A stretch of DNA of 64,000 nt. Origin: Candidatus Anaerobiospirillum pullistercoris. Lineage in GTDB: Bacteria; Pseudomonadota; Gammaproteobacteria; Enterobacterales; Succinivibrionaceae. Positions within the stretch are counted from its first letter, which is position 1; every line of letters starts with the position of its first letter. The notes below the pieces were generated by a model. It ran no database searches. It had not been told where the DNA came from and worked only from the letters and a program-made list of their open reading frames with translations. Positions 1 to 64,000 of the stretch are shown piece after piece. The position numbers and the translations under genes are program-made. Where the stretch lies: assembly GCA_019114785.1 (NCBI GenBank), contig DXEV01000168.1:2515-66514 (forward strand). Direction: 5' to 3'.

Positions 1-83
1 ACTGGTTGCTGAGGCTGTGGCGTTTGCTTTCTTGCAGGGCTCAGAAAAGCCTGCCCTCCTTTCACCTAACAGGAGCATCTCCC

Positions 84-593
84 ATGCGCATCCGCCTCAC
101 CCAAGAGCGTGATTTGCCTGCTATCGATCAGATCTTTGCTTTAGGCCGCGAGCGCCAGCACAGCGAGGGCAACTACTCGCAGTGGCGCGAGGATTACCCC
201 ACCATTGCAGTGGTGCGTGAAGACATCAAAAACGGCACTGGCTTTGTCTGTGTGGATGATGATGATGACACTACTGTGCTTGGCACGTGGGCTTTGGGTG
301 ATTATGAGGAGGTCTATGACCACCTCAAAAGTGGTGCTTGGAACGCTGACCGTGACTACAAAGTCATTCACCGCATGGGCACTATGCCAGGCCATGGGGC
401 TGGGGTCTTCATCATGCAATCTTTGCAAGAGAACTACCCTTATTTGCGGGTCGACACCTTTGAAAAAAATGCCTCAATGATTCGTTTGCTCAAAAAGGTC
501 GGATTCAAGCAATGTGGTGTGGCCTATTATGAGGGCTTTGGCGACATGATTGCTTTTGACTACGTGCGGCCGGAGCGCGCTGCTCAGGATTAA
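84..593 (+). CDS. GNAT family N-acetyltransferase
   Basis: ATG at 84 is preceded by AGGAG (71-75). The ORF-track start at 6 is a TTG without an RBS. The C-terminal half, 'GAGVFIMQSLQENYPYLRVDTFEKNASMIRLLKKVGFKQCG', fits the GNAT acetyl-CoA-binding core pattern. Substrate unknown. Confidence 0.7.
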   Translation: MRIRLTQERDLPAIDQIFALGRERQHSEGNYSQWREDYPTIAVVREDIKNGTGFVCVDDDDDTTVLGTWALGDYEEVYDHLKSGAWNADRDYKVIHRMGTMPGHGAGVFIMQSLQENYPYLRVDTFEKNASMIRLLKKVGFKQCGVAYYEGFGDMIAFDYVRPERAAQD

Positions 594-840
594 TAGACTC
601 TTGTGCCATCTTGCGCTATTGCCTAAAGGAGTAGGGTGAGGTGGCGTTGTCGTCTTGGAGTCAGCCAAGCTGGCGTCAGATCTGCTGGTGTCAGGTCAGC
701 TGGCGACTGGCCAGCTGACAGGGCATGATGTTCGCTGCCTGTGGGGTTAAAGAGTGCATTTTTTGCGATTTACTGAGGTGCGTGCGATAATTGAAGCCTT
801 AATACCGCTTCTCTTGTTGTGACAAGAAACGGTTCGGTGT

Positions 841-1939
<1,099 letters not shown>

Positions 1940-1957
1940 TTGAGCCCCACATTGCCA

Positions 1958-2025
1958 TGCCGTGCCGCGCTGGCTGCAAGCCAGCCAGCCAGCAAGCTAG
2001 CCTGCTAGCTTGGCCGGTCACGGTA
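1958..2025. repeat. GC-rich compound palindromic element inside the pheS-pheT spacer (REP-like)
   Basis: Nested inverted repeats are present: GCTGGCT-GCA-AGCCAGC (1969-1985) and CAAGCTAGC-CT-GCTAGCTTG (1992-2011). They are flanked by CCGTG ... CACGG. Similar GC-rich palindromic clusters recur in other spacers (4470-4600, 8490-8600, 36960-37036, 58580-58725). Confidence 0.45.
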
Positions 2026-2056
2026 GGACGCACTTGAACAGGATTTTTGCTTTTTT

Positions 2057-4441
2057 ATGAAATTCAATAAGAACTGGGTGGACGAGTGGGTGCCAAATAG
2101 CTTAAGCGCCCAAGAGCTGTCTGATGCCATTACCATGGCCGGTTTAGAGGTCGATACCTGCTCCCCTGTCTGCGGTGAGTTTGATCATGTGGTAGTGGGT
2201 GAGGTTAAAGAGTGCTGGGATCACCCAGATTCTGATCACCTCCATGTGACCAAGGTTGATGTCGGTGGCCCTGAGCTCTTACAGATCGTTTGCGGTGCCC
2301 CAAATTGCCGTCAGGGCTTAAAGGTAGCTTGCTCGGTGGTTGGTGCCCATTTACCAGGCATTACCATTAAGGCTGCTAAGCTGCGCGGTGTTGACTCTCA
2401 AGGTATGCTCTGCTCTTACAAGGAGCTGGGTATGTCTGAGGAGTCCAATGGCATTATCGAGCTGCCTGCTGATGCCCCTGTGGGTGCTGATCTGCACGAT
2501 TACATGAAGCTTAACGACAGCACCATTGATGTGGATTTAACCACCAATCGTCCTGACTGCTTAAGCCTGCGTGGTATTGCCCGTGAAGTGGCCGTGCTGA
2601 CCCACGCTGCCTTCCATGAGCTTGATATTAAGGCTTACACCCCAACCTGTGACGCCACCTTCCCAGTAGAAGTGCTCGATTCCAAGGCCTGCCCACGTTA
2701 TTTAGGTCGTGTGATCCACGGTGTTAACCAAAAGGCCGAGAGCCCATTATGGATGACCGAGAAGCTGCGTCGTTGCGGTATCCGCTCGGTGTCGCCAATC
2801 GTTGACGTCACCAACTATGTGATGTTGGAGTTAGGTCAGCCTCTGCACGCTTTCGACTTAAATTGCGTGCACGACAAGATTGAAGTGCGCTTTGCCCGTG
2901 AGGGTGAGAAGCTGGTGCTGCTCTCTGGTGAAGAGATTGAGGTCAAGCCAGATACCTTAGTGATCGCCGATAGCCAAGGCCCTGTGGGCTTAGCTGGTAT
3001 CTTTGGTGGTCAGAAGTCTGGTATCAACGATGAGACCAAAGACGTCTTCTTAGAGTCTGCATTCTTCTCTCCTCTGGCTATCAAGGGCCGTGCTCGTCAC
3101 TATGGCTTAAAGACCGATGCCTCTCACCGCTTTGAGCGTGGCGTGGATCCAGAACTGCAGCGTATGGCTATGGAGCGTGCTACCGAGCTGTTAGTGCAGA
3201 TCGCTGGTGGTCAGGTAGGTCCAGTTATCGAGTGTAAGGATGATGCTGAGCTCAAGAGCAGCGAGACTCACCACATTGTTTTACGCTTAGAGCGCTTAAA
3301 GAAGGTCTTAGGTTGTGAGGTGCCTGTTGAGGAAGTAGAGCACATCTTAAATACCTTAGGTCTGCAGCCTGAGAAGATTGAAGGTGGCTATCGTACCTCT
3401 GCACCATCTTTCCGTTTTGACATCGAGATCGAAGAGGACTTAATTGAGGAAGTGGCCCGTATTTACGGCTACAACCGCATTCCTAACACTCTACCGATCG
3501 CTGAGATGATCATGAGCGCTGACAAGGAAGAGGTCTTAAACGATAAGGCTCTGCGTCATAGCTTAGTGCAGTCTGGCTACCAAGAGGCTATCACCTATTC
3601 CTTCACTGACCCACGTGTGCTTAAGGTCTTCAATGATTTAGAGCCAATGGTGCTGCTGACCCCAATTTCGTTAGAAATGTCAGCTATGCGTACCACCTTA
3701 CTGGCCGGTTTAGCCTTAGCTGCTAAGCACAACGTCAATCGTCAGCAAAAGCGTGTGCGCTTATTTGAGATGGGCTTAAGCTACATCCAAGACGCCAGCG
3801 CCGAAAATGGCGTGCGTCAAGAGCCAATGCTGGCCGGTATTGCTGTGGGTGATGCTGAGGCTGAAAGCTGGGCTACTCCAGCTCGTCACGTGGACTTCTT
3901 TGACATCAAGGGTGATGTCGAGGCCATGTTAGCTTTAACCGCTAAGCCAGAGGCCTATGAGTGGCGTGTCACCGATTGCCCATTCTTACACCCAGGTCAG
4001 GGTGCAGATCTTTATTTAGACGGCCGTAAGGTTGGTGTGGTCGGTATGCTGCATCCAGCTGCCCAAAAGGCTTTAGGCTTTAAGACCTCTGTGGCTGTGT
4101 TTGAGATTGAGCGTGCCGCTTTAGGTCAGCGCGTGATCCCACAAAGCCATGAGATCTCTAAGTTCCCATCAGTGCGTCGTGACTTAGCTTTTGTCTTAGA
4201 CAAGAGTGTGTCCAGCGCTGACTTAGTGCGTGAGATCCGTGAGCAGGGTGGCAAGTTAGTGACCTCGGTCGTGATCTTCGATGTGTTCACCAGTGAGGAG
4301 TTAGGTGATAAGCGCTCCATCGCTTTAGGCCTGACCTTACACGATATTGAGCGCACCTTAGAGGACGCAGAGGTCGACGCCTTGATCGAGAAGATCGTGG
4401 GCGCTGTGCAGACCAAGTTTGGTGCCACCTTACGTGCCTAA
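2057..4441 (+). CDS. pheT: Phenylalanine--tRNA ligase beta subunit
   Basis: 794 aa. It has an N-terminal OB/tRNA-binding domain ('GEVKECWDHPDSDHLHVTKVDVG') and B3/4, B5 and C-terminal FDX-ACB-like regions. It lies directly downstream of pheS. Confidence 0.97.
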   Translation: MKFNKNWVDEWVPNSLSAQELSDAITMAGLEVDTCSPVCGEFDHVVVGEVKECWDHPDSDHLHVTKVDVGGPELLQIVCGAPNCRQGLKVACSVVGAHLPGITIKAAKLRGVDSQGMLCSYKELGMSEESNGIIELPADAPVGADLHDYMKLNDSTIDVDLTTNRPDCLSLRGIAREVAVLTHAAFHELDIKAYTPTCDATFPVEVLDSKACPRYLGRVIHGVNQKAESPLWMTEKLRRCGIRSVSPIVDVTNYVMLELGQPLHAFDLNCVHDKIEVRFAREGEKLVLLSGEEIEVKPDTLVIADSQGPVGLAGIFGGQKSGINDETKDVFLESAFFSPLAIKGRARHYGLKTDASHRFERGVDPELQRMAMERATELLVQIAGGQVGPVIECKDDAELKSSETHHIVLRLERLKKVLGCEVPVEEVEHILNTLGLQPEKIEGGYRTSAPSFRFDIEIEEDLIEEVARIYGYNRIPNTLPIAEMIMSADKEEVLNDKALRHSLVQSGYQEAITYSFTDPRVLKVFNDLEPMVLLTPISLEMSAMRTTLLAGLALAAKHNVNRQQKRVRLFEMGLSYIQDASAENGVRQEPMLAGIAVGDAEAESWATPARHVDFFDIKGDVEAMLALTAKPEAYEWRVTDCPFLHPGQGADLYLDGRKVGVVGMLHPAAQKALGFKTSVAVFEIERAALGQRVIPQSHEISKFPSVRRDLAFVLDKSVSSADLVREIREQGGKLVTSVVIFDVFTSEELGDKRSIALGLTLHDIERTLEDAEVDALIEKIVGAVQTKFGATLRA

Positions 4442-4729
4442 AGCTTAGGCATAAAACCATAAAGTGCTGTCTGTTCGTTGCGCGGTGCGCAATGGATAGG
4501 CGGCCCGAGGCTAGCTTCCCTGAGCTCTTATGCGCTCTTGAGCGCTATTCAGAGCGCTAGAAAGCGCGAGAGTAGGGGAGCTGGCCTCAGTAACAAAAAA
4601 TAGTAAAAAGTAACGAGAAGGTGTGTGCCCCAAGTGCCCTCAAAGCCAAGTTTGGCTTCAAGGTATATCCCTGAGGATATTTGGGGCACGCAGCTTAGCG
4701 TGATGTGTTTTAGTCTGGCGGAGGCCCCT

Positions 4730-5173
4730 ATGGCTGACAATGAGAACTCGTCTTTTAAGAATTTGGACGAGGGTTTGGCCAAACTAGAGAGTGTGGTCAA
4801 GCAGCTTGAGGATAACTCTCTCAGTATCGATGATGCTATCGGCCGTTATACCGAGGGAATGCGTCTGGCTGTTGAGTGCCGTCGTAGTTTAAATCAGCTC
4901 ACTCAGCACGTGACTGAAGTGCGTCGTGAGGCCATGCAGTCCATTGATCAGTTGAATGCTATGGAAGGTCAGGTGCAATCTCAGATTGCGGCCCAAACGA
5001 GCGAGCCTGCTGCAAACGGCCAGATGAACGCTGCCCAGATGAATGCAGCCCCAATGGAAGCTATGCCAACAGACTCTGCTCCAATGGGCGAAGAGCCAAG
5101 AAGTAATAACAACTTCGGTGAGCCGTCTCAACCTAACTTTGGTAATGGCAGCGACGACGATATTCCGTTCTAA
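4730..5173 (+). CDS. xseB: Exodeoxyribonuclease VII small subunit with a long low-complexity C-terminal extension
   Basis: ATG at 4730 follows GGCGGAGG. 'FKNLDEGLAKLESVVKQLEDNSLSIDDAIGRYTEGMRLAVECRRSL' is the typical XseB helical hairpin. It sits upstream of ispA-dxs as in enterobacteria. The protein is 147 aa, whereas XseB is usually about 80 aa. Confidence 0.85.
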   Translation: MADNENSSFKNLDEGLAKLESVVKQLEDNSLSIDDAIGRYTEGMRLAVECRRSLNQLTQHVTEVRREAMQSIDQLNAMEGQVQSQIAAQTSEPAANGQMNAAQMNAAPMEAMPTDSAPMGEEPRSNNNFGEPSQPNFGNGSDDDIPF

Positions 5174-5225
5174 GAAGTTTGGGGCAATCAAGTTACAGTC
5201 TTAGCGGGTGGTAGGAGGATCCGTC

Positions 5226-6182
5226 ATGCCACAATTGAATGACTTTTTCTCGCTAGTGCAAAAGCGTGTGAATACCTGCATGCAGGATAAACTTGCGCGA
5301 CTGCCAGCTGCGCCTGAAGAGCTTAAGGAAGCCATGAGCTATGCTTTGCTCTTAGGTGGTAAGCGTGCTCGCCCATTGCTGGTCTATGCCACAGGTCAGG
5401 CTTTTGGTGCTTCGTTGCGCGATCTTGATTATGTCGCTGCGGCTGTAGAGTGTATTCACGCTTATTCCCTCATTCACGATGACATGCCAGAGATGGACAA
5501 CGACATGCTGCGTCGTGGTCAGCCTACCGTACATGCTAAATTTGGTGCAGCTACAGCTTTACTGGCTGGAGATGCACTGCAAGCTTTAGCTTTTGATTTC
5601 TTAACCGATGAGCGCTGCAAGCTTGCTGATGAGGTTAAGGCCAAGATGTGCGCTACCTTAGCCCAAGCCGCTGGTTTCTGTGGCATGTGTGGCGGTCAAG
5701 CTTTAGATCTCAAGGCCGAGCATCAGCATTTACCTCAAGAGCAATTAGAGCACTTACATTCACTCAAGACTGGCGCTCTGATCACCGCCGCTGTGCAATT
5801 GGGCTTTATCGCTGCACGCTATGAAGCTGCACACCAGAATCAGCAGTCTGATGTGATTGGTCTGACTTTAGGCTTCTTAGACTCGCCTCAGGTGCCACAT
5901 TACTTTGAGCTGCTTTCCAACTATGGCCGTAAGGTCGGTTTGGCCTTCCAAGTATGGGACGACGTCTTGGATGTAGCTGGAGATAGCGCCATTTTAGGCA
6001 AGACCGTGGGTTCAGATGAGTCTCACGAAAAGAGCACTTATGTGTCGTTATTAGGTCTGGAGCAGGCTAAAGCCTATGCACAAAAGCTCAGTGATGAGGC
6101 TTGTGCCATCTTAAAAGAGATCAAAGCCGACACCTCTGTGCTGGAGCAATTTGCTCGCTTCTGTGTCAATCGCGATCATTAA
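5226..6182 (+). CDS. ispA: (2E,6E)-farnesyl diphosphate synthase
   Basis: ATG at 5226 follows AGGAGG. The first Asp-rich motif is 'LIHDDMPEMDNDMLRRG' and the second is 'FQVWDDVLD'. The xseB-ispA-dxs gene order is conserved. Confidence 0.9.
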   Translation: MPQLNDFFSLVQKRVNTCMQDKLARLPAAPEELKEAMSYALLLGGKRARPLLVYATGQAFGASLRDLDYVAAAVECIHAYSLIHDDMPEMDNDMLRRGQPTVHAKFGAATALLAGDALQALAFDFLTDERCKLADEVKAKMCATLAQAAGFCGMCGGQALDLKAEHQHLPQEQLEHLHSLKTGALITAAVQLGFIAARYEAAHQNQQSDVIGLTLGFLDSPQVPHYFELLSNYGRKVGLAFQVWDDVLDVAGDSAILGKTVGSDESHEKSTYVSLLGLEQAKAYAQKLSDEACAILKEIKADTSVLEQFARFCVNRDH

Positions 6183-6367
6183 GCCAAGGCCCTTGCCTGA
6201 GGGCTAAGTGGTGGCCCTCATGGCTTAGCCACGCTGTGTGTGTTTTTTAGAATGTTAGCCGTAAGGCTATGTGATGAGTGTCTTCCCTAGACTGAGATAG
6301 AGATCTGTCACTAAAGTTAGCAGCCAGAGCTAGCTTTAGCTATCTATATCTGGGGGAGGTCACGTAG

Positions 6368-8488
6368 GTGTGGATAGTGACAACAGATAAATTTCAGCTG
6401 CTTAACGGTATTAATGATGCGACTGATGTGCGCGCCTTACCACGTGATGCCTTACCGCAATTGTGTGCGGAAGTACGCAGCTGCCTGATCGATACAGTCA
6501 GTAAGACCGCAGGCCACTTGGCCTCGGGTCTGGGCGTAGTGGAGCTTACTGTAGCTTTGCACTACGTTTATGACACCCCTAAGGACATTATTGTCTGGGA
6601 TGTTGGCCATCAGGCCTATCCACATAAAATCCTCACTGGCCACCGGCAAGAGCTGCAGACCATTCGCCAGAAGAACGGACTGCACGCCTTTATTTGGCGT
6701 GGTGAAACCCCATATGATCTCATCAGTACTGGCCATGCTTCGACTTCGGTGGGCTCGGCCTTAGGTCTTGCTGTAGCCGAGCGCAATAAGCCGCAAGATA
6801 AGCGCCGCAAAGTCATTGCGGTGATTGGTGACGGTGCGCTATCTGGTGGCTGTGCCTTTGAGGCTTTAAATCAAGCTGGTTCCTTTAAAGACATCGATCT
6901 CACTGTCATTCTCAATGACAATGAGATGAGCATTTCCGAGAACGTCGGTTCGATTGCCCAAGGTCTCTCGCATGTGATCTCTAGCCCGCATTACGTGAAG
7001 CTGGTTGAGGGCGGTAAACGCATTCTCAAGTCATTCCCTGCTGTGCGCGATCTGGCACTGCGAGCTCAAGAGCACGTCAAAGGTATGCTCATGCCAGGAA
7101 CCCTCTTTGAGGAGCTGGGCTTTAATTACATCGGCCCAGTGGATGGCAATGATGTTGAGCGTCTGACCACCATTCTGCAAAACATTAAAGAGATCTCTGG
7201 CCTTAAGTTTTTGCATATCGTTACCAAAAAGGGCAAGGGCTATGAGCCTGCTGAGCAGGATCCGGTTTGCTATCACGGTGTGCCAGCATTCAATCCTGAG
7301 CAAGGCATTGATCGTAATAGCACTAAGGAAGACCGCTCGTATTCGGCTGCCTTTGGACGCTGGCTGTGCGATCGAGCTGTAACTGATCGCAAGTTGATGG
7401 GTGTTACCCCTGCAATGCGTATTGGCTCGGGTATGGCCGAATTTGCGCGCACTTATCCACATCAGTTTTTTGATGTAGGTATTGCCGAGCAGCATGCTAT
7501 GGTCTTTGCCTCTGGCTTAGCTGCCGGAGGTTTGCGCCCAGTGGTTAATATCTACAGCTCCTTTATGCAGCGTGCTTACGACGGTCTGATCCATGATATG
7601 GCGATCCAAGACTTGCCTATTATGCTGTGCTTAGACCGTGGTGGTGTGGTTGGCCCTGATGGCCCAACCCATAATGGTAGCTTTGATATTGCCTATACCC
7701 GCACTGTGCCTAATTTGCTCATCATGGCTCCAAGTACCCGTCATGAGCTCTATACCATGATGAATACGGGTTATGCCTATGAGCATCCATGCGTGATCCG
7801 TTATCCGCGTAGTAATGGTGAGAGCCTGATGGAGTTAAGTGCTGATGGTAGTGAGCGTCCTGTACGTTTGAGCTTAGAGCAGACCTTAAAGATCGGCCAA
7901 GTGGAGTGCCTGCACTTAACTCATAGCCATCAAGCTCAGCTGGATGATCACTGGCGCGAGCTCTTGGGCATGACGGCGGATAACGTGCCTTCTTTGCCTG
8001 CACCAGCAGTGTCTGGAGCAACGACTGCAGACGTGATCACTGTTAATGCTTCAGCTGATGCTGCTACCGTTGCTGTTGCGGCAAACGATTCTGATCATGT
8101 GGCTGACAATGCTCTGGGTAAGCAGCACAAGATTGCTTTATTGTGCTTTGGTACCTGTGCTCATGATCTAGTGCCACTGGCCCAAAGTGAAGATTTGACG
8201 CTGATCAATATGCGCTTCATTAAGCCTTTAAAAGAGGATTTAGTGCGCGCCTTAGCTGCAGAATATGATCTGCTAGTGACTGTAGAGGAAGGGGCAAAAC
8301 TAGGTGGTATTGGCGAGCACATTGCAGCCGTTGTGGCAGAGCTGCCAAGAAGTAAGCAGCGTGCATCTGTGCTAACCTTAGGTCTAAATGATGCCTTTAT
8401 CATGGAAGGCTTACGTCCTGAGCTTTTAGCCGAGCAAGGTATGTCGCCACAAGGGATCAAAGAGCGTATTAGCGCTTACTTTGCCTAG
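6368..8488 (+). CDS. dxs: 1-deoxy-D-xylulose-5-phosphate synthase (with ~70-aa insertion)
   Basis: GTG start follows GGGGGAGG. The TPP-binding motif 'GDGALSGGCAFEALN ... NDNEMSIS', 'DVGIAEQHAMVFASGLA' and 'DRGGVVGPDGPTHNGSFD' are present. The protein is 706 aa, whereas Dxs is typically about 620 aa. Confidence 0.95.
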   Translation: MWIVTTDKFQLLNGINDATDVRALPRDALPQLCAEVRSCLIDTVSKTAGHLASGLGVVELTVALHYVYDTPKDIIVWDVGHQAYPHKILTGHRQELQTIRQKNGLHAFIWRGETPYDLISTGHASTSVGSALGLAVAERNKPQDKRRKVIAVIGDGALSGGCAFEALNQAGSFKDIDLTVILNDNEMSISENVGSIAQGLSHVISSPHYVKLVEGGKRILKSFPAVRDLALRAQEHVKGMLMPGTLFEELGFNYIGPVDGNDVERLTTILQNIKEISGLKFLHIVTKKGKGYEPAEQDPVCYHGVPAFNPEQGIDRNSTKEDRSYSAAFGRWLCDRAVTDRKLMGVTPAMRIGSGMAEFARTYPHQFFDVGIAEQHAMVFASGLAAGGLRPVVNIYSSFMQRAYDGLIHDMAIQDLPIMLCLDRGGVVGPDGPTHNGSFDIAYTRTVPNLLIMAPSTRHELYTMMNTGYAYEHPCVIRYPRSNGESLMELSADGSERPVRLSLEQTLKIGQVECLHLTHSHQAQLDDHWRELLGMTADNVPSLPAPAVSGATTADVITVNASADAATVAVAANDSDHVADNALGKQHKIALLCFGTCAHDLVPLAQSEDLTLINMRFIKPLKEDLVRALAAEYDLLVTVEEGAKLGGIGEHIAAVVAELPRSKQRASVLTLGLNDAFIMEGLRPELLAEQGMSPQGIKERISAYFA

Positions 8489-8662
8489 TACCGCCCCGCG
8501 CGCGTTTGCGCAAGCCTGCGCGCGCTTGAGTGCGCGTTTGCACGCGCCTCAGCGGCGCAAGCCATGGGCCGCTACAGCTGGCGTCATGCAATGTGAGACT
8601 ACACAGCGCTGTCGCTGACCTTTGTGCCAAAGCCTGTTTTGTTTTTGTGAGGAGAGAGCAGC

Positions 8663-9157
8663 ATGCCATCATTTGATATCGTTTCTGAGCTGAAGAAAGA
8701 CGAATTGCAGAACGCCGTCGATAACGCTAACCGTGAGCTGCAAAGCCGTTATGACTTTAGAGGCGTGGAGGCTTCCTATACTCTGGTTAAGGCCGAGAAT
8801 TTAGTGAAGCTTGAGGCCAATGAGGATTTCCAGATCCAGCAAATGGATGACATCCTGATGCAAAAGCTGATTAAGCGTGGCATCGAGGTGACATGCGCTG
8901 AGTTTAAGGACATTACGCGCTCCGGTAAGCGCTCGCTGCAACAGGTGGTGTTCAAAGAGGGTATCGATAAGGAGCTGGGCAAGAAGATCGTCAAGCTGAT
9001 CAAGGATGCCAAGCTGAAGGTCGACGCCAAGATGAACGATGACACTGTGCGTGTGCAGGGTAAGAAGCGTGATGATCTGCAAGCTGCAATTGCAGCAGTT
9101 AAGGCCAAGGCCGGTGATTTAGGTCAGCCACTGCAATTTAACAACTTCCGTGACTAA
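8663..9157 (+). CDS. yajQ: YajQ family (UPF0234) nucleotide / cyclic-di-GMP-binding protein
   Basis: 164 aa. 'MPSFDIVSE' and 'RYDFRGVEAS' are the characteristic YajQ N-terminus. An RBS GAGGAGAG lies upstream. Confidence 0.9.
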   Translation: MPSFDIVSELKKDELQNAVDNANRELQSRYDFRGVEASYTLVKAENLVKLEANEDFQIQQMDDILMQKLIKRGIEVTCAEFKDITRSGKRSLQQVVFKEGIDKELGKKIVKLIKDAKLKVDAKMNDDTVRVQGKKRDDLQAAIAAVKAKAGDLGQPLQFNNFRD

Positions 9158-9184
9158 TGACTGCTTAGTCCTATAGTCCTGCCT

Positions 9185-9235
9185 CCCCGCTTCTTTGCTG
9201 TGCCGTACATGCAAGGAATGCGGGGCTTTTCTTTT
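9185..9235 (+). terminator. Probable intrinsic terminator after yajQ
   Basis: CCCCGC (9185-9190) pairs with GCGGGG (9220-9225), with an inner TTGC/GCAA stem. CTTTTCTTTTCC follows. Confidence 0.45.
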
Positions 9236-9249
9236 CCTTTCTCGATTTT

Positions 9250-10800
9250 TTGGCCATTGCTATGAGCACTTCAGATCCTAGTCACTCCGCAGTAAATGAT
9301 TCTGTTCACGCCAATGACAGCGCCACGCGTCAGGATATAGAAGTGCAAGGCCACACTCCTCAAGAAGCAGTCACTGCTGGCTCCGCAGCAGTGCCACCAG
9401 ACGCATCCGCTGCATCCGCATCCTCAGCACCAGCTGCATCAGCAGCTACCACCGCTGCCACCACCACTGACGCTGCACCAGCTGCGAGTGCTGCATCAGC
9501 AGCCAATACAGCTGCGACTGAGGCTACCTCAGGAGCTGACAAAGCGACTGAGCAGCGCTCTATGTGGCGCGAGATCTTTTCCAAGCGCATGGGCATATGT
9601 GTGGTTACGGGCTTTGCCTCCGGTATGCCTCTTTTTGTGCTCATCAATCTTCTTTCGGCCTTTTTGCGCAAAGAAGGTTTAGACCTTAAGGTGATCGGAG
9701 CCTTTTCGCTCATGATGATCCCTTATACGTGGAAGTTCCTCTGGGCCCCATTTGTCGATCGCTTTCAGATCTTTCACTTAGGTCGCCGTAAAGACTGGAT
9801 GATCCTCTCGCAAGTAGTGCTGATCCTGTCCATTGGCGCTATGGGCTTTTTTAACCCCCAAGACTCTATCCTTATAGTAGCAGCATTGGCCACGCTCATT
9901 GCCTTTGCTTCAGCGACCCAAGATATTGTGCTGGATGCCTATCGTCGTGAGTTCTTGCCTACCAACGAGCTGGGCTTAGGTAACGCCATTTTCGTGAATG
10001 CCTATCGTGTGGCGGGTTTAGTGCCAGGCGGTATCTCTCTGATCCTTGCTGATTACGTCTCGTGGACAGTAGTCTTTAACTTTACGGCCGCCTGTCTGAT
10101 CCCTTGCTTAGTGCTTTCGCTTTTCCTGAATGAGAGCAAGGTAGGGCATGCGCCACGTACTCTTAAAGAGGCGGTAGTAGAGCCTTTCCGTGAGTTTATT
10201 GTGCGTCGCGGAGTAGGGGCGGCTTTATTTATCGTTTGCTTCGTCTTCCTGTATAAGATCGGCGATAGTATGGCCTTAGCGCTAGCCACGCCGTTTTATA
10301 TGGATTTAGGCTATGACTTAACCACTATTGGTATCGTGGCCAAGAATGTGGGCTTGTGGTCGACAGTCATTGGTGGTCTGTTAGGTGGCGTCTTTATGCT
10401 CAAGCTGGGCATTAACCGCGCCCTCTGGATCTTTGGTCTGATCCAATTAGTGACGATCTTAGGCTTTGTCTGGCTGGCTCATTTGGGCCAGTATGGCACG
10501 CCATCGGTCTGGTTGTTGGCTTTAGTGCTGGTAGGAGAGTACGGTGGTGGTGGTTTAGGCACCTCAGCCTTTGTGGCCTTCATTGCCAAGGAAACCAACC
10601 CTGCCTATACGGCTACGCAGCTGGCGCTGTTGACGAGCTTTTCGGCCGTGCCACGAACTTTCTGCAATGCTGTGACAGGCTATTTAGTCGAAGGCTTAGG
10701 CTGGGAGAACTTCTTTATTCTGTGCACGGTGCTCGCTATTCCAGGCATGCTGCTGCTCTTTAAGGTTGCCCCTTGGAATCAGCGCGATGATGTGGCCTAA
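9250..10800 (+). CDS. ampG: AmpG family muropeptide MFS permease with Ala/Ser/Thr-rich N-terminal extension
   Basis: It is a polytopic MFS protein. 'GFASGMPLFVLINLLSAFLRKEGLDLKVIGAFSLMMIPYTWKFLWAPFVDR' and 'FASATQDIVLDAYRRE' align by eye with AmpG. The start is uncertain (TTG 9250 or ATG 9262). About 100 aa of low-complexity sequence precede TM1. Confidence 0.8.
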   Translation: MAIAMSTSDPSHSAVNDSVHANDSATRQDIEVQGHTPQEAVTAGSAAVPPDASAASASSAPAASAATTAATTTDAAPAASAASAANTAATEATSGADKATEQRSMWREIFSKRMGICVVTGFASGMPLFVLINLLSAFLRKEGLDLKVIGAFSLMMIPYTWKFLWAPFVDRFQIFHLGRRKDWMILSQVVLILSIGAMGFFNPQDSILIVAALATLIAFASATQDIVLDAYRREFLPTNELGLGNAIFVNAYRVAGLVPGGISLILADYVSWTVVFNFTAACLIPCLVLSLFLNESKVGHAPRTLKEAVVEPFREFIVRRGVGAALFIVCFVFLYKIGDSMALALATPFYMDLGYDLTTIGIVAKNVGLWSTVIGGLLGGVFMLKLGINRALWIFGLIQLVTILGFVWLAHLGQYGTPSVWLLALVLVGEYGGGGLGTSAFVAFIAKETNPAYTATQLALLTSFSAVPRTFCNAVTGYLVEGLGWENFFILCTVLAIPGMLLLFKVAPWNQRDDVA

Positions 10801-10860
10801 TGAGTGTTAGACAGTAGCCTCAGAGTTATTCCAACGTTGTGAGTTTAGAGGGTAAAACAA

Positions 10861-12612
10861 ATGACCGATTACCACTTGCCACCATGTCCACAATCTGATC
10901 TCACGCCAATTACAACGACTTTGTCTGACTTCAGAGTCATTCGCAAGAATAAGTTCTTGCTTGTTGATAAGACTTCTCGTATCAACACTTTGCTCCGTGC
11001 TAGCAAGGTTTTCTTGGCTAGACCGCGCCGTTTTGGTAAAACCTTGCTGCTTTCGACCATTAAGGAGCTATTCACTAATGGTGCCAAAAATTTTGAGGGC
11101 TTAGCGATCCACGATTTGTGGGATCGCCCTTGCCTCCCCGTAATTAAAGTGTCGTTTTTTGGGCTCAGTTCTCCAGAAACTTTTGAGCAGGAATTGTGCG
11201 CTCGCCTGCGCGAAGCTTTTGCTCAAGCCGGATTTGCTGATGCTTTACAGATCAAGGCTTCAAGCTTTGTGGATTTGGTGCCTGAGCTCAACTTCTTATA
11301 TCGTAACAGCGACATAGTGTTGCTGATAGATGAGTGGGATTTCCCGCTGTCTGCCAATCTTAATGATCGTAAGGCTTTTGACCATAACAAGGACATACTT
11401 CGCAGGTTCTATTCTTGGGTGCGAGAGTTGCAAAATCTCGAATTTTTGATGGTCACTGGTATCGGTCGCTACCAAGACACCTCTCTGTTCACGGGGCAAG
11501 ATATCAAGGACATATCATTAGATCCTAGATTCGCTAATTTGCTTGGTTATACGCAAGAGGAGCTGGAAAGCTATTTTTCCTCCCATATTAGCGCTGCGGC
11601 AGCTTTGCTCAACCTCAAGGAGGAGCAGTTACTTGAGCTGCTAAAGCGCCAATATGACGGTTTTTGCTTTGATTACGACGCCAAAATCTCCGTTTATTGT
11701 CCAATTTCTATCAACAACTTTTTCCTGCAGGTTGTAGATTTTCCTGATCGTGTGCCTGTTTTTGGCTCTTATTGGATGGAAAGCTCGAACACTGCGCCTG
11801 CATTGCGTGCTTTTTTGGACCGCAAAAAGCCGAGCTTAGCTTTTTTGGATTCCGTCAAAGGCTCTGGTATTGAGCTTAGTCAAAGTGATTTAAGTAATGC
11901 CTATTCTTTCGACGAGTTGAATTTTAACGCTCTCCTCACCCAAACTGGCTATCTCTCAATTAAACAGGTATTGAGAAACTCACCTGTCTCCATAGATCGG
12001 ATATACTCATGTTCTTTTCCTAATCAGGAGATAGAGCGGATTTATGGCCCTATATTCTTACGTTATATTACCCAGAGTGGGCATCATGACCTCGATGGTA
12101 CTTGGTCCAGACAAGCTGCACAAAAACTGAGTCAAGCTCTTTATGAGCAGGATATTGCTCGCGTTGTCGCTGAGCTGAACGTATTCATGTGCGCTATTCC
12201 TTACGACCTGTGGGCTGATGCCAAAGAGATTGCGTACCGCACTTTCATCGGTTGGTGTCTGCAATTTAGCATCGTCAGCGATATACGCTATGAAACGATG
12301 AACAATAGGGGTAGATCGGATCTGGAGTTCACCGTTAACGACTGTACTTACGTCATTGAGCTTAAGCGCCTCACTACCAAGCAGAATACTCTCCAAGACA
12401 AGATTAAGCTGGCAGATGTAGCCCAGCAACAGGTCTATGACAAGGGCTACGGCTTCAACTCGCATGTTAATGGTGATACCCAGCGCTATGGATTAGTTTT
12501 GGTGGTATCTGAGCACAGCCGTCAGATCGAGTATTGGCGGTATTTTGATGGTTCAAAAGTGATATCTGAGGGCGAAGTTGCGCCGCTAAGCATGGCTAAT
12601 CCACTGAATTAA
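10861..12612 (+). CDS. AAA-ATPase-like (PF09820-type) protein with C-terminal PD-(D/E)xK nuclease-like domain (PDDEXK_9-type)
   Basis: The N-terminus 'FRVIRKNKFLLVDKTSRINTLL...VFLARPRRFGKTLLLSTIKELF' is the signature of the predicted AAA-ATPase family. 'VLLIDEWD' is Walker-B-like. The C-terminus 'GRSDLEFTVNDCTYVIELKRL' fits the D...E-x-K nuclease core. An RBS GAGGG lies upstream. Confidence 0.75.
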   Translation: MTDYHLPPCPQSDLTPITTTLSDFRVIRKNKFLLVDKTSRINTLLRASKVFLARPRRFGKTLLLSTIKELFTNGAKNFEGLAIHDLWDRPCLPVIKVSFFGLSSPETFEQELCARLREAFAQAGFADALQIKASSFVDLVPELNFLYRNSDIVLLIDEWDFPLSANLNDRKAFDHNKDILRRFYSWVRELQNLEFLMVTGIGRYQDTSLFTGQDIKDISLDPRFANLLGYTQEELESYFSSHISAAAALLNLKEEQLLELLKRQYDGFCFDYDAKISVYCPISINNFFLQVVDFPDRVPVFGSYWMESSNTAPALRAFLDRKKPSLAFLDSVKGSGIELSQSDLSNAYSFDELNFNALLTQTGYLSIKQVLRNSPVSIDRIYSCSFPNQEIERIYGPIFLRYITQSGHHDLDGTWSRQAAQKLSQALYEQDIARVVAELNVFMCAIPYDLWADAKEIAYRTFIGWCLQFSIVSDIRYETMNNRGRSDLEFTVNDCTYVIELKRLTTKQNTLQDKIKLADVAQQQVYDKGYGFNSHVNGDTQRYGLVLVVSEHSRQIEYWRYFDGSKVISEGEVAPLSMANPLN

Positions 12613-14091
12613 GACTGTGATTGATAAGGGTACTCGTACCCCAAAATAAGAGCGATCGCGGCTCCTGATAATTACAAAATAGCTCAGAGCCGTGGTCGCC
12701 TTGCATGGAATATTAAGCATGCACTTGTTTGGTGCGCGGCCTGCTTTTTTCAAAAGTTTAGCTTTGCTCACAAAGCTACTTTTCGCGCGGGATCTGCCGC
12801 ATATACGCATCGCTTTTTGTGCTAAAATTCTTAGCTTGAGCCTATCCTCTATTCCCAGCGATAGATTTAGAAAAAGTGCCTCACCTTAGGCTTCTCTTCC
12901 TCGTGCTTGATGCGTCAAAAAGTACTTTTGTTGCGCCAAGTCGGGGCAGGGATTGTTCTTGCACTAGGATTGCTTGTTAGTACACTTGTTTTAGTACTCG
13001 AGATCCTCTGTTACCCGCTTTTCGTAGGACTGGCCTCGCTCTGCTTGGCTTGCCTGCCAGTGGCGGTGATATAGGTGACGTGCTTCCTCTCTTTGTAGTG
13101 TGTCTTGTCTGTGTTCTCCTCTTTGTGCTGAGATTGAGCTGCTCTAACCATCAGCCTGATGTGACCGATGGTGCTGACCAGTAAAGCTAGGTAGCTGCGC
13201 TAGTGCGCTAGTGCGTTAGATTGCTTCTTGCTGGCTAGCCAATGTGAGATCTCATGCCAAGGTGTTGACCGTGAGTTGCTTGTGACTTTTGTCCGGCTTG
13301 TAGGCTTCCCTGCTTGCCAGAACCAAAAAGTGCCAAGCGGCCTTCACGGGCTTTGCCATGGCCGCGACTCAAGCCCTGCTGACCCAGCGGTGGCTTGTTA
13401 GGGCTCAACAAGAGGAATTGGAGATCCACTACAGGTTAGGTTTGACAAAGTTTCAGAGATTTTCGCTCACTGATCATTGAGCTTGAGACGCTAGTGAGTC
13501 GGCAGATAGTGAGTTAGCGCCACCTTTTTGGTGCCTGCTACTTCCTTTGGTGTGGCAAAGCCCCCAGAGGGACAGAGCTTACCCCAAAGGGGTAAGAGCT
13601 TGACCTTGCTATTTGTGGCTGATTGTTAGCGGCTTCAAGGCCGCATTGGTCGCGGACGTGATCACGTGATCGCTTCTTAGGGTGCTGCCTCGTGTAGATG
13701 CGGCCTTGAAGTGTGCTGAAATCTTAAAAGACTGCAACATGAGAGCTGAGCTTGTTTGGCGTTTGGCTAATCTGCTCGCACCTCGTGGCACAGTCAGTGT
13801 AACTTTGGCGTTATAGCTTGAGATCGTGAGTCCCATCAGTATATCGGTAGTGGCTGGTTGCTTTTTGTGACTGGCAATACTGTAGAGCTTGGGGCTAGGA
13901 TTCAGGTCTCGTTGGGAGTTAGTTTGTGCTCTCGTTACTGAGCTTACGGCTTGTCCTTAAAGCTTAGGAGAGAGGTGCAGAATAAGGGTACTACTAATCG
14001 GTAGTGCGGTGGGGGCATTTCCCCTTGCATGCTTTTGCGCTGTGTGCGGCAAGTTAACGTAATCGTTTGCATTGAGCCTTTGTTGGCGTGG

Positions 14092-14168
14092 GCAACTACG
14101 TTGCTGTTGTAAGCAACATGGTTGTTGTGGGCAACAGGTTGCTGTTGTGAGCAACAACGTTGCTCTGG
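14092..14168. repeat. Four tandem ~20-bp units, each an inverted repeat GCAAC-N2-4-GTTGC, 200-280 bp upstream of nqrA
   Basis: The units are GCAACTACGTTGCTGTTGTAA / GCAACATGGTTGTTGTGG / GCAACAGGTTGCTGTTGTGA / GCAACAACGTTGCTCTGG. The array is bracketed by TCCCCTTGCATGC (14020-14032) and its inverted copy CATGCAAGGGGA (14258-14269). A direct repeat ATTTCCC(C)T(T)GCATGCTT occurs at 14017 and 14271. Confidence 0.8.
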
Positions 14169-14368
14169 CCATGGCTTGGTTACAGCATAGCGGGCCTTGT
14201 GCTTTGTTTTGCTTTGCGATCTGCGTTCCCGTGGCGGTTGCCTCAGCGTTGCGAAATCATGCAAGGGGAGATTTCCCTGCATGCTTATCGGTCTAGCGCC
14301 TAGACCATAGAGGTTAGTCGTGGTACTGGAGCTTTGCTCCTAACTGTTTGTTTTGGAATCAACCGCCT

Positions 14369-15721
14369 ATGATTAACATCAATAAAGGATTGGATCTGCC
14401 TATCAGCGGCCAACCTGAGCAGACCATAGGTGTAAGTCCAGAGGTAAAGCATGTCGCCTTGCTAGGTGCTTGTGATTACCTAGGCTTGCGTCCTTCTATG
14501 GCTGTGGAGGTTGGAGATACCGTTAAGAAAGGCCAGGTACTGTTCGAGGACAAGAAAACCCCTGGAACACGTTTCACCGCTCCAGCCTCGGGCACCGTGG
14601 TTGCTATCAATCGCGGCGAGCGTCGTGCTTTCCAGTCGCTCGTGATCGAAGTTGATCCTGCTGCTAAGGGTGTCGAGTTTAAGAAAACCGCCGCTGACAA
14701 GCTGCTCGATTTAACTAGCCAAGAGGTCAGAGACGAGCTGATCGAGTCTGGTATGTGGACTGCCTTCCGTACCCGTCCATTCGACAAGGTGCCAGGTGTC
14801 AAGACCTTACCTCACTCTATCTTCGTTACTGCTATGGATACCAACCCATTAGCAGTCGATGCCAAGGTCGTGATTCACGCCGAAGCTGAGGCTTTTAAGA
14901 ACGGCTTAGCCGTCTTAAGCCGCTTAGGCGATTTCAAGATCTATGTGTGCCACGACGATAAGTCCATCCCTCTGTGCGATGCCCCAAATGTCTGTGAAGA
15001 GATGTTTGTCGGCCCTCACCCAGCTGGCCTGCCAGGCACCCACATCCACTTCTTAGACCCAGTCTCCGAGAACAAGACTGTGTGGCATATCGGCTATCAA
15101 GACGTGATCGCCATCGGCCACCTGTTTGTTGAAGGTGAGTACTACAATCAGCGTGTGATCGCCATCGGCGGCCCTAACGCTAAAGAGCCTCGTCTCATTA
15201 AGACCATTCAAGGTGCTTCCATCGCTGAGCTCACTCAGGGCGAAGTGATCGACTCCGAGTATGGTGTACGTGTGATCTCCGGCTCCGTCTTATGGGGTAA
15301 CACTGCTGTTGGCCCATTCGCTTACTTAGGTCGTTATCACTTACAGGTCTCGATCTTAGAAGAAGGCAAGATGAATGAGCTCTTAGCTTGGTTAGCTCCT
15401 GGCTTTAAGCGTCACTCTGCCTCCCGTGCTTTTGCTTCGCACTTCTTCAAGCCAGCGGAGTACACCTTTAACACCGCTTTAAATGGTGGTGCTCGTCCAA
15501 TGGTGCCAATCGGCTTGTACGAGAAGGTCTTCCCTCTGGACATGGAGCCTACCATGCTGTTACGCGCCATTGAGATCAATGACGTGGATCAGGCTAAGCT
15601 CTTAGGTTGCTTAGAGTTAAACGAGGAAGACGTGGCCTTGTGCACCTATGTCTGCCCTGGCAAGACCGACTACGGTCGCCTCCTGCGCAGAAGCTTGACC
15701 AAGATTGAGGTGGAGGGCTAA
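14369..15721 (+). CDS. nqrA: Na+-translocating NADH:quinone oxidoreductase subunit A
   Basis: ATG at 14369 gives 'MININKGLDLPISG', the typical NqrA N-terminus. It is the first gene of a contiguous nqrABCDEF set. Confidence 0.95.
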   Translation: MININKGLDLPISGQPEQTIGVSPEVKHVALLGACDYLGLRPSMAVEVGDTVKKGQVLFEDKKTPGTRFTAPASGTVVAINRGERRAFQSLVIEVDPAAKGVEFKKTAADKLLDLTSQEVRDELIESGMWTAFRTRPFDKVPGVKTLPHSIFVTAMDTNPLAVDAKVVIHAEAEAFKNGLAVLSRLGDFKIYVCHDDKSIPLCDAPNVCEEMFVGPHPAGLPGTHIHFLDPVSENKTVWHIGYQDVIAIGHLFVEGEYYNQRVIAIGGPNAKEPRLIKTIQGASIAELTQGEVIDSEYGVRVISGSVLWGNTAVGPFAYLGRYHLQVSILEEGKMNELLAWLAPGFKRHSASRAFASHFFKPAEYTFNTALNGGARPMVPIGLYEKVFPLDMEPTMLLRAIEINDVDQAKLLGCLELNEEDVALCTYVCPGKTDYGRLLRRSLTKIEVEG

Positions 15722-15724
15722 GTC

Positions 15725-16969
15725 GTGTTGTTATCGTTATTCCAAAAGATAGCACCAATGTTTGAGAAGGATGGCGTCTTCGAGAAGCTCTATCCTCTCT
15801 ACGAAGGTACTTTCACTTTATTATTCTCCTCGGGCAAGGTTACTACCGGTAATACCCATGTGCGCGATTTCATCGACTTAAAGCGCATCATGATTATCGT
15901 GTACTTTGCTTTATTCCCAGCAATGATCTGGGGCTGGTACAACGTTGGTGCTCAGACAGTGATGGCTTTTGCCAGCCTGCCAAACGGTGCCGAGTTAGCC
16001 GCTGTTGACTATGCTTTATTCAGCGCTGACTACCACTATGCCATTGTGCAGTTACTTGGTGGTTCGCTGGGTACAGATGCAGGTCTGTATAGCAAGTTCC
16101 TGATCGGCTTAGTGTACTTCCTCCCAATCTACATCGTCGTGTTTGTCGTCGGTGCTTTCTGGGAAGTGCTGTTCTGCATCGTGCGTCGTCATGAGATCAA
16201 CGAAGGCTTCTTCGTGACCTCGATCATCTTTGCGCTGATAGTTCCACCAACCATGCCTTTATGGCAGGCTGCCTTAGGTATTTCCTTTGGTGTGGTGATC
16301 GCAAAAGAGATCTTCGGCGGTACCGGTCGTAACTTCATGAACCCTGCCTTAGCTGGCCGTGCTTTCCTCTTCTTCGCCTATCCAGCCTCTATTTCTGGTA
16401 CCAATTGCTGGGTGCCTGTGGATGGCTTCTCTGGCGCTACCCCACTGGCTCAGTGGCAAGAGGGTGGTGAGCAAGCCTTAATCAACATCGCAGGTGAGAA
16501 GATCACTTGGATGGATGCCTTCTTAGGTAACATCCCTGGTTCTTTAGGTGAAGGCTCGACCCTGATGATCTTAGTTGGTGCCTTAATCATTATCGGTTTA
16601 GGTATCGCCTCTTGGCGTATCATGGCCGGTATCTTAGTTGGTGCCTTCCTCTGCTCGTCTCTCTTCAACGCCATTGGCTCTGACACTAATATGATGTTCT
16701 CGATGACCTTCATCTGGCACTTAGTATTAGGTGGCTTTGCTTTTGGTACTGTCTTTATGGCGACCGACCCTGTATCTTCGGCCTTTACCTGCAAAGGTAA
16801 GTGGGCTTACGGTATCTTGATCGGTGTCATGGTAGTGTTAATTCGTGTGGTCAACCCTGCATATCCTGAGGGCATGATGCTCGCCATCCTGTTCGCAAAC
16901 TGCTGGGCTCCTTTATTCGACTACATGGCTGCCAACCGCAATATCAAGAGGAGACTTGGCCGTGTTTAA
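15725..16969 (+). CDS. nqrB: Na+-NQR subunit B
   Basis: 414-aa polytopic protein. The FMN-attachment context '[10 protein letters not shown]' is present. It starts 4 nt after nqrA. Confidence 0.95.
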
Positions 16970-17744
16970 GCTTAATAAAGACTCCGTTTTCGGCACTTTC
17001 GTCATCATTGTTGCACTGTGCTTAGTGTGCTCTGTGTTGGTGTCGAGCTCTGTGGTGGCATTAGGCCCATTCCAGCAGGCCGCTATTGCTAACGATCGTC
17101 AGGTCAACATCTTACGTGTGTCTGGCTTTGAGGTCGAAGGCTCAGTTGCTGAGACCTATAGCAAGCACATTGAGGCTAAGCTTCTGGATGTGGCTACCGG
17201 TAAGTTCACCGATGCCCCAGCTTCTGAGGCTGATGGCTTTAACTTCCAATCCTTAGCCAAGGATCCTGCTTTCAACGTCGCCATTCCTGCTGAAGAGGAC
17301 TTTGCTGGTATCCGTACCCGCACCAAGCTGATGCCTGTGTTCTTATCCAAGGACGATCAGGGTCAAGTCGTGCGCTACATCCTGCCATTCTATGGTCAAG
17401 GTCTGTGGTCTACTATGTATGGCTACGTAGCTGTGGCTCCTGATGGCAATACCATCAAGGCTGTTACCTTCTATAGCCATGGTGAGACCCCAGGCTTAGG
17501 TGGTGAGATCGACAACCCAAGATGGCAAGCCCTGTGGGTTGACAAGAAGATCTTCCGTGAGGATGGTTCTCGTGGTTTCAACATCTCTAAGACTGCTGAT
17601 CACCAAGGTGAGGGCAAGGATTACGACGTGGATAGCTTGTCTGGTGCTACCTTAACCACTAATGGTGTGGATCGCTCCGCTCAATACTGGTTAAATGTGG
17701 CCTACAAGCCATTCTTAGAAAATCTGCGTAAGGGGGAGAGCTAA
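16956..17744 (+). CDS. nqrC: Na+-NQR subunit C
   Basis: Single N-terminal TM. The FMN-attachment motif '[12 protein letters not shown]' is present. It overlaps the nqrB end by 14 nt; the exact start could be TTG 16956 or GTG 16962. Confidence 0.93.
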
Positions 17745-18407
17745 ATGAGTGACGCTAAGTCTCCTACTTGGAAAGAGGTACTCATAGATCCGCTCATCGC
17801 GAATAACCCAGTGATGGTGCAGATCTTAGGTATCTGTTCCTCGTTGGCAGTTACATCTTCGATGAAGACTGCCTTCGTTATGGGTATTTCGGTTACGTTC
17901 GTGTGCGCATTCTCGAACTTATTCGTGTCGCTCATCCGTAACTACATCCCAAGCTCAGTGCGTATTATTGCCCAGATGGCCGTGATTGCTTCGTTGGTGA
18001 TCGTGGTGGATCAGGTGCTGCGTGCATTTGCCTATGACCTGTCTAAGCAATTGTCTGTGTACGTGGGCTTAATTATTACCAACTGTATTGTGATGGGTCG
18101 TACTGAGGGCTTCGCCTTAAAGTTCCCACCAAAGCTGTCTTTCGTTGATGGTATTGGTAACGGCTTAGGCTATGCTCTGGTGCTGTGCATCATCGCTACC
18201 ATTCGTGAGATCTTCGGTTCTGGCTCTTGGTTCGGCCTGACCATTTTCGAGACCGTGAACAATGGTGGTTGGTATGTTCCATGTGGCTTACTTGTAATGC
18301 CACCTTGCGGCTTCTTCTTAGTCGGTCTGTTAATTTGGTTAGTTAAGGTCTTCCGTAAGGATCTCCAAGAGCAGCCAGAGTATGAGACCCACCGGGAGGA
18401 TTACTAA
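17745..18407 (+). CDS. nqrD: Na+-NQR subunit D
   Basis: 220-aa RnfE/NqrD-type membrane protein. Its start abuts the nqrC stop. Confidence 0.95.
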
Positions 18408-18409
18408 TT

Positions 18410-19009
18410 ATGCTAGAGCATTACCTCTCACTCTTAGTTAAGAGTATCTTTATCGAGAACATGGCTTTGGCCTTCTTCCTCGGTATGTGTACTTTCTTAG
18501 CCGTGTCTAAGAAGGTGAGCACTTCCGCAGGTTTAGGTGCAGCCGTGGTGTTAGTGCAGGTTTTAGCTGTTCCTGCCAACAACCTCGTCAACGCCTATGT
18601 CTTAAAGCCAAATGCTTTAGTAGATGGTCTTGACCTCTCGTTCTTAAGCTTCATTACCTACATTGGTGTGATTGCAGCTATTGTGCAGATCTTAGAGATG
18701 TTCCTCGATAAGTTCGTACCATCGCTGTACAGCGCCTTAGGTATCTTCCTGCCACTCATTACCGTGAACTGCGTGATCTTCGCTGGTGTGTCCTTCATGG
18801 TGCAACGTGAATACAACTTTGCAGAATCTGTAGTTTACGCTGTGGGCTCGGGCGGTTCATGGGCTTTAGCTATTGTGCTCTTATCTGCTATTCGCGAGCG
18901 CTTAAAGTACTCCGACCCACCAGCAGGTTTACGCGGTATCGGTTTGGTGTTCATCACCGCTGGTCTGATGGCTATTGGCTTCATGTCCTTCTCAGGCATT
19001 CAGCTCTAA
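18410..19009 (+). CDS. nqrE: Na+-NQR subunit E
   Basis: 199-aa RnfA/NqrE-type membrane protein, 2 nt after nqrD. Confidence 0.95.
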
Positions 19010-19018
19010 GGAGTCCGC

Positions 19019-20248
19019 ATGTTTACAATCGTATCGGGCGTGGTGATGTTTGTGGTGTTAGTGGCCGTATTGGTCGCTCTCATCCTCGTTGCCAAGCGCT
19101 TCTTAGTTAGTTCAGGCGATATCAACATTGGCATCAATGATGATCCGTCTTTAGGCTTCAAGTGCCCAGCCGGTAACAAGCTGTTAAACAACTTATCCGA
19201 CAAGGGTATCTTCGTATCCTCCGCTTGCGGTGGTCGTGGTGCTTGCGGTCAATGTAAGGTTCAGGTCACCAAAGGCGGTGGTGACGTGTTACCAATCGAG
19301 TATTCTCACTTCACCAAGCGTCAGATCCGTGAGGGTTGGCGTTTAGCTTGCCAGGTGACCGTGAAGAATGACTGCGAGATCAAGCTGCCACAAGAGATCT
19401 TTGGTGTGAAGAAGTGGGAGTGTGAGGTTATTTCCAATAACAACGTCGCCACCTTCATCAAAGAGTTACGTTTACGCGTGCCTGAGGGCGAGGAAGTTCC
19501 ATTCCGCGCTGGTGGTTACATTCAGATCGAAGCCCCAGCTCACACTGTGTACTACAAGGACTATGACATTCCTGAGGAGTACCGTGGCGACTGGAACCAC
19601 TTTGGTCTGTTTGACTTAGTCTCCAAGGTTGATCACCCAACCATTCGTGCTTACTCCATGGCTAACTACCCAGATGAGAAGGGCCTCATTATGCTGAATG
19701 TGCGTATTGCGACCCCTCCATTACGTCAGCTTAAGGAGGTACCACCAGGCATTATGTCCTCCTACATTTGGAGCTTAAAGCCAGGTGATAAGGTGACCAT
19801 TTCTGGCCCATTCGGTGAGTTCTTTGCTCGTGATACTGACAACGAGATGGTGTTCATCGGTGGTGGTGCTGGTATGGCTCCAATGCGTTCGCACATCTTC
19901 GACCAGTTAAAGCGTCTTAACACCAAGCGTAAGATCTCTTTCTGGTACGGTGCTCGTTCGCTGCGTGAGGCTTTCTACGTAGACGAGTTCGATCAGTTAG
20001 CTAAGGAGCATCCAAACTTCACTTGGACTCTGGCTTTATCCGATGCTCTGCCAGAGGATAACTGGACTGGTGCAACCGGCTTCATTCACAACGTTCTGTA
20101 TGAGAACTACCTCAAGAATCACAAGAATCCTGAGGATTGTGAGTTCTACATGTGCGGCCCTCCAATGATGACCAAGTCCTGCGTCAACATGCTGCACAGC
20201 TTAGGCGTTGAAGATGAGAACATCCTGTTCGATAACTTCGGCGGTTAA
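19019..20248 (+). CDS. nqrF: Na+-NQR subunit F
   Basis: N-terminal TM, a 2Fe-2S ferredoxin motif '[12 protein letters not shown]', FAD 'RAYSMANY' and NAD(H) 'GGGAGMAPM'. Confidence 0.95.
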
Positions 20249-20317
20249 TGCACACTGCAAGTAGTAGCCATCAGCGATGATGGCAAGGCCACAGCAGTGG
20301 TCACTACTTGATAAGAA

Positions 20318-20360
20318 AGAGGGTGAGCTCTCACAAGGGGCCCACCCTTTTTTGTTTTTG
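20318..20360 (+). terminator. Intrinsic terminator of the nqr operon
   Basis: AGGGTG (20320-20325) pairs with CACCCT (20343-20348). The loop contains the palindrome GTGAGCTCTCAC. TTTTTGTTTTTG follows. Confidence 0.7.
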
Positions 20361-20488
20361 TCTGCTGATGGCGAGAGCCTAGATGTTAAAATTAGTCGAC
20401 CCTAGGGGATGGATTGCCGCTATATTTCGGCTTTTTGCCCCTCCTTTCTTTTTGTCCTTTAGTCCTTGATGGTAGATGAGTCTTTCTC

Positions 20489-23400
20489 ATGGAAACAGCT
20501 GCAAAGATGGCTGAAAAAGCCAACATTAAGCAATTTTTGCAGGATTTTTGCGTCGAACCTCGCACACTCTCTGAGATCATGTTCAAGCTCTTCCATGATG
20601 TCTATCATGAGGATGAAGCTAAAACGAATGAGGCGCTTTCTGTGGTGCTGGAGTGCATTAAAGAGCGCGAGATCTTTGCTGATGTGACCTCCTGTATGGG
20701 CTTTAGAACTCATGACGACAATACGCGCTATCGCTCTCGTCAGACTAAAGGTGATGAAGAGGACAACCAAAACTCTTGGTCGCTCGAAGATTTCCGTGAG
20801 ATCTTAAAGTTCCTGTCCTTTTTCTATGATCTGGCCTCTGGCTCTTTTTCCTACGAGGTCATCAGCCCAGATTGCCTTTACGGTCGAAGCACGACCGCCA
20901 AGCGTAATACGCTCATTGAGCCTAATGGTTTTTCTCTTGTAGATACCGTCTCCTTACGCAATGACAACCCAGATGATGCCTCAAAGTTCTCTGGATTTGT
21001 GCGCTTAACCGATTCTGAGTTTGTGAATGCCATTCGTGCGCGGATTAACCAAAAAGACGAGGCCCGTATGGTGCTGGGGGCACCGCTCTTGGTGGTGGAC
21101 AATAAGCGACATGGCGGTTACGAGAACGGTAAGAGCCCATCAGGTTCTAAGCTGGCCCGCTTTAGCTTAGTGCCTGTGTTCTATTTTTCCCTGACTAAGG
21201 CTAAGTTCACCTCCGAGCGCACCTTGCAAAGTGGCGAGGTTATTGGCCCTTTCCTGAATGAGAGCTTTACCAGCCAGATGCTTAAGCTCTACGATGGCAA
21301 GCGTAGTAAACGTAATATTAAGCAGTTGCTTGCAGGTTTAGAGGCGGAGGCAGCAGCTCTGATCGAAAAGGAAAACGATCTGATGACGGTTTGGGAGGGC
21401 ATAAACCGCATTATCTTCACGTTTTTCTCTGATATCTGCTATGGGGCTGGTGGCGACCTTGCTATTGGCAAGATCGGTAAGTTTCAGAAGCTCACAAATC
21501 TCGATCATCTAAGCTCTTTGCTCGTGAATGCCGCCTTAGTGGCACCTGCAAGTGAGTCCAATTTCTCGATCAATACTTCACGGGACTTTAAGAAGATCCT
21601 CCAAGCCTCAGATGATGAGCTGCGCCAGAGTGCCCTGAGCTGCTTCTTTTCTGATCCTAAGACGGATTCCGTTCGAGCTAACAGCTTTAATGCCTTTGGC
21701 GTAGAGAGTCAGGCGGCTGTGGTCTATGACCTCAACGATTCCTATCCTTGTGATCAGGATCAGGCTCAAGCTGTGCGCTCCATGCTTAAGAATGACCTGA
21801 CGGTGCTGCAAGGCCCACCTGGTACCGGTAAGACCATGACTGTGGCTACGGCTGCTTACAACCACCTGTTGCGCGGGCAAAAGGTGTTGGTGACTTCCTA
21901 TAACCATGCGGCTATCGATGCCTTTTACGAGAAGTCGATCATTGAGTTACCTCAAGGCCGTTTTCGCTTTGCTAAGCTCTTGAAGAATCCTGATAACTCC
22001 ACTGCGCTGACTCTCAAGCAGTTAGCTCAAGATCTGGTGCAGCGCTCGAAGCAGGTGTCGGTGGAGCAGACGCAGGCTTTTGAGCATTTTGCGTCGTCGG
22101 TGGAGCAAAAAGAGCAAGAAATTGCGGGATTAGAGCGTCTTTTGCGTGAGTTTGATGTTGATTTTAATAAGAAGCAGTCTGAGCTCGACGAGCAAATGAT
22201 CTGGTTCTTGCGTCAATATGCCACTAACGCTGCTACTGCCGAGTTCCCTAAAGATGTGCACGAGTTTATTTACAAGCAGCTGCTAGAGCCGCTCTTTGGC
22301 CTGAAAAAGGAAAAGGAGAGCGAGAACTGGTCTTTTCATGTGCCTTTCTATACCGAGGCCAAGCAGCAAAAGCAGTATGAGGATGGGATTAACGATCTGA
22401 AGCAGAAACTAGCAGAGCATTCAGAGCTCGACGATACCTATCATCGTCAAGATGGATGTCTAAAGCATCTGCGCCAAAATGTTTACGATTTCCTCAAGGG
22501 TAACAAGCTTATTTACCGTCTGAAGCATGATCAGCTACTGGATATCTTGGATCGAGTGTTGGAGCTGACTCACTTTAAGTCTGCTCTCTGCCAGCAGAAG
22601 AAGGATTTAGGTCTTTCTGAGCCAGACAATCCTGTGCTGGATTTTGGTGAGATCCATGAGCGTATTGTGAATACACGTGCTCAGATCACCAATGATGTCA
22701 CTCAATGGATTGCTAAGATCTCGCCTCAGGAAGAGTTAGTGCCTGCCAAAGCAGGCGCAGGTGCAGGTGCTGGCGTAGGCGCTGGTGGTGTTGTTGGTGG
22801 TGCTAATGATGCTGAGATGAAGAGCCAATGGAAAGCGCCTGCTGTGACTTCGTTGGCAGTTGTGAGTCTGCTGCGTAATGTGCTCAAGCAAAAGGATGTG
22901 GATGAGCTGCTGCTTAAGCCAAAGTATGCGGCAGCAGTATTGGATTTCTTCCCAGTGAGCACTTGCACCTTGCTGAGTGTGGCTGGATCTTTGCCGCTGC
23001 AAAGCGCCATGTTTGATCTGGTGATTTTTGATGAGGCGGCGCAGTTTAACTTCATTGACGCCATACCGATCATGTTCCGTGCTAAGCGTGTGGCGGTGGT
23101 GGGTGATCCTAAGCAGTTAGCGCAGATTGGTTCTTATTCCCAGTCCTTAGTTCTCAAGATTGCTAAAGCCGTTGGTCTGCCAGATAGTCTGAGATTGCGT
23201 CTTGATTGCAATGCCTCGCTCTACGACTTTGCTAATCACAATTGCGCCACTAATATCAAGAAACAAGAACGTGAGCGTGATGGGGAGCTGCACGAGCTTA
23301 ATGGCCTTGATGGCCTTAATGGCTTTAATGGCAAGGATCTTGGCCAAGGTGAGCTCAAAGAGCTTATCTTGCGTCAGAATCGTCGTTCGGTGGGCGATAT

Positions 23401-24472
23401 TGTCAGCTATATTTCGCGCAGCTTCTATGAGGATCAACTGACATGTAAAACTGAGGTTAACCGTCCACAGTTAGAGGCTGAGCATAGGATCTTGCCAGAT
23501 ATGGAGATGGGCTTGCACTTTGTGCAGGTGCCTCACGATGAGCTGTTTAAAGATCCTCTCTCTCGCTCCTCTTTTTCGACTGTAGAAGCTCAGCGTACAC
23601 TGGAGCTTTTACAGCAGATTGTGGCCAGTGGCTATCGTGGCACTATTGGCGTGATTGCTCCATTTAGACGACAGATTGGTGAGCTGCAAATGCTGGTGCT
23701 CAGAGATCCAACGCTGCGTGCGCTCTACCAAGAGGGGGAGCGCTTGGTGATCGACACAGTGCACCGCTTCCAGGGTCGTGATTGCGATACCATCATCTAC
23801 AACCTCTGCTTAGCTGCAAGCGGTGGTAGCCAGTTTGCTCTTGATGAGAACATCACTAATGTGGCTTTGTCCCGTGCGCGTTATTATCTGTTTGTGGTGG
23901 GAGATCATCTGGCCTTACAGGTGCACGCCAATCAGTCTTTTGTCCGTAATTTGCTGCCATTTGTAGCTTCCCATAATATATCAGGACAAGCCGATGGCGA
24001 GCACAGTGCCGCGTTTGCCGCGTTTGCCGATGTTGCTAAGATCCGCCCATGCTTTGATAGAGTGCGTTTTGATACAGTCTGGGAGCGGATCCTTTTCGAC
24101 CAGCTACGGATTGAGCTGAGAAAAGATGAGTTCTTTGCGCTCTATGATATCCCTCACATGATCTTTACCCAGCTGCCGATTCTGAACTATCGATTAGATA
24201 TGGCCATGATCTGCGGTAATAGGGGCTTAGATATCGAGTGCGATGGCTCTCAGCATTACGTGAATTGGTTTAGCGCTGACAACTTTAAACTGGTGCCCTC
24301 AGATCTCAAACGTGAGGCTGACCTAAGGGCCAATGTTGTGAGTTTTGAGACTATCCGTTTCCGGAATATAGAGATTGAGAACAATCCTGAAGCTTGCGCC
24401 AAGAAGGTGTTAGAGCGCTTTAAGGCGATTGTGCGCGAGGTTCAAGCAGTAGCTCAATCTGCACAGGGATAG
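20489..24472 (+). CDS. SF1B (Upf1/DNA2-like, AAA_11/AAA_12) helicase fused to a C-terminal DUF559/Vsr-like endonuclease domain; unknown 430-aa N-terminal region
   Basis: Walker A is 'LQGPPGTGKT' (GPPGTGKT at nt 21812-21835, from aa 442). Walker B is 'VIFDEAAQ' (DEAAQ at nt 23030-23044, from aa 848). Further helicase motifs are 'VVGDPKQL', 'LRQNRRS', 'TVHRFQGRDCD' and 'NVALSRARYYLFVVGD'. The C-terminus 'GLDIECDGSQHY ... DLKREADLRANVVSFETIRFRN' fits the DUF559/Vsr-type nuclease pattern. About 400 aa of largely helical, partly low-complexity (AGAGAGAGVGAGG) sequence lie between motifs I and II. Confidence 0.85.
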   Translation: METAAKMAEKANIKQFLQDFCVEPRTLSEIMFKLFHDVYHEDEAKTNEALSVVLECIKEREIFADVTSCMGFRTHDDNTRYRSRQTKGDEEDNQNSWSLEDFREILKFLSFFYDLASGSFSYEVISPDCLYGRSTTAKRNTLIEPNGFSLVDTVSLRNDNPDDASKFSGFVRLTDSEFVNAIRARINQKDEARMVLGAPLLVVDNKRHGGYENGKSPSGSKLARFSLVPVFYFSLTKAKFTSERTLQSGEVIGPFLNESFTSQMLKLYDGKRSKRNIKQLLAGLEAEAAALIEKENDLMTVWEGINRIIFTFFSDICYGAGGDLAIGKIGKFQKLTNLDHLSSLLVNAALVAPASESNFSINTSRDFKKILQASDDELRQSALSCFFSDPKTDSVRANSFNAFGVESQAAVVYDLNDSYPCDQDQAQAVRSMLKNDLTVLQGPPGTGKTMTVATAAYNHLLRGQKVLVTSYNHAAIDAFYEKSIIELPQGRFRFAKLLKNPDNSTALTLKQLAQDLVQRSKQVSVEQTQAFEHFASSVEQKEQEIAGLERLLREFDVDFNKKQSELDEQMIWFLRQYATNAATAEFPKDVHEFIYKQLLEPLFGLKKEKESENWSFHVPFYTEAKQQKQYEDGINDLKQKLAEHSELDDTYHRQDGCLKHLRQNVYDFLKGNKLIYRLKHDQLLDILDRVLELTHFKSALCQQKKDLGLSEPDNPVLDFGEIHERIVNTRAQITNDVTQWIAKISPQEELVPAKAGAGAGAGVGAGGVVGGANDAEMKSQWKAPAVTSLAVVSLLRNVLKQKDVDELLLKPKYAAAVLDFFPVSTCTLLSVAGSLPLQSAMFDLVIFDEAAQFNFIDAIPIMFRAKRVAVVGDPKQLAQIGSYSQSLVLKIAKAVGLPDSLRLRLDCNASLYDFANHNCATNIKKQERERDGELHELNGLDGLNGFNGKDLGQGELKELILRQNRRSVGDIVSYISRSFYEDQLTCKTEVNRPQLEAEHRILPDMEMGLHFVQVPHDELFKDPLSRSSFSTVEAQRTLELLQQIVASGYRGTIGVIAPFRRQIGELQMLVLRDPTLRALYQEGERLVIDTVHRFQGRDCDTIIYNLCLAASGGSQFALDENITNVALSRARYYLFVVGDHLALQVHANQSFVRNLLPFVASHNISGQADGEHSAAFAAFADVAKIRPCFDRVRFDTVWERILFDQLRIELRKDEFFALYDIPHMIFTQLPILNYRLDMAMICGNRGLDIECDGSQHYVNWFSADNFKLVPSDLKREADLRANVVSFETIRFRNIEIENNPEACAKKVLERFKAIVREVQAVAQSAQG

Positions 24473-24565
24473 GTTTATACGGCATAAGTTTGTAGCTGAG
24501 CTGTTAAAGCTGTCGCTAGAGCTTAGGTTTGGGATAAGAGTTTTGGTAATTTTGCAGGAACACAG

Positions 24566-26605
24566 ATGGCTATGGAAGAACAAGCCCCAGACGTTGACGC
24601 AAAGGGAGCTCCTGATCAAGGTATAGACTCCAGTGGGCAGGAAAAGAGCGCTTATATTCATGAGGTTGCGCGCAAAGATAAGACGAGCCAAAAGATCAGT
24701 GTTTGGGCATTCTCGCTTATAGTTATCCTTTTCGCTTTTATCTTTGTCGGTTATGTGAGCTGGGTGCTGATAGTTAACTCAAGCCAAACAGATAAGATCC
24801 GTGAAGCCGTTGAGAATCATGCGGATTTGATTGCTTTGGTGACGCAGTCTAAGCAGGATATTGCCCATTTACGTAGTGACAAGCTGGAATTAGAACAAGA
24901 GGTATCTACTTTAACAGCTCAGCGCGACGATCTCGATATCAAGGTGAAAGAGCTTTTGGCCACCAAGCAAGAGATCGATAGCTACTATCAAGAGTATAAG
25001 CTGCGTAAGGACGCTCTGGAAAAGGAATATAGCCTACAAGAGGAAGGCTTAAAGCAGCTTAGTGATAAGCTCGTAGCTACGCAATCTGATGTGACCAAGG
25101 CTGAGGTGGAGCTGGCTGATCTACAAAGTAAGGTAGAGGCTAATCGCCAGTTGGAGCAGCAAAATCGTAAGTTACTCCAAGAGCAAGATAAGTTACAGCG
25201 ACAAAAGAGTCAGCTGGAAACTGAGATAGCTTCGCTGGAGACTACCGTGAAGCAGCATGAGGACACCCTGCGTGCGCTGGCTGCGCGTGAGCAAGAGGTG
25301 GGCTCCATTACTAATCAGCTCAAGGAATTAGTCGCAGGATACGGTGAGCAGGTGACGTCTTTGCTGGATAGCAGCACTAAGCTCAACTCTTTAGCCACAT
25401 CATTGGCGGCCCAAGAGCAAAGTGCCACGTCCTTTGTTAAGCAAGCCGATGCCATGACCAAGCAACTGGATACTATTGGCCAGACTTTAGGGCAGCATGG
25501 CTCCACCATCAATTCTGCTGCTACCAATATTAACGATGCCGTTGCTAAGACCTCTAATGCTATTCATGAGGCCGAGCAGGGACTCAATGCAACGTTTACC
25601 AAGGTTACAGAGTCGTTAGGTCAATCCGAGGAGAAGATGAATGCTGCATTGTCTAGTACATCTAATGCCTTAGAGAGTGCAGGGGATAGTGTGACTAAAG
25701 CAGTGACCCAAGCTACCCAAAGCTTGAGCAATGCTACGGAAAAGGCTGTGACTTCTGTGAACACTGCCGAGAAGAGTGTCACCAGTGCCATCACCAAGAC
25801 TACGACAGCTTTAGCCTCAGCTGAGAAGAGCATAACGGATGTTGCCTCTAATGCAGTGACCCAAGCTACCCAGAGCTTTAGCGCCGCTACGGAAAAGGCA
25901 GTGGCCTCTGTGAATACAGCCGAGAAGAGTGTCATCGATGCTTTCGCTAAGACTACGACTGCGCTGAATTCAGCTGAGCAGAACCTAACGGCGGCTGCCT
26001 CGCAGACCGCAACTGCTATGCAAAGCTTTAGCGCCACTACGGAAAAGGCAGTGACCTCAGTGAACACTGCCGAGAAGAGTGTCACCGATGCCTTCGCTAA
26101 GACTACGACAGCTTTAGCTTCAGCAGAGAAGAACATAACTGATGTTGCCTCTACTGCTGTGACCCAAGCTACCCAGAGCTTTAGCGCCGCTACGGAAAAG
26201 GCAGTAGCCTCTGTGAATACGGCCGAGAAGAGTGTCACCGATACCTTCACCAAGACCACGACTGCGCTGAATTTAGCTGAGCAGAACCTGACGGCTGCAG
26301 CCTCACAGACAGCAATTGCTATGAGTCAAGCCCAAGAAAACGTAAGTTTAGCTTTGACTCAGTCTGTGTCAAATCTCAATGAGCAAGTACAACAGCTTAG
26401 AGCCTCTTTAATGCAGGTTCAGGGCGACTTACAGCAATTTATCCAAGGTCTAGAAACTCAGCAGGCTGGTGCTAATGAGGCTGTGTCATCGCAGTTGTCT
26501 CAGCTGCAAACTCAGCTACAGGAGCTACAGCAGAGCCTTGAGCAGGTGAGCCGTCAGGCCGTGCAGGTGGACGAGGCTACTGTAGCCGTTCCAGAAGCAA
26601 ATTAA
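24566..26605 (+). CDS. Membrane-anchored coiled-coil protein with tandem 50-51-aa repeats
   Basis: One predicted TM ('ISVWAFSLIVILFAFIFVGYVSWVLIV') lies near the N-terminus. About 200 aa of heptad-like K/E/Q/L-rich sequence follow. Then come 4-5 tandem Ala/Thr/Ser-rich repeats ('ATEKAV(T/A)SVNTAEKSV.DAF.KTTTAL.SAE'), then a Q/L-rich tail. AGGAA lies 7 nt upstream of the ATG. I recognise no enzymatic motif. Confidence 0.75.
   Translation: MAMEEQAPDVDAKGAPDQGIDSSGQEKSAYIHEVARKDKTSQKISVWAFSLIVILFAFIFVGYVSWVLIVNSSQTDKIREAVENHADLIALVTQSKQDIAHLRSDKLELEQEVSTLTAQRDDLDIKVKELLATKQEIDSYYQEYKLRKDALEKEYSLQEEGLKQLSDKLVATQSDVTKAEVELADLQSKVEANRQLEQQNRKLLQEQDKLQRQKSQLETEIASLETTVKQHEDTLRALAAREQEVGSITNQLKELVAGYGEQVTSLLDSSTKLNSLATSLAAQEQSATSFVKQADAMTKQLDTIGQTLGQHGSTINSAATNINDAVAKTSNAIHEAEQGLNATFTKVTESLGQSEEKMNAALSSTSNALESAGDSVTKAVTQATQSLSNATEKAVTSVNTAEKSVTSAITKTTTALASAEKSITDVASNAVTQATQSFSAATEKAVASVNTAEKSVIDAFAKTTTALNSAEQNLTAAASQTATAMQSFSATTEKAVTSVNTAEKSVTDAFAKTTTALASAEKNITDVASTAVTQATQSFSAATEKAVASVNTAEKSVTDTFTKTTTALNLAEQNLTAAASQTAIAMSQAQENVSLALTQSVSNLNEQVQQLRASLMQVQGDLQQFIQGLETQQAGANEAVSSQLSQLQTQLQELQQSLEQVSRQAVQVDEATVAVPEAN
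25690..26320. repeat. Tandem 150/153-bp coding repeats (303-bp super-repeat) inside the 24566-26605 gene
   Basis: The (A/T)TEK repeat anchor, keyed on its conserved ACGGAAAAGGC string, recurs with Thr codons at 25736, 25889, 26039 and 26192 (spacings 153, 150, 153 bp). Flanking sequence is near-identical. Confidence 0.85.
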
Positions 26606-26711
26606 GAGTCTTAATCTGCTTCCAGCGCCCGCCCCTCACCAGTCCCAGCTGCTATGGGTGAGACTATAGAAGTGTGAGGAGCGGGTCAGTTGAAGTGGTA
26701 GGAGCGGACTG

Positions 26712-29700
26712 TTAGCTTTCGTCTTTTCCTTCCTCATCTAGGCCTTGCAGCTCAGACATAATGTTAGGGTTACTACCCTCTTTGCGCAGGTACTTCTTAA
26801 CCTCTGGTAAGAGAATATTAAGTTTTTCCTCGACAAAAGAGTGGAACCGCTCTGTAAAGACATAAGATATACGTCTTCCTTTGTTGTAGGGCTCTCGCTG
26901 CTGAATTTGCTGATCGAGTCGTTGGTATGTGCTCAGTGTGTCGTCTAGCAGTTGTTCTATCTCAACAATCTCTGCTTCGTCGATGAAGTTTAGTTCTTCC
27001 TTACGGTAAAGCAGAGAGTACAGCATTACTCTAAGCGACAAGCTGAGTGAACTGCTTCCGATCACTGATTGAGCTTTTATGATTTTTTCACCTAGCTCTG
27101 GGTTATGCACTGTAGCTCGGATTTTATCTTTACTGCTGTCGAGGAGAGCGCGTGCAAACTCAGCCCCCATGCTGAAGTCTTTGGATGACGGGGAAAAGAC
27201 CTGAGGGTGATTTTCGATCAGTAGCAAGGCACCATTCATGTGCCTAGTCTTAAGCGGTGCCATTTGAAGCAGCCATTGACAGCACTTGTTAACCGCTTCC
27301 TTAGAATCAGGCACGAACATACAGTAGCGATGCATTAGCTTGCTCTTGTCTAGAAAATTAGTGCCTATCCTAAAGGCCTGCTCCACGGCTAGAGCTACTG
27401 TATTTGCGATTCCTTCAAGATCAGGGTTGCCAAAAGGCTTAGCTTGAGGGAATGGTAGACATTGGTCGATGTTATCGCAGAATGCTTTAAAGTCACCTTT
27501 TCTGATGTTGGCAAGCAAGAGGGCATGATACATTCTATGGTCTTGCAATAGACGAGCATGGATCTTCTGCTTCATTGTTTGGGAGCCGAATTCACCATTG
27601 TAATACACCAGATCTTGCTGTTTGCGCCCGCCACGGAAAATGATATCCTCTTGCGTTAACTTCTGTTGCCTACGTTGGATTGTAGTAGCTAATTGACCGC
27701 GTGGTTTTAATAATGGTGGGTAGACGCGAGGTAGCTGTGGCAGCTTCTCCGTAAAATCGACTTTTTTGCTTGGATCAAACACTTGCACCTCGCCATGTTG
27801 AGGTAACACACTGCTGACTTCACTGGCGTCAGGATCTGGCTTAATGTGGATTTTGGCGTAGCCAGATAAGGCGCGTTGTTCCACCCAAACTATAACTGGC
27901 TCATCATTATGTGCTTTGCGGCCGGAGGCAAAGGTCAAGGTAGCCTTTTGTACTGATACTGGTGGACTTTGTAAGGTAAAAGGTGTTTCTGTGGCAAGAT
28001 TGATACTATCGTCGTTAAAAGCAGTATCGGTGGAAACGTAGAGCTCAACGTGATCGCTGCCTTTGTTAATAGCTAGTCCTACCTTAGAGCCGGTGATATT
28101 TTGTGTTGGTGCGATGGTGTCATCGTTAATCAGAACCTGCTCTTTGTACTCGGTGTGCTCCTTATTACTGATAACCATTGACAGCTTGGTTAAGCGATCA
28201 AGGTAGGTAGGATGTGTCTGGGGGGCATTGAGGTTGAGGCGTTCTTGGAATAGGAATCCACCTAAAGCCATGTGTTGCCACGCGGTGTTGTGGCGCGATA
28301 ATCTCAATGGTAGAGGATGGGCCTGCATGCTTGCAAGCGAGTCAATGGTTTGGGAATTGCCATAGAGCATTGGGCCAGTAATTAATAGGCACTCGTGTGG
28401 CTCGCTATAGTCTAGATCGTCGAGCTTGTGATCAATCATCACCTTGCGGATCCACTCAGTCATACCCATATAGGCGTCATATGGTATAAATTGCTCAGTA
28501 TCACATCCGTATAACTCATAGAATGATTGAATAGCTAATGAACGAGAGCGCACTTGGGCTCGTTGTTTATCTGTCAATAGCGTATGAATGTGGCACCATT
28601 TATCGATGCTGTGTTTTTGCGGTTGAGGTACACGTAAGACGCGTAAGTGTTCGCTGGTGTCAGATTGTCCCCATGCCTCTGGGAATTGATAGATCACTTG
28701 CGCTATGACCGCATTCTGTAGTTGCTTAAGGATCTGAACGTCGTTCTGCCTTTGAGCAGAAGATAAGCTCTCTATGAGCTTCGTGCTTAAAAACGTGTAA
28801 GCATAGCTGATAGCGTATTGCAAGAAACTGGTACCAATGGCGCAATTCTTATAGACCGATTCACGGCGAATAGGGATGACATAGCTCTGATCAGTGTGTA
28901 GCTTTAGATCATAAGTGGATAGATCGATACTGTCAGGGCCAATGTAGAGCACATGCACGGTAGCAGTATCTTTGTCCTCAGGGGTGTTGCCTTGTGATTC
29001 TTGGGGATGGCTGCTTACATGCTCCACTAGACGCAGCTCTGATTGCGAGCCTGAGTTACTGCTATCTAAACCAGCACGCATAGCCTCAATTTTTGCTCGT
29101 ATTGATTCAGGTGTTTGCTTAGAGTCTTCAGCCTCAAGTTGTTTGTCAAAATCAGCAAAGATATCATTGTTTTGGCTTAGATGCTCGTAAAAGCTAGTAG
29201 CTTCTTGGGATGTGGCCACCTTGGCGCGAGACTCTTCGGCCATATTGGCAATAGATAGGTGAGAGGCAGGCTTAGCTGTACCCATAATAGTGGCAAAGCT
29301 AGGTTCTGGAACAATGTCCTGATCCGAGTAAGCATTGAAGTGGCCGAGCAAGGTAGCAATGGAGCGCCAAAGTAATTGCACCTCAAAGCCAGAGAATGCG
29401 TTGATTAAGGCTTGCTGCTCTGCCTCATCGAAATTATCAGGAATGCAGATGACAAGTTGGCAGTGAGACTGTAGATAAGCCTTATTGGTACGTGTGATTT
29501 TGGCAGGGAGTCTATCCATAGCCTCTGTATCGTTTACAGGGGCGGGCGCTGTATTTGCGGTAGCACGTTTGTGCTCGTCAAAGGTATCGCAGGCTAGCTG
29601 GATGATGTACTTGGCAAGCGAGTTAGCAGCATGTTGCTTATTTTCATCTCGTGGTTGTAGGTGCTTGAGCTGTTGCCAGAGTAAGGCTACTGGGATTCGG

Positions 29701-29897
29701 CTGCTATAGTGGTCATTGTCGATAAGGCCAATACCAGTGCGCTCATACAGTGCATCTTGGCCATACATGTAGAGCTTATTTTCACGGTCTTCAATGACCA
29801 CCGAAGGTAAGTTGCTGTCCTGCATATATACCTTGCCATCAATGACAATGGTGTCAGCAAAGCCGAAAGCACTGATGCTGATAATAGACTTGGCCAT
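26712..29897 (-). CDS. Hsp70/actin-fold protein (NBD plus SBD-beta-like region) with degenerate nucleotide-binding motifs and ~330-aa helical C-terminal domain
   Basis: By-eye alignment to the Hsp70 motifs follows.
- 'IISISAFGFADTIVIDG...NLPSVVIEDRENKLYMYGQDA' corresponds to phosphate-1 plus 'TPSVVAF..G..A'.
- 'LVICIPDNFDEAEQQALINAFSGFEVQLLWRSIATLLGH' corresponds to 'VITVPAYFND.QRQATKDAG.IAGL.V.RIINEPTAAALAY'.
- 'VLYIGPDSIDLSTYDL' corresponds to 'V.DLGGGTFDVSIL'.
- 'LLITGPMLYGN' corresponds to 'ILVGG.TR.P'.
- 'MALGGFLFQERL' corresponds to 'AVA.GAA.QA..L'.
The start is coupled to the upstream gene: a 3-nt gap, with AGGAG 8 nt upstream of the ATG. Confidence 0.6.
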   Translation of the reverse strand: MAKSIISISAFGFADTIVIDGKVYMQDSNLPSVVIEDRENKLYMYGQDALYERTGIGLIDNDHYSSRIPVALLWQQLKHLQPRDENKQHAANSLAKYIIQLACDTFDEHKRATANTAPAPVNDTEAMDRLPAKITRTNKAYLQSHCQLVICIPDNFDEAEQQALINAFSGFEVQLLWRSIATLLGHFNAYSDQDIVPEPSFATIMGTAKPASHLSIANMAEESRAKVATSQEATSFYEHLSQNNDIFADFDKQLEAEDSKQTPESIRAKIEAMRAGLDSSNSGSQSELRLVEHVSSHPQESQGNTPEDKDTATVHVLYIGPDSIDLSTYDLKLHTDQSYVIPIRRESVYKNCAIGTSFLQYAISYAYTFLSTKLIESLSSAQRQNDVQILKQLQNAVIAQVIYQFPEAWGQSDTSEHLRVLRVPQPQKHSIDKWCHIHTLLTDKQRAQVRSRSLAIQSFYELYGCDTEQFIPYDAYMGMTEWIRKVMIDHKLDDLDYSEPHECLLITGPMLYGNSQTIDSLASMQAHPLPLRLSRHNTAWQHMALGGFLFQERLNLNAPQTHPTYLDRLTKLSMVISNKEHTEYKEQVLINDDTIAPTQNITGSKVGLAINKGSDHVELYVSTDTAFNDDSINLATETPFTLQSPPVSVQKATLTFASGRKAHNDEPVIVWVEQRALSGYAKIHIKPDPDASEVSSVLPQHGEVQVFDPSKKVDFTEKLPQLPRVYPPLLKPRGQLATTIQRRQQKLTQEDIIFRGGRKQQDLVYYNGEFGSQTMKQKIHARLLQDHRMYHALLLANIRKGDFKAFCDNIDQCLPFPQAKPFGNPDLEGIANTVALAVEQAFRIGTNFLDKSKLMHRYCMFVPDSKEAVNKCCQWLLQMAPLKTRHMNGALLLIENHPQVFSPSSKDFSMGAEFARALLDSSKDKIRATVHNPELGEKIIKAQSVIGSSSLSLSLRVMLYSLLYRKEELNFIDEAEIVEIEQLLDDTLSTYQRLDQQIQQREPYNKGRRISYVFTERFHSFVEEKLNILLPEVKKYLRKEGSNPNIMSELQGLDEEGKDES

Positions 29898-29900
29898 GTT

Positions 29901-31961
29901 TTAGCTCTCCTGAGTTGTGATGTCGTGGATGATGGAAGAGATCATTACCTCCATGGACTCTAAGCACTGTAACCACTCATCAGGACTGACAGTGATAGTA
30001 CTCATGAAGCATGAAGGGCAGACTTTATTGCGGGTGAGATTGCGGTTATTGGTGCCCGCAATGACTTTGATACCTATGTTGTTGTTGTATTTCCCCGCAT
30101 TATAGGTTTGCTTGTCTGCTTGAGAGAGGGACTGAGGTTTGGTGGTGCAAATGGTGTTAATCTTGTATGTTGGTGCGTTGGCTCTATACGTGACCATGTT
30201 AGCCTCACGCTGCACACTGAAGTTTTTTAGCTCCTTTAAGTCCCAGAACTGCTCAGTACTGACTAAGAAGCAAGGATATATAGGGATGGCAGGGGAACTA
30301 GATGCTCTATTTTCGAGCAGATCTTTAAACATAGCAGGAAGCTTGAGAAGTAAGCTATCACGCTCAGATTCGTCACGTAAAGCACAGTGCATAGAATACA
30401 GTGGAACTAAGACGTGTTGTACGGGCTCCCTTAGATCTTGGATGGAAGAGACCTTGGTGAATAACAAGAAAGATGGGGCCGTTGGCATGAGTTGCAATGT
30501 CACTTGTGGCCATAATTGGGTAATAGTGTTAGGAAGCCCCATGGAGTTGAGCTTTTCTGAGCCGAAAGTGATCACTTCTACAGTGTAAACGGAGCTAGGG
30601 CTTTGAATTAAAAAAGGCCCAGCTTCGCAACCTAACTTGATACGGTGGCCGTTGATCTGCTCGCGGCTAATATGTACGTAGGACTTGCCGATGGTATTGA
30701 TCTGATACCCGTACTGTAAGGGCCATTGAGAGCTATCGGCTAGATCACAGAGTGCTGCATTGATGAGTAGATCGCAGATGTCCTGAAATAGGTTCTGTTG
30801 GCAGTAGATAGTCTTATCCAGATCTCGTTTCTCGTGGATGAGATCGAGGTACATTTGCCAGATCTTTTTGTAGTCAGGATCTTTTTGCAGCACAAAGTTT
30901 GGCTTAGGCAGCGATGGCTGACGAGGCACAGCGGCCAAGGGCGATTTCTGAGAGAGCTCTTGGCAGCGCTGCTTGAAGATATTCATCTGATGAGTGATAG
31001 AGGAGTTAGCCAAAGCGCGGTTGCGGTTGCTCTTATCCTTGATCTCAAGGATGTATTGGGTAGATTTAGTGATACAGCGCTCTAAGAAATCCTTAAGCAC
31101 ACGGTTTTCTAGTAGATTGTAGGTTTCTTCTTTAGCCAGACCTAAGAAACGCATTTTGTTCTTTTGGGCCTTTTCTCGCAGAGTATCGCCTTCGAGGCGC
31201 AATAAGTACTCAAGGCACTTACCGTCCATTGCGTTGATGCGCTCTACAGGCAACAGCTTGCGGGTGTTGATTAGGCTTTTGCGTAGCTTGGCAGCAATAC
31301 GGCTTAGTGGATCTGAGGCCTTTTCGGCGATAGCAAGAATACGTGATCTTGAGATTTGCTCGTCATTACCACAGTACTGACAGATCAGTCGATTAAGATC
31401 GGCAAAGCGCACCATCTGTACATCGGAAAAGTCGCTTGTTTGGTTGTAGTTGATGAGATAGTCAAAAAATGCGAGCCAGCGTTCGAGGTACTGAAAGTAA
31501 TGTGCCTCGGAATTATGGTCATTTTTGTCAGAGCTAACCAGCACAAAGTCGATATTTCCTATGTTTTGCCCATTATAGTGGATAGACAAAGGTAAGGTGA
31601 CTGCCGTTGTGGTTGGTGTGGAAGGCTCTGCCGTAAGCAGAGTTTGCTGAATGCTCTTTTGCAGCTTATAAGGTAAGCTACTGACGGAGATTAAAGATGG
31701 TAGCGTGTAGATGCCAATATTGAGAGCTTCTCCGGCATAGGCGTAGATAAAAGCTTTTTTCTTGAACTGGTAACTTTGGCCATCGCGCTCATAGCAGAGG
31801 GTTAGGGGTAATTCACTGCTATAGCTCTGCTCCCGAGTAGAGATGGGTAATATTAAGTAGGCACAAGTCACTGCACCATGAGTACTTGGGACAATGACTT
31901 TTTTGTCAGTGTCTCGATCGACTTTTAGTAGAGGAAAATCACTGAGAAAACCTGCTGTCAT
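29901..31961 (-). CDS. McrC/DUF2357-like partner protein (nuclease core not recognisable by eye)
   Basis: 'EETYNLLENRVLKDFLERC' matches the conserved (D/E)T.ENRfLK helix of McrC/DUF2357 proteins. 'PNFVLQKDPDYKKIWQMYLDLI' and 'NLFQDICDLLINAAL' resemble the segment that precedes the PD-(D/E)xK core in that family. It lies immediately downstream of the McrB-like gene. Confidence 0.55.
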   Translation of the reverse strand: MTAGFLSDFPLLKVDRDTDKKVIVPSTHGAVTCAYLILPISTREQSYSSELPLTLCYERDGQSYQFKKKAFIYAYAGEALNIGIYTLPSLISVSSLPYKLQKSIQQTLLTAEPSTPTTTAVTLPLSIHYNGQNIGNIDFVLVSSDKNDHNSEAHYFQYLERWLAFFDYLINYNQTSDFSDVQMVRFADLNRLICQYCGNDEQISRSRILAIAEKASDPLSRIAAKLRKSLINTRKLLPVERINAMDGKCLEYLLRLEGDTLREKAQKNKMRFLGLAKEETYNLLENRVLKDFLERCITKSTQYILEIKDKSNRNRALANSSITHQMNIFKQRCQELSQKSPLAAVPRQPSLPKPNFVLQKDPDYKKIWQMYLDLIHEKRDLDKTIYCQQNLFQDICDLLINAALCDLADSSQWPLQYGYQINTIGKSYVHISREQINGHRIKLGCEAGPFLIQSPSSVYTVEVITFGSEKLNSMGLPNTITQLWPQVTLQLMPTAPSFLLFTKVSSIQDLREPVQHVLVPLYSMHCALRDESERDSLLLKLPAMFKDLLENRASSSPAIPIYPCFLVSTEQFWDLKELKNFSVQREANMVTYRANAPTYKINTICTTKPQSLSQADKQTYNAGKYNNNIGIKVIAGTNNRNLTRNKVCPSCFMSTITVSPDEWLQCLESMEVMISSIIHDITTQES

Positions 31962-32054
31962 GGCTTCACATCTTGTCAGAAGAGTAGGGGCGGGCGCTGC
32001 CTAACGCTAACACTAGGCAGTGCCGTGGAGATGGTAGTAGAAAACACCAAAGAG

Positions 32055-35012
32055 TTAAGCTTGATCAATGGAGCGGCTGACGCCTCGCCATAAGAACATG
32101 CCGTTAGTTTCGTAGTTATCTTTGGCAATCTTAAAGGCTTTGATCAATTCTTCATCATGGGTGTCTCTAATCTCGTTGTCAATAGAGCTCAGACAGGTAT
32201 CGGATTTTTCGTTCTGCTCCAAACCAGCCAGTTTTGGAATGATTTTCATCTCGATTTGATCTGCCAGTGCTATCAAAGCGCTTTCTTCAGGATTAGCTGA
32301 GCTCTTAATGTCAGGGTACATTTGGATGTAATGGGTAATGGAATTGTTGACACGATAGCCAAAGGCTTTGCCCACACTATCCAAGGCGTTATTTAACGTG
32401 TTGATCTTTGAGCGCAGAGCTTCAGGGAAGTTATTTGGGAAGTTTTCTTGGCTACACCAGTCGTTGAAAGTATCGGCATTGACATAGATCTGTGACACTT
32501 TATCGTAGCGGATGTTATCCTCAAAGCTTTTTGGCTTACCGAAGTGCAGCACGTTGGCACGATCTAGCACTTTGTCGGATAGTGAGTATGTCGACTCATC
32601 GTCGTTCATGGTGCCGACAAATACAACATTGGAGCCAACGAAGAAGTCACGGCTATTAAGTTGGGTACCGATAGAGATCTTGCTCTTATCCTCAGGCTGA
32701 TTACGGTCAGTGCCGCGCAATTCCAGTTTTGAGAGGAACTCCGAGAAGTAGTACTCTACGCGGGCAAGGTTCATCTCATCGAGTATCACCATCATCATTG
32801 GAGAGTCGCTGTTGTTGCGGATCTGGTGGAAATAATACAAGGCCTTTACCAGTTCTGTTGGCTGATAGCGCTTCTCGAGGAAGTTATAGAAGCCAAGTAG
32901 GTCGTCCTTAGAGTCCCAACGTGGTTGTACGGCTACGTGCTCGCTGTAGAAATTGAAGAACTTAGCGTACTGCAGTGCCAGTTGGGTTTTACCTGTACCA
33001 CTTAAGCCTGCTAACACAGAGATCGGGTTAATGTTCTGCACCTTAAGTGACGTGTGGAATGCCTTAAGAGTACGAGGGGAATAGAAGAACCCTTCACCCT
33101 TTAAGTAGTCTTGGAATAGCTCTAAAGCGGTACCTTCGTCTTTTACCTCTGTGCCATCGAAGCGCTTTAAAAAATTCTCGATAGCAGCCGGTGTTTGCTC
33201 TAACTCCTCATAGGCAGTATTACTTGCTTCGACGGTGTGGGCACTCTTGGCTTTTTCCTCCAGAGCGGCTACTTCTTGCTGAAGCTGAGTTTTTTGTGCC
33301 GTGAGTTGGCTCTGAGTCGCCAGCTCCGAGGCTAGGTTTTGCATGGATTGCGATAAGGTGTCTTTGAGGTCGTCAAAGGCTTGCCCCAAGGTCTCGCTTA
33401 GCAGATTAGTACTTTGCTGTTCATTGACTTGCGATTGCAGGTCGTCAAGCTCATCCTGCTTTTTGGAGATCTGTCGTTTGAGGTTATCCAACTTGTTATT
33501 GAGCACTCTTTGTTGGTCATTGAGCTCATTCTGTCCGCTGATGCTAAAGATAGCATTGGACAGAGCCTCACTGATCTGTGAGGAGCTGCGCTGTTCATCG
33601 ACTTGAGATTGTAGGTCATCAAGTTCATCTTGCTTTTTGGAGATCTGGCGCTTGAGGTCATCTAACTTGTTATTGAGCACTCTTTGTTGGTCATTGAGCT
33701 CATTCTGTCCGTTGATGCTGGAGATAGCATTAGACAGAGCCTCACTGATCTGCGAAGAGCTGCGCTGTTCATCTAATTGAGCTTTTAGATCGTTAAGTTC
33801 TTTTTGTAGTGCTTTGGCGGCGCTGGCTTGATCGCTCTTAGCTTTTTCCAGAGCAAATACTTCTTGTTTGAGCTGATTTTTTTGCGCCGTAAGCAGGCTT
33901 TGCTCCCCTAGCTCCGAGGCTAGGTTTTGCATGGATTGCGACAGGGTGTCTTTAAGGTCATCGAAGGTTTGACCCAAGGTTTCGCTCAGCAGATTGTTGC
34001 TTTGCTGCTCATTGACTTGAGATTGCAAGTCGTCAAGTTCTTTTTGCTTGGCTGCTACATTATTTTTTAGCTCATTAAGCTGAGAAGTCAGCTTTCTGAA
34101 GTCGTTGGTATCCGACAGCTGCTCAAAAGCAGTGTTTAAGGCGTCTGAGAGCTGATTTTGATTGCTCTTATTGCTGATTTCTTCCTTAAGCTCGCTTAGC
34201 TTCTCTTCTTTTTCCTGTACTTGCTGGGACAGTTGTTCTAGCTTGGAGCTAAGCTCTTGTTCTTGCTGAGCACGGATCGCTTGCTCATTAAAGGAGGTGA
34301 AAGCCTTATTGATGGCGTCGTTGAGCTTACCTGTGTTGAGCTCTTTTTCCTGCTCTATCAGTCGAGCGGCGTTAACATCGTACTGCTTGCGCAGATCCTC
34401 AATCTCTTGTTGCAGTTTTTGGCTTTCAGACTTTAAATTCGAGTTGTCTGCGAGCTCAGAGAACATCTGGTTAAGAGAGTCCTTGGCTATACCACTGCTG
34501 AGCTTCTCGTTGACTTGATCAGAGAGCTCCTTGAGACGCTCTTCCTTGTCATTGATCTTTTGATCGAGCGCGTCTAGCTGTTCTTGCTGGTGGTTATTGA
34601 TAAAGTCCTTTAAGGCTTCACTTTTAGAGAGCTCACGGTCGAGATCCTGCAATTGCTGGAGCTTACCTTGGTACTCGCTGCCTAAGGCATTGAGCTGACC
34701 TTTTACCTGATCAATAGTCTCCTTATTGGCGGCAAATTGCTCATACTCACTTTTGATGCGGGCGGTCTGCTTTTCCACATCTTCCTTGAGACTTTGCTTT
34801 TCCTTTAGCTCAATTTCGAGATTTTGGACTTTTTTGAGCAGATCTTCATGATCGCCTTTAAGTTGTAGTCTGTAATCAAAGTGGGCGTTGATTCGGAAGT
34901 AGAAAAAGGCAAGAATAATGGAAAGGATAACGATAGCAACCGCACCTATTGCAAGGAAAAAGGAAGTGAGGTTGGTGGAAAGTATTGCGGACAAATCAGG
35001 TAAGTCAGACAT
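32055..35012 (-). CDS. McrB-family AAA+ GTPase/ATPase with N-terminal transmembrane anchor and ~600-aa coiled coil
   Basis: The TM segment is 'LTSFFLAIGAVAIVILSIILAFFYF' (aa 15-39). Heptad-rich K/E/Q/L sequence runs to about aa 600. The Walker A is 'LAGLSGTGKTQLALQYAKF' (nt 32985-33008, aa 669). 'QPRWDSKDDLLGFYN', 'MMVILDEMNLARVEYYFSEFLSKLE' and 'VFVGTMNDDESTYSLSDKVLDRANVLHF' form the McrB/AAA_5 signature set. Confidence 0.85.
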   Translation of the reverse strand: MSDLPDLSAILSTNLTSFFLAIGAVAIVILSIILAFFYFRINAHFDYRLQLKGDHEDLLKKVQNLEIELKEKQSLKEDVEKQTARIKSEYEQFAANKETIDQVKGQLNALGSEYQGKLQQLQDLDRELSKSEALKDFINNHQQEQLDALDQKINDKEERLKELSDQVNEKLSSGIAKDSLNQMFSELADNSNLKSESQKLQQEIEDLRKQYDVNAARLIEQEKELNTGKLNDAINKAFTSFNEQAIRAQQEQELSSKLEQLSQQVQEKEEKLSELKEEISNKSNQNQLSDALNTAFEQLSDTNDFRKLTSQLNELKNNVAAKQKELDDLQSQVNEQQSNNLLSETLGQTFDDLKDTLSQSMQNLASELGEQSLLTAQKNQLKQEVFALEKAKSDQASAAKALQKELNDLKAQLDEQRSSSQISEALSNAISSINGQNELNDQQRVLNNKLDDLKRQISKKQDELDDLQSQVDEQRSSSQISEALSNAIFSISGQNELNDQQRVLNNKLDNLKRQISKKQDELDDLQSQVNEQQSTNLLSETLGQAFDDLKDTLSQSMQNLASELATQSQLTAQKTQLQQEVAALEEKAKSAHTVEASNTAYEELEQTPAAIENFLKRFDGTEVKDEGTALELFQDYLKGEGFFYSPRTLKAFHTSLKVQNINPISVLAGLSGTGKTQLALQYAKFFNFYSEHVAVQPRWDSKDDLLGFYNFLEKRYQPTELVKALYYFHQIRNNSDSPMMMVILDEMNLARVEYYFSEFLSKLELRGTDRNQPEDKSKISIGTQLNSRDFFVGSNVVFVGTMNDDESTYSLSDKVLDRANVLHFGKPKSFEDNIRYDKVSQIYVNADTFNDWCSQENFPNNFPEALRSKINTLNNALDSVGKAFGYRVNNSITHYIQMYPDIKSSANPEESALIALADQIEMKIIPKLAGLEQNEKSDTCLSSIDNEIRDTHDEELIKAFKIAKDNYETNGMFLWRGVSRSIDQA
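33290..34025. repeat. Near-identical coding repeats in the coiled-coil region of the McrB-like gene
   Basis: A tandem 174-bp (58-aa) unit occurs twice; GAGCACTCTTTGTTGGTCATTGAGCTCATTCTGTCCG starts at 33501 and 33675. It is flanked by a ~130-bp dispersed repeat; GCTAGGTTTTGCATGGATTGCGA starts at 33331 and 33919, 588 bp apart. Confidence 0.85.
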
Positions 35013-35717
35013 AGCAGTGAGCGTAAGTTGGTTGTAAGCAGCAGCGCGCTGCTGGAGTGGTGTTGGTGTCGGTTAATGCCCGCCCGCTAAGGGTAGCAGG
35101 GCGGTAACAATATGGTAGCTGTTAAAAACTGGTATTGGACTTAAAGTGTGGATCCTTGTTGGAGTAGGTTTCAGGTAAGGACTTTGGATCGTACATGCAG
35201 GCTAAGCGGTGTGCTTTGCCAAGCTGCATTAAAGGGATTTCTAGTCGCTATTTTTCGCCCATTTTAATCCCAATAGAGGTGTTTGTAACTAGTGCTAAGA
35301 CACAGATGTGATAACGGCAAGCTTCAATATATGGGCTGTGTGTTCGGCAAGCGAGCGCTGGCGCGGAACAACATTGAGGTTTTGGCGGTGCCTGTTGGGT
35401 GGCGTGATTTTGGGCGGATGTTATGAGGTTGGGCAATGGTGCAGGGAGTAGTGACCGCGAGGGGCGAGCCTTGTGGTGGCTAGGGGCGGGCGCTTGGACT
35501 GTGTTTTTGGGGTGGGCGCTTGAGCCCAAGGGGCGGGCGCTGTGGCTGGCGCTGAGCCACGGCGGCAGCTTAATTCTTCAAAGCGTGACCTGTGCTCAAC
35601 TATTGCCCTCATTTTTTTGTTACGATAGCTGGTATGTAAGAGAGTCCTCTGGCCTGTGTCTCTTTGTCTTGCCTTGAGGCTACCTCTTGCTGGTTTTCCA
35701 CGTTGAGGAGCAATTTA

Positions 35718-36173
35718 ATGTTAGCTACTTCGCTTGAGCTCGCTACTAAATACGACTATTTAGCCGAAAAGTTCCAGAAGAGTATCGAGTGGTTAAAGAC
35801 CCACGATGCCACCAAGCTGGACAACGGCCGCTATGATATCTGCGACGGTGCCTTTGCCTTAGTCCAACGCTATGCCACCGTTCCTTTTGAGCAGATCCAG
35901 TTCGAGGCCCATAACGACTACTTCGATATCCAGTACTTAGCTCAAGGTATCGAGACCTTTAATGTGTGCTTACGTAAAGACTGCCAAGTCACTAAGGAAG
36001 ATGCTGCTTCTGATATGGTCTATCTGAGCACCCCTGAGGTCTACACCTCCGTGACTTTAAAGCCAGGTGAGTTTGCCATCGTTCCTCCTGAGGAGGGCCA
36101 CCAACCACGTATCGCTTATCAAGGCAAGAGCGTGGATGTGGTTAAGGTGGTAGTCAAAGTTGCTGTAGAATAG
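35718..36173 (+). CDS. nanQ: YhcH/YjgK/YiaL (DUF386) family protein, NanQ-like sialic-acid anomerase/accessory protein
   Basis: ATG at 35718 follows GAGGAG. It is a 151-aa cupin-like protein ('GRYDICDGAFALVQRY', 'HNDYFDIQYL', 'FAIVPPEEGHQP'). It sits next to the nan genes. Confidence 0.75.
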   Translation: MLATSLELATKYDYLAEKFQKSIEWLKTHDATKLDNGRYDICDGAFALVQRYATVPFEQIQFEAHNDYFDIQYLAQGIETFNVCLRKDCQVTKEDAASDMVYLSTPEVYTSVTLKPGEFAIVPPEEGHQPRIAYQGKSVDVVKVVVKVAVE

Positions 36174-36299
36174 GCTAACCAGTTACTACCAGCTGGCTTT
36201 GCTTTCTGTCAGACGTGGAGGTCTGGAAGAAAGCCTATGCTTCTTTTGGTTTTGGGCCGAGTGAGGTCGGTCTGAAATCGTGTGGAAAAGAACAAAAAG

Positions 36300-36335
36300 A
36301 AAGGCGCAAACCCGCAAGGGCCTGCGCCTTTTTCG
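36300..36335 (+). terminator. Intrinsic terminator downstream of nanQ
   Basis: AGGCGCA (36302-36308) pairs with TGCGCCT (36323-36329), with an inner CCC-GCAA-GGG. TTTTT follows. Confidence 0.75.
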
Positions 36336-36347
36336 CTTTAGTAGGAT

Positions 36348-36496
36348 CAGTGTTGAGGAAAACACCGATTATTAAGGAGGAGATCGATATTTGAGGATAA
36401 TATCGACCTAAGCCCTTTTAGGCGGCTTAGTTTCCTATCAGTCCGTCTTGAGGAATTAGACGAACAGACTGTTAGCTGCGAGGAAAACAGCTAAGC
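36348..36496 (+). ncRNA. Candidate CsrB/Rsm-type sponge RNA: four hairpins with GAGGA loops
   Basis: Four hairpins are present: 36350-36365 (loop GAGGAA), 36384-36406 (loop TGAGGAT), 36439-36471 (loop TGAGGAATT) and 36472-36494 (loop CGAGGAAAA). The stems differ in sequence while the loops are conserved. No promoter or 3' terminator was identified. Confidence 0.3.
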
Positions 36497-37036
36497 AATT
36501 CGGTCGTGATGGCTACAATATTCTAAAACCTGTAGAGGGTACTCTTCAGGGGCTTTCTAGGCTCAGTATACGCCCTATTTGCCTTATATATCGGCTTTAG
36601 CCTGATTAACTGAGATTTCTCCGCAAAAAGATCTCAGCCTATGGCCATTAATCCCGATTTTTAGCACTTTGTGTGCCGGTGCACACTTGTCTGACAATGT
36701 CTTATCTTTTGCAGTTTGATACACTGCTTTAGCGTGTTATTTATCAGATTCTAGCACTAACTTGTATGGCCTAAATTCATTATAGCTTAACCTGTAAGGA
36801 CTGGCGTAAACGCTTAAGTCGTAAGCGTTATCGGCGCTTAGAAAGGCAGGCATAGTTTGGTGGGCTTTGGCTTTGCCTTGGCTTTGGTGGCTCTGGGCAG
36901 TTTATACGCGGCAAATAGCCCCAGAGAGGCTGGGGCTTGCGATTATGTAGGGATTTAGTCTGTTTTGGGGCGCTTGTGAGCGCGTGGCGCGCTGAGCTCA
37001 GAGCGCAGTGCTGAGCTGCGCTGCACGGCGCTGGGG

Positions 37037-37951
37037 TTAGAGGCCGCGACGTTGCTTGAAGTGGTAGAAACCACCAAGCATTCCGGCATCATTGCGCAGC
37101 TGAGCAAATTCGATACGCGTGGCCTTAAAGACGATATCGCGCAGCTTGCTCTTTAATGCTGCCTCAAGGCGTGGACGTAGATAGGCATCACGGGCCATAA
37201 TGCCGCCACCTAAGATCACTGCCTGTGGGTTTTGCACTGAGACCACATTGGTAATACCGTCGCTTAAGTGCTCTACAAGGTCATCAATGGCAGCGATAGC
37301 GGTGGCATCTCCACTCTCGGCTTCATCAAAGATACGCTTGCCGTTAACCTCTTTTAAGCCCTCACCAGTGATGCCTTTGAGAGCAGCGTAGTATTTCACC
37401 AGATGGGTGGTAGAGGCCAGCTCGTGCAGCATGCCGCTAGGTACACGCATATAGGCGATTTCGCCTGCGCTGTTGGAAGCACCGCTTACCAGTTTACCGT
37501 CACAGACCATGGCTCCACCGATAGAGGTGCCAATGGTCATGCAAAAGACATCATGGCAGCCTTTACCTGCACCTAACCAAGTCTCACCTAAAGCAGCGCA
37601 GTTCACATCGTTTTCGACCTCACATGGCAGGTTAAAGTCGTGGGAGATGAGCTCCTTAAAGTTCACGCCAGTGTAGTCAGGGATAGCATCTGGCAGCGCG
37701 TAGACGATCTTGCCTTGCTCGGGGTCGACCATACCAGCAGTGGAGATACTCACACCTTTGATTTGTGAGCCATATTTAGACAGAGCGTTGGAGCAGATCT
37801 TTTTGACCTTTTGCACAATGCCTGGGCCGCCAAACTCTTGGGCTTCAGTTGGCAGTTCTGCCCGCTCTCGTAAGTTACCGTCTAAGGTAGCGATACCGTG
37901 TTTGATAGCGGTGCCGCCGATATCAATTAAGACATACAGGTCATTGTGCAT
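37037..37951 (-). CDS. nanK: ROK-family sugar kinase, probable N-acetylmannosamine kinase (lacks the ROK Cys zinc motif)
   Basis: The start at 37951 gives 'MHNDLYVLIDIGGTAIKHG' (ATP-binding DxGGT). 'VENDVNCAALGE' and 'GTSIGGAMV' are present. No CxCGxxGC motif follows 'SGASNSAGEIAYM'. It is the last gene of the minus-strand nan cluster. Confidence 0.7.
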   Translation of the reverse strand: MHNDLYVLIDIGGTAIKHGIATLDGNLRERAELPTEAQEFGGPGIVQKVKKICSNALSKYGSQIKGVSISTAGMVDPEQGKIVYALPDAIPDYTGVNFKELISHDFNLPCEVENDVNCAALGETWLGAGKGCHDVFCMTIGTSIGGAMVCDGKLVSGASNSAGEIAYMRVPSGMLHELASTTHLVKYYAALKGITGEGLKEVNGKRIFDEAESGDATAIAAIDDLVEHLSDGITNVVSVQNPQAVILGGGIMARDAYLRPRLEAALKSKLRDIVFKATRIEFAQLRNDAGMLGGFYHFKQRRGL

Positions 37952-37990
37952 CGAAAAATTCCTCTTCTCAGCTGCCTCCAAGTGGTTTTA

Positions 37991-38060
37991 GCCATGCTTG
38001 AGCCATGGTTTTGGCCATGGCTTGAGCCATGGCTATGGCTTTAGCTAAGCTTGAGCCACT
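37991..38060. repeat. Tandem ~23-bp repeats built on GCCATGG(C)TTGAGCCATGG
   Basis: GCCATGCTTGAGCCATGGTTTTG / GCCATGGCTTGAGCCATGGCTATG, plus a partial third copy, lie 40-110 bp upstream of the nanK start. Confidence 0.6.
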
Positions 38061-38320
38061 GTCGAGGCAATGTCTGCTGGGCAAATCTGTAATGGGGTTG
38101 TTGCACAGACGGACGTGAAGTCCGGTGAGCTTGGCCAAACAAGTTTACAGCGTGGGCCGGATTCTTTTGGCCTTTGGGCCGGAGGCCAGCGCACGTTGTA
38201 AGCTTGCTTCGCTATAAATTAAAAAAGCAGGGACTAGCCCTGCTTTCATTGTAGGTCATTGATTTGTGGAGCCAATGCTGGCGCTGGAGGCTTACAGGAG
38301 GCCTGCATTGGCGGGGATTA

Positions 38321-39850
38321 TTACTGCTCGCGGCAGGTTGAGTAGGTCGAGCCCTTTGGAGCCACGAACTCTTTGCCAGTCACAGCAGCTTGAATACGCG
38401 ATACGATCTCGCCAACAATTAAGGTCACGATGATAGCGATTAAAGCATACATCCAGAAGCTGATGCTTGGCACGTTGTACTTGCAGAAGAACACGGTTGC
38501 GGTTGCTGCTACGAAGCCAACGATAGCACCTAAAGCAGAGGTCTTGTTGGTGAAAGCACCTAACACGAACACACCAGCTAATGCACCTAAGGCCTGACCT
38601 AAGAAGGAGTTGAATAACTCGTATGCAGACTTCACATCTAAGCGAGCTAAGTACATGGCCACTAAGATAGCGAAGATACCGATAGCCAGAGAGATGTACT
38701 GGGCGATCTTGGTCTGACGCTCGTAGCTCATGTTTGGAGTGATCTTGACCTGAATGTCCATCACCCAAGAGGTAGCAACCGAGTTAATACCAGTCGACAG
38801 AGTGGACTGAGAAGCAGCGTACAGAGCGGCTAAGATGATACCGGTGATACCAACTGGTAACTCATAGGTGATGAAGTAAGCGAACACCTGATCCTGAGAG
38901 TCACGGAACATTGGGGTGATGAGGTCAGGATTCTGTTGGTAGTACAGGTATAAGGCGGTACCGACTAAGTAGAACACCGAAGCGCAGAACAGGGATAAGA
39001 TACCATTACCGATGGTCATCTTATTTAACTGCTTCATATCGGTAGTAGTGGTGAAACGTTGCACCACGTCTTGCGAGGAAACGTAGGAGCAGAAGGTAGT
39101 TAAACCACCACCAACTAAGGTAACGATCACCGAGGTGCCTAACAGGTTGGTCCAATCCATCCACTTCTCGTTGTCAGCTAAGAAACGGCCACCCACAGTT
39201 AAGGAGTTGGTCACATCGCTTAAGCCGCCATCTAACTTGTAGATCATGTAGAAGAGGGTTAAGGTGATACCACCGATTAAGATCACACCCTGAATGAAGT
39301 CTGTCCAGAGCACAGCCTTTAAGCCGCCGGTGTAGGAGTACACGATAGCGATAGCACCCATAGCGATGATGAGCACATCCACGCTGATACCAGTTAAGTT
39401 AGCCAAAGCGACACATGGCAGATACATCACGATAGACATACGGCCTAACTGGAAGAGCACGAACATCAAAGCACCTAACACACGTAAGGCTGGGCTTTGG
39501 AAGCGGATCTCTAAGTAGTGGTAAGCAGTATCAATGTCTAAGCGGGAGTACACTGGCAGGAAGTAACGGATGGTCAAAGGAATGGCGATGATCATACCGA
39601 GCTGTGCGAACCACAGCATCCAAGTGCCGCCGTAAGAGTTACCGGCTAAGGCTAAGAATGAAATTGGGGAAAGTAAGGTAGCGAAAATGGAAACGCAAGT
39701 AACCCACCAAGGAACCGAGCCGTCGCCCTTGAAGAATTCCTTGCCTTTCATCTCTTTCTTGGAGAAGTAGATACCAGCTACCAGCACGCCTATCATATAG
39801 ACGACTAACACGGTGGTATCAATCCAAGTAAAACCGCGTAGTTCTTCCAT
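38321..39850 (-). CDS. Sodium:solute symporter (SSS) family transporter, SiaT-like sialic acid transporter by context
   Basis: 509 aa from ATG 39850 ('MEELRGFTWIDTTVLVVYM'), polytopic with about 13 TMs. The SSS pattern 'GGLKAVLWTDFIQG' is present. It lies between nanA and nanK. Confidence 0.8.
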   Translation of the reverse strand: MEELRGFTWIDTTVLVVYMIGVLVAGIYFSKKEMKGKEFFKGDGSVPWWVTCVSIFATLLSPISFLALAGNSYGGTWMLWFAQLGMIIAIPLTIRYFLPVYSRLDIDTAYHYLEIRFQSPALRVLGALMFVLFQLGRMSIVMYLPCVALANLTGISVDVLIIAMGAIAIVYSYTGGLKAVLWTDFIQGVILIGGITLTLFYMIYKLDGGLSDVTNSLTVGGRFLADNEKWMDWTNLLGTSVIVTLVGGGLTTFCSYVSSQDVVQRFTTTTDMKQLNKMTIGNGILSLFCASVFYLVGTALYLYYQQNPDLITPMFRDSQDQVFAYFITYELPVGITGIILAALYAASQSTLSTGINSVATSWVMDIQVKITPNMSYERQTKIAQYISLAIGIFAILVAMYLARLDVKSAYELFNSFLGQALGALAGVFVLGAFTNKTSALGAIVGFVAATATVFFCKYNVPSISFWMYALIAIIVTLIVGEIVSRIQAAVTGKEFVAPKGSTYSTCREQ

Positions 39851-40563
39851 AGCAAAAAACCTCAATACTTCGTGGCTACGTCCAGCTGTAGTGCTTGTCG
39901 CGTTTTCTTTGCTAGTACTTAGCTCCCAATATCTGCTACCAAACGTGCAGAGTAGTTATTGGGCTGAAGTTGTTCTTGGGTAAGATTGTTGGTTGTCATT
40001 AAACCGAGGTTTAAGCCCCAAACCTCAGTAATTATGTTGGAAAAAGCTTATGCGCTGACGTCACAAGTGGAGGAATGCTGTGACTCTCATACTGCCATGA
40101 CCAACGCTTACATAGCCGCAGGCTATAGCCGTAGACTATGGTAAGAGCCGCTGGCGCTGGCAGTAGCGCATAAGGTTGCAGACAAAAGTGCTGAGACAAT
40201 GCCAATTTAAGCAGCTGCTTATGTGTGGAGGAATAGAAGAGCGCTTAAACTCACTATGCTCCGGCACTTTGATTCGCACTTTAATTTTGTTTTCCCTACC
40301 CCAGCGTTACTCTGTTGTTTAGCAGTACTTAATCTGCTGTGCGGCAGCAGCTTAGGTTTTGGTGAGGGAGTAGGGTGCGACCCTTAGGCACCTAAGGGGG
40401 TACTTGTGTGGAAAGTACCCCCTTCAAGTTAGCTAAAGGTCTTGCTGTCACTGCTAGGTGCAGAAAATTTGAGTCTGTGAGGTAACTTTTGTTTTTCTGC
40501 ACTGTCTGGGATCTGCAGTGGCCTTATGACGTGGTGAGGCACGTCTTAAGATTGATGTGTGCC

Positions 40564-41445
40564 TTAGAAGTACTTGTGGTAGATTTCCTTGGCACGAGCA
40601 ATCATTTCCTCGCTGTATGGGCCCATTGGCTTACGGCAGTAGCCAGCGTCCACACCAGCCTCTTGCAGGCAGATCTTTAAGGTGCCATAGAGGCCGTTTG
40701 CCAGCACGTCGGAGATGAAGTCGTTGGTGACGTGTTGAACCTCTAAGGCTTCCTTGATCTTGCCTTCGCGGGCATACTCGAAGATCTGACGAGCACGCTC
40801 GCCGTTTACGTTAAAGGTGGAACCAATAGCGCCATCAACGCCTAAAACAGTGGCAGGTAACATCATCTCATCGAAGCCAGCGAATAAGGTCTTGTCTGGG
40901 AAGGCCTTGCGGAAGCGCTCTAATAAGAAGAAGTCGCCAGCGGTGAACTTCACACCAGTGATCTTCTCGTTAGCGAATAACTCCTTGAACTGATCCACAG
41001 AGATATTCACACCGGTTAAGAATGGGATGAAGTACACAACCATTTGGTTGTCCACACCAGCGGTGATGGTGTTGTAGTAGTCTTTGATCTCGGCGAAGGA
41101 GAACTTGTAGTAGAAAGGAGTAACGGCGGATAAGGAGTCGTAGCCTAAATCGGTGGCGAGCTTAGCTAAGTGCACGGACTCGTTGATGTTTAAGGAGCCG
41201 ACTTGAGCGATTAACTGAACCTGATCCTTGGCCTCGTCCTTGACGATCTTGAAGATCTGCTCTTTTTCTTCGGTGCCCAGTAAGAAGTTCTCACCGGTAG
41301 AGCCACCGACATACAGACCGTCAACCTTGTTGACGTCGATGTTGTGACGAACTAACTGACGGATACCTTGCTCGTTGAGCTTGCCATCTGCGGTGAAGGA
41401 AGTTAACAGGGCAGAGTAAATACCGCCAATCTTCTTAAAAGCCAT
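40564..41445 (-). CDS. nanA: N-acetylneuraminate lyase
   Basis: The start at 41445 follows CAGGAGAC. 'VDGLYVGGSTGENF', 'SAVTPFYYKFS', 'GVKFTAGDFFLLER' and 'GFDEMMLPA..LGVDGAIGSTFN' are present. It closely resembles Pasteurellaceae NanA by eye. Confidence 0.95.
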   Translation of the reverse strand: MAFKKIGGIYSALLTSFTADGKLNEQGIRQLVRHNIDVNKVDGLYVGGSTGENFLLGTEEKEQIFKIVKDEAKDQVQLIAQVGSLNINESVHLAKLATDLGYDSLSAVTPFYYKFSFAEIKDYYNTITAGVDNQMVVYFIPFLTGVNISVDQFKELFANEKITGVKFTAGDFFLLERFRKAFPDKTLFAGFDEMMLPATVLGVDGAIGSTFNVNGERARQIFEYAREGKIKEALEVQHVTNDFISDVLANGLYGTLKICLQEAGVDAGYCRKPMGPYSEEMIARAKEIYHKYF

Positions 41446-41607
41446 AGTTAAAGTCTCCTGCAATGAAAAATTTCTTTTCCCACCAGCCAGAGTGATGCGC
41501 TCTGTGGTGATGCTGGTGGGAAAGCCGGTGTTTAGGTGCCTAACACCGGCTCCTAAGGAAAATGGTTTCGTTAGTCTCCTTGAGGGAGAGTCACGAAAGA
41601 GCGTTGT

Positions 41608-42282
41608 TTAGTCCTTAGGAAGGGCATCAACGAACCATTTGCCGATCACTTGTGGACGGGTGATTGCCGAACCCACAATAGTGCCGTAAGCACCAACCTC
41701 ATAGGCGATACGCAGATCGTCTGGAGTGTTGATACGGCCTTCAGCGAATACTGGAATAGATAACTTGTCGACTAAGCGAGCTACTAAGCCAAAGTCTGGG
41801 CCCTTTAAGTGTGGGCTGTATGGGGTGTAGCCAGATAAGGTGGTGGAGACGGCATCAAAGCCAATCTTCTCAGCGTTCACGCCTTCCTCATCGTTAGAGA
41901 TGTCAGCAAGGCTTAAACGGCCAGCGTCCTTAATCATCTTGACTAAGTCTTCGAGCTTCTCATCATGAGGACGCTTACGTAAGGTAGCGTCTAAGGCGAT
42001 GATCTCGCAGCCGCAGTCGATTAAGGCTTGGATCTCTTTGGCAGTTGGGGTGATGTAGATCTCAGAGTCGTCGTAGTTTTGCTTGATTAAGCCAATCACT
42101 GGCAGGCCGGTGACTTTCTTGATCTCAACAATGTCATCAACGGACTGGCAGCGAATAGCCACAGCGCCAACTTGCTTGGCAGCTAAAGCCATACGACCCA
42201 TGATGAATGGGCTGTGCAGCGGCTCATCTGGCAGAGCTTGGCAAGAAATGATGAGCTTGTGCTTAAACTGTTCAAATAACAT
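41608..42282 (-). CDS. nanE: N-acetylmannosamine-6-phosphate 2-epimerase
   Basis: 'LIISCQALPDEPLH' and 'GAVAIR' are present; the protein is TIM-barrel NanE-like. Two in-frame ATGs exist (42291 and 42282). I chose 42282 because it has better spacing from GAGGA. Confidence 0.85.
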   Translation of the reverse strand: MLFEQFKHKLIISCQALPDEPLHSPFIMGRMALAAKQVGAVAIRCQSVDDIVEIKKVTGLPVIGLIKQNYDDSEIYITPTAKEIQALIDCGCEIIALDATLRKRPHDEKLEDLVKMIKDAGRLSLADISNDEEGVNAEKIGFDAVSTTLSGYTPYSPHLKGPDFGLVARLVDKLSIPVFAEGRINTPDDLRIAYEVGAYGTIVGSAITRPQVIGKWFVDALPKD

Positions 42283-42694
42283 TAAATTCATCCTCGCAAA
42301 AATGAATCGCTTGCACGAGATGATAGCGCAAGAAAAATCTGCCTCGCAGTTAATAGCCGCTGCCATGTATGCCGAAGTCGGCCTAAAGCATTCTTCGGTG
42401 GCTGGTAAGAGCCTATCTCCTATGCGCGGTTAAGGAGAATCGAGGTAGTAGCGCTGAAACCTTTGTGTCCTAACGCATCAACGCGTCTAACACGTCAAAC
42501 GATCTGTTGCCTATTTAAGGCACAAAGGTTTTAGCTCTAAGCGCTCAGTGCGCGAGCTTAAAACTAAGTTCAAAAGTAGGGGGAATACGGCAAAGAGGGC
42601 AATGAGGTGGGCTAGAGCCCACCAAAGTCACGAGGTAATGCGCTCTCTTTGCCGCTAGGTCTGTTGTAGGTGTTGTTCCTAACTAAGACGGAGC

Positions 42695-43438
42695 TTAGAA
42701 GGTGTATTGGATACCAACACGTAAACGGAGCTGACGCTCATCGCTGGTACCAGCAACACCGATATCACCAAACTCAATGTATGGGTTCCACTTACCGATA
42801 CGGTAGTTCATGGCGAGGTTCTGCTCGTAGTTCCAATCCTTGTTGTCATACATGACACGCTCAGAACCGTCAGCATTGTCGTTTAAAGCCCACATGTGGG
42901 TGTAGTTGTAGTTGATGCCGAAGTTGCCATGGCTGTAGCCAATCCAAGCATCAATACGGGCGTTCTTTTGATCGGCTTTCTCATTATCATAACGCCAGTA
43001 GTCATAACGTGGGCGAATAGCAAACCACAGACCGAAGTCGGTGTTGTATTGCAGACGTAAGTATGGCTTATAACCAGTGGTTTCACTGGTGGACTCAGTG
43101 ATGATACCAGGGGTGACAGTAAAGCCAGTACCTTGAATCTTATAGCCCCACCATAAGCTCATCTCGGTGGCGTTGGTGACGAAGTCGCCCCATTGACCTT
43201 CGTTGTACTCTGGGTCGTTAGTAGCCTCGGTACCGGACTTGAACGAAGAATCAACGTAGAAGCCAACACCGTTCTCAAAAGCACCGATTAAGCAGATACG
43301 GTCGAAGTTTTGACCCCACTCGGAGCGGTACTCGTGACGGTAGTCAGCAGTGAAAGTTGCAGCATTAGCAGTAGTAGCAACAGTACCTAAAGTAGCGGCA
43401 GCTACACCTAAAGCCAAAGCAAGTTTAGAAAAGCGCAT
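42695..43438 (-). CDS. nanC: KdgM/NanC-family outer-membrane porin
   Basis: The signal peptide is 'MRFSKLALALGVAAATLGTVATTANA'. The sequence is an alternating beta-strand, Tyr/Trp-rich pattern and ends in '...VGIQYTF'. The 247-aa size is typical of the NanC/KdgM family. It lies in the nan cluster. Confidence 0.75.
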   Translation of the reverse strand: MRFSKLALALGVAAATLGTVATTANAATFTADYRHEYRSEWGQNFDRICLIGAFENGVGFYVDSSFKSGTEATNDPEYNEGQWGDFVTNATEMSLWWGYKIQGTGFTVTPGIITESTSETTGYKPYLRLQYNTDFGLWFAIRPRYDYWRYDNEKADQKNARIDAWIGYSHGNFGINYNYTHMWALNDNADGSERVMYDNKDWNYEQNLAMNYRIGKWNPYIEFGDIGVAGTSDERQLRLRVGIQYTF

Positions 43439-43763
43439 TGCATGCTCCTAAAACTTAATGATCCCAATAGCAAGCAAATTGACGTCGCAAGACGTAGGAT
43501 CGCCCCACAGTTTGAACTGTGGGGTGGTTGCCTCAGCTGTCCTCATGGCAGCTTGAGGTCATAGTGCTTTCTTCTGCCAGACATTAGAGAGCGTTTGGGC
43601 TTTAGCCTAAAGTCTGGGGCTTGATTGTCATCCTCACATTCAAGCCTGAGTAAGCACGGTCTTTAGTCCCTAAAGCGCATAAAAATGGGACTAAGTTTGA
43701 TAGCCTTTAAAACCTGAAGTAGGTTCTATTGGCTGAAAACTCTGTTAAGAGTGTGAAGTGTGA

Positions 43764-44918
43764 TTACTTAGCGACCACAGCGCCGTTTTCCACGGTCACG
43801 CTGATCACGTCAGTAGTGGCCTTACCACCAGTGGTCTCACCACCGATGAACAGTAACTCATCGCCGTTTTGGATGGTCACACCGTAGCCTAAAGGTTGAG
43901 CCAGCTCACCTGCGTTAGCCCACTTACCGTTGGTGTAGGTGTAGATCTCGTTGCGCCAAGTCTTGGTGCAGCCGTTGTGCGAGAAGTTTTGGCCATTGGC
44001 GTAGTTCTGAGTAGAACCTGGGAAGTTAGCACCACCGGCAACCACTAAGGTGCCACCGACATAGCCTGCAAAAGCACCGGCCACGCCGTCTTGTACTTTC
44101 TCACCCTCAGCAGGAATCAGATCAGGTACAAAGCCTAACTTGGCCAAACCATCTTCCACGGTGAATTGGACGTTGGTAGCGGTACGTAAGCCTGGCTTGC
44201 GCTCGCCGCCGACAACCATCACGCTGTGGTCAGCTGGGTTTACAGCCACAGCAGAACCTGCTGTACCAAAGTATGGCAGGTCGCCAACGGTGGTCCACAG
44301 ATTGTTCTCTGGGTCGTACTGTAAGATGGCCTTATTGAAGAAATAGTCCTTAACTAACTTGCCGTTGTAGTCAGCATTGATCTTGGCTAAGAGCTCCTTG
44401 TTCTCGCTCTTGGTGGCGTAGTCCACATCAGAGAAGTAGCCGTCGAAGATCTCTTTGTTGACCGAACCAATCACTAAGGCATTCTTGCCGTCAGCGGTGG
44501 TAGCAGCGTGGCCAGTTAAGCCGATTGGCGAGCGGGTTAAGACCTTAGTCCAAGTGTCGGAGGCGATATCGTAGGCATAAACTTCGTTGGAAACGGAGGT
44601 TAAGTCCGAATCAATCTTGCCGCAGCCACCAAAGACGTAGATCTTGCCGTTTAAAGCCACAGCTTGAGCTTGATCACGAGCGGCATCAGGGAAAGCAGCG
44701 ATGGCTTCCCACTGTGGAGCAGCGGCCTTGGTGTCGATCTTGTACCAAGACTGACCAGCAGTACCTAAGCCCACGTAAATCACGCCATCGTACATGGCAC
44801 CAGCGCCTGACTTAAATGGAACAGGAACGTCTGGTAAATCAGTTGCGGCCCATGCAGCGCTACCAAAGCAGGTGACAGTGGTTAAGGCTAAAGCAGCAGC
44901 TAAGTGCTTGATCTTCAT
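43764..44918 (-). CDS. nanM: N-acetylneuraminate epimerase (mutarotase), Kelch-repeat periplasmic protein
   Basis: The start at 44918 follows GGAGGATT. The signal peptide is 'MKIKHLAAALALTTVTCFGSAAWA'. Kelch-like repeats are present ('IYVGLG', 'IYVFGG', 'VVGGER', 'LFIGGE'). It is the first gene of the minus-strand nan cluster. Confidence 0.8.
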   Translation of the reverse strand: MKIKHLAAALALTTVTCFGSAAWAATDLPDVPVPFKSGAGAMYDGVIYVGLGTAGQSWYKIDTKAAAPQWEAIAAFPDAARDQAQAVALNGKIYVFGGCGKIDSDLTSVSNEVYAYDIASDTWTKVLTRSPIGLTGHAATTADGKNALVIGSVNKEIFDGYFSDVDYATKSENKELLAKINADYNGKLVKDYFFNKAILQYDPENNLWTTVGDLPYFGTAGSAVAVNPADHSVMVVGGERKPGLRTATNVQFTVEDGLAKLGFVPDLIPAEGEKVQDGVAGAFAGYVGGTLVVAGGANFPGSTQNYANGQNFSHNGCTKTWRNEIYTYTNGKWANAGELAQPLGYGVTIQNGDELLFIGGETTGGKATTDVISVTVENGAVVAK

Positions 44919-46672
44919 AAAAAACAATCCTCCAAAATGAAACAACTCCAGCAGTTTAGCCTTGCGGCAATTTTGTGAAGGGATATTTCGGGACTAAATG
45001 AAGCAGGCTCGCAACTTTGGGATAGATGGGATAGAAGCCGATGAGCCAACAGGATTTAGTGACTGTTGGAGATAAATTTCATGAATTATATTAGTGAAAA
45101 AAATTTTTTCCACAATCGCTTATTGTGAAAATTGTGATTTACTTCAAAAAGCTGGGGGTTATTTTGGGAAAAATAGCATATAAATCAGATTTTGAGCTGA
45201 TTTATAGCGGGGAAAAGAGTCGCGCAAAGGTGGGATGGGCTTGGATCACAAAATGGAAAATTCGACCGCATAAAAATGTGATATGGAATAAATTTTTAAA
45301 AAATTTCTGGCAGTAGGCAGAGCAATTTTCCGCAATTGGGCGTGCAATCGTGCTATTTTGTGGTTTTAGGAGGTTGTCTGTCGTTGAGAAACGTCAATGA
45401 AGGCCCAGAATAGTTTTGGCCTATTTAAGCTGTTAAGGCAAAGATTGCAGCGGTAAAAGTGCAGCACGAAACGCAAATTTGCTGCTTAGTGTGCGTAAAA
45501 CGTGTTTTTGCGGCAAATGCACGAAACTCATATTTACAGAGATCCGCTGACATTAGCAGTGGAGAGTTTTTTCACACTTGAAAAAGAGCCCAGACTGGTG
45601 TTTTAAGCATGTCTCAAACTAGCCGCAGACCGCATGCCGCCGAACATTGTCCGCATGTCCGCAAGCCATTGAGCAATGGCCACAGGTATCAGGCCGTAGG
45701 CTGTCATGTGCGGCCATCCATGCAAGCAGGCTTGCTTTGCAGGCTTGCTTTGCAAGCTTTGCAAGCTTTGTAAGGTGCAGCACGAGCCACGTGCTCTGGA
45801 GCGCAAGCTGCGCTATGTGCGGACTAAGACAGGGCATATGGAGTATTGGTGCGTAGCATTGTCCGGATCGGGCATAAGCGTAGATCTTTGTGTCTTGGGC
45901 TATTCGATAGCTTGAGGACGGTAGGATAATGAGTAGTGCTGGAGTCCTTGTGCGTGCTGAGGCTTTTTGGTGCTACATTTTGCGGAGTGTTTGAGGTCTT
46001 TTTACCGACAGAAAGTGCTGGATTTTCAGCCTTAGATCTACCTTACAAAACCCTAAAATTACTCGATTTTCGCCTTAATTTTAGGTGGCTTAAAGTGAGG
46101 TGATCTGAGGGTATGACTTAGCTTTTCAAGTTATGTATAAGCTTGGTTTTATCTTGTGGGATCTTGTGCTATTTTCTTAACTAGATCGTGGGTTGCCTTA
46201 GTGGCTTTTTGCTCTTTGCTCTCACTGCACAGAAATGTGAGGGGAGTGGTATAGGAGCACTTGCCATGCAGGCAAAGCTTGAGGTTGACAAGCTGTGCTG
46301 CGATTGGACTTAAGTGAGCTGAATGGCTAACAAATAAGTAACGTTGAGAAGATATGGGCCTTGCAGTGACTGCGTAGTGCAATTGCTGTGAGAAGCAATT
46401 GCTGTGAAAAGCAATTGTGGGGTGGGCAGTAACTGTATTTAGCTGGTGTTGCTGGTTCTCTTGCTCTAAAGCTGGCCTGAGAGTGGGCTTGGCTTGAGCT
46501 TGAGATTAAGTGCTCAGTTGGCCTTAGTTGTTTTGGCTGCGCATTGATAGAAAGCGCGCAACATTGCTGTTAACGTTTACGGGGGATTAGCTTAGCAGTA
46601 CGTTGGAGGTGACGACTCCTTCAGGTCATTGGTCACTATTTTTAGGTGTTGTTTGTACGAGGTGATTCTCCT

Positions 46673-47566
46673 ATGCGAGAGTTAAATCTTCCTGTTAGTC
46701 TAAGTGGCAAGATCATCAATACCTTGCGGGCGGTGTTGCCCGATCTGCCGGTGGCCTTGGGGCGTTTGACTAAGTACATCTTGGAAAATACGCGCGAGGT
46801 TACTACCCAGAATGTGACCGAAGTGGCTAAGTCGGCCGGAGTGGGTGAAGCTACAGTTGTGCGTCTTGCTAAGTTCTTAAAGTTCCAAGGCTTTAAGGAG
46901 TTTCAGTTAGAGCTGGCCAAAGAGATCGCTGGTAATTCCCTACCAAGTGAAGAGGAAAAGATCCTTGATTCGGATATCTCCGACGGCGATGACTGCACTA
47001 TGATCGCAAGGAAGCTGAAGCTTTCCATTATTCATTCGCTTAACGAGAATATCCGCAGCCTCGATGAAAACACCCTGATGCCGGTAGCCGATGCCATCTA
47101 TAAGGCTCGTAAAGTCTTTATCGTCGGTGTAGGTAATTCCTGCCTCAGCGCTCTATTTCTGAAGAACAAGCTCAGCCGTATTGGTATTGATGCCGTGTGC
47201 GAAGCAATGAACCACTTCCAATACACCTCGCTGGCCATGTTGGGCCCAAGTGATGTGGTTATTGCTCTGTCGCAAAAGGGTAACAGTTACGAGACCGTGA
47301 AGTCCTTCCAGATTGGTAAGGATACCGGAGCTTTAGCGGTGGCCATCACCAATAACCCTGTGGGCAAGCTAGCCCAGATGGCAGATTACGTGATCTACAA
47401 CGGTAATGAAGAGGGTGCTTTGCAAGGCGATAGTGCCGCCACGATTGCGGCCCAGATCCATATCTGCGAAGTGATTTATACGCTAGTGGTGTCCTTTAAC
47501 CGTGCAAAGGCCGTTAAGACTAAGCAGATCACCTTGCAGGCTTTAAAGCAACGTGTCGATCTGTAG
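46673..47566 (+). CDS. RpiR/MurR-family transcriptional regulator (HTH_6 + SIS), likely nan regulator
   Basis: ATG at 46673 follows GAGGTGA. The HTH region is 'TQNVTEVAKSAGVGEATVVRLAKFLKFQGFKEF'. The SIS domain motifs are 'VFIVGVGNS' and 'VVIALSQKGNS'. It lies divergent from and adjacent to the nan cluster. Confidence 0.8.
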   Translation: MRELNLPVSLSGKIINTLRAVLPDLPVALGRLTKYILENTREVTTQNVTEVAKSAGVGEATVVRLAKFLKFQGFKEFQLELAKEIAGNSLPSEEEKILDSDISDGDDCTMIARKLKLSIIHSLNENIRSLDENTLMPVADAIYKARKVFIVGVGNSCLSALFLKNKLSRIGIDAVCEAMNHFQYTSLAMLGPSDVVIALSQKGNSYETVKSFQIGKDTGALAVAITNNPVGKLAQMADYVIYNGNEEGALQGDSAATIAAQIHICEVIYTLVVSFNRAKAVKTKQITLQALKQRVDL

Positions 47567-48222
47567 CTGGCTGTAGCTGGCAGCGGCAAAACTAAGCTTG
47601 GTGCAGCTTGTGCTTAGGTTTGCGCGCTATCGAGAGTTGGCAGCGTAATGTGTTGCGTGCCGTGCACGTGCAAAATAGCTTGGCTATCTTTTTATACTGT
47701 GGGCGGCGAGCTTGTTGGACAGGACTCCACTGGGATATAGGCAGGGCCTCGCCAAAGCTGATTTGGAGCGAGATGTTAAGTTTTTCCTTGGTTTTCGTGG
47801 GCGCGGTCACGGGCTTTTTTTGTGAATTAAGCTAAGCTACGTACTCATCGAGTGTTGGCCAATGTGCCAGAATTTGGGATCGTTTCTTTAGGGTTATTTG
47901 GGTCGTTATGATTAGTGACGTGTATCAGAGCAGCTGTGTACACGGTCGCGTCGAAGGGAGCGCGACTGTGGGCTGTGCTGTGCACGTTGCATATCCTTGT
48001 ACATGGCAGCTGGATTCTGGCGCGGAGCGGGGCATAGTTGAAATGCTGCCAAGTTGGCAGTATGGCCTGCATGGCCAGCATGGCTATGGCCAGTGCTACC
48101 TGCATGGGCAAAGTCAGAACGGGTTGATCTGTCAGAGCAGGCAGGTGTGGCAGCTTGCACCTGTGGTGGCTTTAGGTGGCGCTATTTTGCTTGGCATAAC
48201 TCTAGTCACAGGACTAGTGTGT

Positions 48223-50484
48223 ATGCTGTTAATGGGTATGCTGTACTTCTGTCAGTTCCTGCATGACAGAGTGTTGCAAGTGAGGCAAGTGCAGCGCTTG
48301 ATTCTGGCGATCAGTTTACTTTCGTGCTCTAACTCGGTGTGGGCTTTGCCGCTTAGCAATTCTCTAGCAGTGGGCACTTCATGGGAAGCGGGACGCTTAG
48401 ACTATGTCTATGGGGGATCTGAGGTTGCGGCTTTTGTAAACACCCCTGAGCAGATCCAGTTGCAGTTAGTGCTCTGTGCTAAAAATGAGGCTGCACCTTA
48501 TCGCTTTTCAGTCCTGTTACCTCGTAGCACTGATGCCTCAGGTATTATCCCAGTGAAGCTCATGGTTGATGGTGTTACCACCAGCCTGTATGCGGAGATC
48601 CTCAATAATTCCTTAGAATTTCAGGTTGGGGCTAACTTTTTGATCACGCTGCCGGAGAGCCCAACTCTCGAAATGGAATTCAATGCCGCTGATGCCAAGT
48701 ATTTGCAGATCCCAGAGCATGTGTCGTTTTCGATGGAGCGGGCGCATAGTGCCTTAGATCAAGTCGCTAAATCCTGTACGATCCTGTGTCGTGAGCAAGG
48801 TTTTGCCTGCTCTAAGTCATTGATTGCAGGCATGCTGTGGCCTCACCAAGGCTTTAATACTATGGAAAGCCTTATAGCCATACGGACGCATGGGGAGCGA
48901 GCACACGATAGCTCCGCTGGCGATGCAGCATCAGGCGATGCGGCATCCGGCGATGCGACTGCGAGCGGCGATGCTGACGCGGAGGATGACCCCACAGTAA
49001 AGCTGAGCCAAGAGCTGGGGGTTAGCCCTGATGAGGTCGTCGATATAGACCGTTTTTGTTTGCAGTGGTCGAATGGGGCGTTACATGCCCGAAGTGCCCT
49101 TAGTGGTACACCTAGTGGTTTGATCAGCACTATTCATCAGGGACAGAAGCTGCCTCATTTTGTACCCACAGCTAAGTGTAAAAAGGCTCTAGAGCTAGTG
49201 TATGCGCGCACTGGTGCCGATGCTCTAAGTTTTCTGCATCAGCTTTTCCACCAGAGCAATGGTTTCTATCAGCAATACGTACAGCTCTGGAATGGTGTGG
49301 TACGTGATACCGCTCACTGGCAACAGCAGCAGCCCGAACCTGAAATTAACGATTTTGACTACTACTTAGCCCTCTTTTCGCTCTTTAGCGATACGCCGAT
49401 CTCTCAATATCCCCAAAGCTATTACGACATCCTAAAACTGCGCGAAGATCCATCTTCGTTCATCTACGCGATTGACAACCGTTATGAGCTGGAAACGGTA
49501 AAGTATTACTCGGTGCTGAGTCGTCGAGTGCATATGTCTTTATCCCTCAATCGCAATATCTCTAAGGCTTTAAGCATGTGGCAGCAGTTTTACCAAGACT
49601 TTAGTATGTCGCTCCCGCCTATTGCTAAGGCTCAAGCTTTACGTCCATTGATCTACAGACAGATGCTCATGCGAGTGTGGCGTTTAGCTGGACATCCTGA
49701 ATCCCTCCGTTTGCGTCCTCAGTACAATTTCACGCAAGGCACAGGAGGTAAGCCGCGTACTAATGAGCTGCTCGAGGCCAGATGCTCGATTTTTGAGGGT
49801 AGTAATGGTGATCAGTTCTTCTTTGCCAGCTCTGAGTGTGTGCAGTCTATTGCGAGCGATATTAGGCGACAGGGACTGCTTAATGATGATTTAAGGCAGG
49901 TATTGCTCAACTGGGATGCCTTTGCCAAGGCGTGGCGGCAATCAGACTTCTTTAGCCAAAATGATCAGGATGACATGGGCGAGCATTTGCGCTCGGGGTT
50001 AAGCCTAACGCTGCTGTCGCTGTATAAGACCTATGGCTTTGGTGATTACTTCTTATTGCGTAAGTGTCTCTCAACTCGCGATAGTGATATCTGCGCTTAT
50101 GATGCCTACAAGAATCAAAATCTCTATAGCCGCGAGCTGCGTAAGAACATTGCCGATCTGTCTTTGGTCGCAGGCAAAGAGGCCAGAGCTCTGAGTGATC
50201 TCAGCAAGTTGTGGGAGCGTTATTACGAGAGTTTGTGCACCTACACTAACAATCTTGCACAAAGTGGCAAGATCCCACGGTGGAGAGCCAGTTTTGTCCA
50301 AGCGGTAGCCACAACTTCACAAAGTGAGAGCGTATTGCAGGCTCTGTTTACTTTGCAGCACCAGCTGGTGCGCGATGCCGTCAGTGGAGGTCAGGACTCA
50401 GAGCAGGAAAGCGAGGATATGAGCAGTGAGGAGAGGGACGCGGCCGAGTCATTGTCAGCGGCTGCAATTACAGGCGAAGACTAG
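48223..50484 (+). CDS. Large hypothetical exported/membrane protein (possible DUF1311/LprI-like Cys-framed helical modules)
   Basis: The ORF is open from 47908, but 48050-48130 is built from CCATGG-type intergenic repeats. Plausible starts are ATG 48223/48232/48238 or GTG 48289. The last gives a signal-peptide-like 'QRLILAISLLSCSNSVWA'. 'C...DSDICAYDAYKNQNLYSRELRKNI...LSKLWERYYESLC' resembles the DUF1311 pattern. The C-terminus is acidic. Confidence 0.5.
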   Translation: MLLMGMLYFCQFLHDRVLQVRQVQRLILAISLLSCSNSVWALPLSNSLAVGTSWEAGRLDYVYGGSEVAAFVNTPEQIQLQLVLCAKNEAAPYRFSVLLPRSTDASGIIPVKLMVDGVTTSLYAEILNNSLEFQVGANFLITLPESPTLEMEFNAADAKYLQIPEHVSFSMERAHSALDQVAKSCTILCREQGFACSKSLIAGMLWPHQGFNTMESLIAIRTHGERAHDSSAGDAASGDAASGDATASGDADAEDDPTVKLSQELGVSPDEVVDIDRFCLQWSNGALHARSALSGTPSGLISTIHQGQKLPHFVPTAKCKKALELVYARTGADALSFLHQLFHQSNGFYQQYVQLWNGVVRDTAHWQQQQPEPEINDFDYYLALFSLFSDTPISQYPQSYYDILKLREDPSSFIYAIDNRYELETVKYYSVLSRRVHMSLSLNRNISKALSMWQQFYQDFSMSLPPIAKAQALRPLIYRQMLMRVWRLAGHPESLRLRPQYNFTQGTGGKPRTNELLEARCSIFEGSNGDQFFFASSECVQSIASDIRRQGLLNDDLRQVLLNWDAFAKAWRQSDFFSQNDQDDMGEHLRSGLSLTLLSLYKTYGFGDYFLLRKCLSTRDSDICAYDAYKNQNLYSRELRKNIADLSLVAGKEARALSDLSKLWERYYESLCTYTNNLAQSGKIPRWRASFVQAVATTSQSESVLQALFTLQHQLVRDAVSGGQDSEQESEDMSSEERDAAESLSAAAITGED

Positions 50485-50600
50485 CTGCTCGCTCGCGGGA
50501 AGAGGAATCGATAGGGGGCTGACTGATAGGAGAGGGCTGCTATGTAGTTTAGCAACCCTCCCCAAAAGATTAGGCGTTTGCAGAATTGCAGAGCCGTGTT

Positions 50601-51677
50601 TTAGAGCACAGTGAACTTGTACATGATGTAGCGGTTCAGAGGCTGCTTTGGAGTCACCACTGGGTTAACCTCAGTGAACTCCTTTAAGTGTGGAGCATCT
50701 GGGAAGTACTCTGGCTCAATGCAGAAGCCGTCGTGTGGGCCATATTCCTTATTGTCGTCACGAGCAATGGCTACATCTGGTACACCCTGATTGATGGCGT
50801 TGCCTGAGTAGAACTGGAAGGCTGGGTAGTTGGTAAAGACTTCAAGCTGTACTTGCTTGCCGTCCACGACCTCACCCTTGACCGTAGCACATGGCTTGGT
50901 GATGTCACCGTAGTCGTTAATGACATAGGCGTGATCGTAGCCACCAGTGAAGCGCATGTTCTCGTCACCCACAAAGTCCTCAACGCTGCCACTTGGAGCC
51001 AGCTTCTTGAACTGAGTGAAGTTGAAGTTATCGACCTTGTCGGTGCGAGCAGTGACGTCATAAACCACGCCAGTTGGAATGGAGCGAGGATCCATGAGCA
51101 GAATGCTCTTGGCGTTGAACATAGCCTCGTGGCCTAAAACCTTGCAGTGCTTGCCGTTTAAGTTGAAGTAAGAGTGGTTGGTGATGCAAGCTGGGCACTC
51201 TTGATCGCAAGTGCCGTGGTAGTCGACACGCAGCGAGCCATCATCGCCTAAGGTGTACTTCACAATCAGGTCAAAGTTGCCTGGGAAGCCCTCCTGGCCA
51301 TCTGGAGAGTGAAGCTTAAAGGTCACGCAGTTAGGTTGTTGCTCAAGGATGCTAAAACGCTGCTTATCAAAGCCAACGTCTCCGCCGTGTAACACCACGT
51401 CTTTGCCGCCACCGACTGTATAGTCCTTGCCATTGGCGACGAATTGGCCCTTGTCGATACGGTTGGCGTAACGACCAATGGTAGCACCCATGTAGCAGTA
51501 CTGGTGGTGATAGTCCTCTGGATTAGCAGGGCCGATCAGCATCTCACGTAAAGTGCCATTGCCAAGAGGCACCTTAATGGAGTGGATGGTGGCACCCCAG
51601 TCCATCAGGGTAACTTGCATGCCAGCGGCATTGTGCAGGGTAACTAAGGTTGGATTTTGTGGAAAGATATCGCTCAT
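50601..51677 (-). CDS. galM: Aldose 1-epimerase (galactose mutarotase)
   Basis: ATG at 51677 gives 'MSDIFPQNPTLVTLHNAAGMQVTLMDWGATIHSIKVP', typical of GalM. 'GATIGRYANRI', 'LHGG' and 'FCIEPE' are present. The longer ORF-track start reads through non-triplet repeats. Confidence 0.9.
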   Translation of the reverse strand: MSDIFPQNPTLVTLHNAAGMQVTLMDWGATIHSIKVPLGNGTLREMLIGPANPEDYHHQYCYMGATIGRYANRIDKGQFVANGKDYTVGGGKDVVLHGGDVGFDKQRFSILEQQPNCVTFKLHSPDGQEGFPGNFDLIVKYTLGDDGSLRVDYHGTCDQECPACITNHSYFNLNGKHCKVLGHEAMFNAKSILLMDPRSIPTGVVYDVTARTDKVDNFNFTQFKKLAPSGSVEDFVGDENMRFTGGYDHAYVINDYGDITKPCATVKGEVVDGKQVQLEVFTNYPAFQFYSGNAINQGVPDVAIARDDNKEYGPHDGFCIEPEYFPDAPHLKEFTEVNPVVTPKQPLNRYIMYKFTVL

Positions 51678-51703
51678 AGAATCGTAGCCGAGGCCCTCCC
51701 GTG

Positions 51704-51802
51704 GTCGACGATGTGTCGATGTCGTACCGACGACGTATCGACGTCGTACAGGCGTTACGCCGACGTCGCGCCGATGTCGTGCCGACGTCGTGCCGACGTA
51801 AT
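51704..51802. repeat. About nine imperfect tandem 11-bp units with palindromic core CGACGTCG, 27-125 bp upstream of galM
   Basis: The units run GTCGACGATGT GTCGATGTCGT ACCGACGACGT ATCGACGTCGT ACAGGCGTTAC GCCGACGTCGC GCCGATGTCGT GCCGACGTCGT GCCGACGTAAT. Confidence 0.8.
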
Positions 51803-52320
51803 GTTTAGCCTTGCTGTCATATTGCAGCTTGGGCAAACATTGAGAGGAGAGGAAGCGGCGTCCTCCTTAAATTGCATGTGGTGATCAACAAAGCTGCGTC
51901 TGGGTAGTGGAGATATGTGCCTAAGCGTAAACATTAGCTTGGCTGTTTGCGCTTGAGAGGCTGGCAGAGTCATATGGGGCAGCTCAGCTCCAAATGGCTT
52001 AGGGGATTGCTGACAGATCTGTCCATAGCACAGCTTAGTTGTTTTTCTCATTATAGCAGCTGCTATTTAGGGCGGCGGTAGCTTTTGTGTAAACGTTTCC
52101 AAAAACGTGATCGGCTTAGAAAACATAAATTGTAGGACTTAATGAGTGAGGCACACGCCGCATAGAGCAGCGCAGACAGCCTGTGTAGTGAGCCTTTGGC
52201 TGGTTTTCAGGCCTTACCTATGAGGCAACATGACCTAAAGAACCTAAATGCAGCCTATGGGGTGGCGATTTCCAGCTTGCTTTGGCTTGCTATGGCTCCT
52301 AACGTCTAAAGCTTTTCTAC

Positions 52321-53247
52321 TCAGCGCTGAAAAAAGTCTTCAACACTGTCAGCTTCCTCATATTCGACCGCTTGTCCTAAGCTCCGCATCAGGCCAATGT
52401 GTCTACTGAAATAGAGTTTAGAGGCAGGATCGCTATCACACATTAGGCAGTGACGCCCTTCGGCAATGCAGACTCTGCCCACGGTGCCGCTGCCAGCAAA
52501 GAAGTCGAGGACGATGGAGCTAGGGTAGGAAAGCGACTTCATCAAACGCTCAATAATCTCCACCGGCTTCTGTGTGGAATGCCCAACGCGCTCTTTGCTG
52601 TTGCCATTTAGCCGCCCGATCTGCCACACATTTGTGGGGTTTTTTCCTTTTAAGGTATTTTCAGGGTTAAGTCGCTTATCCTTTAAAGCCAGCTTCAGAT
52701 CTTCCTCTGAATACGGAACCCTAACCGCATCCAGATCAAAGTAATAATCCTTGGTCTTTGCCAGCCAAATGATCTCCTCATGCCTGTTGGCAAAATACCT
52801 TTGCGCTGACATACCGTTTTTGTAATGCCAAACAATGGTGTTGATCAGTTGGAATGCCGTGTGGTGCCTAACATGCTGAATGATGTCGATGAGGTCGCCT
52901 GATTTTTTGTCGCGAAATTGGATGCCACCAAAAATGACCATGTTGCCATTTGGGGCCAGTACCCTATAGGCCTCATCTAGCCATGTGGCGGCCCACTCAA
53001 TGTAGTTGGCATAGGCATCCCATCCTGCAAGCTCAAGGTTATACGGTGGGTCAATGCAGATCAGTTGGACTGATTCGTCAGGCAATGCTTTCAGGAACTC
53101 GTTGCAGTCCATGATGCTGTGCAGCAGCTTGACCTTAGTGGGCTTTGTGAAATCAGCTGCGCTTTTCTGCTTCCAGCTGTTATCTTTGCGCATTCTGTTT
53201 AGTGACCATAACGCGTGGTTATTGTGGGATTTGTTGTGGATCGCCAT
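52321..53247 (-). CDS. Beta-class (motif IV before motif I) DNA methyltransferase, probably N6-adenine; no adjacent endonuclease
   Basis: 'LICIDPPYNLE' (motif IV, DPPY) is N-terminal. 'HSTQKPVEIIERL' and 'VLDFFAGSGTVG' (motif I) are C-terminal. This is the PF01555-type order. Confidence 0.85.
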   Translation of the reverse strand: MAIHNKSHNNHALWSLNRMRKDNSWKQKSAADFTKPTKVKLLHSIMDCNEFLKALPDESVQLICIDPPYNLELAGWDAYANYIEWAATWLDEAYRVLAPNGNMVIFGGIQFRDKKSGDLIDIIQHVRHHTAFQLINTIVWHYKNGMSAQRYFANRHEEIIWLAKTKDYYFDLDAVRVPYSEEDLKLALKDKRLNPENTLKGKNPTNVWQIGRLNGNSKERVGHSTQKPVEIIERLMKSLSYPSSIVLDFFAGSGTVGRVCIAEGRHCLMCDSDPASKLYFSRHIGLMRSLGQAVEYEEADSVEDFFQR

Positions 53248-54430
53248 GTGTTATGCCTATGTGTAACGGTTAATGTTGTGCAGTGCAGTCTTAGTGGCCT
53301 CTTTGAGGCACAAGGGCTCCAGTGGGTTATACCCCCTGATAGCGTCGGTGCTGTCACCATTGGGGACAGGTATCGGTTACAGCTGTCTGAGGTTTACTTG
53401 GTGGATTGTCGCCTTTCTGGTTGGTGGCACTCATTCATTGTGACAACAAAGCATGATACCACTGGGATCTTTTGTGATGTTTGCGCCTTAGGCCTCATGA
53501 GGCCTCATGGGGCCTCATGGAGTACTGATGTAATCGCTCTTGGTGCTGCTGCTTTGCTTATAGCTCAACATCCATCTGCTGATGCCTCATGAGAGCGGGA
53601 TGGCGAAAGCAGCACGGGCTGGTTGACCCATTTGCCTTGGGCTGCCTTTGGCAGCCTTGGGCTCAAAATGTCCTAAAGTACCAATACGCATGGGCTTGGT
53701 GTTCAGTTTATGGGTATTTTGCGGCATAATAGGAAATTGAGCTTCAGTACCGGATTGTTCTTGGCTCGGGGCATGGCTTGTTCTCAGCCCTGTTGATGTT
53801 TTTTTGGCTGGCGGTGTTTGCCAGTGTTTGTGGTGCTGTTCTGTTCCTGTCTTAATGTGTGCCCTGTGACGCGTTAGAGGGAGCGTGAGCTCAAGTGGGA
53901 GTGGCTTTGGCCACTTAATGTCCCCCAAGGAAAATTCCTGTGGGGTTCTTTTGGGATTTCTTTTGGCGTGCTCGTCAGGAGTGATGGTAACGCTTGCACA
54001 GCTGTGGCCCGTGAGGGCAGATCTGCTCTCTGTTGCCTGTTAATTATTCAGGGGCGGATCGTGGGAGGCTGTGCGCTTTTGAGCATAGGGAGCGCTCGTC
54101 CGCAGTCATTTGTTTTTGGGACTGCATGGAGGGCGAAGATGCACGACAGGTCGCTCCAAATTTCTTTATTGCTCTTAGCCAAAGGGCTCTTAGCCAGAAA
54201 ACTTCTAGCTGTAGGTTGTCGTTAAGTCACAACAAAGTGTTGTTTGTTGGGCCGCTTGGCTTTTGTCTTAGGTTTGTACACCAAAAGAGCAGCAATTTGG
54301 GGAATATACGTCTAGACCAAGGGTTTGTTCGGTCTTGAGTGGGATCTGTCAAGATGTGTGCGGCAGAGCTTCTTCTCGTTTTGCGTCGAGTAGAGATTGA
54401 GCTTGCTGGGTTTTGAGGTGTAATTTTTTT

Positions 54431-57151
54431 ATGGTGGATTTAGAGCGTGAAGATCCAATGCTAAAGGCTCCTGTTCAAGACAATGAGCCTGAGCATGATC
54501 AAGATCTTAATGCAGAGGAAGATGGTCGCGAGAACCGTGCACGTAAAAGCAACAATACGGCTGTAGCCTACTCTCATGGTGGCGATCAGAGTCTTTTGCT
54601 GCAAGGCGATGATGATGAGTACTACGACGATGAAGACGACGAGTACTATGACGACGAATACGATGAAGAGTACGACGATGCAGACGCTGATGGCTACACC
54701 GATGATGAGTACTCTGATGATGCTGAGGACTCTGGTGAGTACTCTGCTGATGAGCAACAAGACACTGAAGCCGCACCTGCCAACAAAGTAGTGCAGCAGC
54801 CTTGGGCTCAAGCCATTGGTGCTCCAATTGTGTCTGACTCTGAACCAGATAGTGACGTAGCTGCCGAAGATGCTGACGCTGCTGACGCTGCGGATGCAGC
54901 TGCAGATTCAGCAGCAGCGGCTGTAGATGGGGCTCTATCTAGCGCTAAGAACGCTATCGTGGATAGCGATGAGGCTGATGACTCAGAAGTTGAGTCCAAG
55001 AATACTGGTGCTGCGCTTGCTGAGGGCAGTGATGATAGCGAAGAGAGCTCTGTTACCTTTGCTGACTTGGACTTAAGTGCCCCAGTACTTGCTGCTGTGC
55101 AGCATGAGGGCTTTGAGCAGCCTACTCCAATCCAAATGCGCGCTATCCCTACGATTTTGTCGGGTCGCGATATGATTGGCCAAGCCCAAACCGGTACCGG
55201 TAAGACTGCCGCCTTTGCTCTGCCTATTCTTTCGCGTCTGCCAAAGACTCAGCGTCAGATCTTTGCTGTAGTCTTAGAGCCAACCCGTGAGCTGGCTTTG
55301 CAAGTGGCAGAATCGTTCTCTCGTTTTGCGCACTATATCGACAACTTCCGTGTGGCTCCAATTTACGGTGGCGCTTCTTATGAGAACCAGATCCGTAGCC
55401 TGCGTCATGGAGCTCAAGTCGTAGTAGCCACCCCTGGACGTCTGATTGATCTGATCGAAAAAGGCCGCATGGACTTTTCTGAAGTGAAGTATGTGGTGAT
55501 CGATGAGGCCGATGAGATGTTGCGCATGGGCTTTATCGATGATGTGGATTGGATTTTAGACAAGATCCCAGAGCCTCGTCAGACGGCTTTATTCTCGGCT
55601 ACCATGCCAACCCCAATCCGCCGTATTGCCCATCAGCACTTAGTCAATCCATTAGAAGTGCGGATCCAGTCTCACACCACCACAGCCACCACCGTGCGTC
55701 AGCGCTATTGGGTGGTGTCGGGAGTACACAAGATCGACGCTATGACCCGTATGCTCGAGGTAGAGCCATACGATGCAGTGTTAGTCTTTGTGCGCACTAA
55801 GACTGATGCTGAGGATGTGGCAAATAAGCTGGCAGGTCGTGGTTTAGCTTGTGCTGCTTTACATGGCGATATCCCACAGCGTCAGCGTGAAAAGATCATT
55901 GAGCGCTTAAAGAACGGCTCTCTGGATATCATCATTGCCACCGACGTGGCCGCTCGTGGTCTTGATGTGGATCGTATTACCCACGTCTTTAACTACGATA
56001 TCCCATACGATGCAGAGTCTTACGTGCACCGTATCGGTCGTACTGGCCGTGCCGGTCGTACTGGTGAGGCCATTCTCTTTGTGTCGCCACGTGAGCGTCG
56101 TGCTCTGCGTCAAATTGAGCGCGTTACCCGTCAACATATTGAGCCAATGCGCATGCCAACCATTGCTGACGTCAACAAGCGCCGCTTAGAGAACTTCCGT
56201 AATCAGATTATTGAGACCATTGATGCTGGTGGTTTAGGCGAGTACTTGGAGGTTGTGTCTGACATCCTGTCCGATGACAGCATTGAGCCAGAGTTATTAG
56301 CCGCTGCTTTAGCTAAGATGGCACAGCGTGACGGTTCGTTGCTCTTAGAAGAGTCAGTCCCAGAGCCTAAGATGCGCTCCTTTGATGAGCGTGGGGATCG
56401 TCCTGAGCGTCGCCATGGTGGCCCTTCGGCCGAGCCTGTGCCACTGCGCTCTTTCCCAGACATCAAGATGGTGCGTTATCGCTTAGCTGTTGGTCGCCGC
56501 GATTCGGTCAAGCCAGGTCAGATTGTGGGTGCTATCGCTAACGAGGCCAATATTGAAAGCAAGTATATTGGCGAGATCTCGATTTACGATAGCTTCTCGA
56601 CCGTGGACTTACCTGAGGGTATGCCTCACGAGACCATGAACGTGTTGGCTCGTGCCCGTGTATGTGGTCGTGCCTTAGAGCTGCGTGAGTACACTCAAGA
56701 TCCACCACCACGTCGTCCACGTGCTGAGCGTCCAGAGCGTGGTGAGCGTCCAGAACGCCCAGAGCGTCCGGAGCGTGAGCGCGCAGGTCGTCCAGAGCGC
56801 CGTCGTGGTGATGAGCGCGGCCCACGTTCATATCGTGGCCGTGGATTTGAGGGACGTGGCGGTGAAGATGATCTCTTCTCTTACATGGACGATGGAGAGT
56901 ATCGTCATGAAAAGGGTGATGTAAACGGCAATAGCATCAACTATCAGCCACGCCACAAGTCCGCAGATGAGTACGCTGTGGGTGTAGGCTATGGCTATGA
57001 TATGGGCTTTGGTGGTGGTATGGGCAATGGCCCTAAGAGCTCTAAGCCGCCAAAGCCACGTCGCCGCCCAAGCTTTGATTTAAGCCGTCATGAGCGCAGC
57101 ATGCGTGCCCCAAGTGGTTCACGCCGTCCACGTGCTCCACGTTTCCGTTAG
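54431..57151 (+). CDS. deaD: DEAD-box ATP-dependent RNA helicase DeaD/CsdA type with ~210-aa acidic N-terminal extension and Arg/Pro/Glu-repeat C-tail
   Basis: The Q-motif region is 'FADLDLSAPVLAAVQHEGFEQPTPIQ'. The helicase motifs 'AQTGTGKTAAF', 'PTRELA', 'VIDEADEML', 'SAT', 'ATDVAARGLD' and 'HRIGRTGRAG' are present. A DbpA/DeaD-like C-domain is present ('YRLAVGRRDSVKPGQIVGAIANE'). The start is uncertain (54413 TTG, 54431 ATG or 54458 ATG). Confidence 0.9.
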   Translation: MVDLEREDPMLKAPVQDNEPEHDQDLNAEEDGRENRARKSNNTAVAYSHGGDQSLLLQGDDDEYYDDEDDEYYDDEYDEEYDDADADGYTDDEYSDDAEDSGEYSADEQQDTEAAPANKVVQQPWAQAIGAPIVSDSEPDSDVAAEDADAADAADAAADSAAAAVDGALSSAKNAIVDSDEADDSEVESKNTGAALAEGSDDSEESSVTFADLDLSAPVLAAVQHEGFEQPTPIQMRAIPTILSGRDMIGQAQTGTGKTAAFALPILSRLPKTQRQIFAVVLEPTRELALQVAESFSRFAHYIDNFRVAPIYGGASYENQIRSLRHGAQVVVATPGRLIDLIEKGRMDFSEVKYVVIDEADEMLRMGFIDDVDWILDKIPEPRQTALFSATMPTPIRRIAHQHLVNPLEVRIQSHTTTATTVRQRYWVVSGVHKIDAMTRMLEVEPYDAVLVFVRTKTDAEDVANKLAGRGLACAALHGDIPQRQREKIIERLKNGSLDIIIATDVAARGLDVDRITHVFNYDIPYDAESYVHRIGRTGRAGRTGEAILFVSPRERRALRQIERVTRQHIEPMRMPTIADVNKRRLENFRNQIIETIDAGGLGEYLEVVSDILSDDSIEPELLAAALAKMAQRDGSLLLEESVPEPKMRSFDERGDRPERRHGGPSAEPVPLRSFPDIKMVRYRLAVGRRDSVKPGQIVGAIANEANIESKYIGEISIYDSFSTVDLPEGMPHETMNVLARARVCGRALELREYTQDPPPRRPRAERPERGERPERPERPERERAGRPERRRGDERGPRSYRGRGFEGRGGEDDLFSYMDDGEYRHEKGDVNGNSINYQPRHKSADEYAVGVGYGYDMGFGGGMGNGPKSSKPPKPRRRPSFDLSRHERSMRAPSGSRRPRAPRFR

Positions 57152-57195
57152 AGCTTAGTTTTGACAGTGCAGGTGTTGCGCCTGCGATAGAAAAA

Positions 57196-57221
57196 GGGGA
57201 GCGTTATTGCTCCCCTTTTTC
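57196..57221 (+). terminator. Intrinsic terminator after deaD
   Basis: GGGGAGC (57196-57202) pairs with GCTCCCC (57209-57215) around the loop GTTATT. TTTTT follows. Confidence 0.8.
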
Positions 57222-57300
57222 GTGACTGCCGCTGCTGGGCGGGTAGCTCAGCTGCGGCTGTGGCTGGGCGGAGCTCTGCTCATCTGAGCTGAGCTTAGGG

Positions 57301-58473
57301 CTAACTGATCTTTGGTGGTTTGCTTACAAAGAACAGCAAGATGGTACCCACCACGGCAATGCCCAAACCGACCTCGTAGATGAGCAGGTAAGTACCTCCA
57401 GCGGCTAAGGAGATCATGGCACCACCTGCGATCTGGCCTGCGGTCGAAGAGTTAATGAAGAGCGAAGTGGATTGCCCAGGAATGGTAGGCAGTAGCTCTT
57501 GGAAAAACACCATGCCCATGGTGCCGACAAAGGCAATAAAGGTGGCAGAGAAGAGCTGAATGCACATGATTAGCTCAAAACTGCGTACAAAGTAAAACAG
57601 GATTAAGAAAATACACAGCGCGGCTGAACCTAAGATCACCACTGCTTTTAAACCGATGTACTTAGCCAGACGCGCGGCCACAAACATCAGTGGGATCTCT
57701 AAGAAAGCAGCTAAGCCCATGATATAGCTTGGCAGCTCCTTGGCCATGTGTAGCTCTTGGGTTAAGAAGAGTGGCATGGTTGTGATGTACGAGGAGAATG
57801 CGGTTGAGATCATGGCATTGGCCACACACAACAACATCACAGAGCGATTAGTCCACCACTTAATGCGTGCTTCTTCTGCCGTCTTTTTTCTTTCCATTAC
57901 ATTAGGCAGAAAGAAGAAGCTGGTGAGACCAACCAAGATGAACATGGTAGCCGAGGTGATGAAGAGTGTGTTAAAGCTAGCACCAAAGGCAATGCCGAAA
58001 GCCAATGGTGGGCCCACTACCCATGAGAGCGAGGTCATGGCACGCATGACGGTAGTGAACATGATGGCACCATTGAGATGCTTTTCTGCGTACTCACGAG
58101 CCGAAGCAAAGATCTGCGGAAAGGACACTGGATAAGAGGACAAGCAGATCAGACCAATAGTGCACAGCACTAAAAAGCTCGGGCGTAAGATCAGAATAAT
58201 GGAGCTGGCGATACCAAAGAGGGCCGATATGCAGATAATGGTCGGTCGCTGCAAGCCCATGTCGGAAAAACGCGCTACAGTCTGCACCACTAAGATGGTG
58301 CCGATTGGCAGCAGGATAAATAAGATCGAGATATAGATAGGGGATAGCCCCAGCTCAGTGTTAAAGAAGTAAGAGAGCACTGGGTTAAAAAGCGAGCCTG
58401 AGGCCGCAATGAGCAGGCTCATCGAGATATATACAAAGACTGAGCCTTTCTTATTAGCTCCAAAAGTTTGCAT
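57301..58473 (-). CDS. MFS sugar-efflux transporter, SetA/SetB/SotB-like (paralog 1)
   Basis: 390 aa, 12-TM MFS. 'FPQIFASAREYAEKHLNGAIMFTTVMRAMTSLSWVVGPPLAF' aligns by eye with the Set-family signature region. Confidence 0.8.
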   Translation of the reverse strand: MQTFGANKKGSVFVYISMSLLIAASGSLFNPVLSYFFNTELGLSPIYISILFILLPIGTILVVQTVARFSDMGLQRPTIICISALFGIASSIILILRPSFLVLCTIGLICLSSYPVSFPQIFASAREYAEKHLNGAIMFTTVMRAMTSLSWVVGPPLAFGIAFGASFNTLFITSATMFILVGLTSFFFLPNVMERKKTAEEARIKWWTNRSVMLLCVANAMISTAFSSYITTMPLFLTQELHMAKELPSYIMGLAAFLEIPLMFVAARLAKYIGLKAVVILGSAALCIFLILFYFVRSFELIMCIQLFSATFIAFVGTMGMVFFQELLPTIPGQSTSLFINSSTAGQIAGGAMISLAAGGTYLLIYEVGLGIAVVGTILLFFVSKPPKIS

Positions 58474-58579
58474 GACATTCTCCGCCTAAAAGCGAGGTAT
58501 ATGCCTCACATTGTGCCGTTCTCAGCTGTTCTCTAACTGCAATTTCGACACTTTGCTCTGACTGCGGTGCAGCTTACCC

Positions 58580-58725
58580 TGCTGCCAGCAGGGCCGCTTG
58601 GCCAGCTGGGCCAGCAGGCCCAGCAGAGCTGGGCTGGGGCTGTGGTCAGGCCAGTAGGGCCGCTAGGCCAGCAGGGGCTGTGGTCAGGCCAGAGCCTGCT
58701 GGTAATAGCAGGCTAGGCCTGATGG
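58580..58725. repeat. GC-rich short-repeat cluster between the two MFS paralogs
   Basis: GGGGCTGTGGTCAGGCCAG occurs at 58636 and 58674. GGCCGCT(T/A)GGCCAGC occurs twice. There are multiple CCAGCAGG copies. Confidence 0.6.
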
Positions 58726-58734
58726 GACTTGGTC

Positions 58735-59907
58735 TTAATTAATTTTTGGTGGCTTGCTGACTAGGAATAAAAGCAAGGAACCTGCAATGGCTACGGCTCC
58801 ACCGACTACGTAAATGATGAGGTAGGAACCGCCTGAGGCTAAGGAGATCAGTGCACCACCGATGATCTGACCTGCGGTTGATGAATTGATATATAGAGAG
58901 GTCGCCTGTCCAGGGATCGAAGGAAGCAGCTCTTGGAAAAACACCATGCCCATGCTGGCTACAAATGCAATGAAGAGAGCTGAGAAGAACTGTATGAATA
59001 GCATATGCTCAAAAGTCTTTGCATGATAGAGCAGCACCAAGAAAATGCACAGTGATACAGCACCAATGATCACCACGGCCTTGAGACCAATGCTCTTGGC
59101 CAAGCGCGCAGCGAGGAACATGAGTGGGATCTCTAAAAAGGCAGCTAAGCCTAACATATAGCCTGGTAACTCGGTGGCTAATTTGAGCTCTTGGGTCACT
59201 AACAGTGGCATGGTAGTGATGTACGAGGAAAAAGCAGTGAAGAGACAGGCAATAGAGATGCACAGCAACATCACCGAGCGATTAGTCCACCACTTAATGT
59301 GCGCGTCGGTACTTGCCTTGCTCTTCTCCATCACATTAGGCAGAAAGAAGAAGCTGGTCACACCCACCAAGCAAAACATGACAGCTGTAGTGATGAACAG
59401 CATGTTAAAGCTCACACCTAAGGCAATGGCGTAGGCCATAGGAGGGCCGATCACCCATGACAGTGAGGCCAGAGAGCGCAAAAAGGTCGTGAACATAATG
59501 GAGCCGTGCACATATTTGACGGCGTATTCACGAGCTGAAGCAAAGATCTGAGGGAACGACACTGGGTATGAAGCAAGGCACAGCAGGCCAATGGTGCACA
59601 GCACTAAAAAGCTAGGGCGCATGAGCAGGATAAAGGAGCTGGCGATACCAAAGGTTGAGGCAATGCAGATAATAGCTGGGCGCTGCAAGCCCATGTCAGA
59701 AAAACGGGCTACAGTTTGCACCACAATAATGGTGGCGATTGGCAGCATGATGAAAAAGGCCGAAATGTGCAGCGGCGATAATCCTAGCTCTGTATTGAGG
59801 TAATACGAAAGCACAGGGTTGAAGAGTGAGCTTGAAGCCGCAATAAGCAAGCACATGGCGATATAGGTGGTGATTGAGCCTTTTTTCTTGGCTCCAAGTG
59901 TCTGCAT
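58735..59907 (-). CDS. MFS sugar-efflux transporter, SetA/SetB/SotB-like (paralog 2)
   Basis: 390 aa and colinear with the 57301-58473 product. The two share the same N-terminus 'MQT(L/F)GA(K/N)KKGS' and the same C-terminus 'VSKPPKI(N/S)'. By-eye identity is roughly two-thirds or more. Confidence 0.8.
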   Translation of the reverse strand: MQTLGAKKKGSITTYIAMCLLIAASSSLFNPVLSYYLNTELGLSPLHISAFFIMLPIATIIVVQTVARFSDMGLQRPAIICIASTFGIASSFILLMRPSFLVLCTIGLLCLASYPVSFPQIFASAREYAVKYVHGSIMFTTFLRSLASLSWVIGPPMAYAIALGVSFNMLFITTAVMFCLVGVTSFFFLPNVMEKSKASTDAHIKWWTNRSVMLLCISIACLFTAFSSYITTMPLLVTQELKLATELPGYMLGLAAFLEIPLMFLAARLAKSIGLKAVVIIGAVSLCIFLVLLYHAKTFEHMLFIQFFSALFIAFVASMGMVFFQELLPSIPGQATSLYINSSTAGQIIGGALISLASGGSYLIIYVVGGAVAIAGSLLLFLVSKPPKIN

Positions 59908-60308
59908 ATTTTCCTCAGATGGTGGTCTTTGCTGTTACTCCCTCGACTGCCAAAAGAAACGTTTCATGCATCTGGGAGTTACTGGTCAGAGCTGTGTTGT
60001 TTTGTGCAGCGCAATGCTAAAGACAAATGTGAGGGAATGCAAGATCTTCCAAATTTTGTTTCTTGACGCTAGCTGCAAGCCCCAAGAATCAAGGCAATTG
60101 CTAAAGGTAGTGTGGCTTTAGGCATTACTTTTGCTCCTTGTATACTAGATATACATTTTTGCTGAGAGCGTGGCCTTTGTGCCGCTCTTAGTTTGAGGAT
60201 AATTTCCTGCAAGTGTCAGGATAAAGTAGAGCACTTTTTAGGTTAAAAAGAAATGGAGCCGCAAAGCTGTAGGTGAGCTAAAGCCTAGCTGCAACAAATC
60301 GAGAGAGT

Positions 60309-61223
60309 GTGTCTAAGGAGAGCAAATTGACAACAGATGCCAAGGAGTTAGCTCAATTAACTCGAGAGCATGGCCGTAAGTTAGCCAGTGGTGATGTCTT
60401 ACCTGCAATTGGTTTTGGCACCTATGCTTTACCCGATGGTACTGATGCGGTTAAAGCTGTAGCGCAAGCAGTGCTCTGTGGTTATCGCTCTTTTGATTGC
60501 GCTGCTTTTTACGGTAACGAGTCTTTGGTTGGTCGTGGCCTGCGCTTAGGAGCCAGCAAAGCTGAGCTTAAGCGTGAGGATTTCTTTGTCACCTCTAAGG
60601 TTTGGCCAACACAGCTTGGCTACCAAAAGACCATGGACGCCTTTTTTAAGAGCTTAAACGATCTCGATGTGGACTATATGGATCTGTACCTGATCCATTG
60701 GCCTGCTAATGCTCGTAGCCACGAAAATTGGAATGAGCTTAACCTCTCTACATGGAAAGCCATGGTGCAGCTGTACGAAGAGGGCTATGTGCGCTCGATC
60801 GGTGTCTCTAATTTTAAAGAGCATCACTTACGCTCGCTGCTCGATACCCGCGTCCCTCCAATGGTCAATCAGCTTGAGGTGCATCCTGGTTTTTCTCAGC
60901 AGTCATTGCGTCAGTTCTGTCGCATGATGGGGATCGTGGTTGAGGGGTGGAGCCCATTTGGCAGAGCACGCATTCTTCAGCATGAGCTCTTGCAGCAACT
61001 GGCTCAAAAGTACCAGCGCGCACCAACGCAGATCTGCCTTCGCTTTGCTCTGCAATTAGGGGTAGTGCCTTTACCAAAGGCTACCAATATGAATCACATG
61101 CGAGATAACTTGCAGATCTTTGATTTTGAGCTGGAGTCTAGCGATATGGAGCTCTTGCTCTCACTGGATCGCGATCAGATCGGCTTTTCTGGTGAAGACA
61201 GCGACCTGTTGACCTTTAGTTAG
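60309..61223 (+). CDS. Aldo/keto reductase (DkgA/2,5-diketo-D-gluconate reductase-like)
   Basis: 'IGFGTYALPDG', 'FDCAAFYGNE', 'DLYLIHWP', 'SIGVSNF' and 'NQLEVHP' are AKR catalytic-tetrad contexts. The start codon is uncertain (GTG 60309). Confidence 0.85.
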   Translation: MSKESKLTTDAKELAQLTREHGRKLASGDVLPAIGFGTYALPDGTDAVKAVAQAVLCGYRSFDCAAFYGNESLVGRGLRLGASKAELKREDFFVTSKVWPTQLGYQKTMDAFFKSLNDLDVDYMDLYLIHWPANARSHENWNELNLSTWKAMVQLYEEGYVRSIGVSNFKEHHLRSLLDTRVPPMVNQLEVHPGFSQQSLRQFCRMMGIVVEGWSPFGRARILQHELLQQLAQKYQRAPTQICLRFALQLGVVPLPKATNMNHMRDNLQIFDFELESSDMELLLSLDRDQIGFSGEDSDLLTFS

Positions 61224-61391
61224 GCCAAGCTGTTAAGCCAAAATGGGTACGGCTTAGCTGCCTGTTGGCAGGGCTAAACCCTTGAGGTAGTGGCGGGAGT
61301 GACAAGCATGCCAGCTGGGGCATGCTTGCTTGAACCAGCTTAAGTCTGCTTAAGCTGGCAGGCGGCTTGGTCTGGCCTAGCTTGGCCTAGC

Positions 61392-63047
61392 CTAGGCGAT
61401 GCGCTTGAGGCGGGCCATGTAGAAGCCATCAAAGCCGCTCGATGGGAGAATGGACTTCTCCTCTTCAAGCTCAAATTGATAGCCGTGCTTCTCAAGGAAA
61501 GCCTGCACCTGAGCGTGGTTTTCGCTTGGCAGGAAGGAGCAGGTCGAATAGATCACCTTACCACCCACCTTAGCCATGAGACTGTATCGCTCTAAGATGT
61601 CGGCTTGAGTCTTCTTCAGCTCGATCATACGAGGCTGTGGGTCTGACCACTTACCATCAGGATTGCGGCGTAACACTCCTAAGCCCGAGCAAGGGGCATC
61701 GATCAGCACACGATCGGCGTGCTCATGAAGACGCTTGATCACCTTGGTGGAATCAATGAGACGGGTGTCGATGTTAAAGGCACCGGCACGCTTGGCGCGC
61801 TTCTTTAAGTCCTCTAACTTCCAGCCCTCGATATCCAGCGCAATCAGAGTACCCTTACCTTCCATTAAAGCTGCAAGGTGTAAGGTTTTACCACCGGAGC
61901 CTGCGCAGGCATCAATGACGCGCATGCCAGGGGCGGCCTCAACAAAAGGAGCGATCTCCTGAGAGCCCGCATCTTGTTGCTCAAACAAGCCATTCTTAAA
62001 GGCCACAGTGCGGAATAAGGCGGCATTAGAGGTCACTTCTAAAGCAGTGTTGACGCCCTTGACTGACTTAGTGACCACGCCTTCCTCACTTAAAGCTGAA
62101 GCCAGTTCATCGCGGGTGCACTTTAAGGTGTTAACGCGAATGAAGCGTGGAGCAGCCTCACCTAAGGCCTTACGCTCAGCAGGCCAAGCCTCTTTGAGCT
62201 CACGCGAGCCCAGCTCTTCCAGCCAATATGGGCAACCCTCACGGAATAAGGTGTGCTCTAAAGCGGCAGTAACTTTTTTGTCGAGGCCGGAGCGCTCCAT
62301 ACCATCAGGATCCATCTCTGGCCATGGCCAGCGCTCTACAGTGTAGTAGGCAAGGATCAGGCGATTGATGTGACGCTCAAAGTCCGAAGGACGCTTTAAG
62401 TTGGCGATCTCTGCAAAGAGCGAGAGACGGCGGAACATGGCGTTGATGTGACGGATGACAAAGCCTTGCTCGACAGCTGGGATCTTGACCTTAGCAAACC
62501 AGTAGGCATAGGCCTTATCAAGCGACTTCTTTTCCACCAAGACGCTGTTTAAGATGCTGCTGACCAAGCGCAGTTGGAAAGTGGTAAAGCCAGGCTTGTG
62601 AGGAGCACGCTCCGCAACGATCTCCTTGCGTTTTGGCATACCTGCACGCAGCTTACGAGCACCAGCGCTCTCGCTAAAGTGGCCTTCACGGCGCTGACTA
62701 AAGCGCGATTGTGCATTACGATTGCTGGCAGTTGATACTGCTGAATCTGCACGGCCATTGCGTGCACCACGTGAGCTTGAGCTTTTGTGCTCATGCAGGT
62801 GCACTGGATCGTGAGCATGGCTGTGACCATGACCATGACCATGATCACCAGAATAGACGGAGCCACCTAAGTTGGCACCTTCAGGGTGATGAGGGTTAAA
62901 AACGCGGCCGCTCTTGTTGTTGTTTTGGTGAGGGCCAGAGAAATTACTAGCACGATTCTTAGCGCTAAAAGAGGAGCGCTTTAGGCGGTTAGAGGTCTTG
63001 GCATCAAAAGGCATGAAATGTTTCGGCGCTCCAACCTCTAGTCTCAT
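61392..63047 (-). CDS. RsmB/NOP2/Sun-family RNA (cytosine-C5) methyltransferase with ~150-aa basic, His/Gly-rich N-terminal extension
   Basis: The SAM motif is 'VIDACAGSGGKTLHLAAL'. The catalytic motifs are 'VLIDAPCSGLGVLRRNPD' (motif IV, PC) and 'VIYSTCS' (motif VI, TC). The N-terminus includes 'GDHGHGHGHSHAHDPVHLHEH'. Confidence 0.8.
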   Translation of the reverse strand: MRLEVGAPKHFMPFDAKTSNRLKRSSFSAKNRASNFSGPHQNNNKSGRVFNPHHPEGANLGGSVYSGDHGHGHGHSHAHDPVHLHEHKSSSSRGARNGRADSAVSTASNRNAQSRFSQRREGHFSESAGARKLRAGMPKRKEIVAERAPHKPGFTTFQLRLVSSILNSVLVEKKSLDKAYAYWFAKVKIPAVEQGFVIRHINAMFRRLSLFAEIANLKRPSDFERHINRLILAYYTVERWPWPEMDPDGMERSGLDKKVTAALEHTLFREGCPYWLEELGSRELKEAWPAERKALGEAAPRFIRVNTLKCTRDELASALSEEGVVTKSVKGVNTALEVTSNAALFRTVAFKNGLFEQQDAGSQEIAPFVEAAPGMRVIDACAGSGGKTLHLAALMEGKGTLIALDIEGWKLEDLKKRAKRAGAFNIDTRLIDSTKVIKRLHEHADRVLIDAPCSGLGVLRRNPDGKWSDPQPRMIELKKTQADILERYSLMAKVGGKVIYSTCSFLPSENHAQVQAFLEKHGYQFELEEEKSILPSSGFDGFYMARLKRIA

Positions 63048-63762
63048 TGATGAGGACTCTCATTGTTGATGAGGACGCGCCGCCTCCTAAGAAAGAAAAA
63101 CTCAAGCAAACCGCCATTATATCACGTATAGCGGCTTTTTATCGCGACGCGTCGCGACGCGTCGCGTCATGACAGGACTGTCTGCCTGTCTGCTGACAGG
63201 CTTACCAGTCAGCCTGCATAACAGGCTTACCAGCAGGGCGGGCTGGCCTGCATGGCTCTCAGCCGCCACAAGGCGGCCTAAGTGCCAGTGAGGCAGCTGA
63301 CAGCAGGCTGTCTCAGTCTGTTGCATTGGATTGGGGCGAGCTAACTGCCTCGTCCTCTCAATTCGTGACTCATTACCCATTTTTGGGCAGAAGTGAAAAA
63401 AGATCACAAACTTTGCTGCAAAAATCACAGTACTGAGCCGCTAGGCTTTCTATACTTTATATGTTCGTGTAGTCTTAGTCTCTCTTTTTTCATTTCCCCT
63501 AAGTTGTGCACCTAATACCACAACAGTTTATGCTTGGCAGTGCGTTGCAGGCGTTGCGCTGTAAGCGTTGCGTTGCAAGCGTTGCTCTGCTGGGGTATAG
63601 CTACCCATGGGCAGAGTCAGCTAGGGGTGTTTGTCTCTAATTTAGAGGTGGGTCTGCGGCTAAATTCCTTTTCTGTTTGTCTGGGCATTTGTCTGCCCGA
63701 GTTCACTTACCATATCGTATTGTTCTGAATGACTTGGAGCGCGGGAGCAAGGAGAAAACGCC

Positions 63763-64000
63763 ATGTCAGATGGTGAGCGTCAACGTCAAGATGCAGTGAC
63801 CGATGAAATAGTCCAATATATGCGGGGCATGATCAGCTCTGGTCAATGGCCAGTGGGCTCTAAGATCCCTTCTGAAAATCAACTGCGCTCTACTCTCAAT
63901 GTCTCGCGTACCTCATTGCGCAGTGCCATTATGCAGCTTGCTGCCTTAAATATCTTAAAGGCCAAGCAAGGCATTGGTACTTTCGTTATTGCCCCCATGC
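63763..64000 (+). CDS. GntR-family transcriptional regulator (5' fragment, runs off the window)
   Basis: ATG at 63763 follows AAGGAGAA. 'GSKIPSENQLRSTLNVSRTSLRSAIMQLAALNILKAKQGIGTFV' is the GntR winged-HTH signature. There is no stop codon before the window end. Confidence 0.7.
   Translation, partial: MSDGERQRQDAVTDEIVQYMRGMISSGQWPVGSKIPSENQLRSTLNVSRTSLRSAIMQLAALNILKAKQGIGTFVIAPM

Follow-up and report, generated by a model that had tools for sequence, protein, structure and literature searches.

Within the analyzed window, a 64,000-nt stretch from a chicken-gut Anaerobiospirillum (Succinivibrionaceae) MAG, five genes form two convergent operons. They are named here after the components of Type III-B CoCoNuT (coiled-coil nuclease tandem), a bacterial immune system predicted from sequence, for which the article text lists the genes CnuA, CnuB, CnuC, CnuD and CnuH (Bell, Sahakyan, Makarova, Wolf & Koonin, eLife 2024; PMC11090510). 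The plus-strand operon (cnuH-cnuA, 20489-26605) comprises cnuH (20489..24472), which encodes a 1327-aa UPF1-like SF1 helicase with a C-terminal Vsr/DUF559 nuclease as judged by Pfam and motif evidence, and cnuA (24566..26605), which encodes a 679-aa protein with a predicted single membrane pass (translation, KD19, repeats). The minus-strand operon (cnuB-cnuC-cnuD, 35012-26712) comprises cnuB (32055..35012), cnuC (29901..31961; 686 aa, a McrC homolog by Pfam DUF2357 and conservation profile) and cnuD (26712..29897; 1061 aa, an Hsp70-like NBD/SBD with a C-terminal helical-repeat domain, based on profile comparison with the PDB, AF2 and Foldseek). The cassette is flanked by the nqr operon (nqrA-F) on one side and by DUF386/ROK/SSF genes and a sialic-acid utilization cluster (nan) on the other.

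CnuB was characterized from its ORF and translation, Pfam AAA_5, PADLOC PDC-M26A, hhalign against McrB and AF2. The 985-aa protein is specified by an ORF (32055-35012, minus strand) that opens with ATG and closes with a stop codon, and the start call is supported by the N-terminus MSDL[PI]DLS, which is conserved across 57 homologs. The protein is laid out as a predicted N-terminal TM helix, a heptad-periodic segmented helix of ~560-600 aa and a C-terminal McrB-type AAA+ domain. This AAA+/GTPase domain (aa 641-985; 32058..33092, minus strand), delimited by alignments, pLDDT (70-92), Foldseek and hhalign, carries every motif quoted in the preliminary description: the Walker A GLSGTGKT (G669-T676, aa 669-676; 32985-33008, minus strand), the motif QPRWDSKDDLLGFYN (aa 696-710), the Walker B residues D745/E746 within ILDEMNLARVEYYFSEFLS (aa 743-761), the signature N803-D804-D805-E806 (32595-32606, minus strand) within GTMNDDEST (aa 800-808), and the motif LSDKVLDRANVLHF (aa 811-824). 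The motif residues are invariant or near-invariant in alignments with relatives at 38-84% identity; the CnuB family alignments show no variation at N803 or D805, and GTMN[ED]DE is near-invariant across the best 150 CnuB representatives.

Pfam AAA_5 matched aa 666-818 (E = 7e-8) and PADLOC assigned the candidate CnuB-like model PDC-M26A (E = 6.5e-45). With hhalign, E. coli McrB was matched at a probability of 94.7% (E = 6e-8) over 165 columns covering Walker A, Walker B and MN..D, whereas the related AAA+ protein RavA reached 15.6%, over the P-loop alone. The best Foldseek matches of the CnuB model were AAA+ domains of MCM, dynein and RavA, which, for the full-length model, outrank any McrB entry among the best 50 matches listed. 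The profile match, the signature motif and the presence of an McrC partner therefore carry the McrB-specific assignment and place CnuB among the McrB-family NTPases. The McrB signature claimed earlier is present, but as the shortened NxD variant (MNDDE) and not as the canonical NxxD of E. coli McrB (MNTAD). A shortened signature, usually followed by E or D, defines the NxD clade in the published description (PMC11090510).

The stalk that precedes the GTPase domain extends from aa 40 to ~640 (33093..34895, minus strand), as delimited by heptad periodicity, AF2, motif positions and profile matches. Aa 40-640 are rich in L (14%), Q (13%), E (11%), S (10%) and K (9%) and include one proline; power at a 3.5-residue period rises above that of shuffled sequences (z up to 6.7) in most windows of 56 aa across aa 57-588 and in no window of the AAA+ domain. 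AF2 models aa 16-604 as helical with breaks at recurring linkers, and the linker motif [LI]S[DE][AT]L.x[AT][FI] occurs at aa 288, 342, 422, 480 and 538. A search with a family profile that takes in the stalk retrieves myosin rods and SMC/Rad50 arms. The coiled-coil stalk initially proposed thus stands as a long heptad-periodic helix, but as a segmented modular array and not as one uninterrupted coiled coil. Its reported internal repeats were recovered: Tandem Repeats Finder located a recent tandem duplication (33416..33800, minus strand) of a 174-nt (58-aa) unit in 2.2 copies with 89% matches, aa 403-450 and 461-508 are 85% identical, and aa 306-393 and 502-590 are 76% identical. Pfam and AF2 detected no globular reader or modified-base domain in the N-terminal ~600-640 aa, where they give a TM helix followed by helix, in agreement with the missing DNA reader noted before. 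Family matches of the N-terminal fusions of CnuB are of the coiled-coil type only, in addition to the TM helix.

Stalk-length variation covers 735 to 1130 aa among close relatives, a spread of up to ~395 aa, and length variants were confirmed at the same chromosomal site in eight of them. Longer CnuB proteins in this group have more linker motifs, and the stalk length changes by gain or loss of 55-80-aa modules. The stalk measures ~580 aa here versus 185-420 aa in relatives from other genomes. This variability among close relatives argues against a fixed ruler, so that the suggested role as spacer or ruler fits poorly and the stalk may rather serve as a flexible tether or interaction surface.

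The cnuC gene lies directly downstream of cnuB and adjoins it in 76 of 81 related loci. Pfam DUF2357 covers aa 219-371 of CnuC (E = 1.5e-12), and across the C-terminal halves of 64 aligned CnuC sequences no conserved D...(D/E)xK (PD-(D/E)xK) triad emerged; from its sequence, CnuC appears to be a McrC N-terminal domain (DUF2357) protein that lacks a recognizable nuclease triad. Type III-B CnuC is described in the article as retaining a catalytically inactivated PD-(D/E)xK fold and as carrying an Ig-like beta-sandwich at its N-terminus (PMC11090510). CnuD, homologs of which were found in 71 of the 81 loci, had no Pfam matches, and the best matches of its family profile in the PDB all belong to the Hsp70 family. 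Its AF2 model (pLDDT 72.6, with a low-confidence insertion at aa 208-308) retrieved DnaK, Ssz1 or Hsp110 as the top 14 Foldseek matches (E = 1e-7 to 1e-2), followed further down by weaker ARM/HEAT/TPR-type matches, which suggests an Hsp70-like fold.

CnuH matched Pfam AAA_12 (E = 1.7e-25), AAA_11 (6.6e-22) and, at aa 1228-1310, DUF559 (5.6e-5). Its nuclease motif D1237...E-C-D-G..H (D...ExDG..H) is present, with a matching motif in 28 of 41 homologs, and CnuH is the predicted effector. Its aa 1-400 gave no Pfam match; in the article text, a Sul7s-like wHTH is assigned to the N-terminus of Type III-B CnuH (PMC11090510). CnuA starts with a TM segment (aa 44-70; 24695-24775, plus strand; KD19 2.81), continues as a coiled coil and then contains S/T/A-rich 51-aa tandem repeats (25695-26323, plus strand; tandem-repeat search). 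Its family matches are of the coiled-coil type only, and hydropathy suggests a second single-pass coiled-coil protein beside CnuB. A gene encoding a TM helix and coiled coil adjoins cnuB in 41 related loci.

Taken together, the locus is very probably a Type III-B CoCoNuT, with CnuB as its McrB-like GTPase subunit. The locus shares with this subtype an NxD McrB GTPase with only a coiled coil N-terminally (no CSD or YTH domains), a DUF2357 McrC homolog in which no active nuclease is evident, a separate Hsp70-like, HEAT-like CnuD, a UPF1-like helicase that carries a direct Vsr-like nuclease fusion (CnuH) and a separate coiled-coil CnuA; TerY-P genes (the VWA, PP2C and kinase triad) are absent from the flanking genes scanned by Pfam. 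It differs in the N-terminal TM helices on CnuB and CnuA, which are unannotated in the text of the published description, in its unusually long stalk, in its convergent operons and in its gammaproteobacterial host (Succinivibrionaceae), the subtype being reported there mainly from Alphaproteobacteria (PMC11090510). The H/A/B/C/D set recurs in 80 loci of GTDB genomes, spanning Succinivibrionaceae, Desulfobacterota, Planctomycetota, Verrucomicrobiota, Lentisphaerae, Rhodobacteraceae/Rhizobium and Firmicutes, and the next-nearest relatives are Type III-C-like cyanobacterial loci with PLD genes. The nearest relatives of CnuB lie in III-B or III-C gene contexts. Type III-C CoCoNuTs (for example on Synechocystis sp. 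PCC 6803 plasmid pSYSX and in Microcystis) resemble this locus in their GTPase domain (~40% identity), in an N-terminal hydrophobic helix on CnuB and in the presence of CnuC and CnuD, but use a two-PLD effector and a small separate helicase in place of the helicase-Vsr fusion and have no CnuA. Type III-A CoCoNuTs (for example on Klebsiella IncF plasmids) share the NxD GTPase (GTMNQDE), a long N-terminal coiled coil, the UPF1-like CnuH and Hsp70-like domains; unlike this locus, they have the TerY-P triad, a HEPN-type CnuE and a CnuC-CnuD fusion, and the Klebsiella CnuB has no TM helix (maximum KD19 of -0.24 in the first 100 aa). The architecture of TM helix, stalk and McrB domain is not new, since a coiled coil in place of the DNA reader already defines the CoCoNuT clade in the article text (PMC11090510) and the gene set is that of III-B; the novelty implied for this replacement is not supported. 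No experimental study of any CoCoNuT type was found in the literature, so defense function, RNA targeting and GTPase activity remain inferred.

The cassette could instead be a DNA-targeting Type IV restriction system, in which the stalk simply stands in for the reader domain and the McrC homolog or the Vsr-like nuclease cuts modified phage DNA as in McrBC, possibly at membrane entry. We consider this rather unlikely, even though the McrB/McrC homology favors it and characterized Vsr-family/DUF559 nucleases, such as E. coli Vsr, act on DNA. CnuB shares with E. coli McrBC the AAA+ GTPase fold, Walker A/B, the aligned MN..D sensor motif and the McrC-type N-terminal partner. However, E. coli McrB combines its NxxD signature with a soluble N-terminal 5mC-DNA reader, whereas CnuB has NxD and a TM helix with stalk and offers no modified-base reader anywhere (Pfam, AF2). 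The active PD-(D/E)xK nuclease of E. coli McrC is likewise not evident in CnuC, whose family lacks the conserved triad. The UPF1-like and Hsp70-like accessory proteins are argued in the published text to point to RNA, but the same text leaves room for DNA as an additional target of many CoCoNuTs (PMC11090510). The substrate may still be ssDNA or DNA.

Returning to the Type III-B CoCoNuT assignment, the N-terminal helix of CnuB, its predicted topology and the variable stalk length extend the published description. The single hydrophobic helix, previously placed at aa 15-39, was located at aa 17-39 (SFFLAIGAVAIVILSIILAFFYF; 34896..34964, minus strand), with a Kyte-Doolittle 19-residue (KD19) maximum of 2.98 against the usual threshold of 1.6 for a TM call. 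It is preceded by acidic residues (MSDLPDLS...) and followed by basic ones (R40, R48, K52). It is also conserved: a TM helix was found in 57/57 close homologs, in 120/150 distant representatives and, in a survey of genomic loci, at the N-terminus of 56 of 70 full-length CnuB homologs versus 85 of 602 other ORFs, a set that includes CnuA (Fisher p = 8e-30). In the same survey, 0/70 CnuC, 0/71 CnuD and 0/47 CnuH proteins had an N-terminal TM helix. CnuB is predicted from hydropathy and charge bias to be a single-pass membrane protein, and the flank charge distribution predicts an N-out/C-in topology, with the short N-terminus facing outward and the stalk and GTPase placed in the cytoplasm.

Alternatively, the helix could be a soluble oligomerization core, for example bundling six stalks, in a complex as soluble as other CoCoNuTs. 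Type II/III CnuB is indeed described in the article as coiled coil and GTPase with no TM helix (PMC11090510), AF2 confidence is below 50 for aa 1-21, and the TM call is derived from hydropathy and charge bias. Still, this alternative is improbable for a 23-residue segment with a KD19 of ~3.0, far over the usual threshold, whose hydrophobicity and position are kept across phyla while its sequence diverges (150 representatives). The charge bias is consistent, with more K/R C-terminal of the helix than before it in 46 of 57 homologs, the partner CnuA bears the same kind of helix, and two Type III-A-like CnuB proteins are devoid of such a segment (maximum KD19 in the first 100 aa of -0.24 and 0.39). 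We therefore retain the membrane-anchored reading of CnuB. No TM helix is annotated for III-B or III-C in the text or the consulted supplementary tables of PMC11090510, and the helices on CnuB and the adjacent CnuA, found across many phyla, go beyond that text. Since they are common to III-B-like loci of other phyla, they are probably a property of the subtype rather than of this locus.

By analogy with McrBC, CnuB would assemble into a ring, with CnuC stimulating its GTPase activity. This motor or switch would be held at the inner membrane, on the cytoplasmic side, by the coiled-coil stalks, which may pair with CnuA and could double as an assembly scaffold. CnuD may act as a substrate-binding or sensing adaptor, and it is proposed in the article to bind RNA (PMC11090510). 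The CnuH helicase-nuclease would then be the effector that degrades RNA or single-stranded DNA of the invader or, in an abortive mode, of the host. The earlier suggestion that target recognition is delegated to partners agrees with the CoCoNuT model as published, and the partner genes (CnuC, CnuD, CnuH) are present; that the system acts where phage genomes enter the cell is a plausible idea only.

The genomic setting bears on whether the cassette is immune at all. In eight related Anaerobiospirillum assemblies the locus occupies one and the same chromosomal position, with nqr on one side and the nan/ROK/SSF genes on the other, and no integrase, transposase or other mobile-element families were seen among the scanned neighbors, which makes the locus less typical of a mobile defense island. 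Such stability would suit a lineage-stable, membrane-associated housekeeping machine, for instance in RNA quality control or envelope-linked nucleic-acid processing. This reading nevertheless has a low probability. The spread is patchy over many phyla, and plasmids of Sinorhizobium, Rhizobium, Synechocystis and Klebsiella carry homologs. The cassette is related to PADLOC defense-candidate models (PDC-M26A, MkoA-like), conflict systems typically show the kind of repeat-driven length variation seen between strains here, and the gene order of the cassette is rearranged between species.

Membership of the CoCoPALM sister group, in which an NxD McrB GTPase with an FtsB-like TM helix and coiled coil would serve an envelope or pilus process together with SipA-like, pilus-linked signal peptidases, is highly improbable: it is the only group for which the article text describes TM and coiled-coil segments on NxD McrB homologs, and the N-terminal layout of CnuB is superficially alike, but the neighbors are CnuH-Vsr, the Hsp70-like CnuD and CnuA, which define Type III-B, no member of the signal-peptidase family turned up among the scanned window neighbors or among flanking genes sampled at five related loci, and CnuB has no Pfam DivIC/FtsB match at E ≤ 0.01, the published FtsB match itself being weak (HHpred E = 1.2; PMC11090510). 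The Type III-B CnuB also resembles ShdA (Shield; as described in PMC11090510) and ZorA (Zorya) in linking a TM segment through a long coiled coil to a cytoplasmic effector. Homology to these proteins is limited to coiled-coil composition; the MotA/ExbB channel domain and the RmuC nuclease are both absent here, and CnuA matched ZorA models weakly, through the coiled coil only.

The gene at 32055-35012 on the minus strand, cnuB, is an intact ORF encoding a 985-aa protein (CnuB) composed of a transmembrane (TM) helix, a stalk and a McrB-like GTPase domain. It is part of a block of five cnu genes (20489-35012, 14.5 kb) located between nqrA-F (14348-20248) and a DUF386/ROK/SSF sugar-utilisation cluster. 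By gene content, the block is a standard Type III-B coiled-coil nuclease tandem (CoCoNuT) in a new host lineage. In NCBI, an identical protein from Candidatus Anaerobiospirillum pullistercoris is labelled 'AAA family ATPase'. The preliminary description of CnuB as a membrane-tethered McrB-family motor is correct at the level of the protein. The coiled coil in place of a DNA reader is a hallmark of the CoCoNuTs, a family described in 2024, and the architecture is already catalogued.

All AAA+ motifs quoted in that description are present at aa 669-824, namely the Walker A motif GLSGTGKT (aa 669-676), QPRWDSKDDLLGFYN (aa 696-710), the Walker B motif inside ILDEMNLARVEYYFSEFLS (aa 743-761), the signature GTMNDDEST (aa 800-808) and LSDKVLDRANVLHF (aa 811-824). 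Pfam assigns aa 666-818 to AAA_5. The McrB-like character of this domain is settled by profile comparison: a trimmed family profile aligned to E. coli McrB with a probability of 94.7% (hhalign, E 6e-8, 165 columns) over Walker A, Walker B and the MN..D motif, versus 15.6%, at the P-loop only, for the related AAA+ protein RavA of E. coli used as control. When the trimmed profile was compared with PDB sequences, McrB entries were found near the top with marginal E-values (0.01-0.05), and a single-sequence phmmer search with the GTPase domain gave no PDB matches at E ≤ 0.01. A profile with the stalk kept was discarded, its matches being dominated by myosin and SMC coiled coils. The 50 Foldseek matches listed for the full-length model include MCM, dynein and RavA but not McrB, which backs the AAA+ clade only. 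The signature of CnuB reads MN-D-D-E versus MN-T-A-D in E. coli, and N803 and D805 are invariant across the family alignments. It is the NxD variant by which Bell et al. (PMC11090510) define the McrB branch holding the CoCoNuTs. Searched exhaustively by HMMER, the isolated GTPase domain gave 8234 cluster representatives at E ≤ 1e-3 (959 at E ≤ 1e-30), and GTMN[ED]DE occurs in nearly all of the best 150.

The N-terminal hydrophobic helix proposed earlier was borne out at aa 17-39, with a 19-residue Kyte-Doolittle maximum (KD19) of 2.98, an acidic flank before and a basic flank after. TM calls were based on hydropathy and flanking charge. The helix is retained in 57/57 close homologs, and 120 of the best 150 distant GTPase-domain representatives have an N-terminal segment with a KD19 of at least 2.0, the exceptions being mostly short fragments. 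Across related loci, an N-terminal TM-like segment is present in 56/70 full-length CnuB proteins versus 85/602 of all other ORFs, CnuA included (Fisher p = 8e-30), and in none of the CnuC (0/70), CnuD (0/71) and CnuH (0/47) proteins. The sequences of the CnuB helices differ among relatives, and their position and hydrophobicity are common. More K/R residues follow than precede the helix in 46/57 proteins, which predicts an N-out/C-in topology with the stalk and GTPase domain facing the cytoplasm, as an NTPase requires. CnuB is a predicted single-pass membrane McrB-like NTPase of cytoplasmic orientation. Two CnuB proteins of Type III-A-like loci were inspected and have no hydrophobic segment; the CnuB of a complete Type III-C-like locus on plasmid pSYSX of Synechocystis sp. 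PCC 6803 (L095, 11348-20500) has an N-terminal hydrophobic helix (KD19 2.39). Judged from these sequences, the anchor thus seems to be a trait of the III-B/III-C branch.

The gene adjoining cnuB encodes a second protein with a single N-terminal TM helix in 41 loci. In the window, cnuA (24566-26605, plus strand) encodes 679 aa with a TM helix at aa 44-70 (KD19 2.81), after which come a coiled coil and 51-aa tandem repeats rich in S/T/A, and its family matches are of coiled-coil type only. CnuA is predicted to be a second membrane-anchored coiled-coil protein. Its orientation is ambiguous by the positive-inside rule and is not relied on here, as K/R residues are more numerous before the helix in 16 of the 41 loci, more numerous after it in 16 and tied in 9. 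The more basic N-terminal flank of the window CnuA would place its coiled coil outside the cytoplasm. The repeats (25695-26323) comprise about four copies of a 153-nt unit, e.g. ATQSFSAATEKAVASVNTAEKSVTDAFAKTTTALASAEKNITDVAS. They resemble neither the charged coiled coil in the remainder of the protein nor CnuA from other species, which measures 339-395 aa in sister species of Anaerobiospirillum. With basic residues N-terminal to the TM helix, the repeats might be located outside the cytoplasm.

The stalk was previously described as a long heptad-like sequence with internal repeats. Both the periodicity and the repeats stood; as a refinement, the stalk is a segmented, modular array with helix breaks at linkers. 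L, Q, E, S and K are abundant at aa 40-640, where only one proline occurs. The heptad signal (power at 3.5 residues) is above that of shuffled sequences in most windows of aa 57-588 (z up to 6.7) and in none of the windows of the AAA+ domain. AlphaFold2 models aa 16-604 as helix at the low confidence to be expected when a coiled coil is modelled as a monomer, and the AAA+ domain at a pLDDT of 70-92. The breaks in the stalk helix coincide with a linker motif, [LI]S[DE][AT]L.x[AT][FI], at aa 288, 342, 422, 480 and 538. Self-BLAST of CnuB and CnuA listed no repeats, and pairwise local alignment, used in its place, identified recent duplications in the CnuB stalk: aa 403-450 and 461-508 share 85% identity, and aa 306-393 and 502-590 share 76%. 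At the DNA level, 33416-33800 contains 2.2 copies of a 174-nt unit.

Stalk length varies between close strains. Close CnuB homologs (n = 57) range from 735 to 1130 aa. Eight assemblies of close relatives carry the system at one shared site in the chromosome, and their CnuB/CnuA lengths are 735/487, 803/367, 820/571, 874/571, 879/571, 926/520, 932/571 and, in the window, 985/679 aa. The number of linker motifs rises with CnuB length. Across the same assemblies, CnuC measures 686-695 aa, bar one locus with a split CnuC, and CnuH about 1250-1330 aa. The length data on a co-extensive pairing of the CnuA and CnuB stalks are mixed: their lengths correlate weakly in the eight syntenic strains (Spearman rho 0.72, p = 0.04), which are few and non-independent, and across 39 loci of many phyla, no correlation was observed (r = 0.18, p = 0.26). 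Fully extended, a helix of 560 aa would measure about 83 nm, compared with about 37 nm for the stalks of 250 aa that are frequent in other phyla. The stalk was earlier suggested as a possible ruler; its variability speaks against a precise molecular one and is compatible with a flexible tether or with an interaction surface that evolves fast.

CnuC (29901-31961, minus strand) matches DUF2357 (E 1.5e-12), which is the N-terminal domain of McrC. The motifs of this domain are conserved in 64 aligned homologs, and no conserved D...(D/E)xK triad was found in their C-terminal half, so that CnuC is a predicted McrC-like partner without an evident catalytic triad. In one close strain (L087, 12301-14359), CnuC is called as two ORFs of 136 and 552 aa versus about 690 aa, which may reflect a frameshift, a pseudogene or an assembly error. 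CnuD (26712-29897, minus strand, 1061 aa) has no Pfam match. With a profile of 31 family members, the best-ranked PDB chains were all of the Hsp70 family, and the AlphaFold2 model of CnuD (pLDDT 72.6) matched DnaK, Ssz1 or Hsp110 in the top 14 Foldseek hits (E 1e-7 to 1e-2), with weaker ARM/HEAT/TPR-type hits lower among the matches listed. The partner is thus predicted to adopt an Hsp70-like fold. An insert of about 100 aa in its nucleotide-binding domain (aa 208-308; 28974-29276, minus strand) is partly helical with a pLDDT below 50, and CnuD length ranges from 985 to 1110 aa across close strains. CnuH (20489-24472, plus strand) is a predicted helicase-nuclease, with an SF1 UPF1-like helicase (AAA_11 and AAA_12) and a C-terminal DUF559/Vsr-like domain that carries the Vsr-type motif D1237...ECDG..H, matched in 28/41 homologs. 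A Gly/Ala-rich low-complexity tract, AGAGAGAGVGAGGVVGG (aa about 740-765; about 22700-22790, plus strand), separates the two RecA-like halves of the helicase.

Type III-B is delineated in PMC11090510 by an NxD GTPase with a coiled-coil-only N-terminus (CnuB), a CnuC with an inactivated nuclease, CnuD as its own gene with Hsp70-like and HEAT-like parts, a UPF1-like helicase fused directly to a Vsr-like nuclease, a separate coiled-coil CnuA without further domains and the absence of TerY-P genes. For the CnuC nuclease, the family shows no conserved triad, as noted above; the other features listed are present in the window locus. The published description further includes an Ig-like domain in CnuC and a wHTH in CnuH. 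Type III-A, represented by the Klebsiella IncF plasmid pKP57-mcr10 (L096), whose CnuB is annotated as 'chromosome partitioning protein ParA', has TerY-P genes and a CnuC-CnuD fusion, whereas CnuD is separate in the window and TerY-P genes are absent. The cyanobacterial Type III-C loci differ in their order B-C-small helicase-PLD-CnuD from the five-gene III-B set. The sole group mentioned with a TM and coiled-coil N-terminus in the paper is the sister group CoCoPALM. It is tied to SipA-like signal peptidases, none of which was found among the window neighbours scanned or in the related loci sampled. [quoted passage not shown]

Related loci (80, GTDB genomes) were found in Succinivibrionaceae, Desulfobacterota, Planctomycetota, Verrucomicrobiota, Lentisphaerae, Rhodobacteraceae/Rhizobium, Cyanobacteria and Firmicutes, with CnuC in 76/81 loci and CnuD in 71 of 81 (iterated HMM). 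The same five components recur in two orders, H-A-B-C-D and A-B-C-D-H. The GTPase domain also matches 160 Klebsiella plasmid records as well as Rhizobium and Sinorhizobium plasmids.

By analogy with McrBC and following the CoCoNuT hypothesis of PMC11090510, CnuB would oligomerise, with CnuC controlling its GTPase, and its stalks, perhaps together with CnuA, would hold the complex at the inner membrane as tether and scaffold. CnuD may bind or sense the substrate, and CnuH may break down RNA or single-stranded DNA. We tentatively propose, as one joint reading that we consider possible though rather doubtful as a whole, that the whole clade of III-B and III-C CoCoNuTs consists of machines anchored in the inner membrane: the single-pass coiled-coil proteins CnuB and CnuA would form a membrane-proximal scaffold keeping the McrBC-like GTPase, Hsp70-like adaptor and helicase-nuclease at the cytoplasmic face, nucleic acid would be intercepted at or near the envelope, on phage genome entry or at membrane-associated transcription/translation, and the modular stalks would be under diversifying length selection, e.g. 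to evade phage-encoded inhibitors or to match envelope-linked targets. If true, this would define a branch of Type IV restriction that is organised in space, apart from the soluble Types I, II and III-A, and if the TM helices do place III-B and III-C at the inner membrane, the soluble RNA-surveillance model needs revision there. CoCoNuTs are a large McrBC-derived family that is so far known from prediction only; our literature search found no experimental test of any CoCoNuT, and no paper on PDC-M26. The conserved anchors predicted on CnuB and CnuA of the III-B/III-C branch and the strain-level stalk-length variability, neither of which is mentioned in the consulted portions of PMC11090510, are worth carrying forward, and relatives on plasmids of genetically tractable bacteria, such as the complete III-C locus on pSYSX, make anchor and stalk tests feasible.

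Gene order varies among species within Anaerobiospirillum. In the window and eight close strains, cnuH-cnuA is convergent with cnuB-cnuC-cnuD. Two further species of the genus (L002 and L003) have all five genes in the collinear order B-C-D-H-A, and other phyla have H-A ahead of B-C-D or H after D. In eight related assemblies (including L087-L093), the system occupies one chromosomal site with nqrA-F on one side and a sialic-acid-type DUF386/ROK/SSF (+ NanE/DHDPS/KdgM) cluster on the other (window 35664-39865), and no integrase or transposase families were found among the neighbours scanned. A promoter and terminator scan of the cnu island performed no better than on shuffled sequence, and Rfam detected no RNA family within the window. 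A terminator-like hairpin lies 3' of nqrF (20335-20350). A 583-aa protein (10861-12612, plus strand), encoded some 8 kb upstream of the cnu genes with the nqr operon in between, has a 'Predicted AAA-ATPase' domain (PF09820) and, at its C-terminus, a PD-(D/E)XK nuclease (PDDEXK_9).
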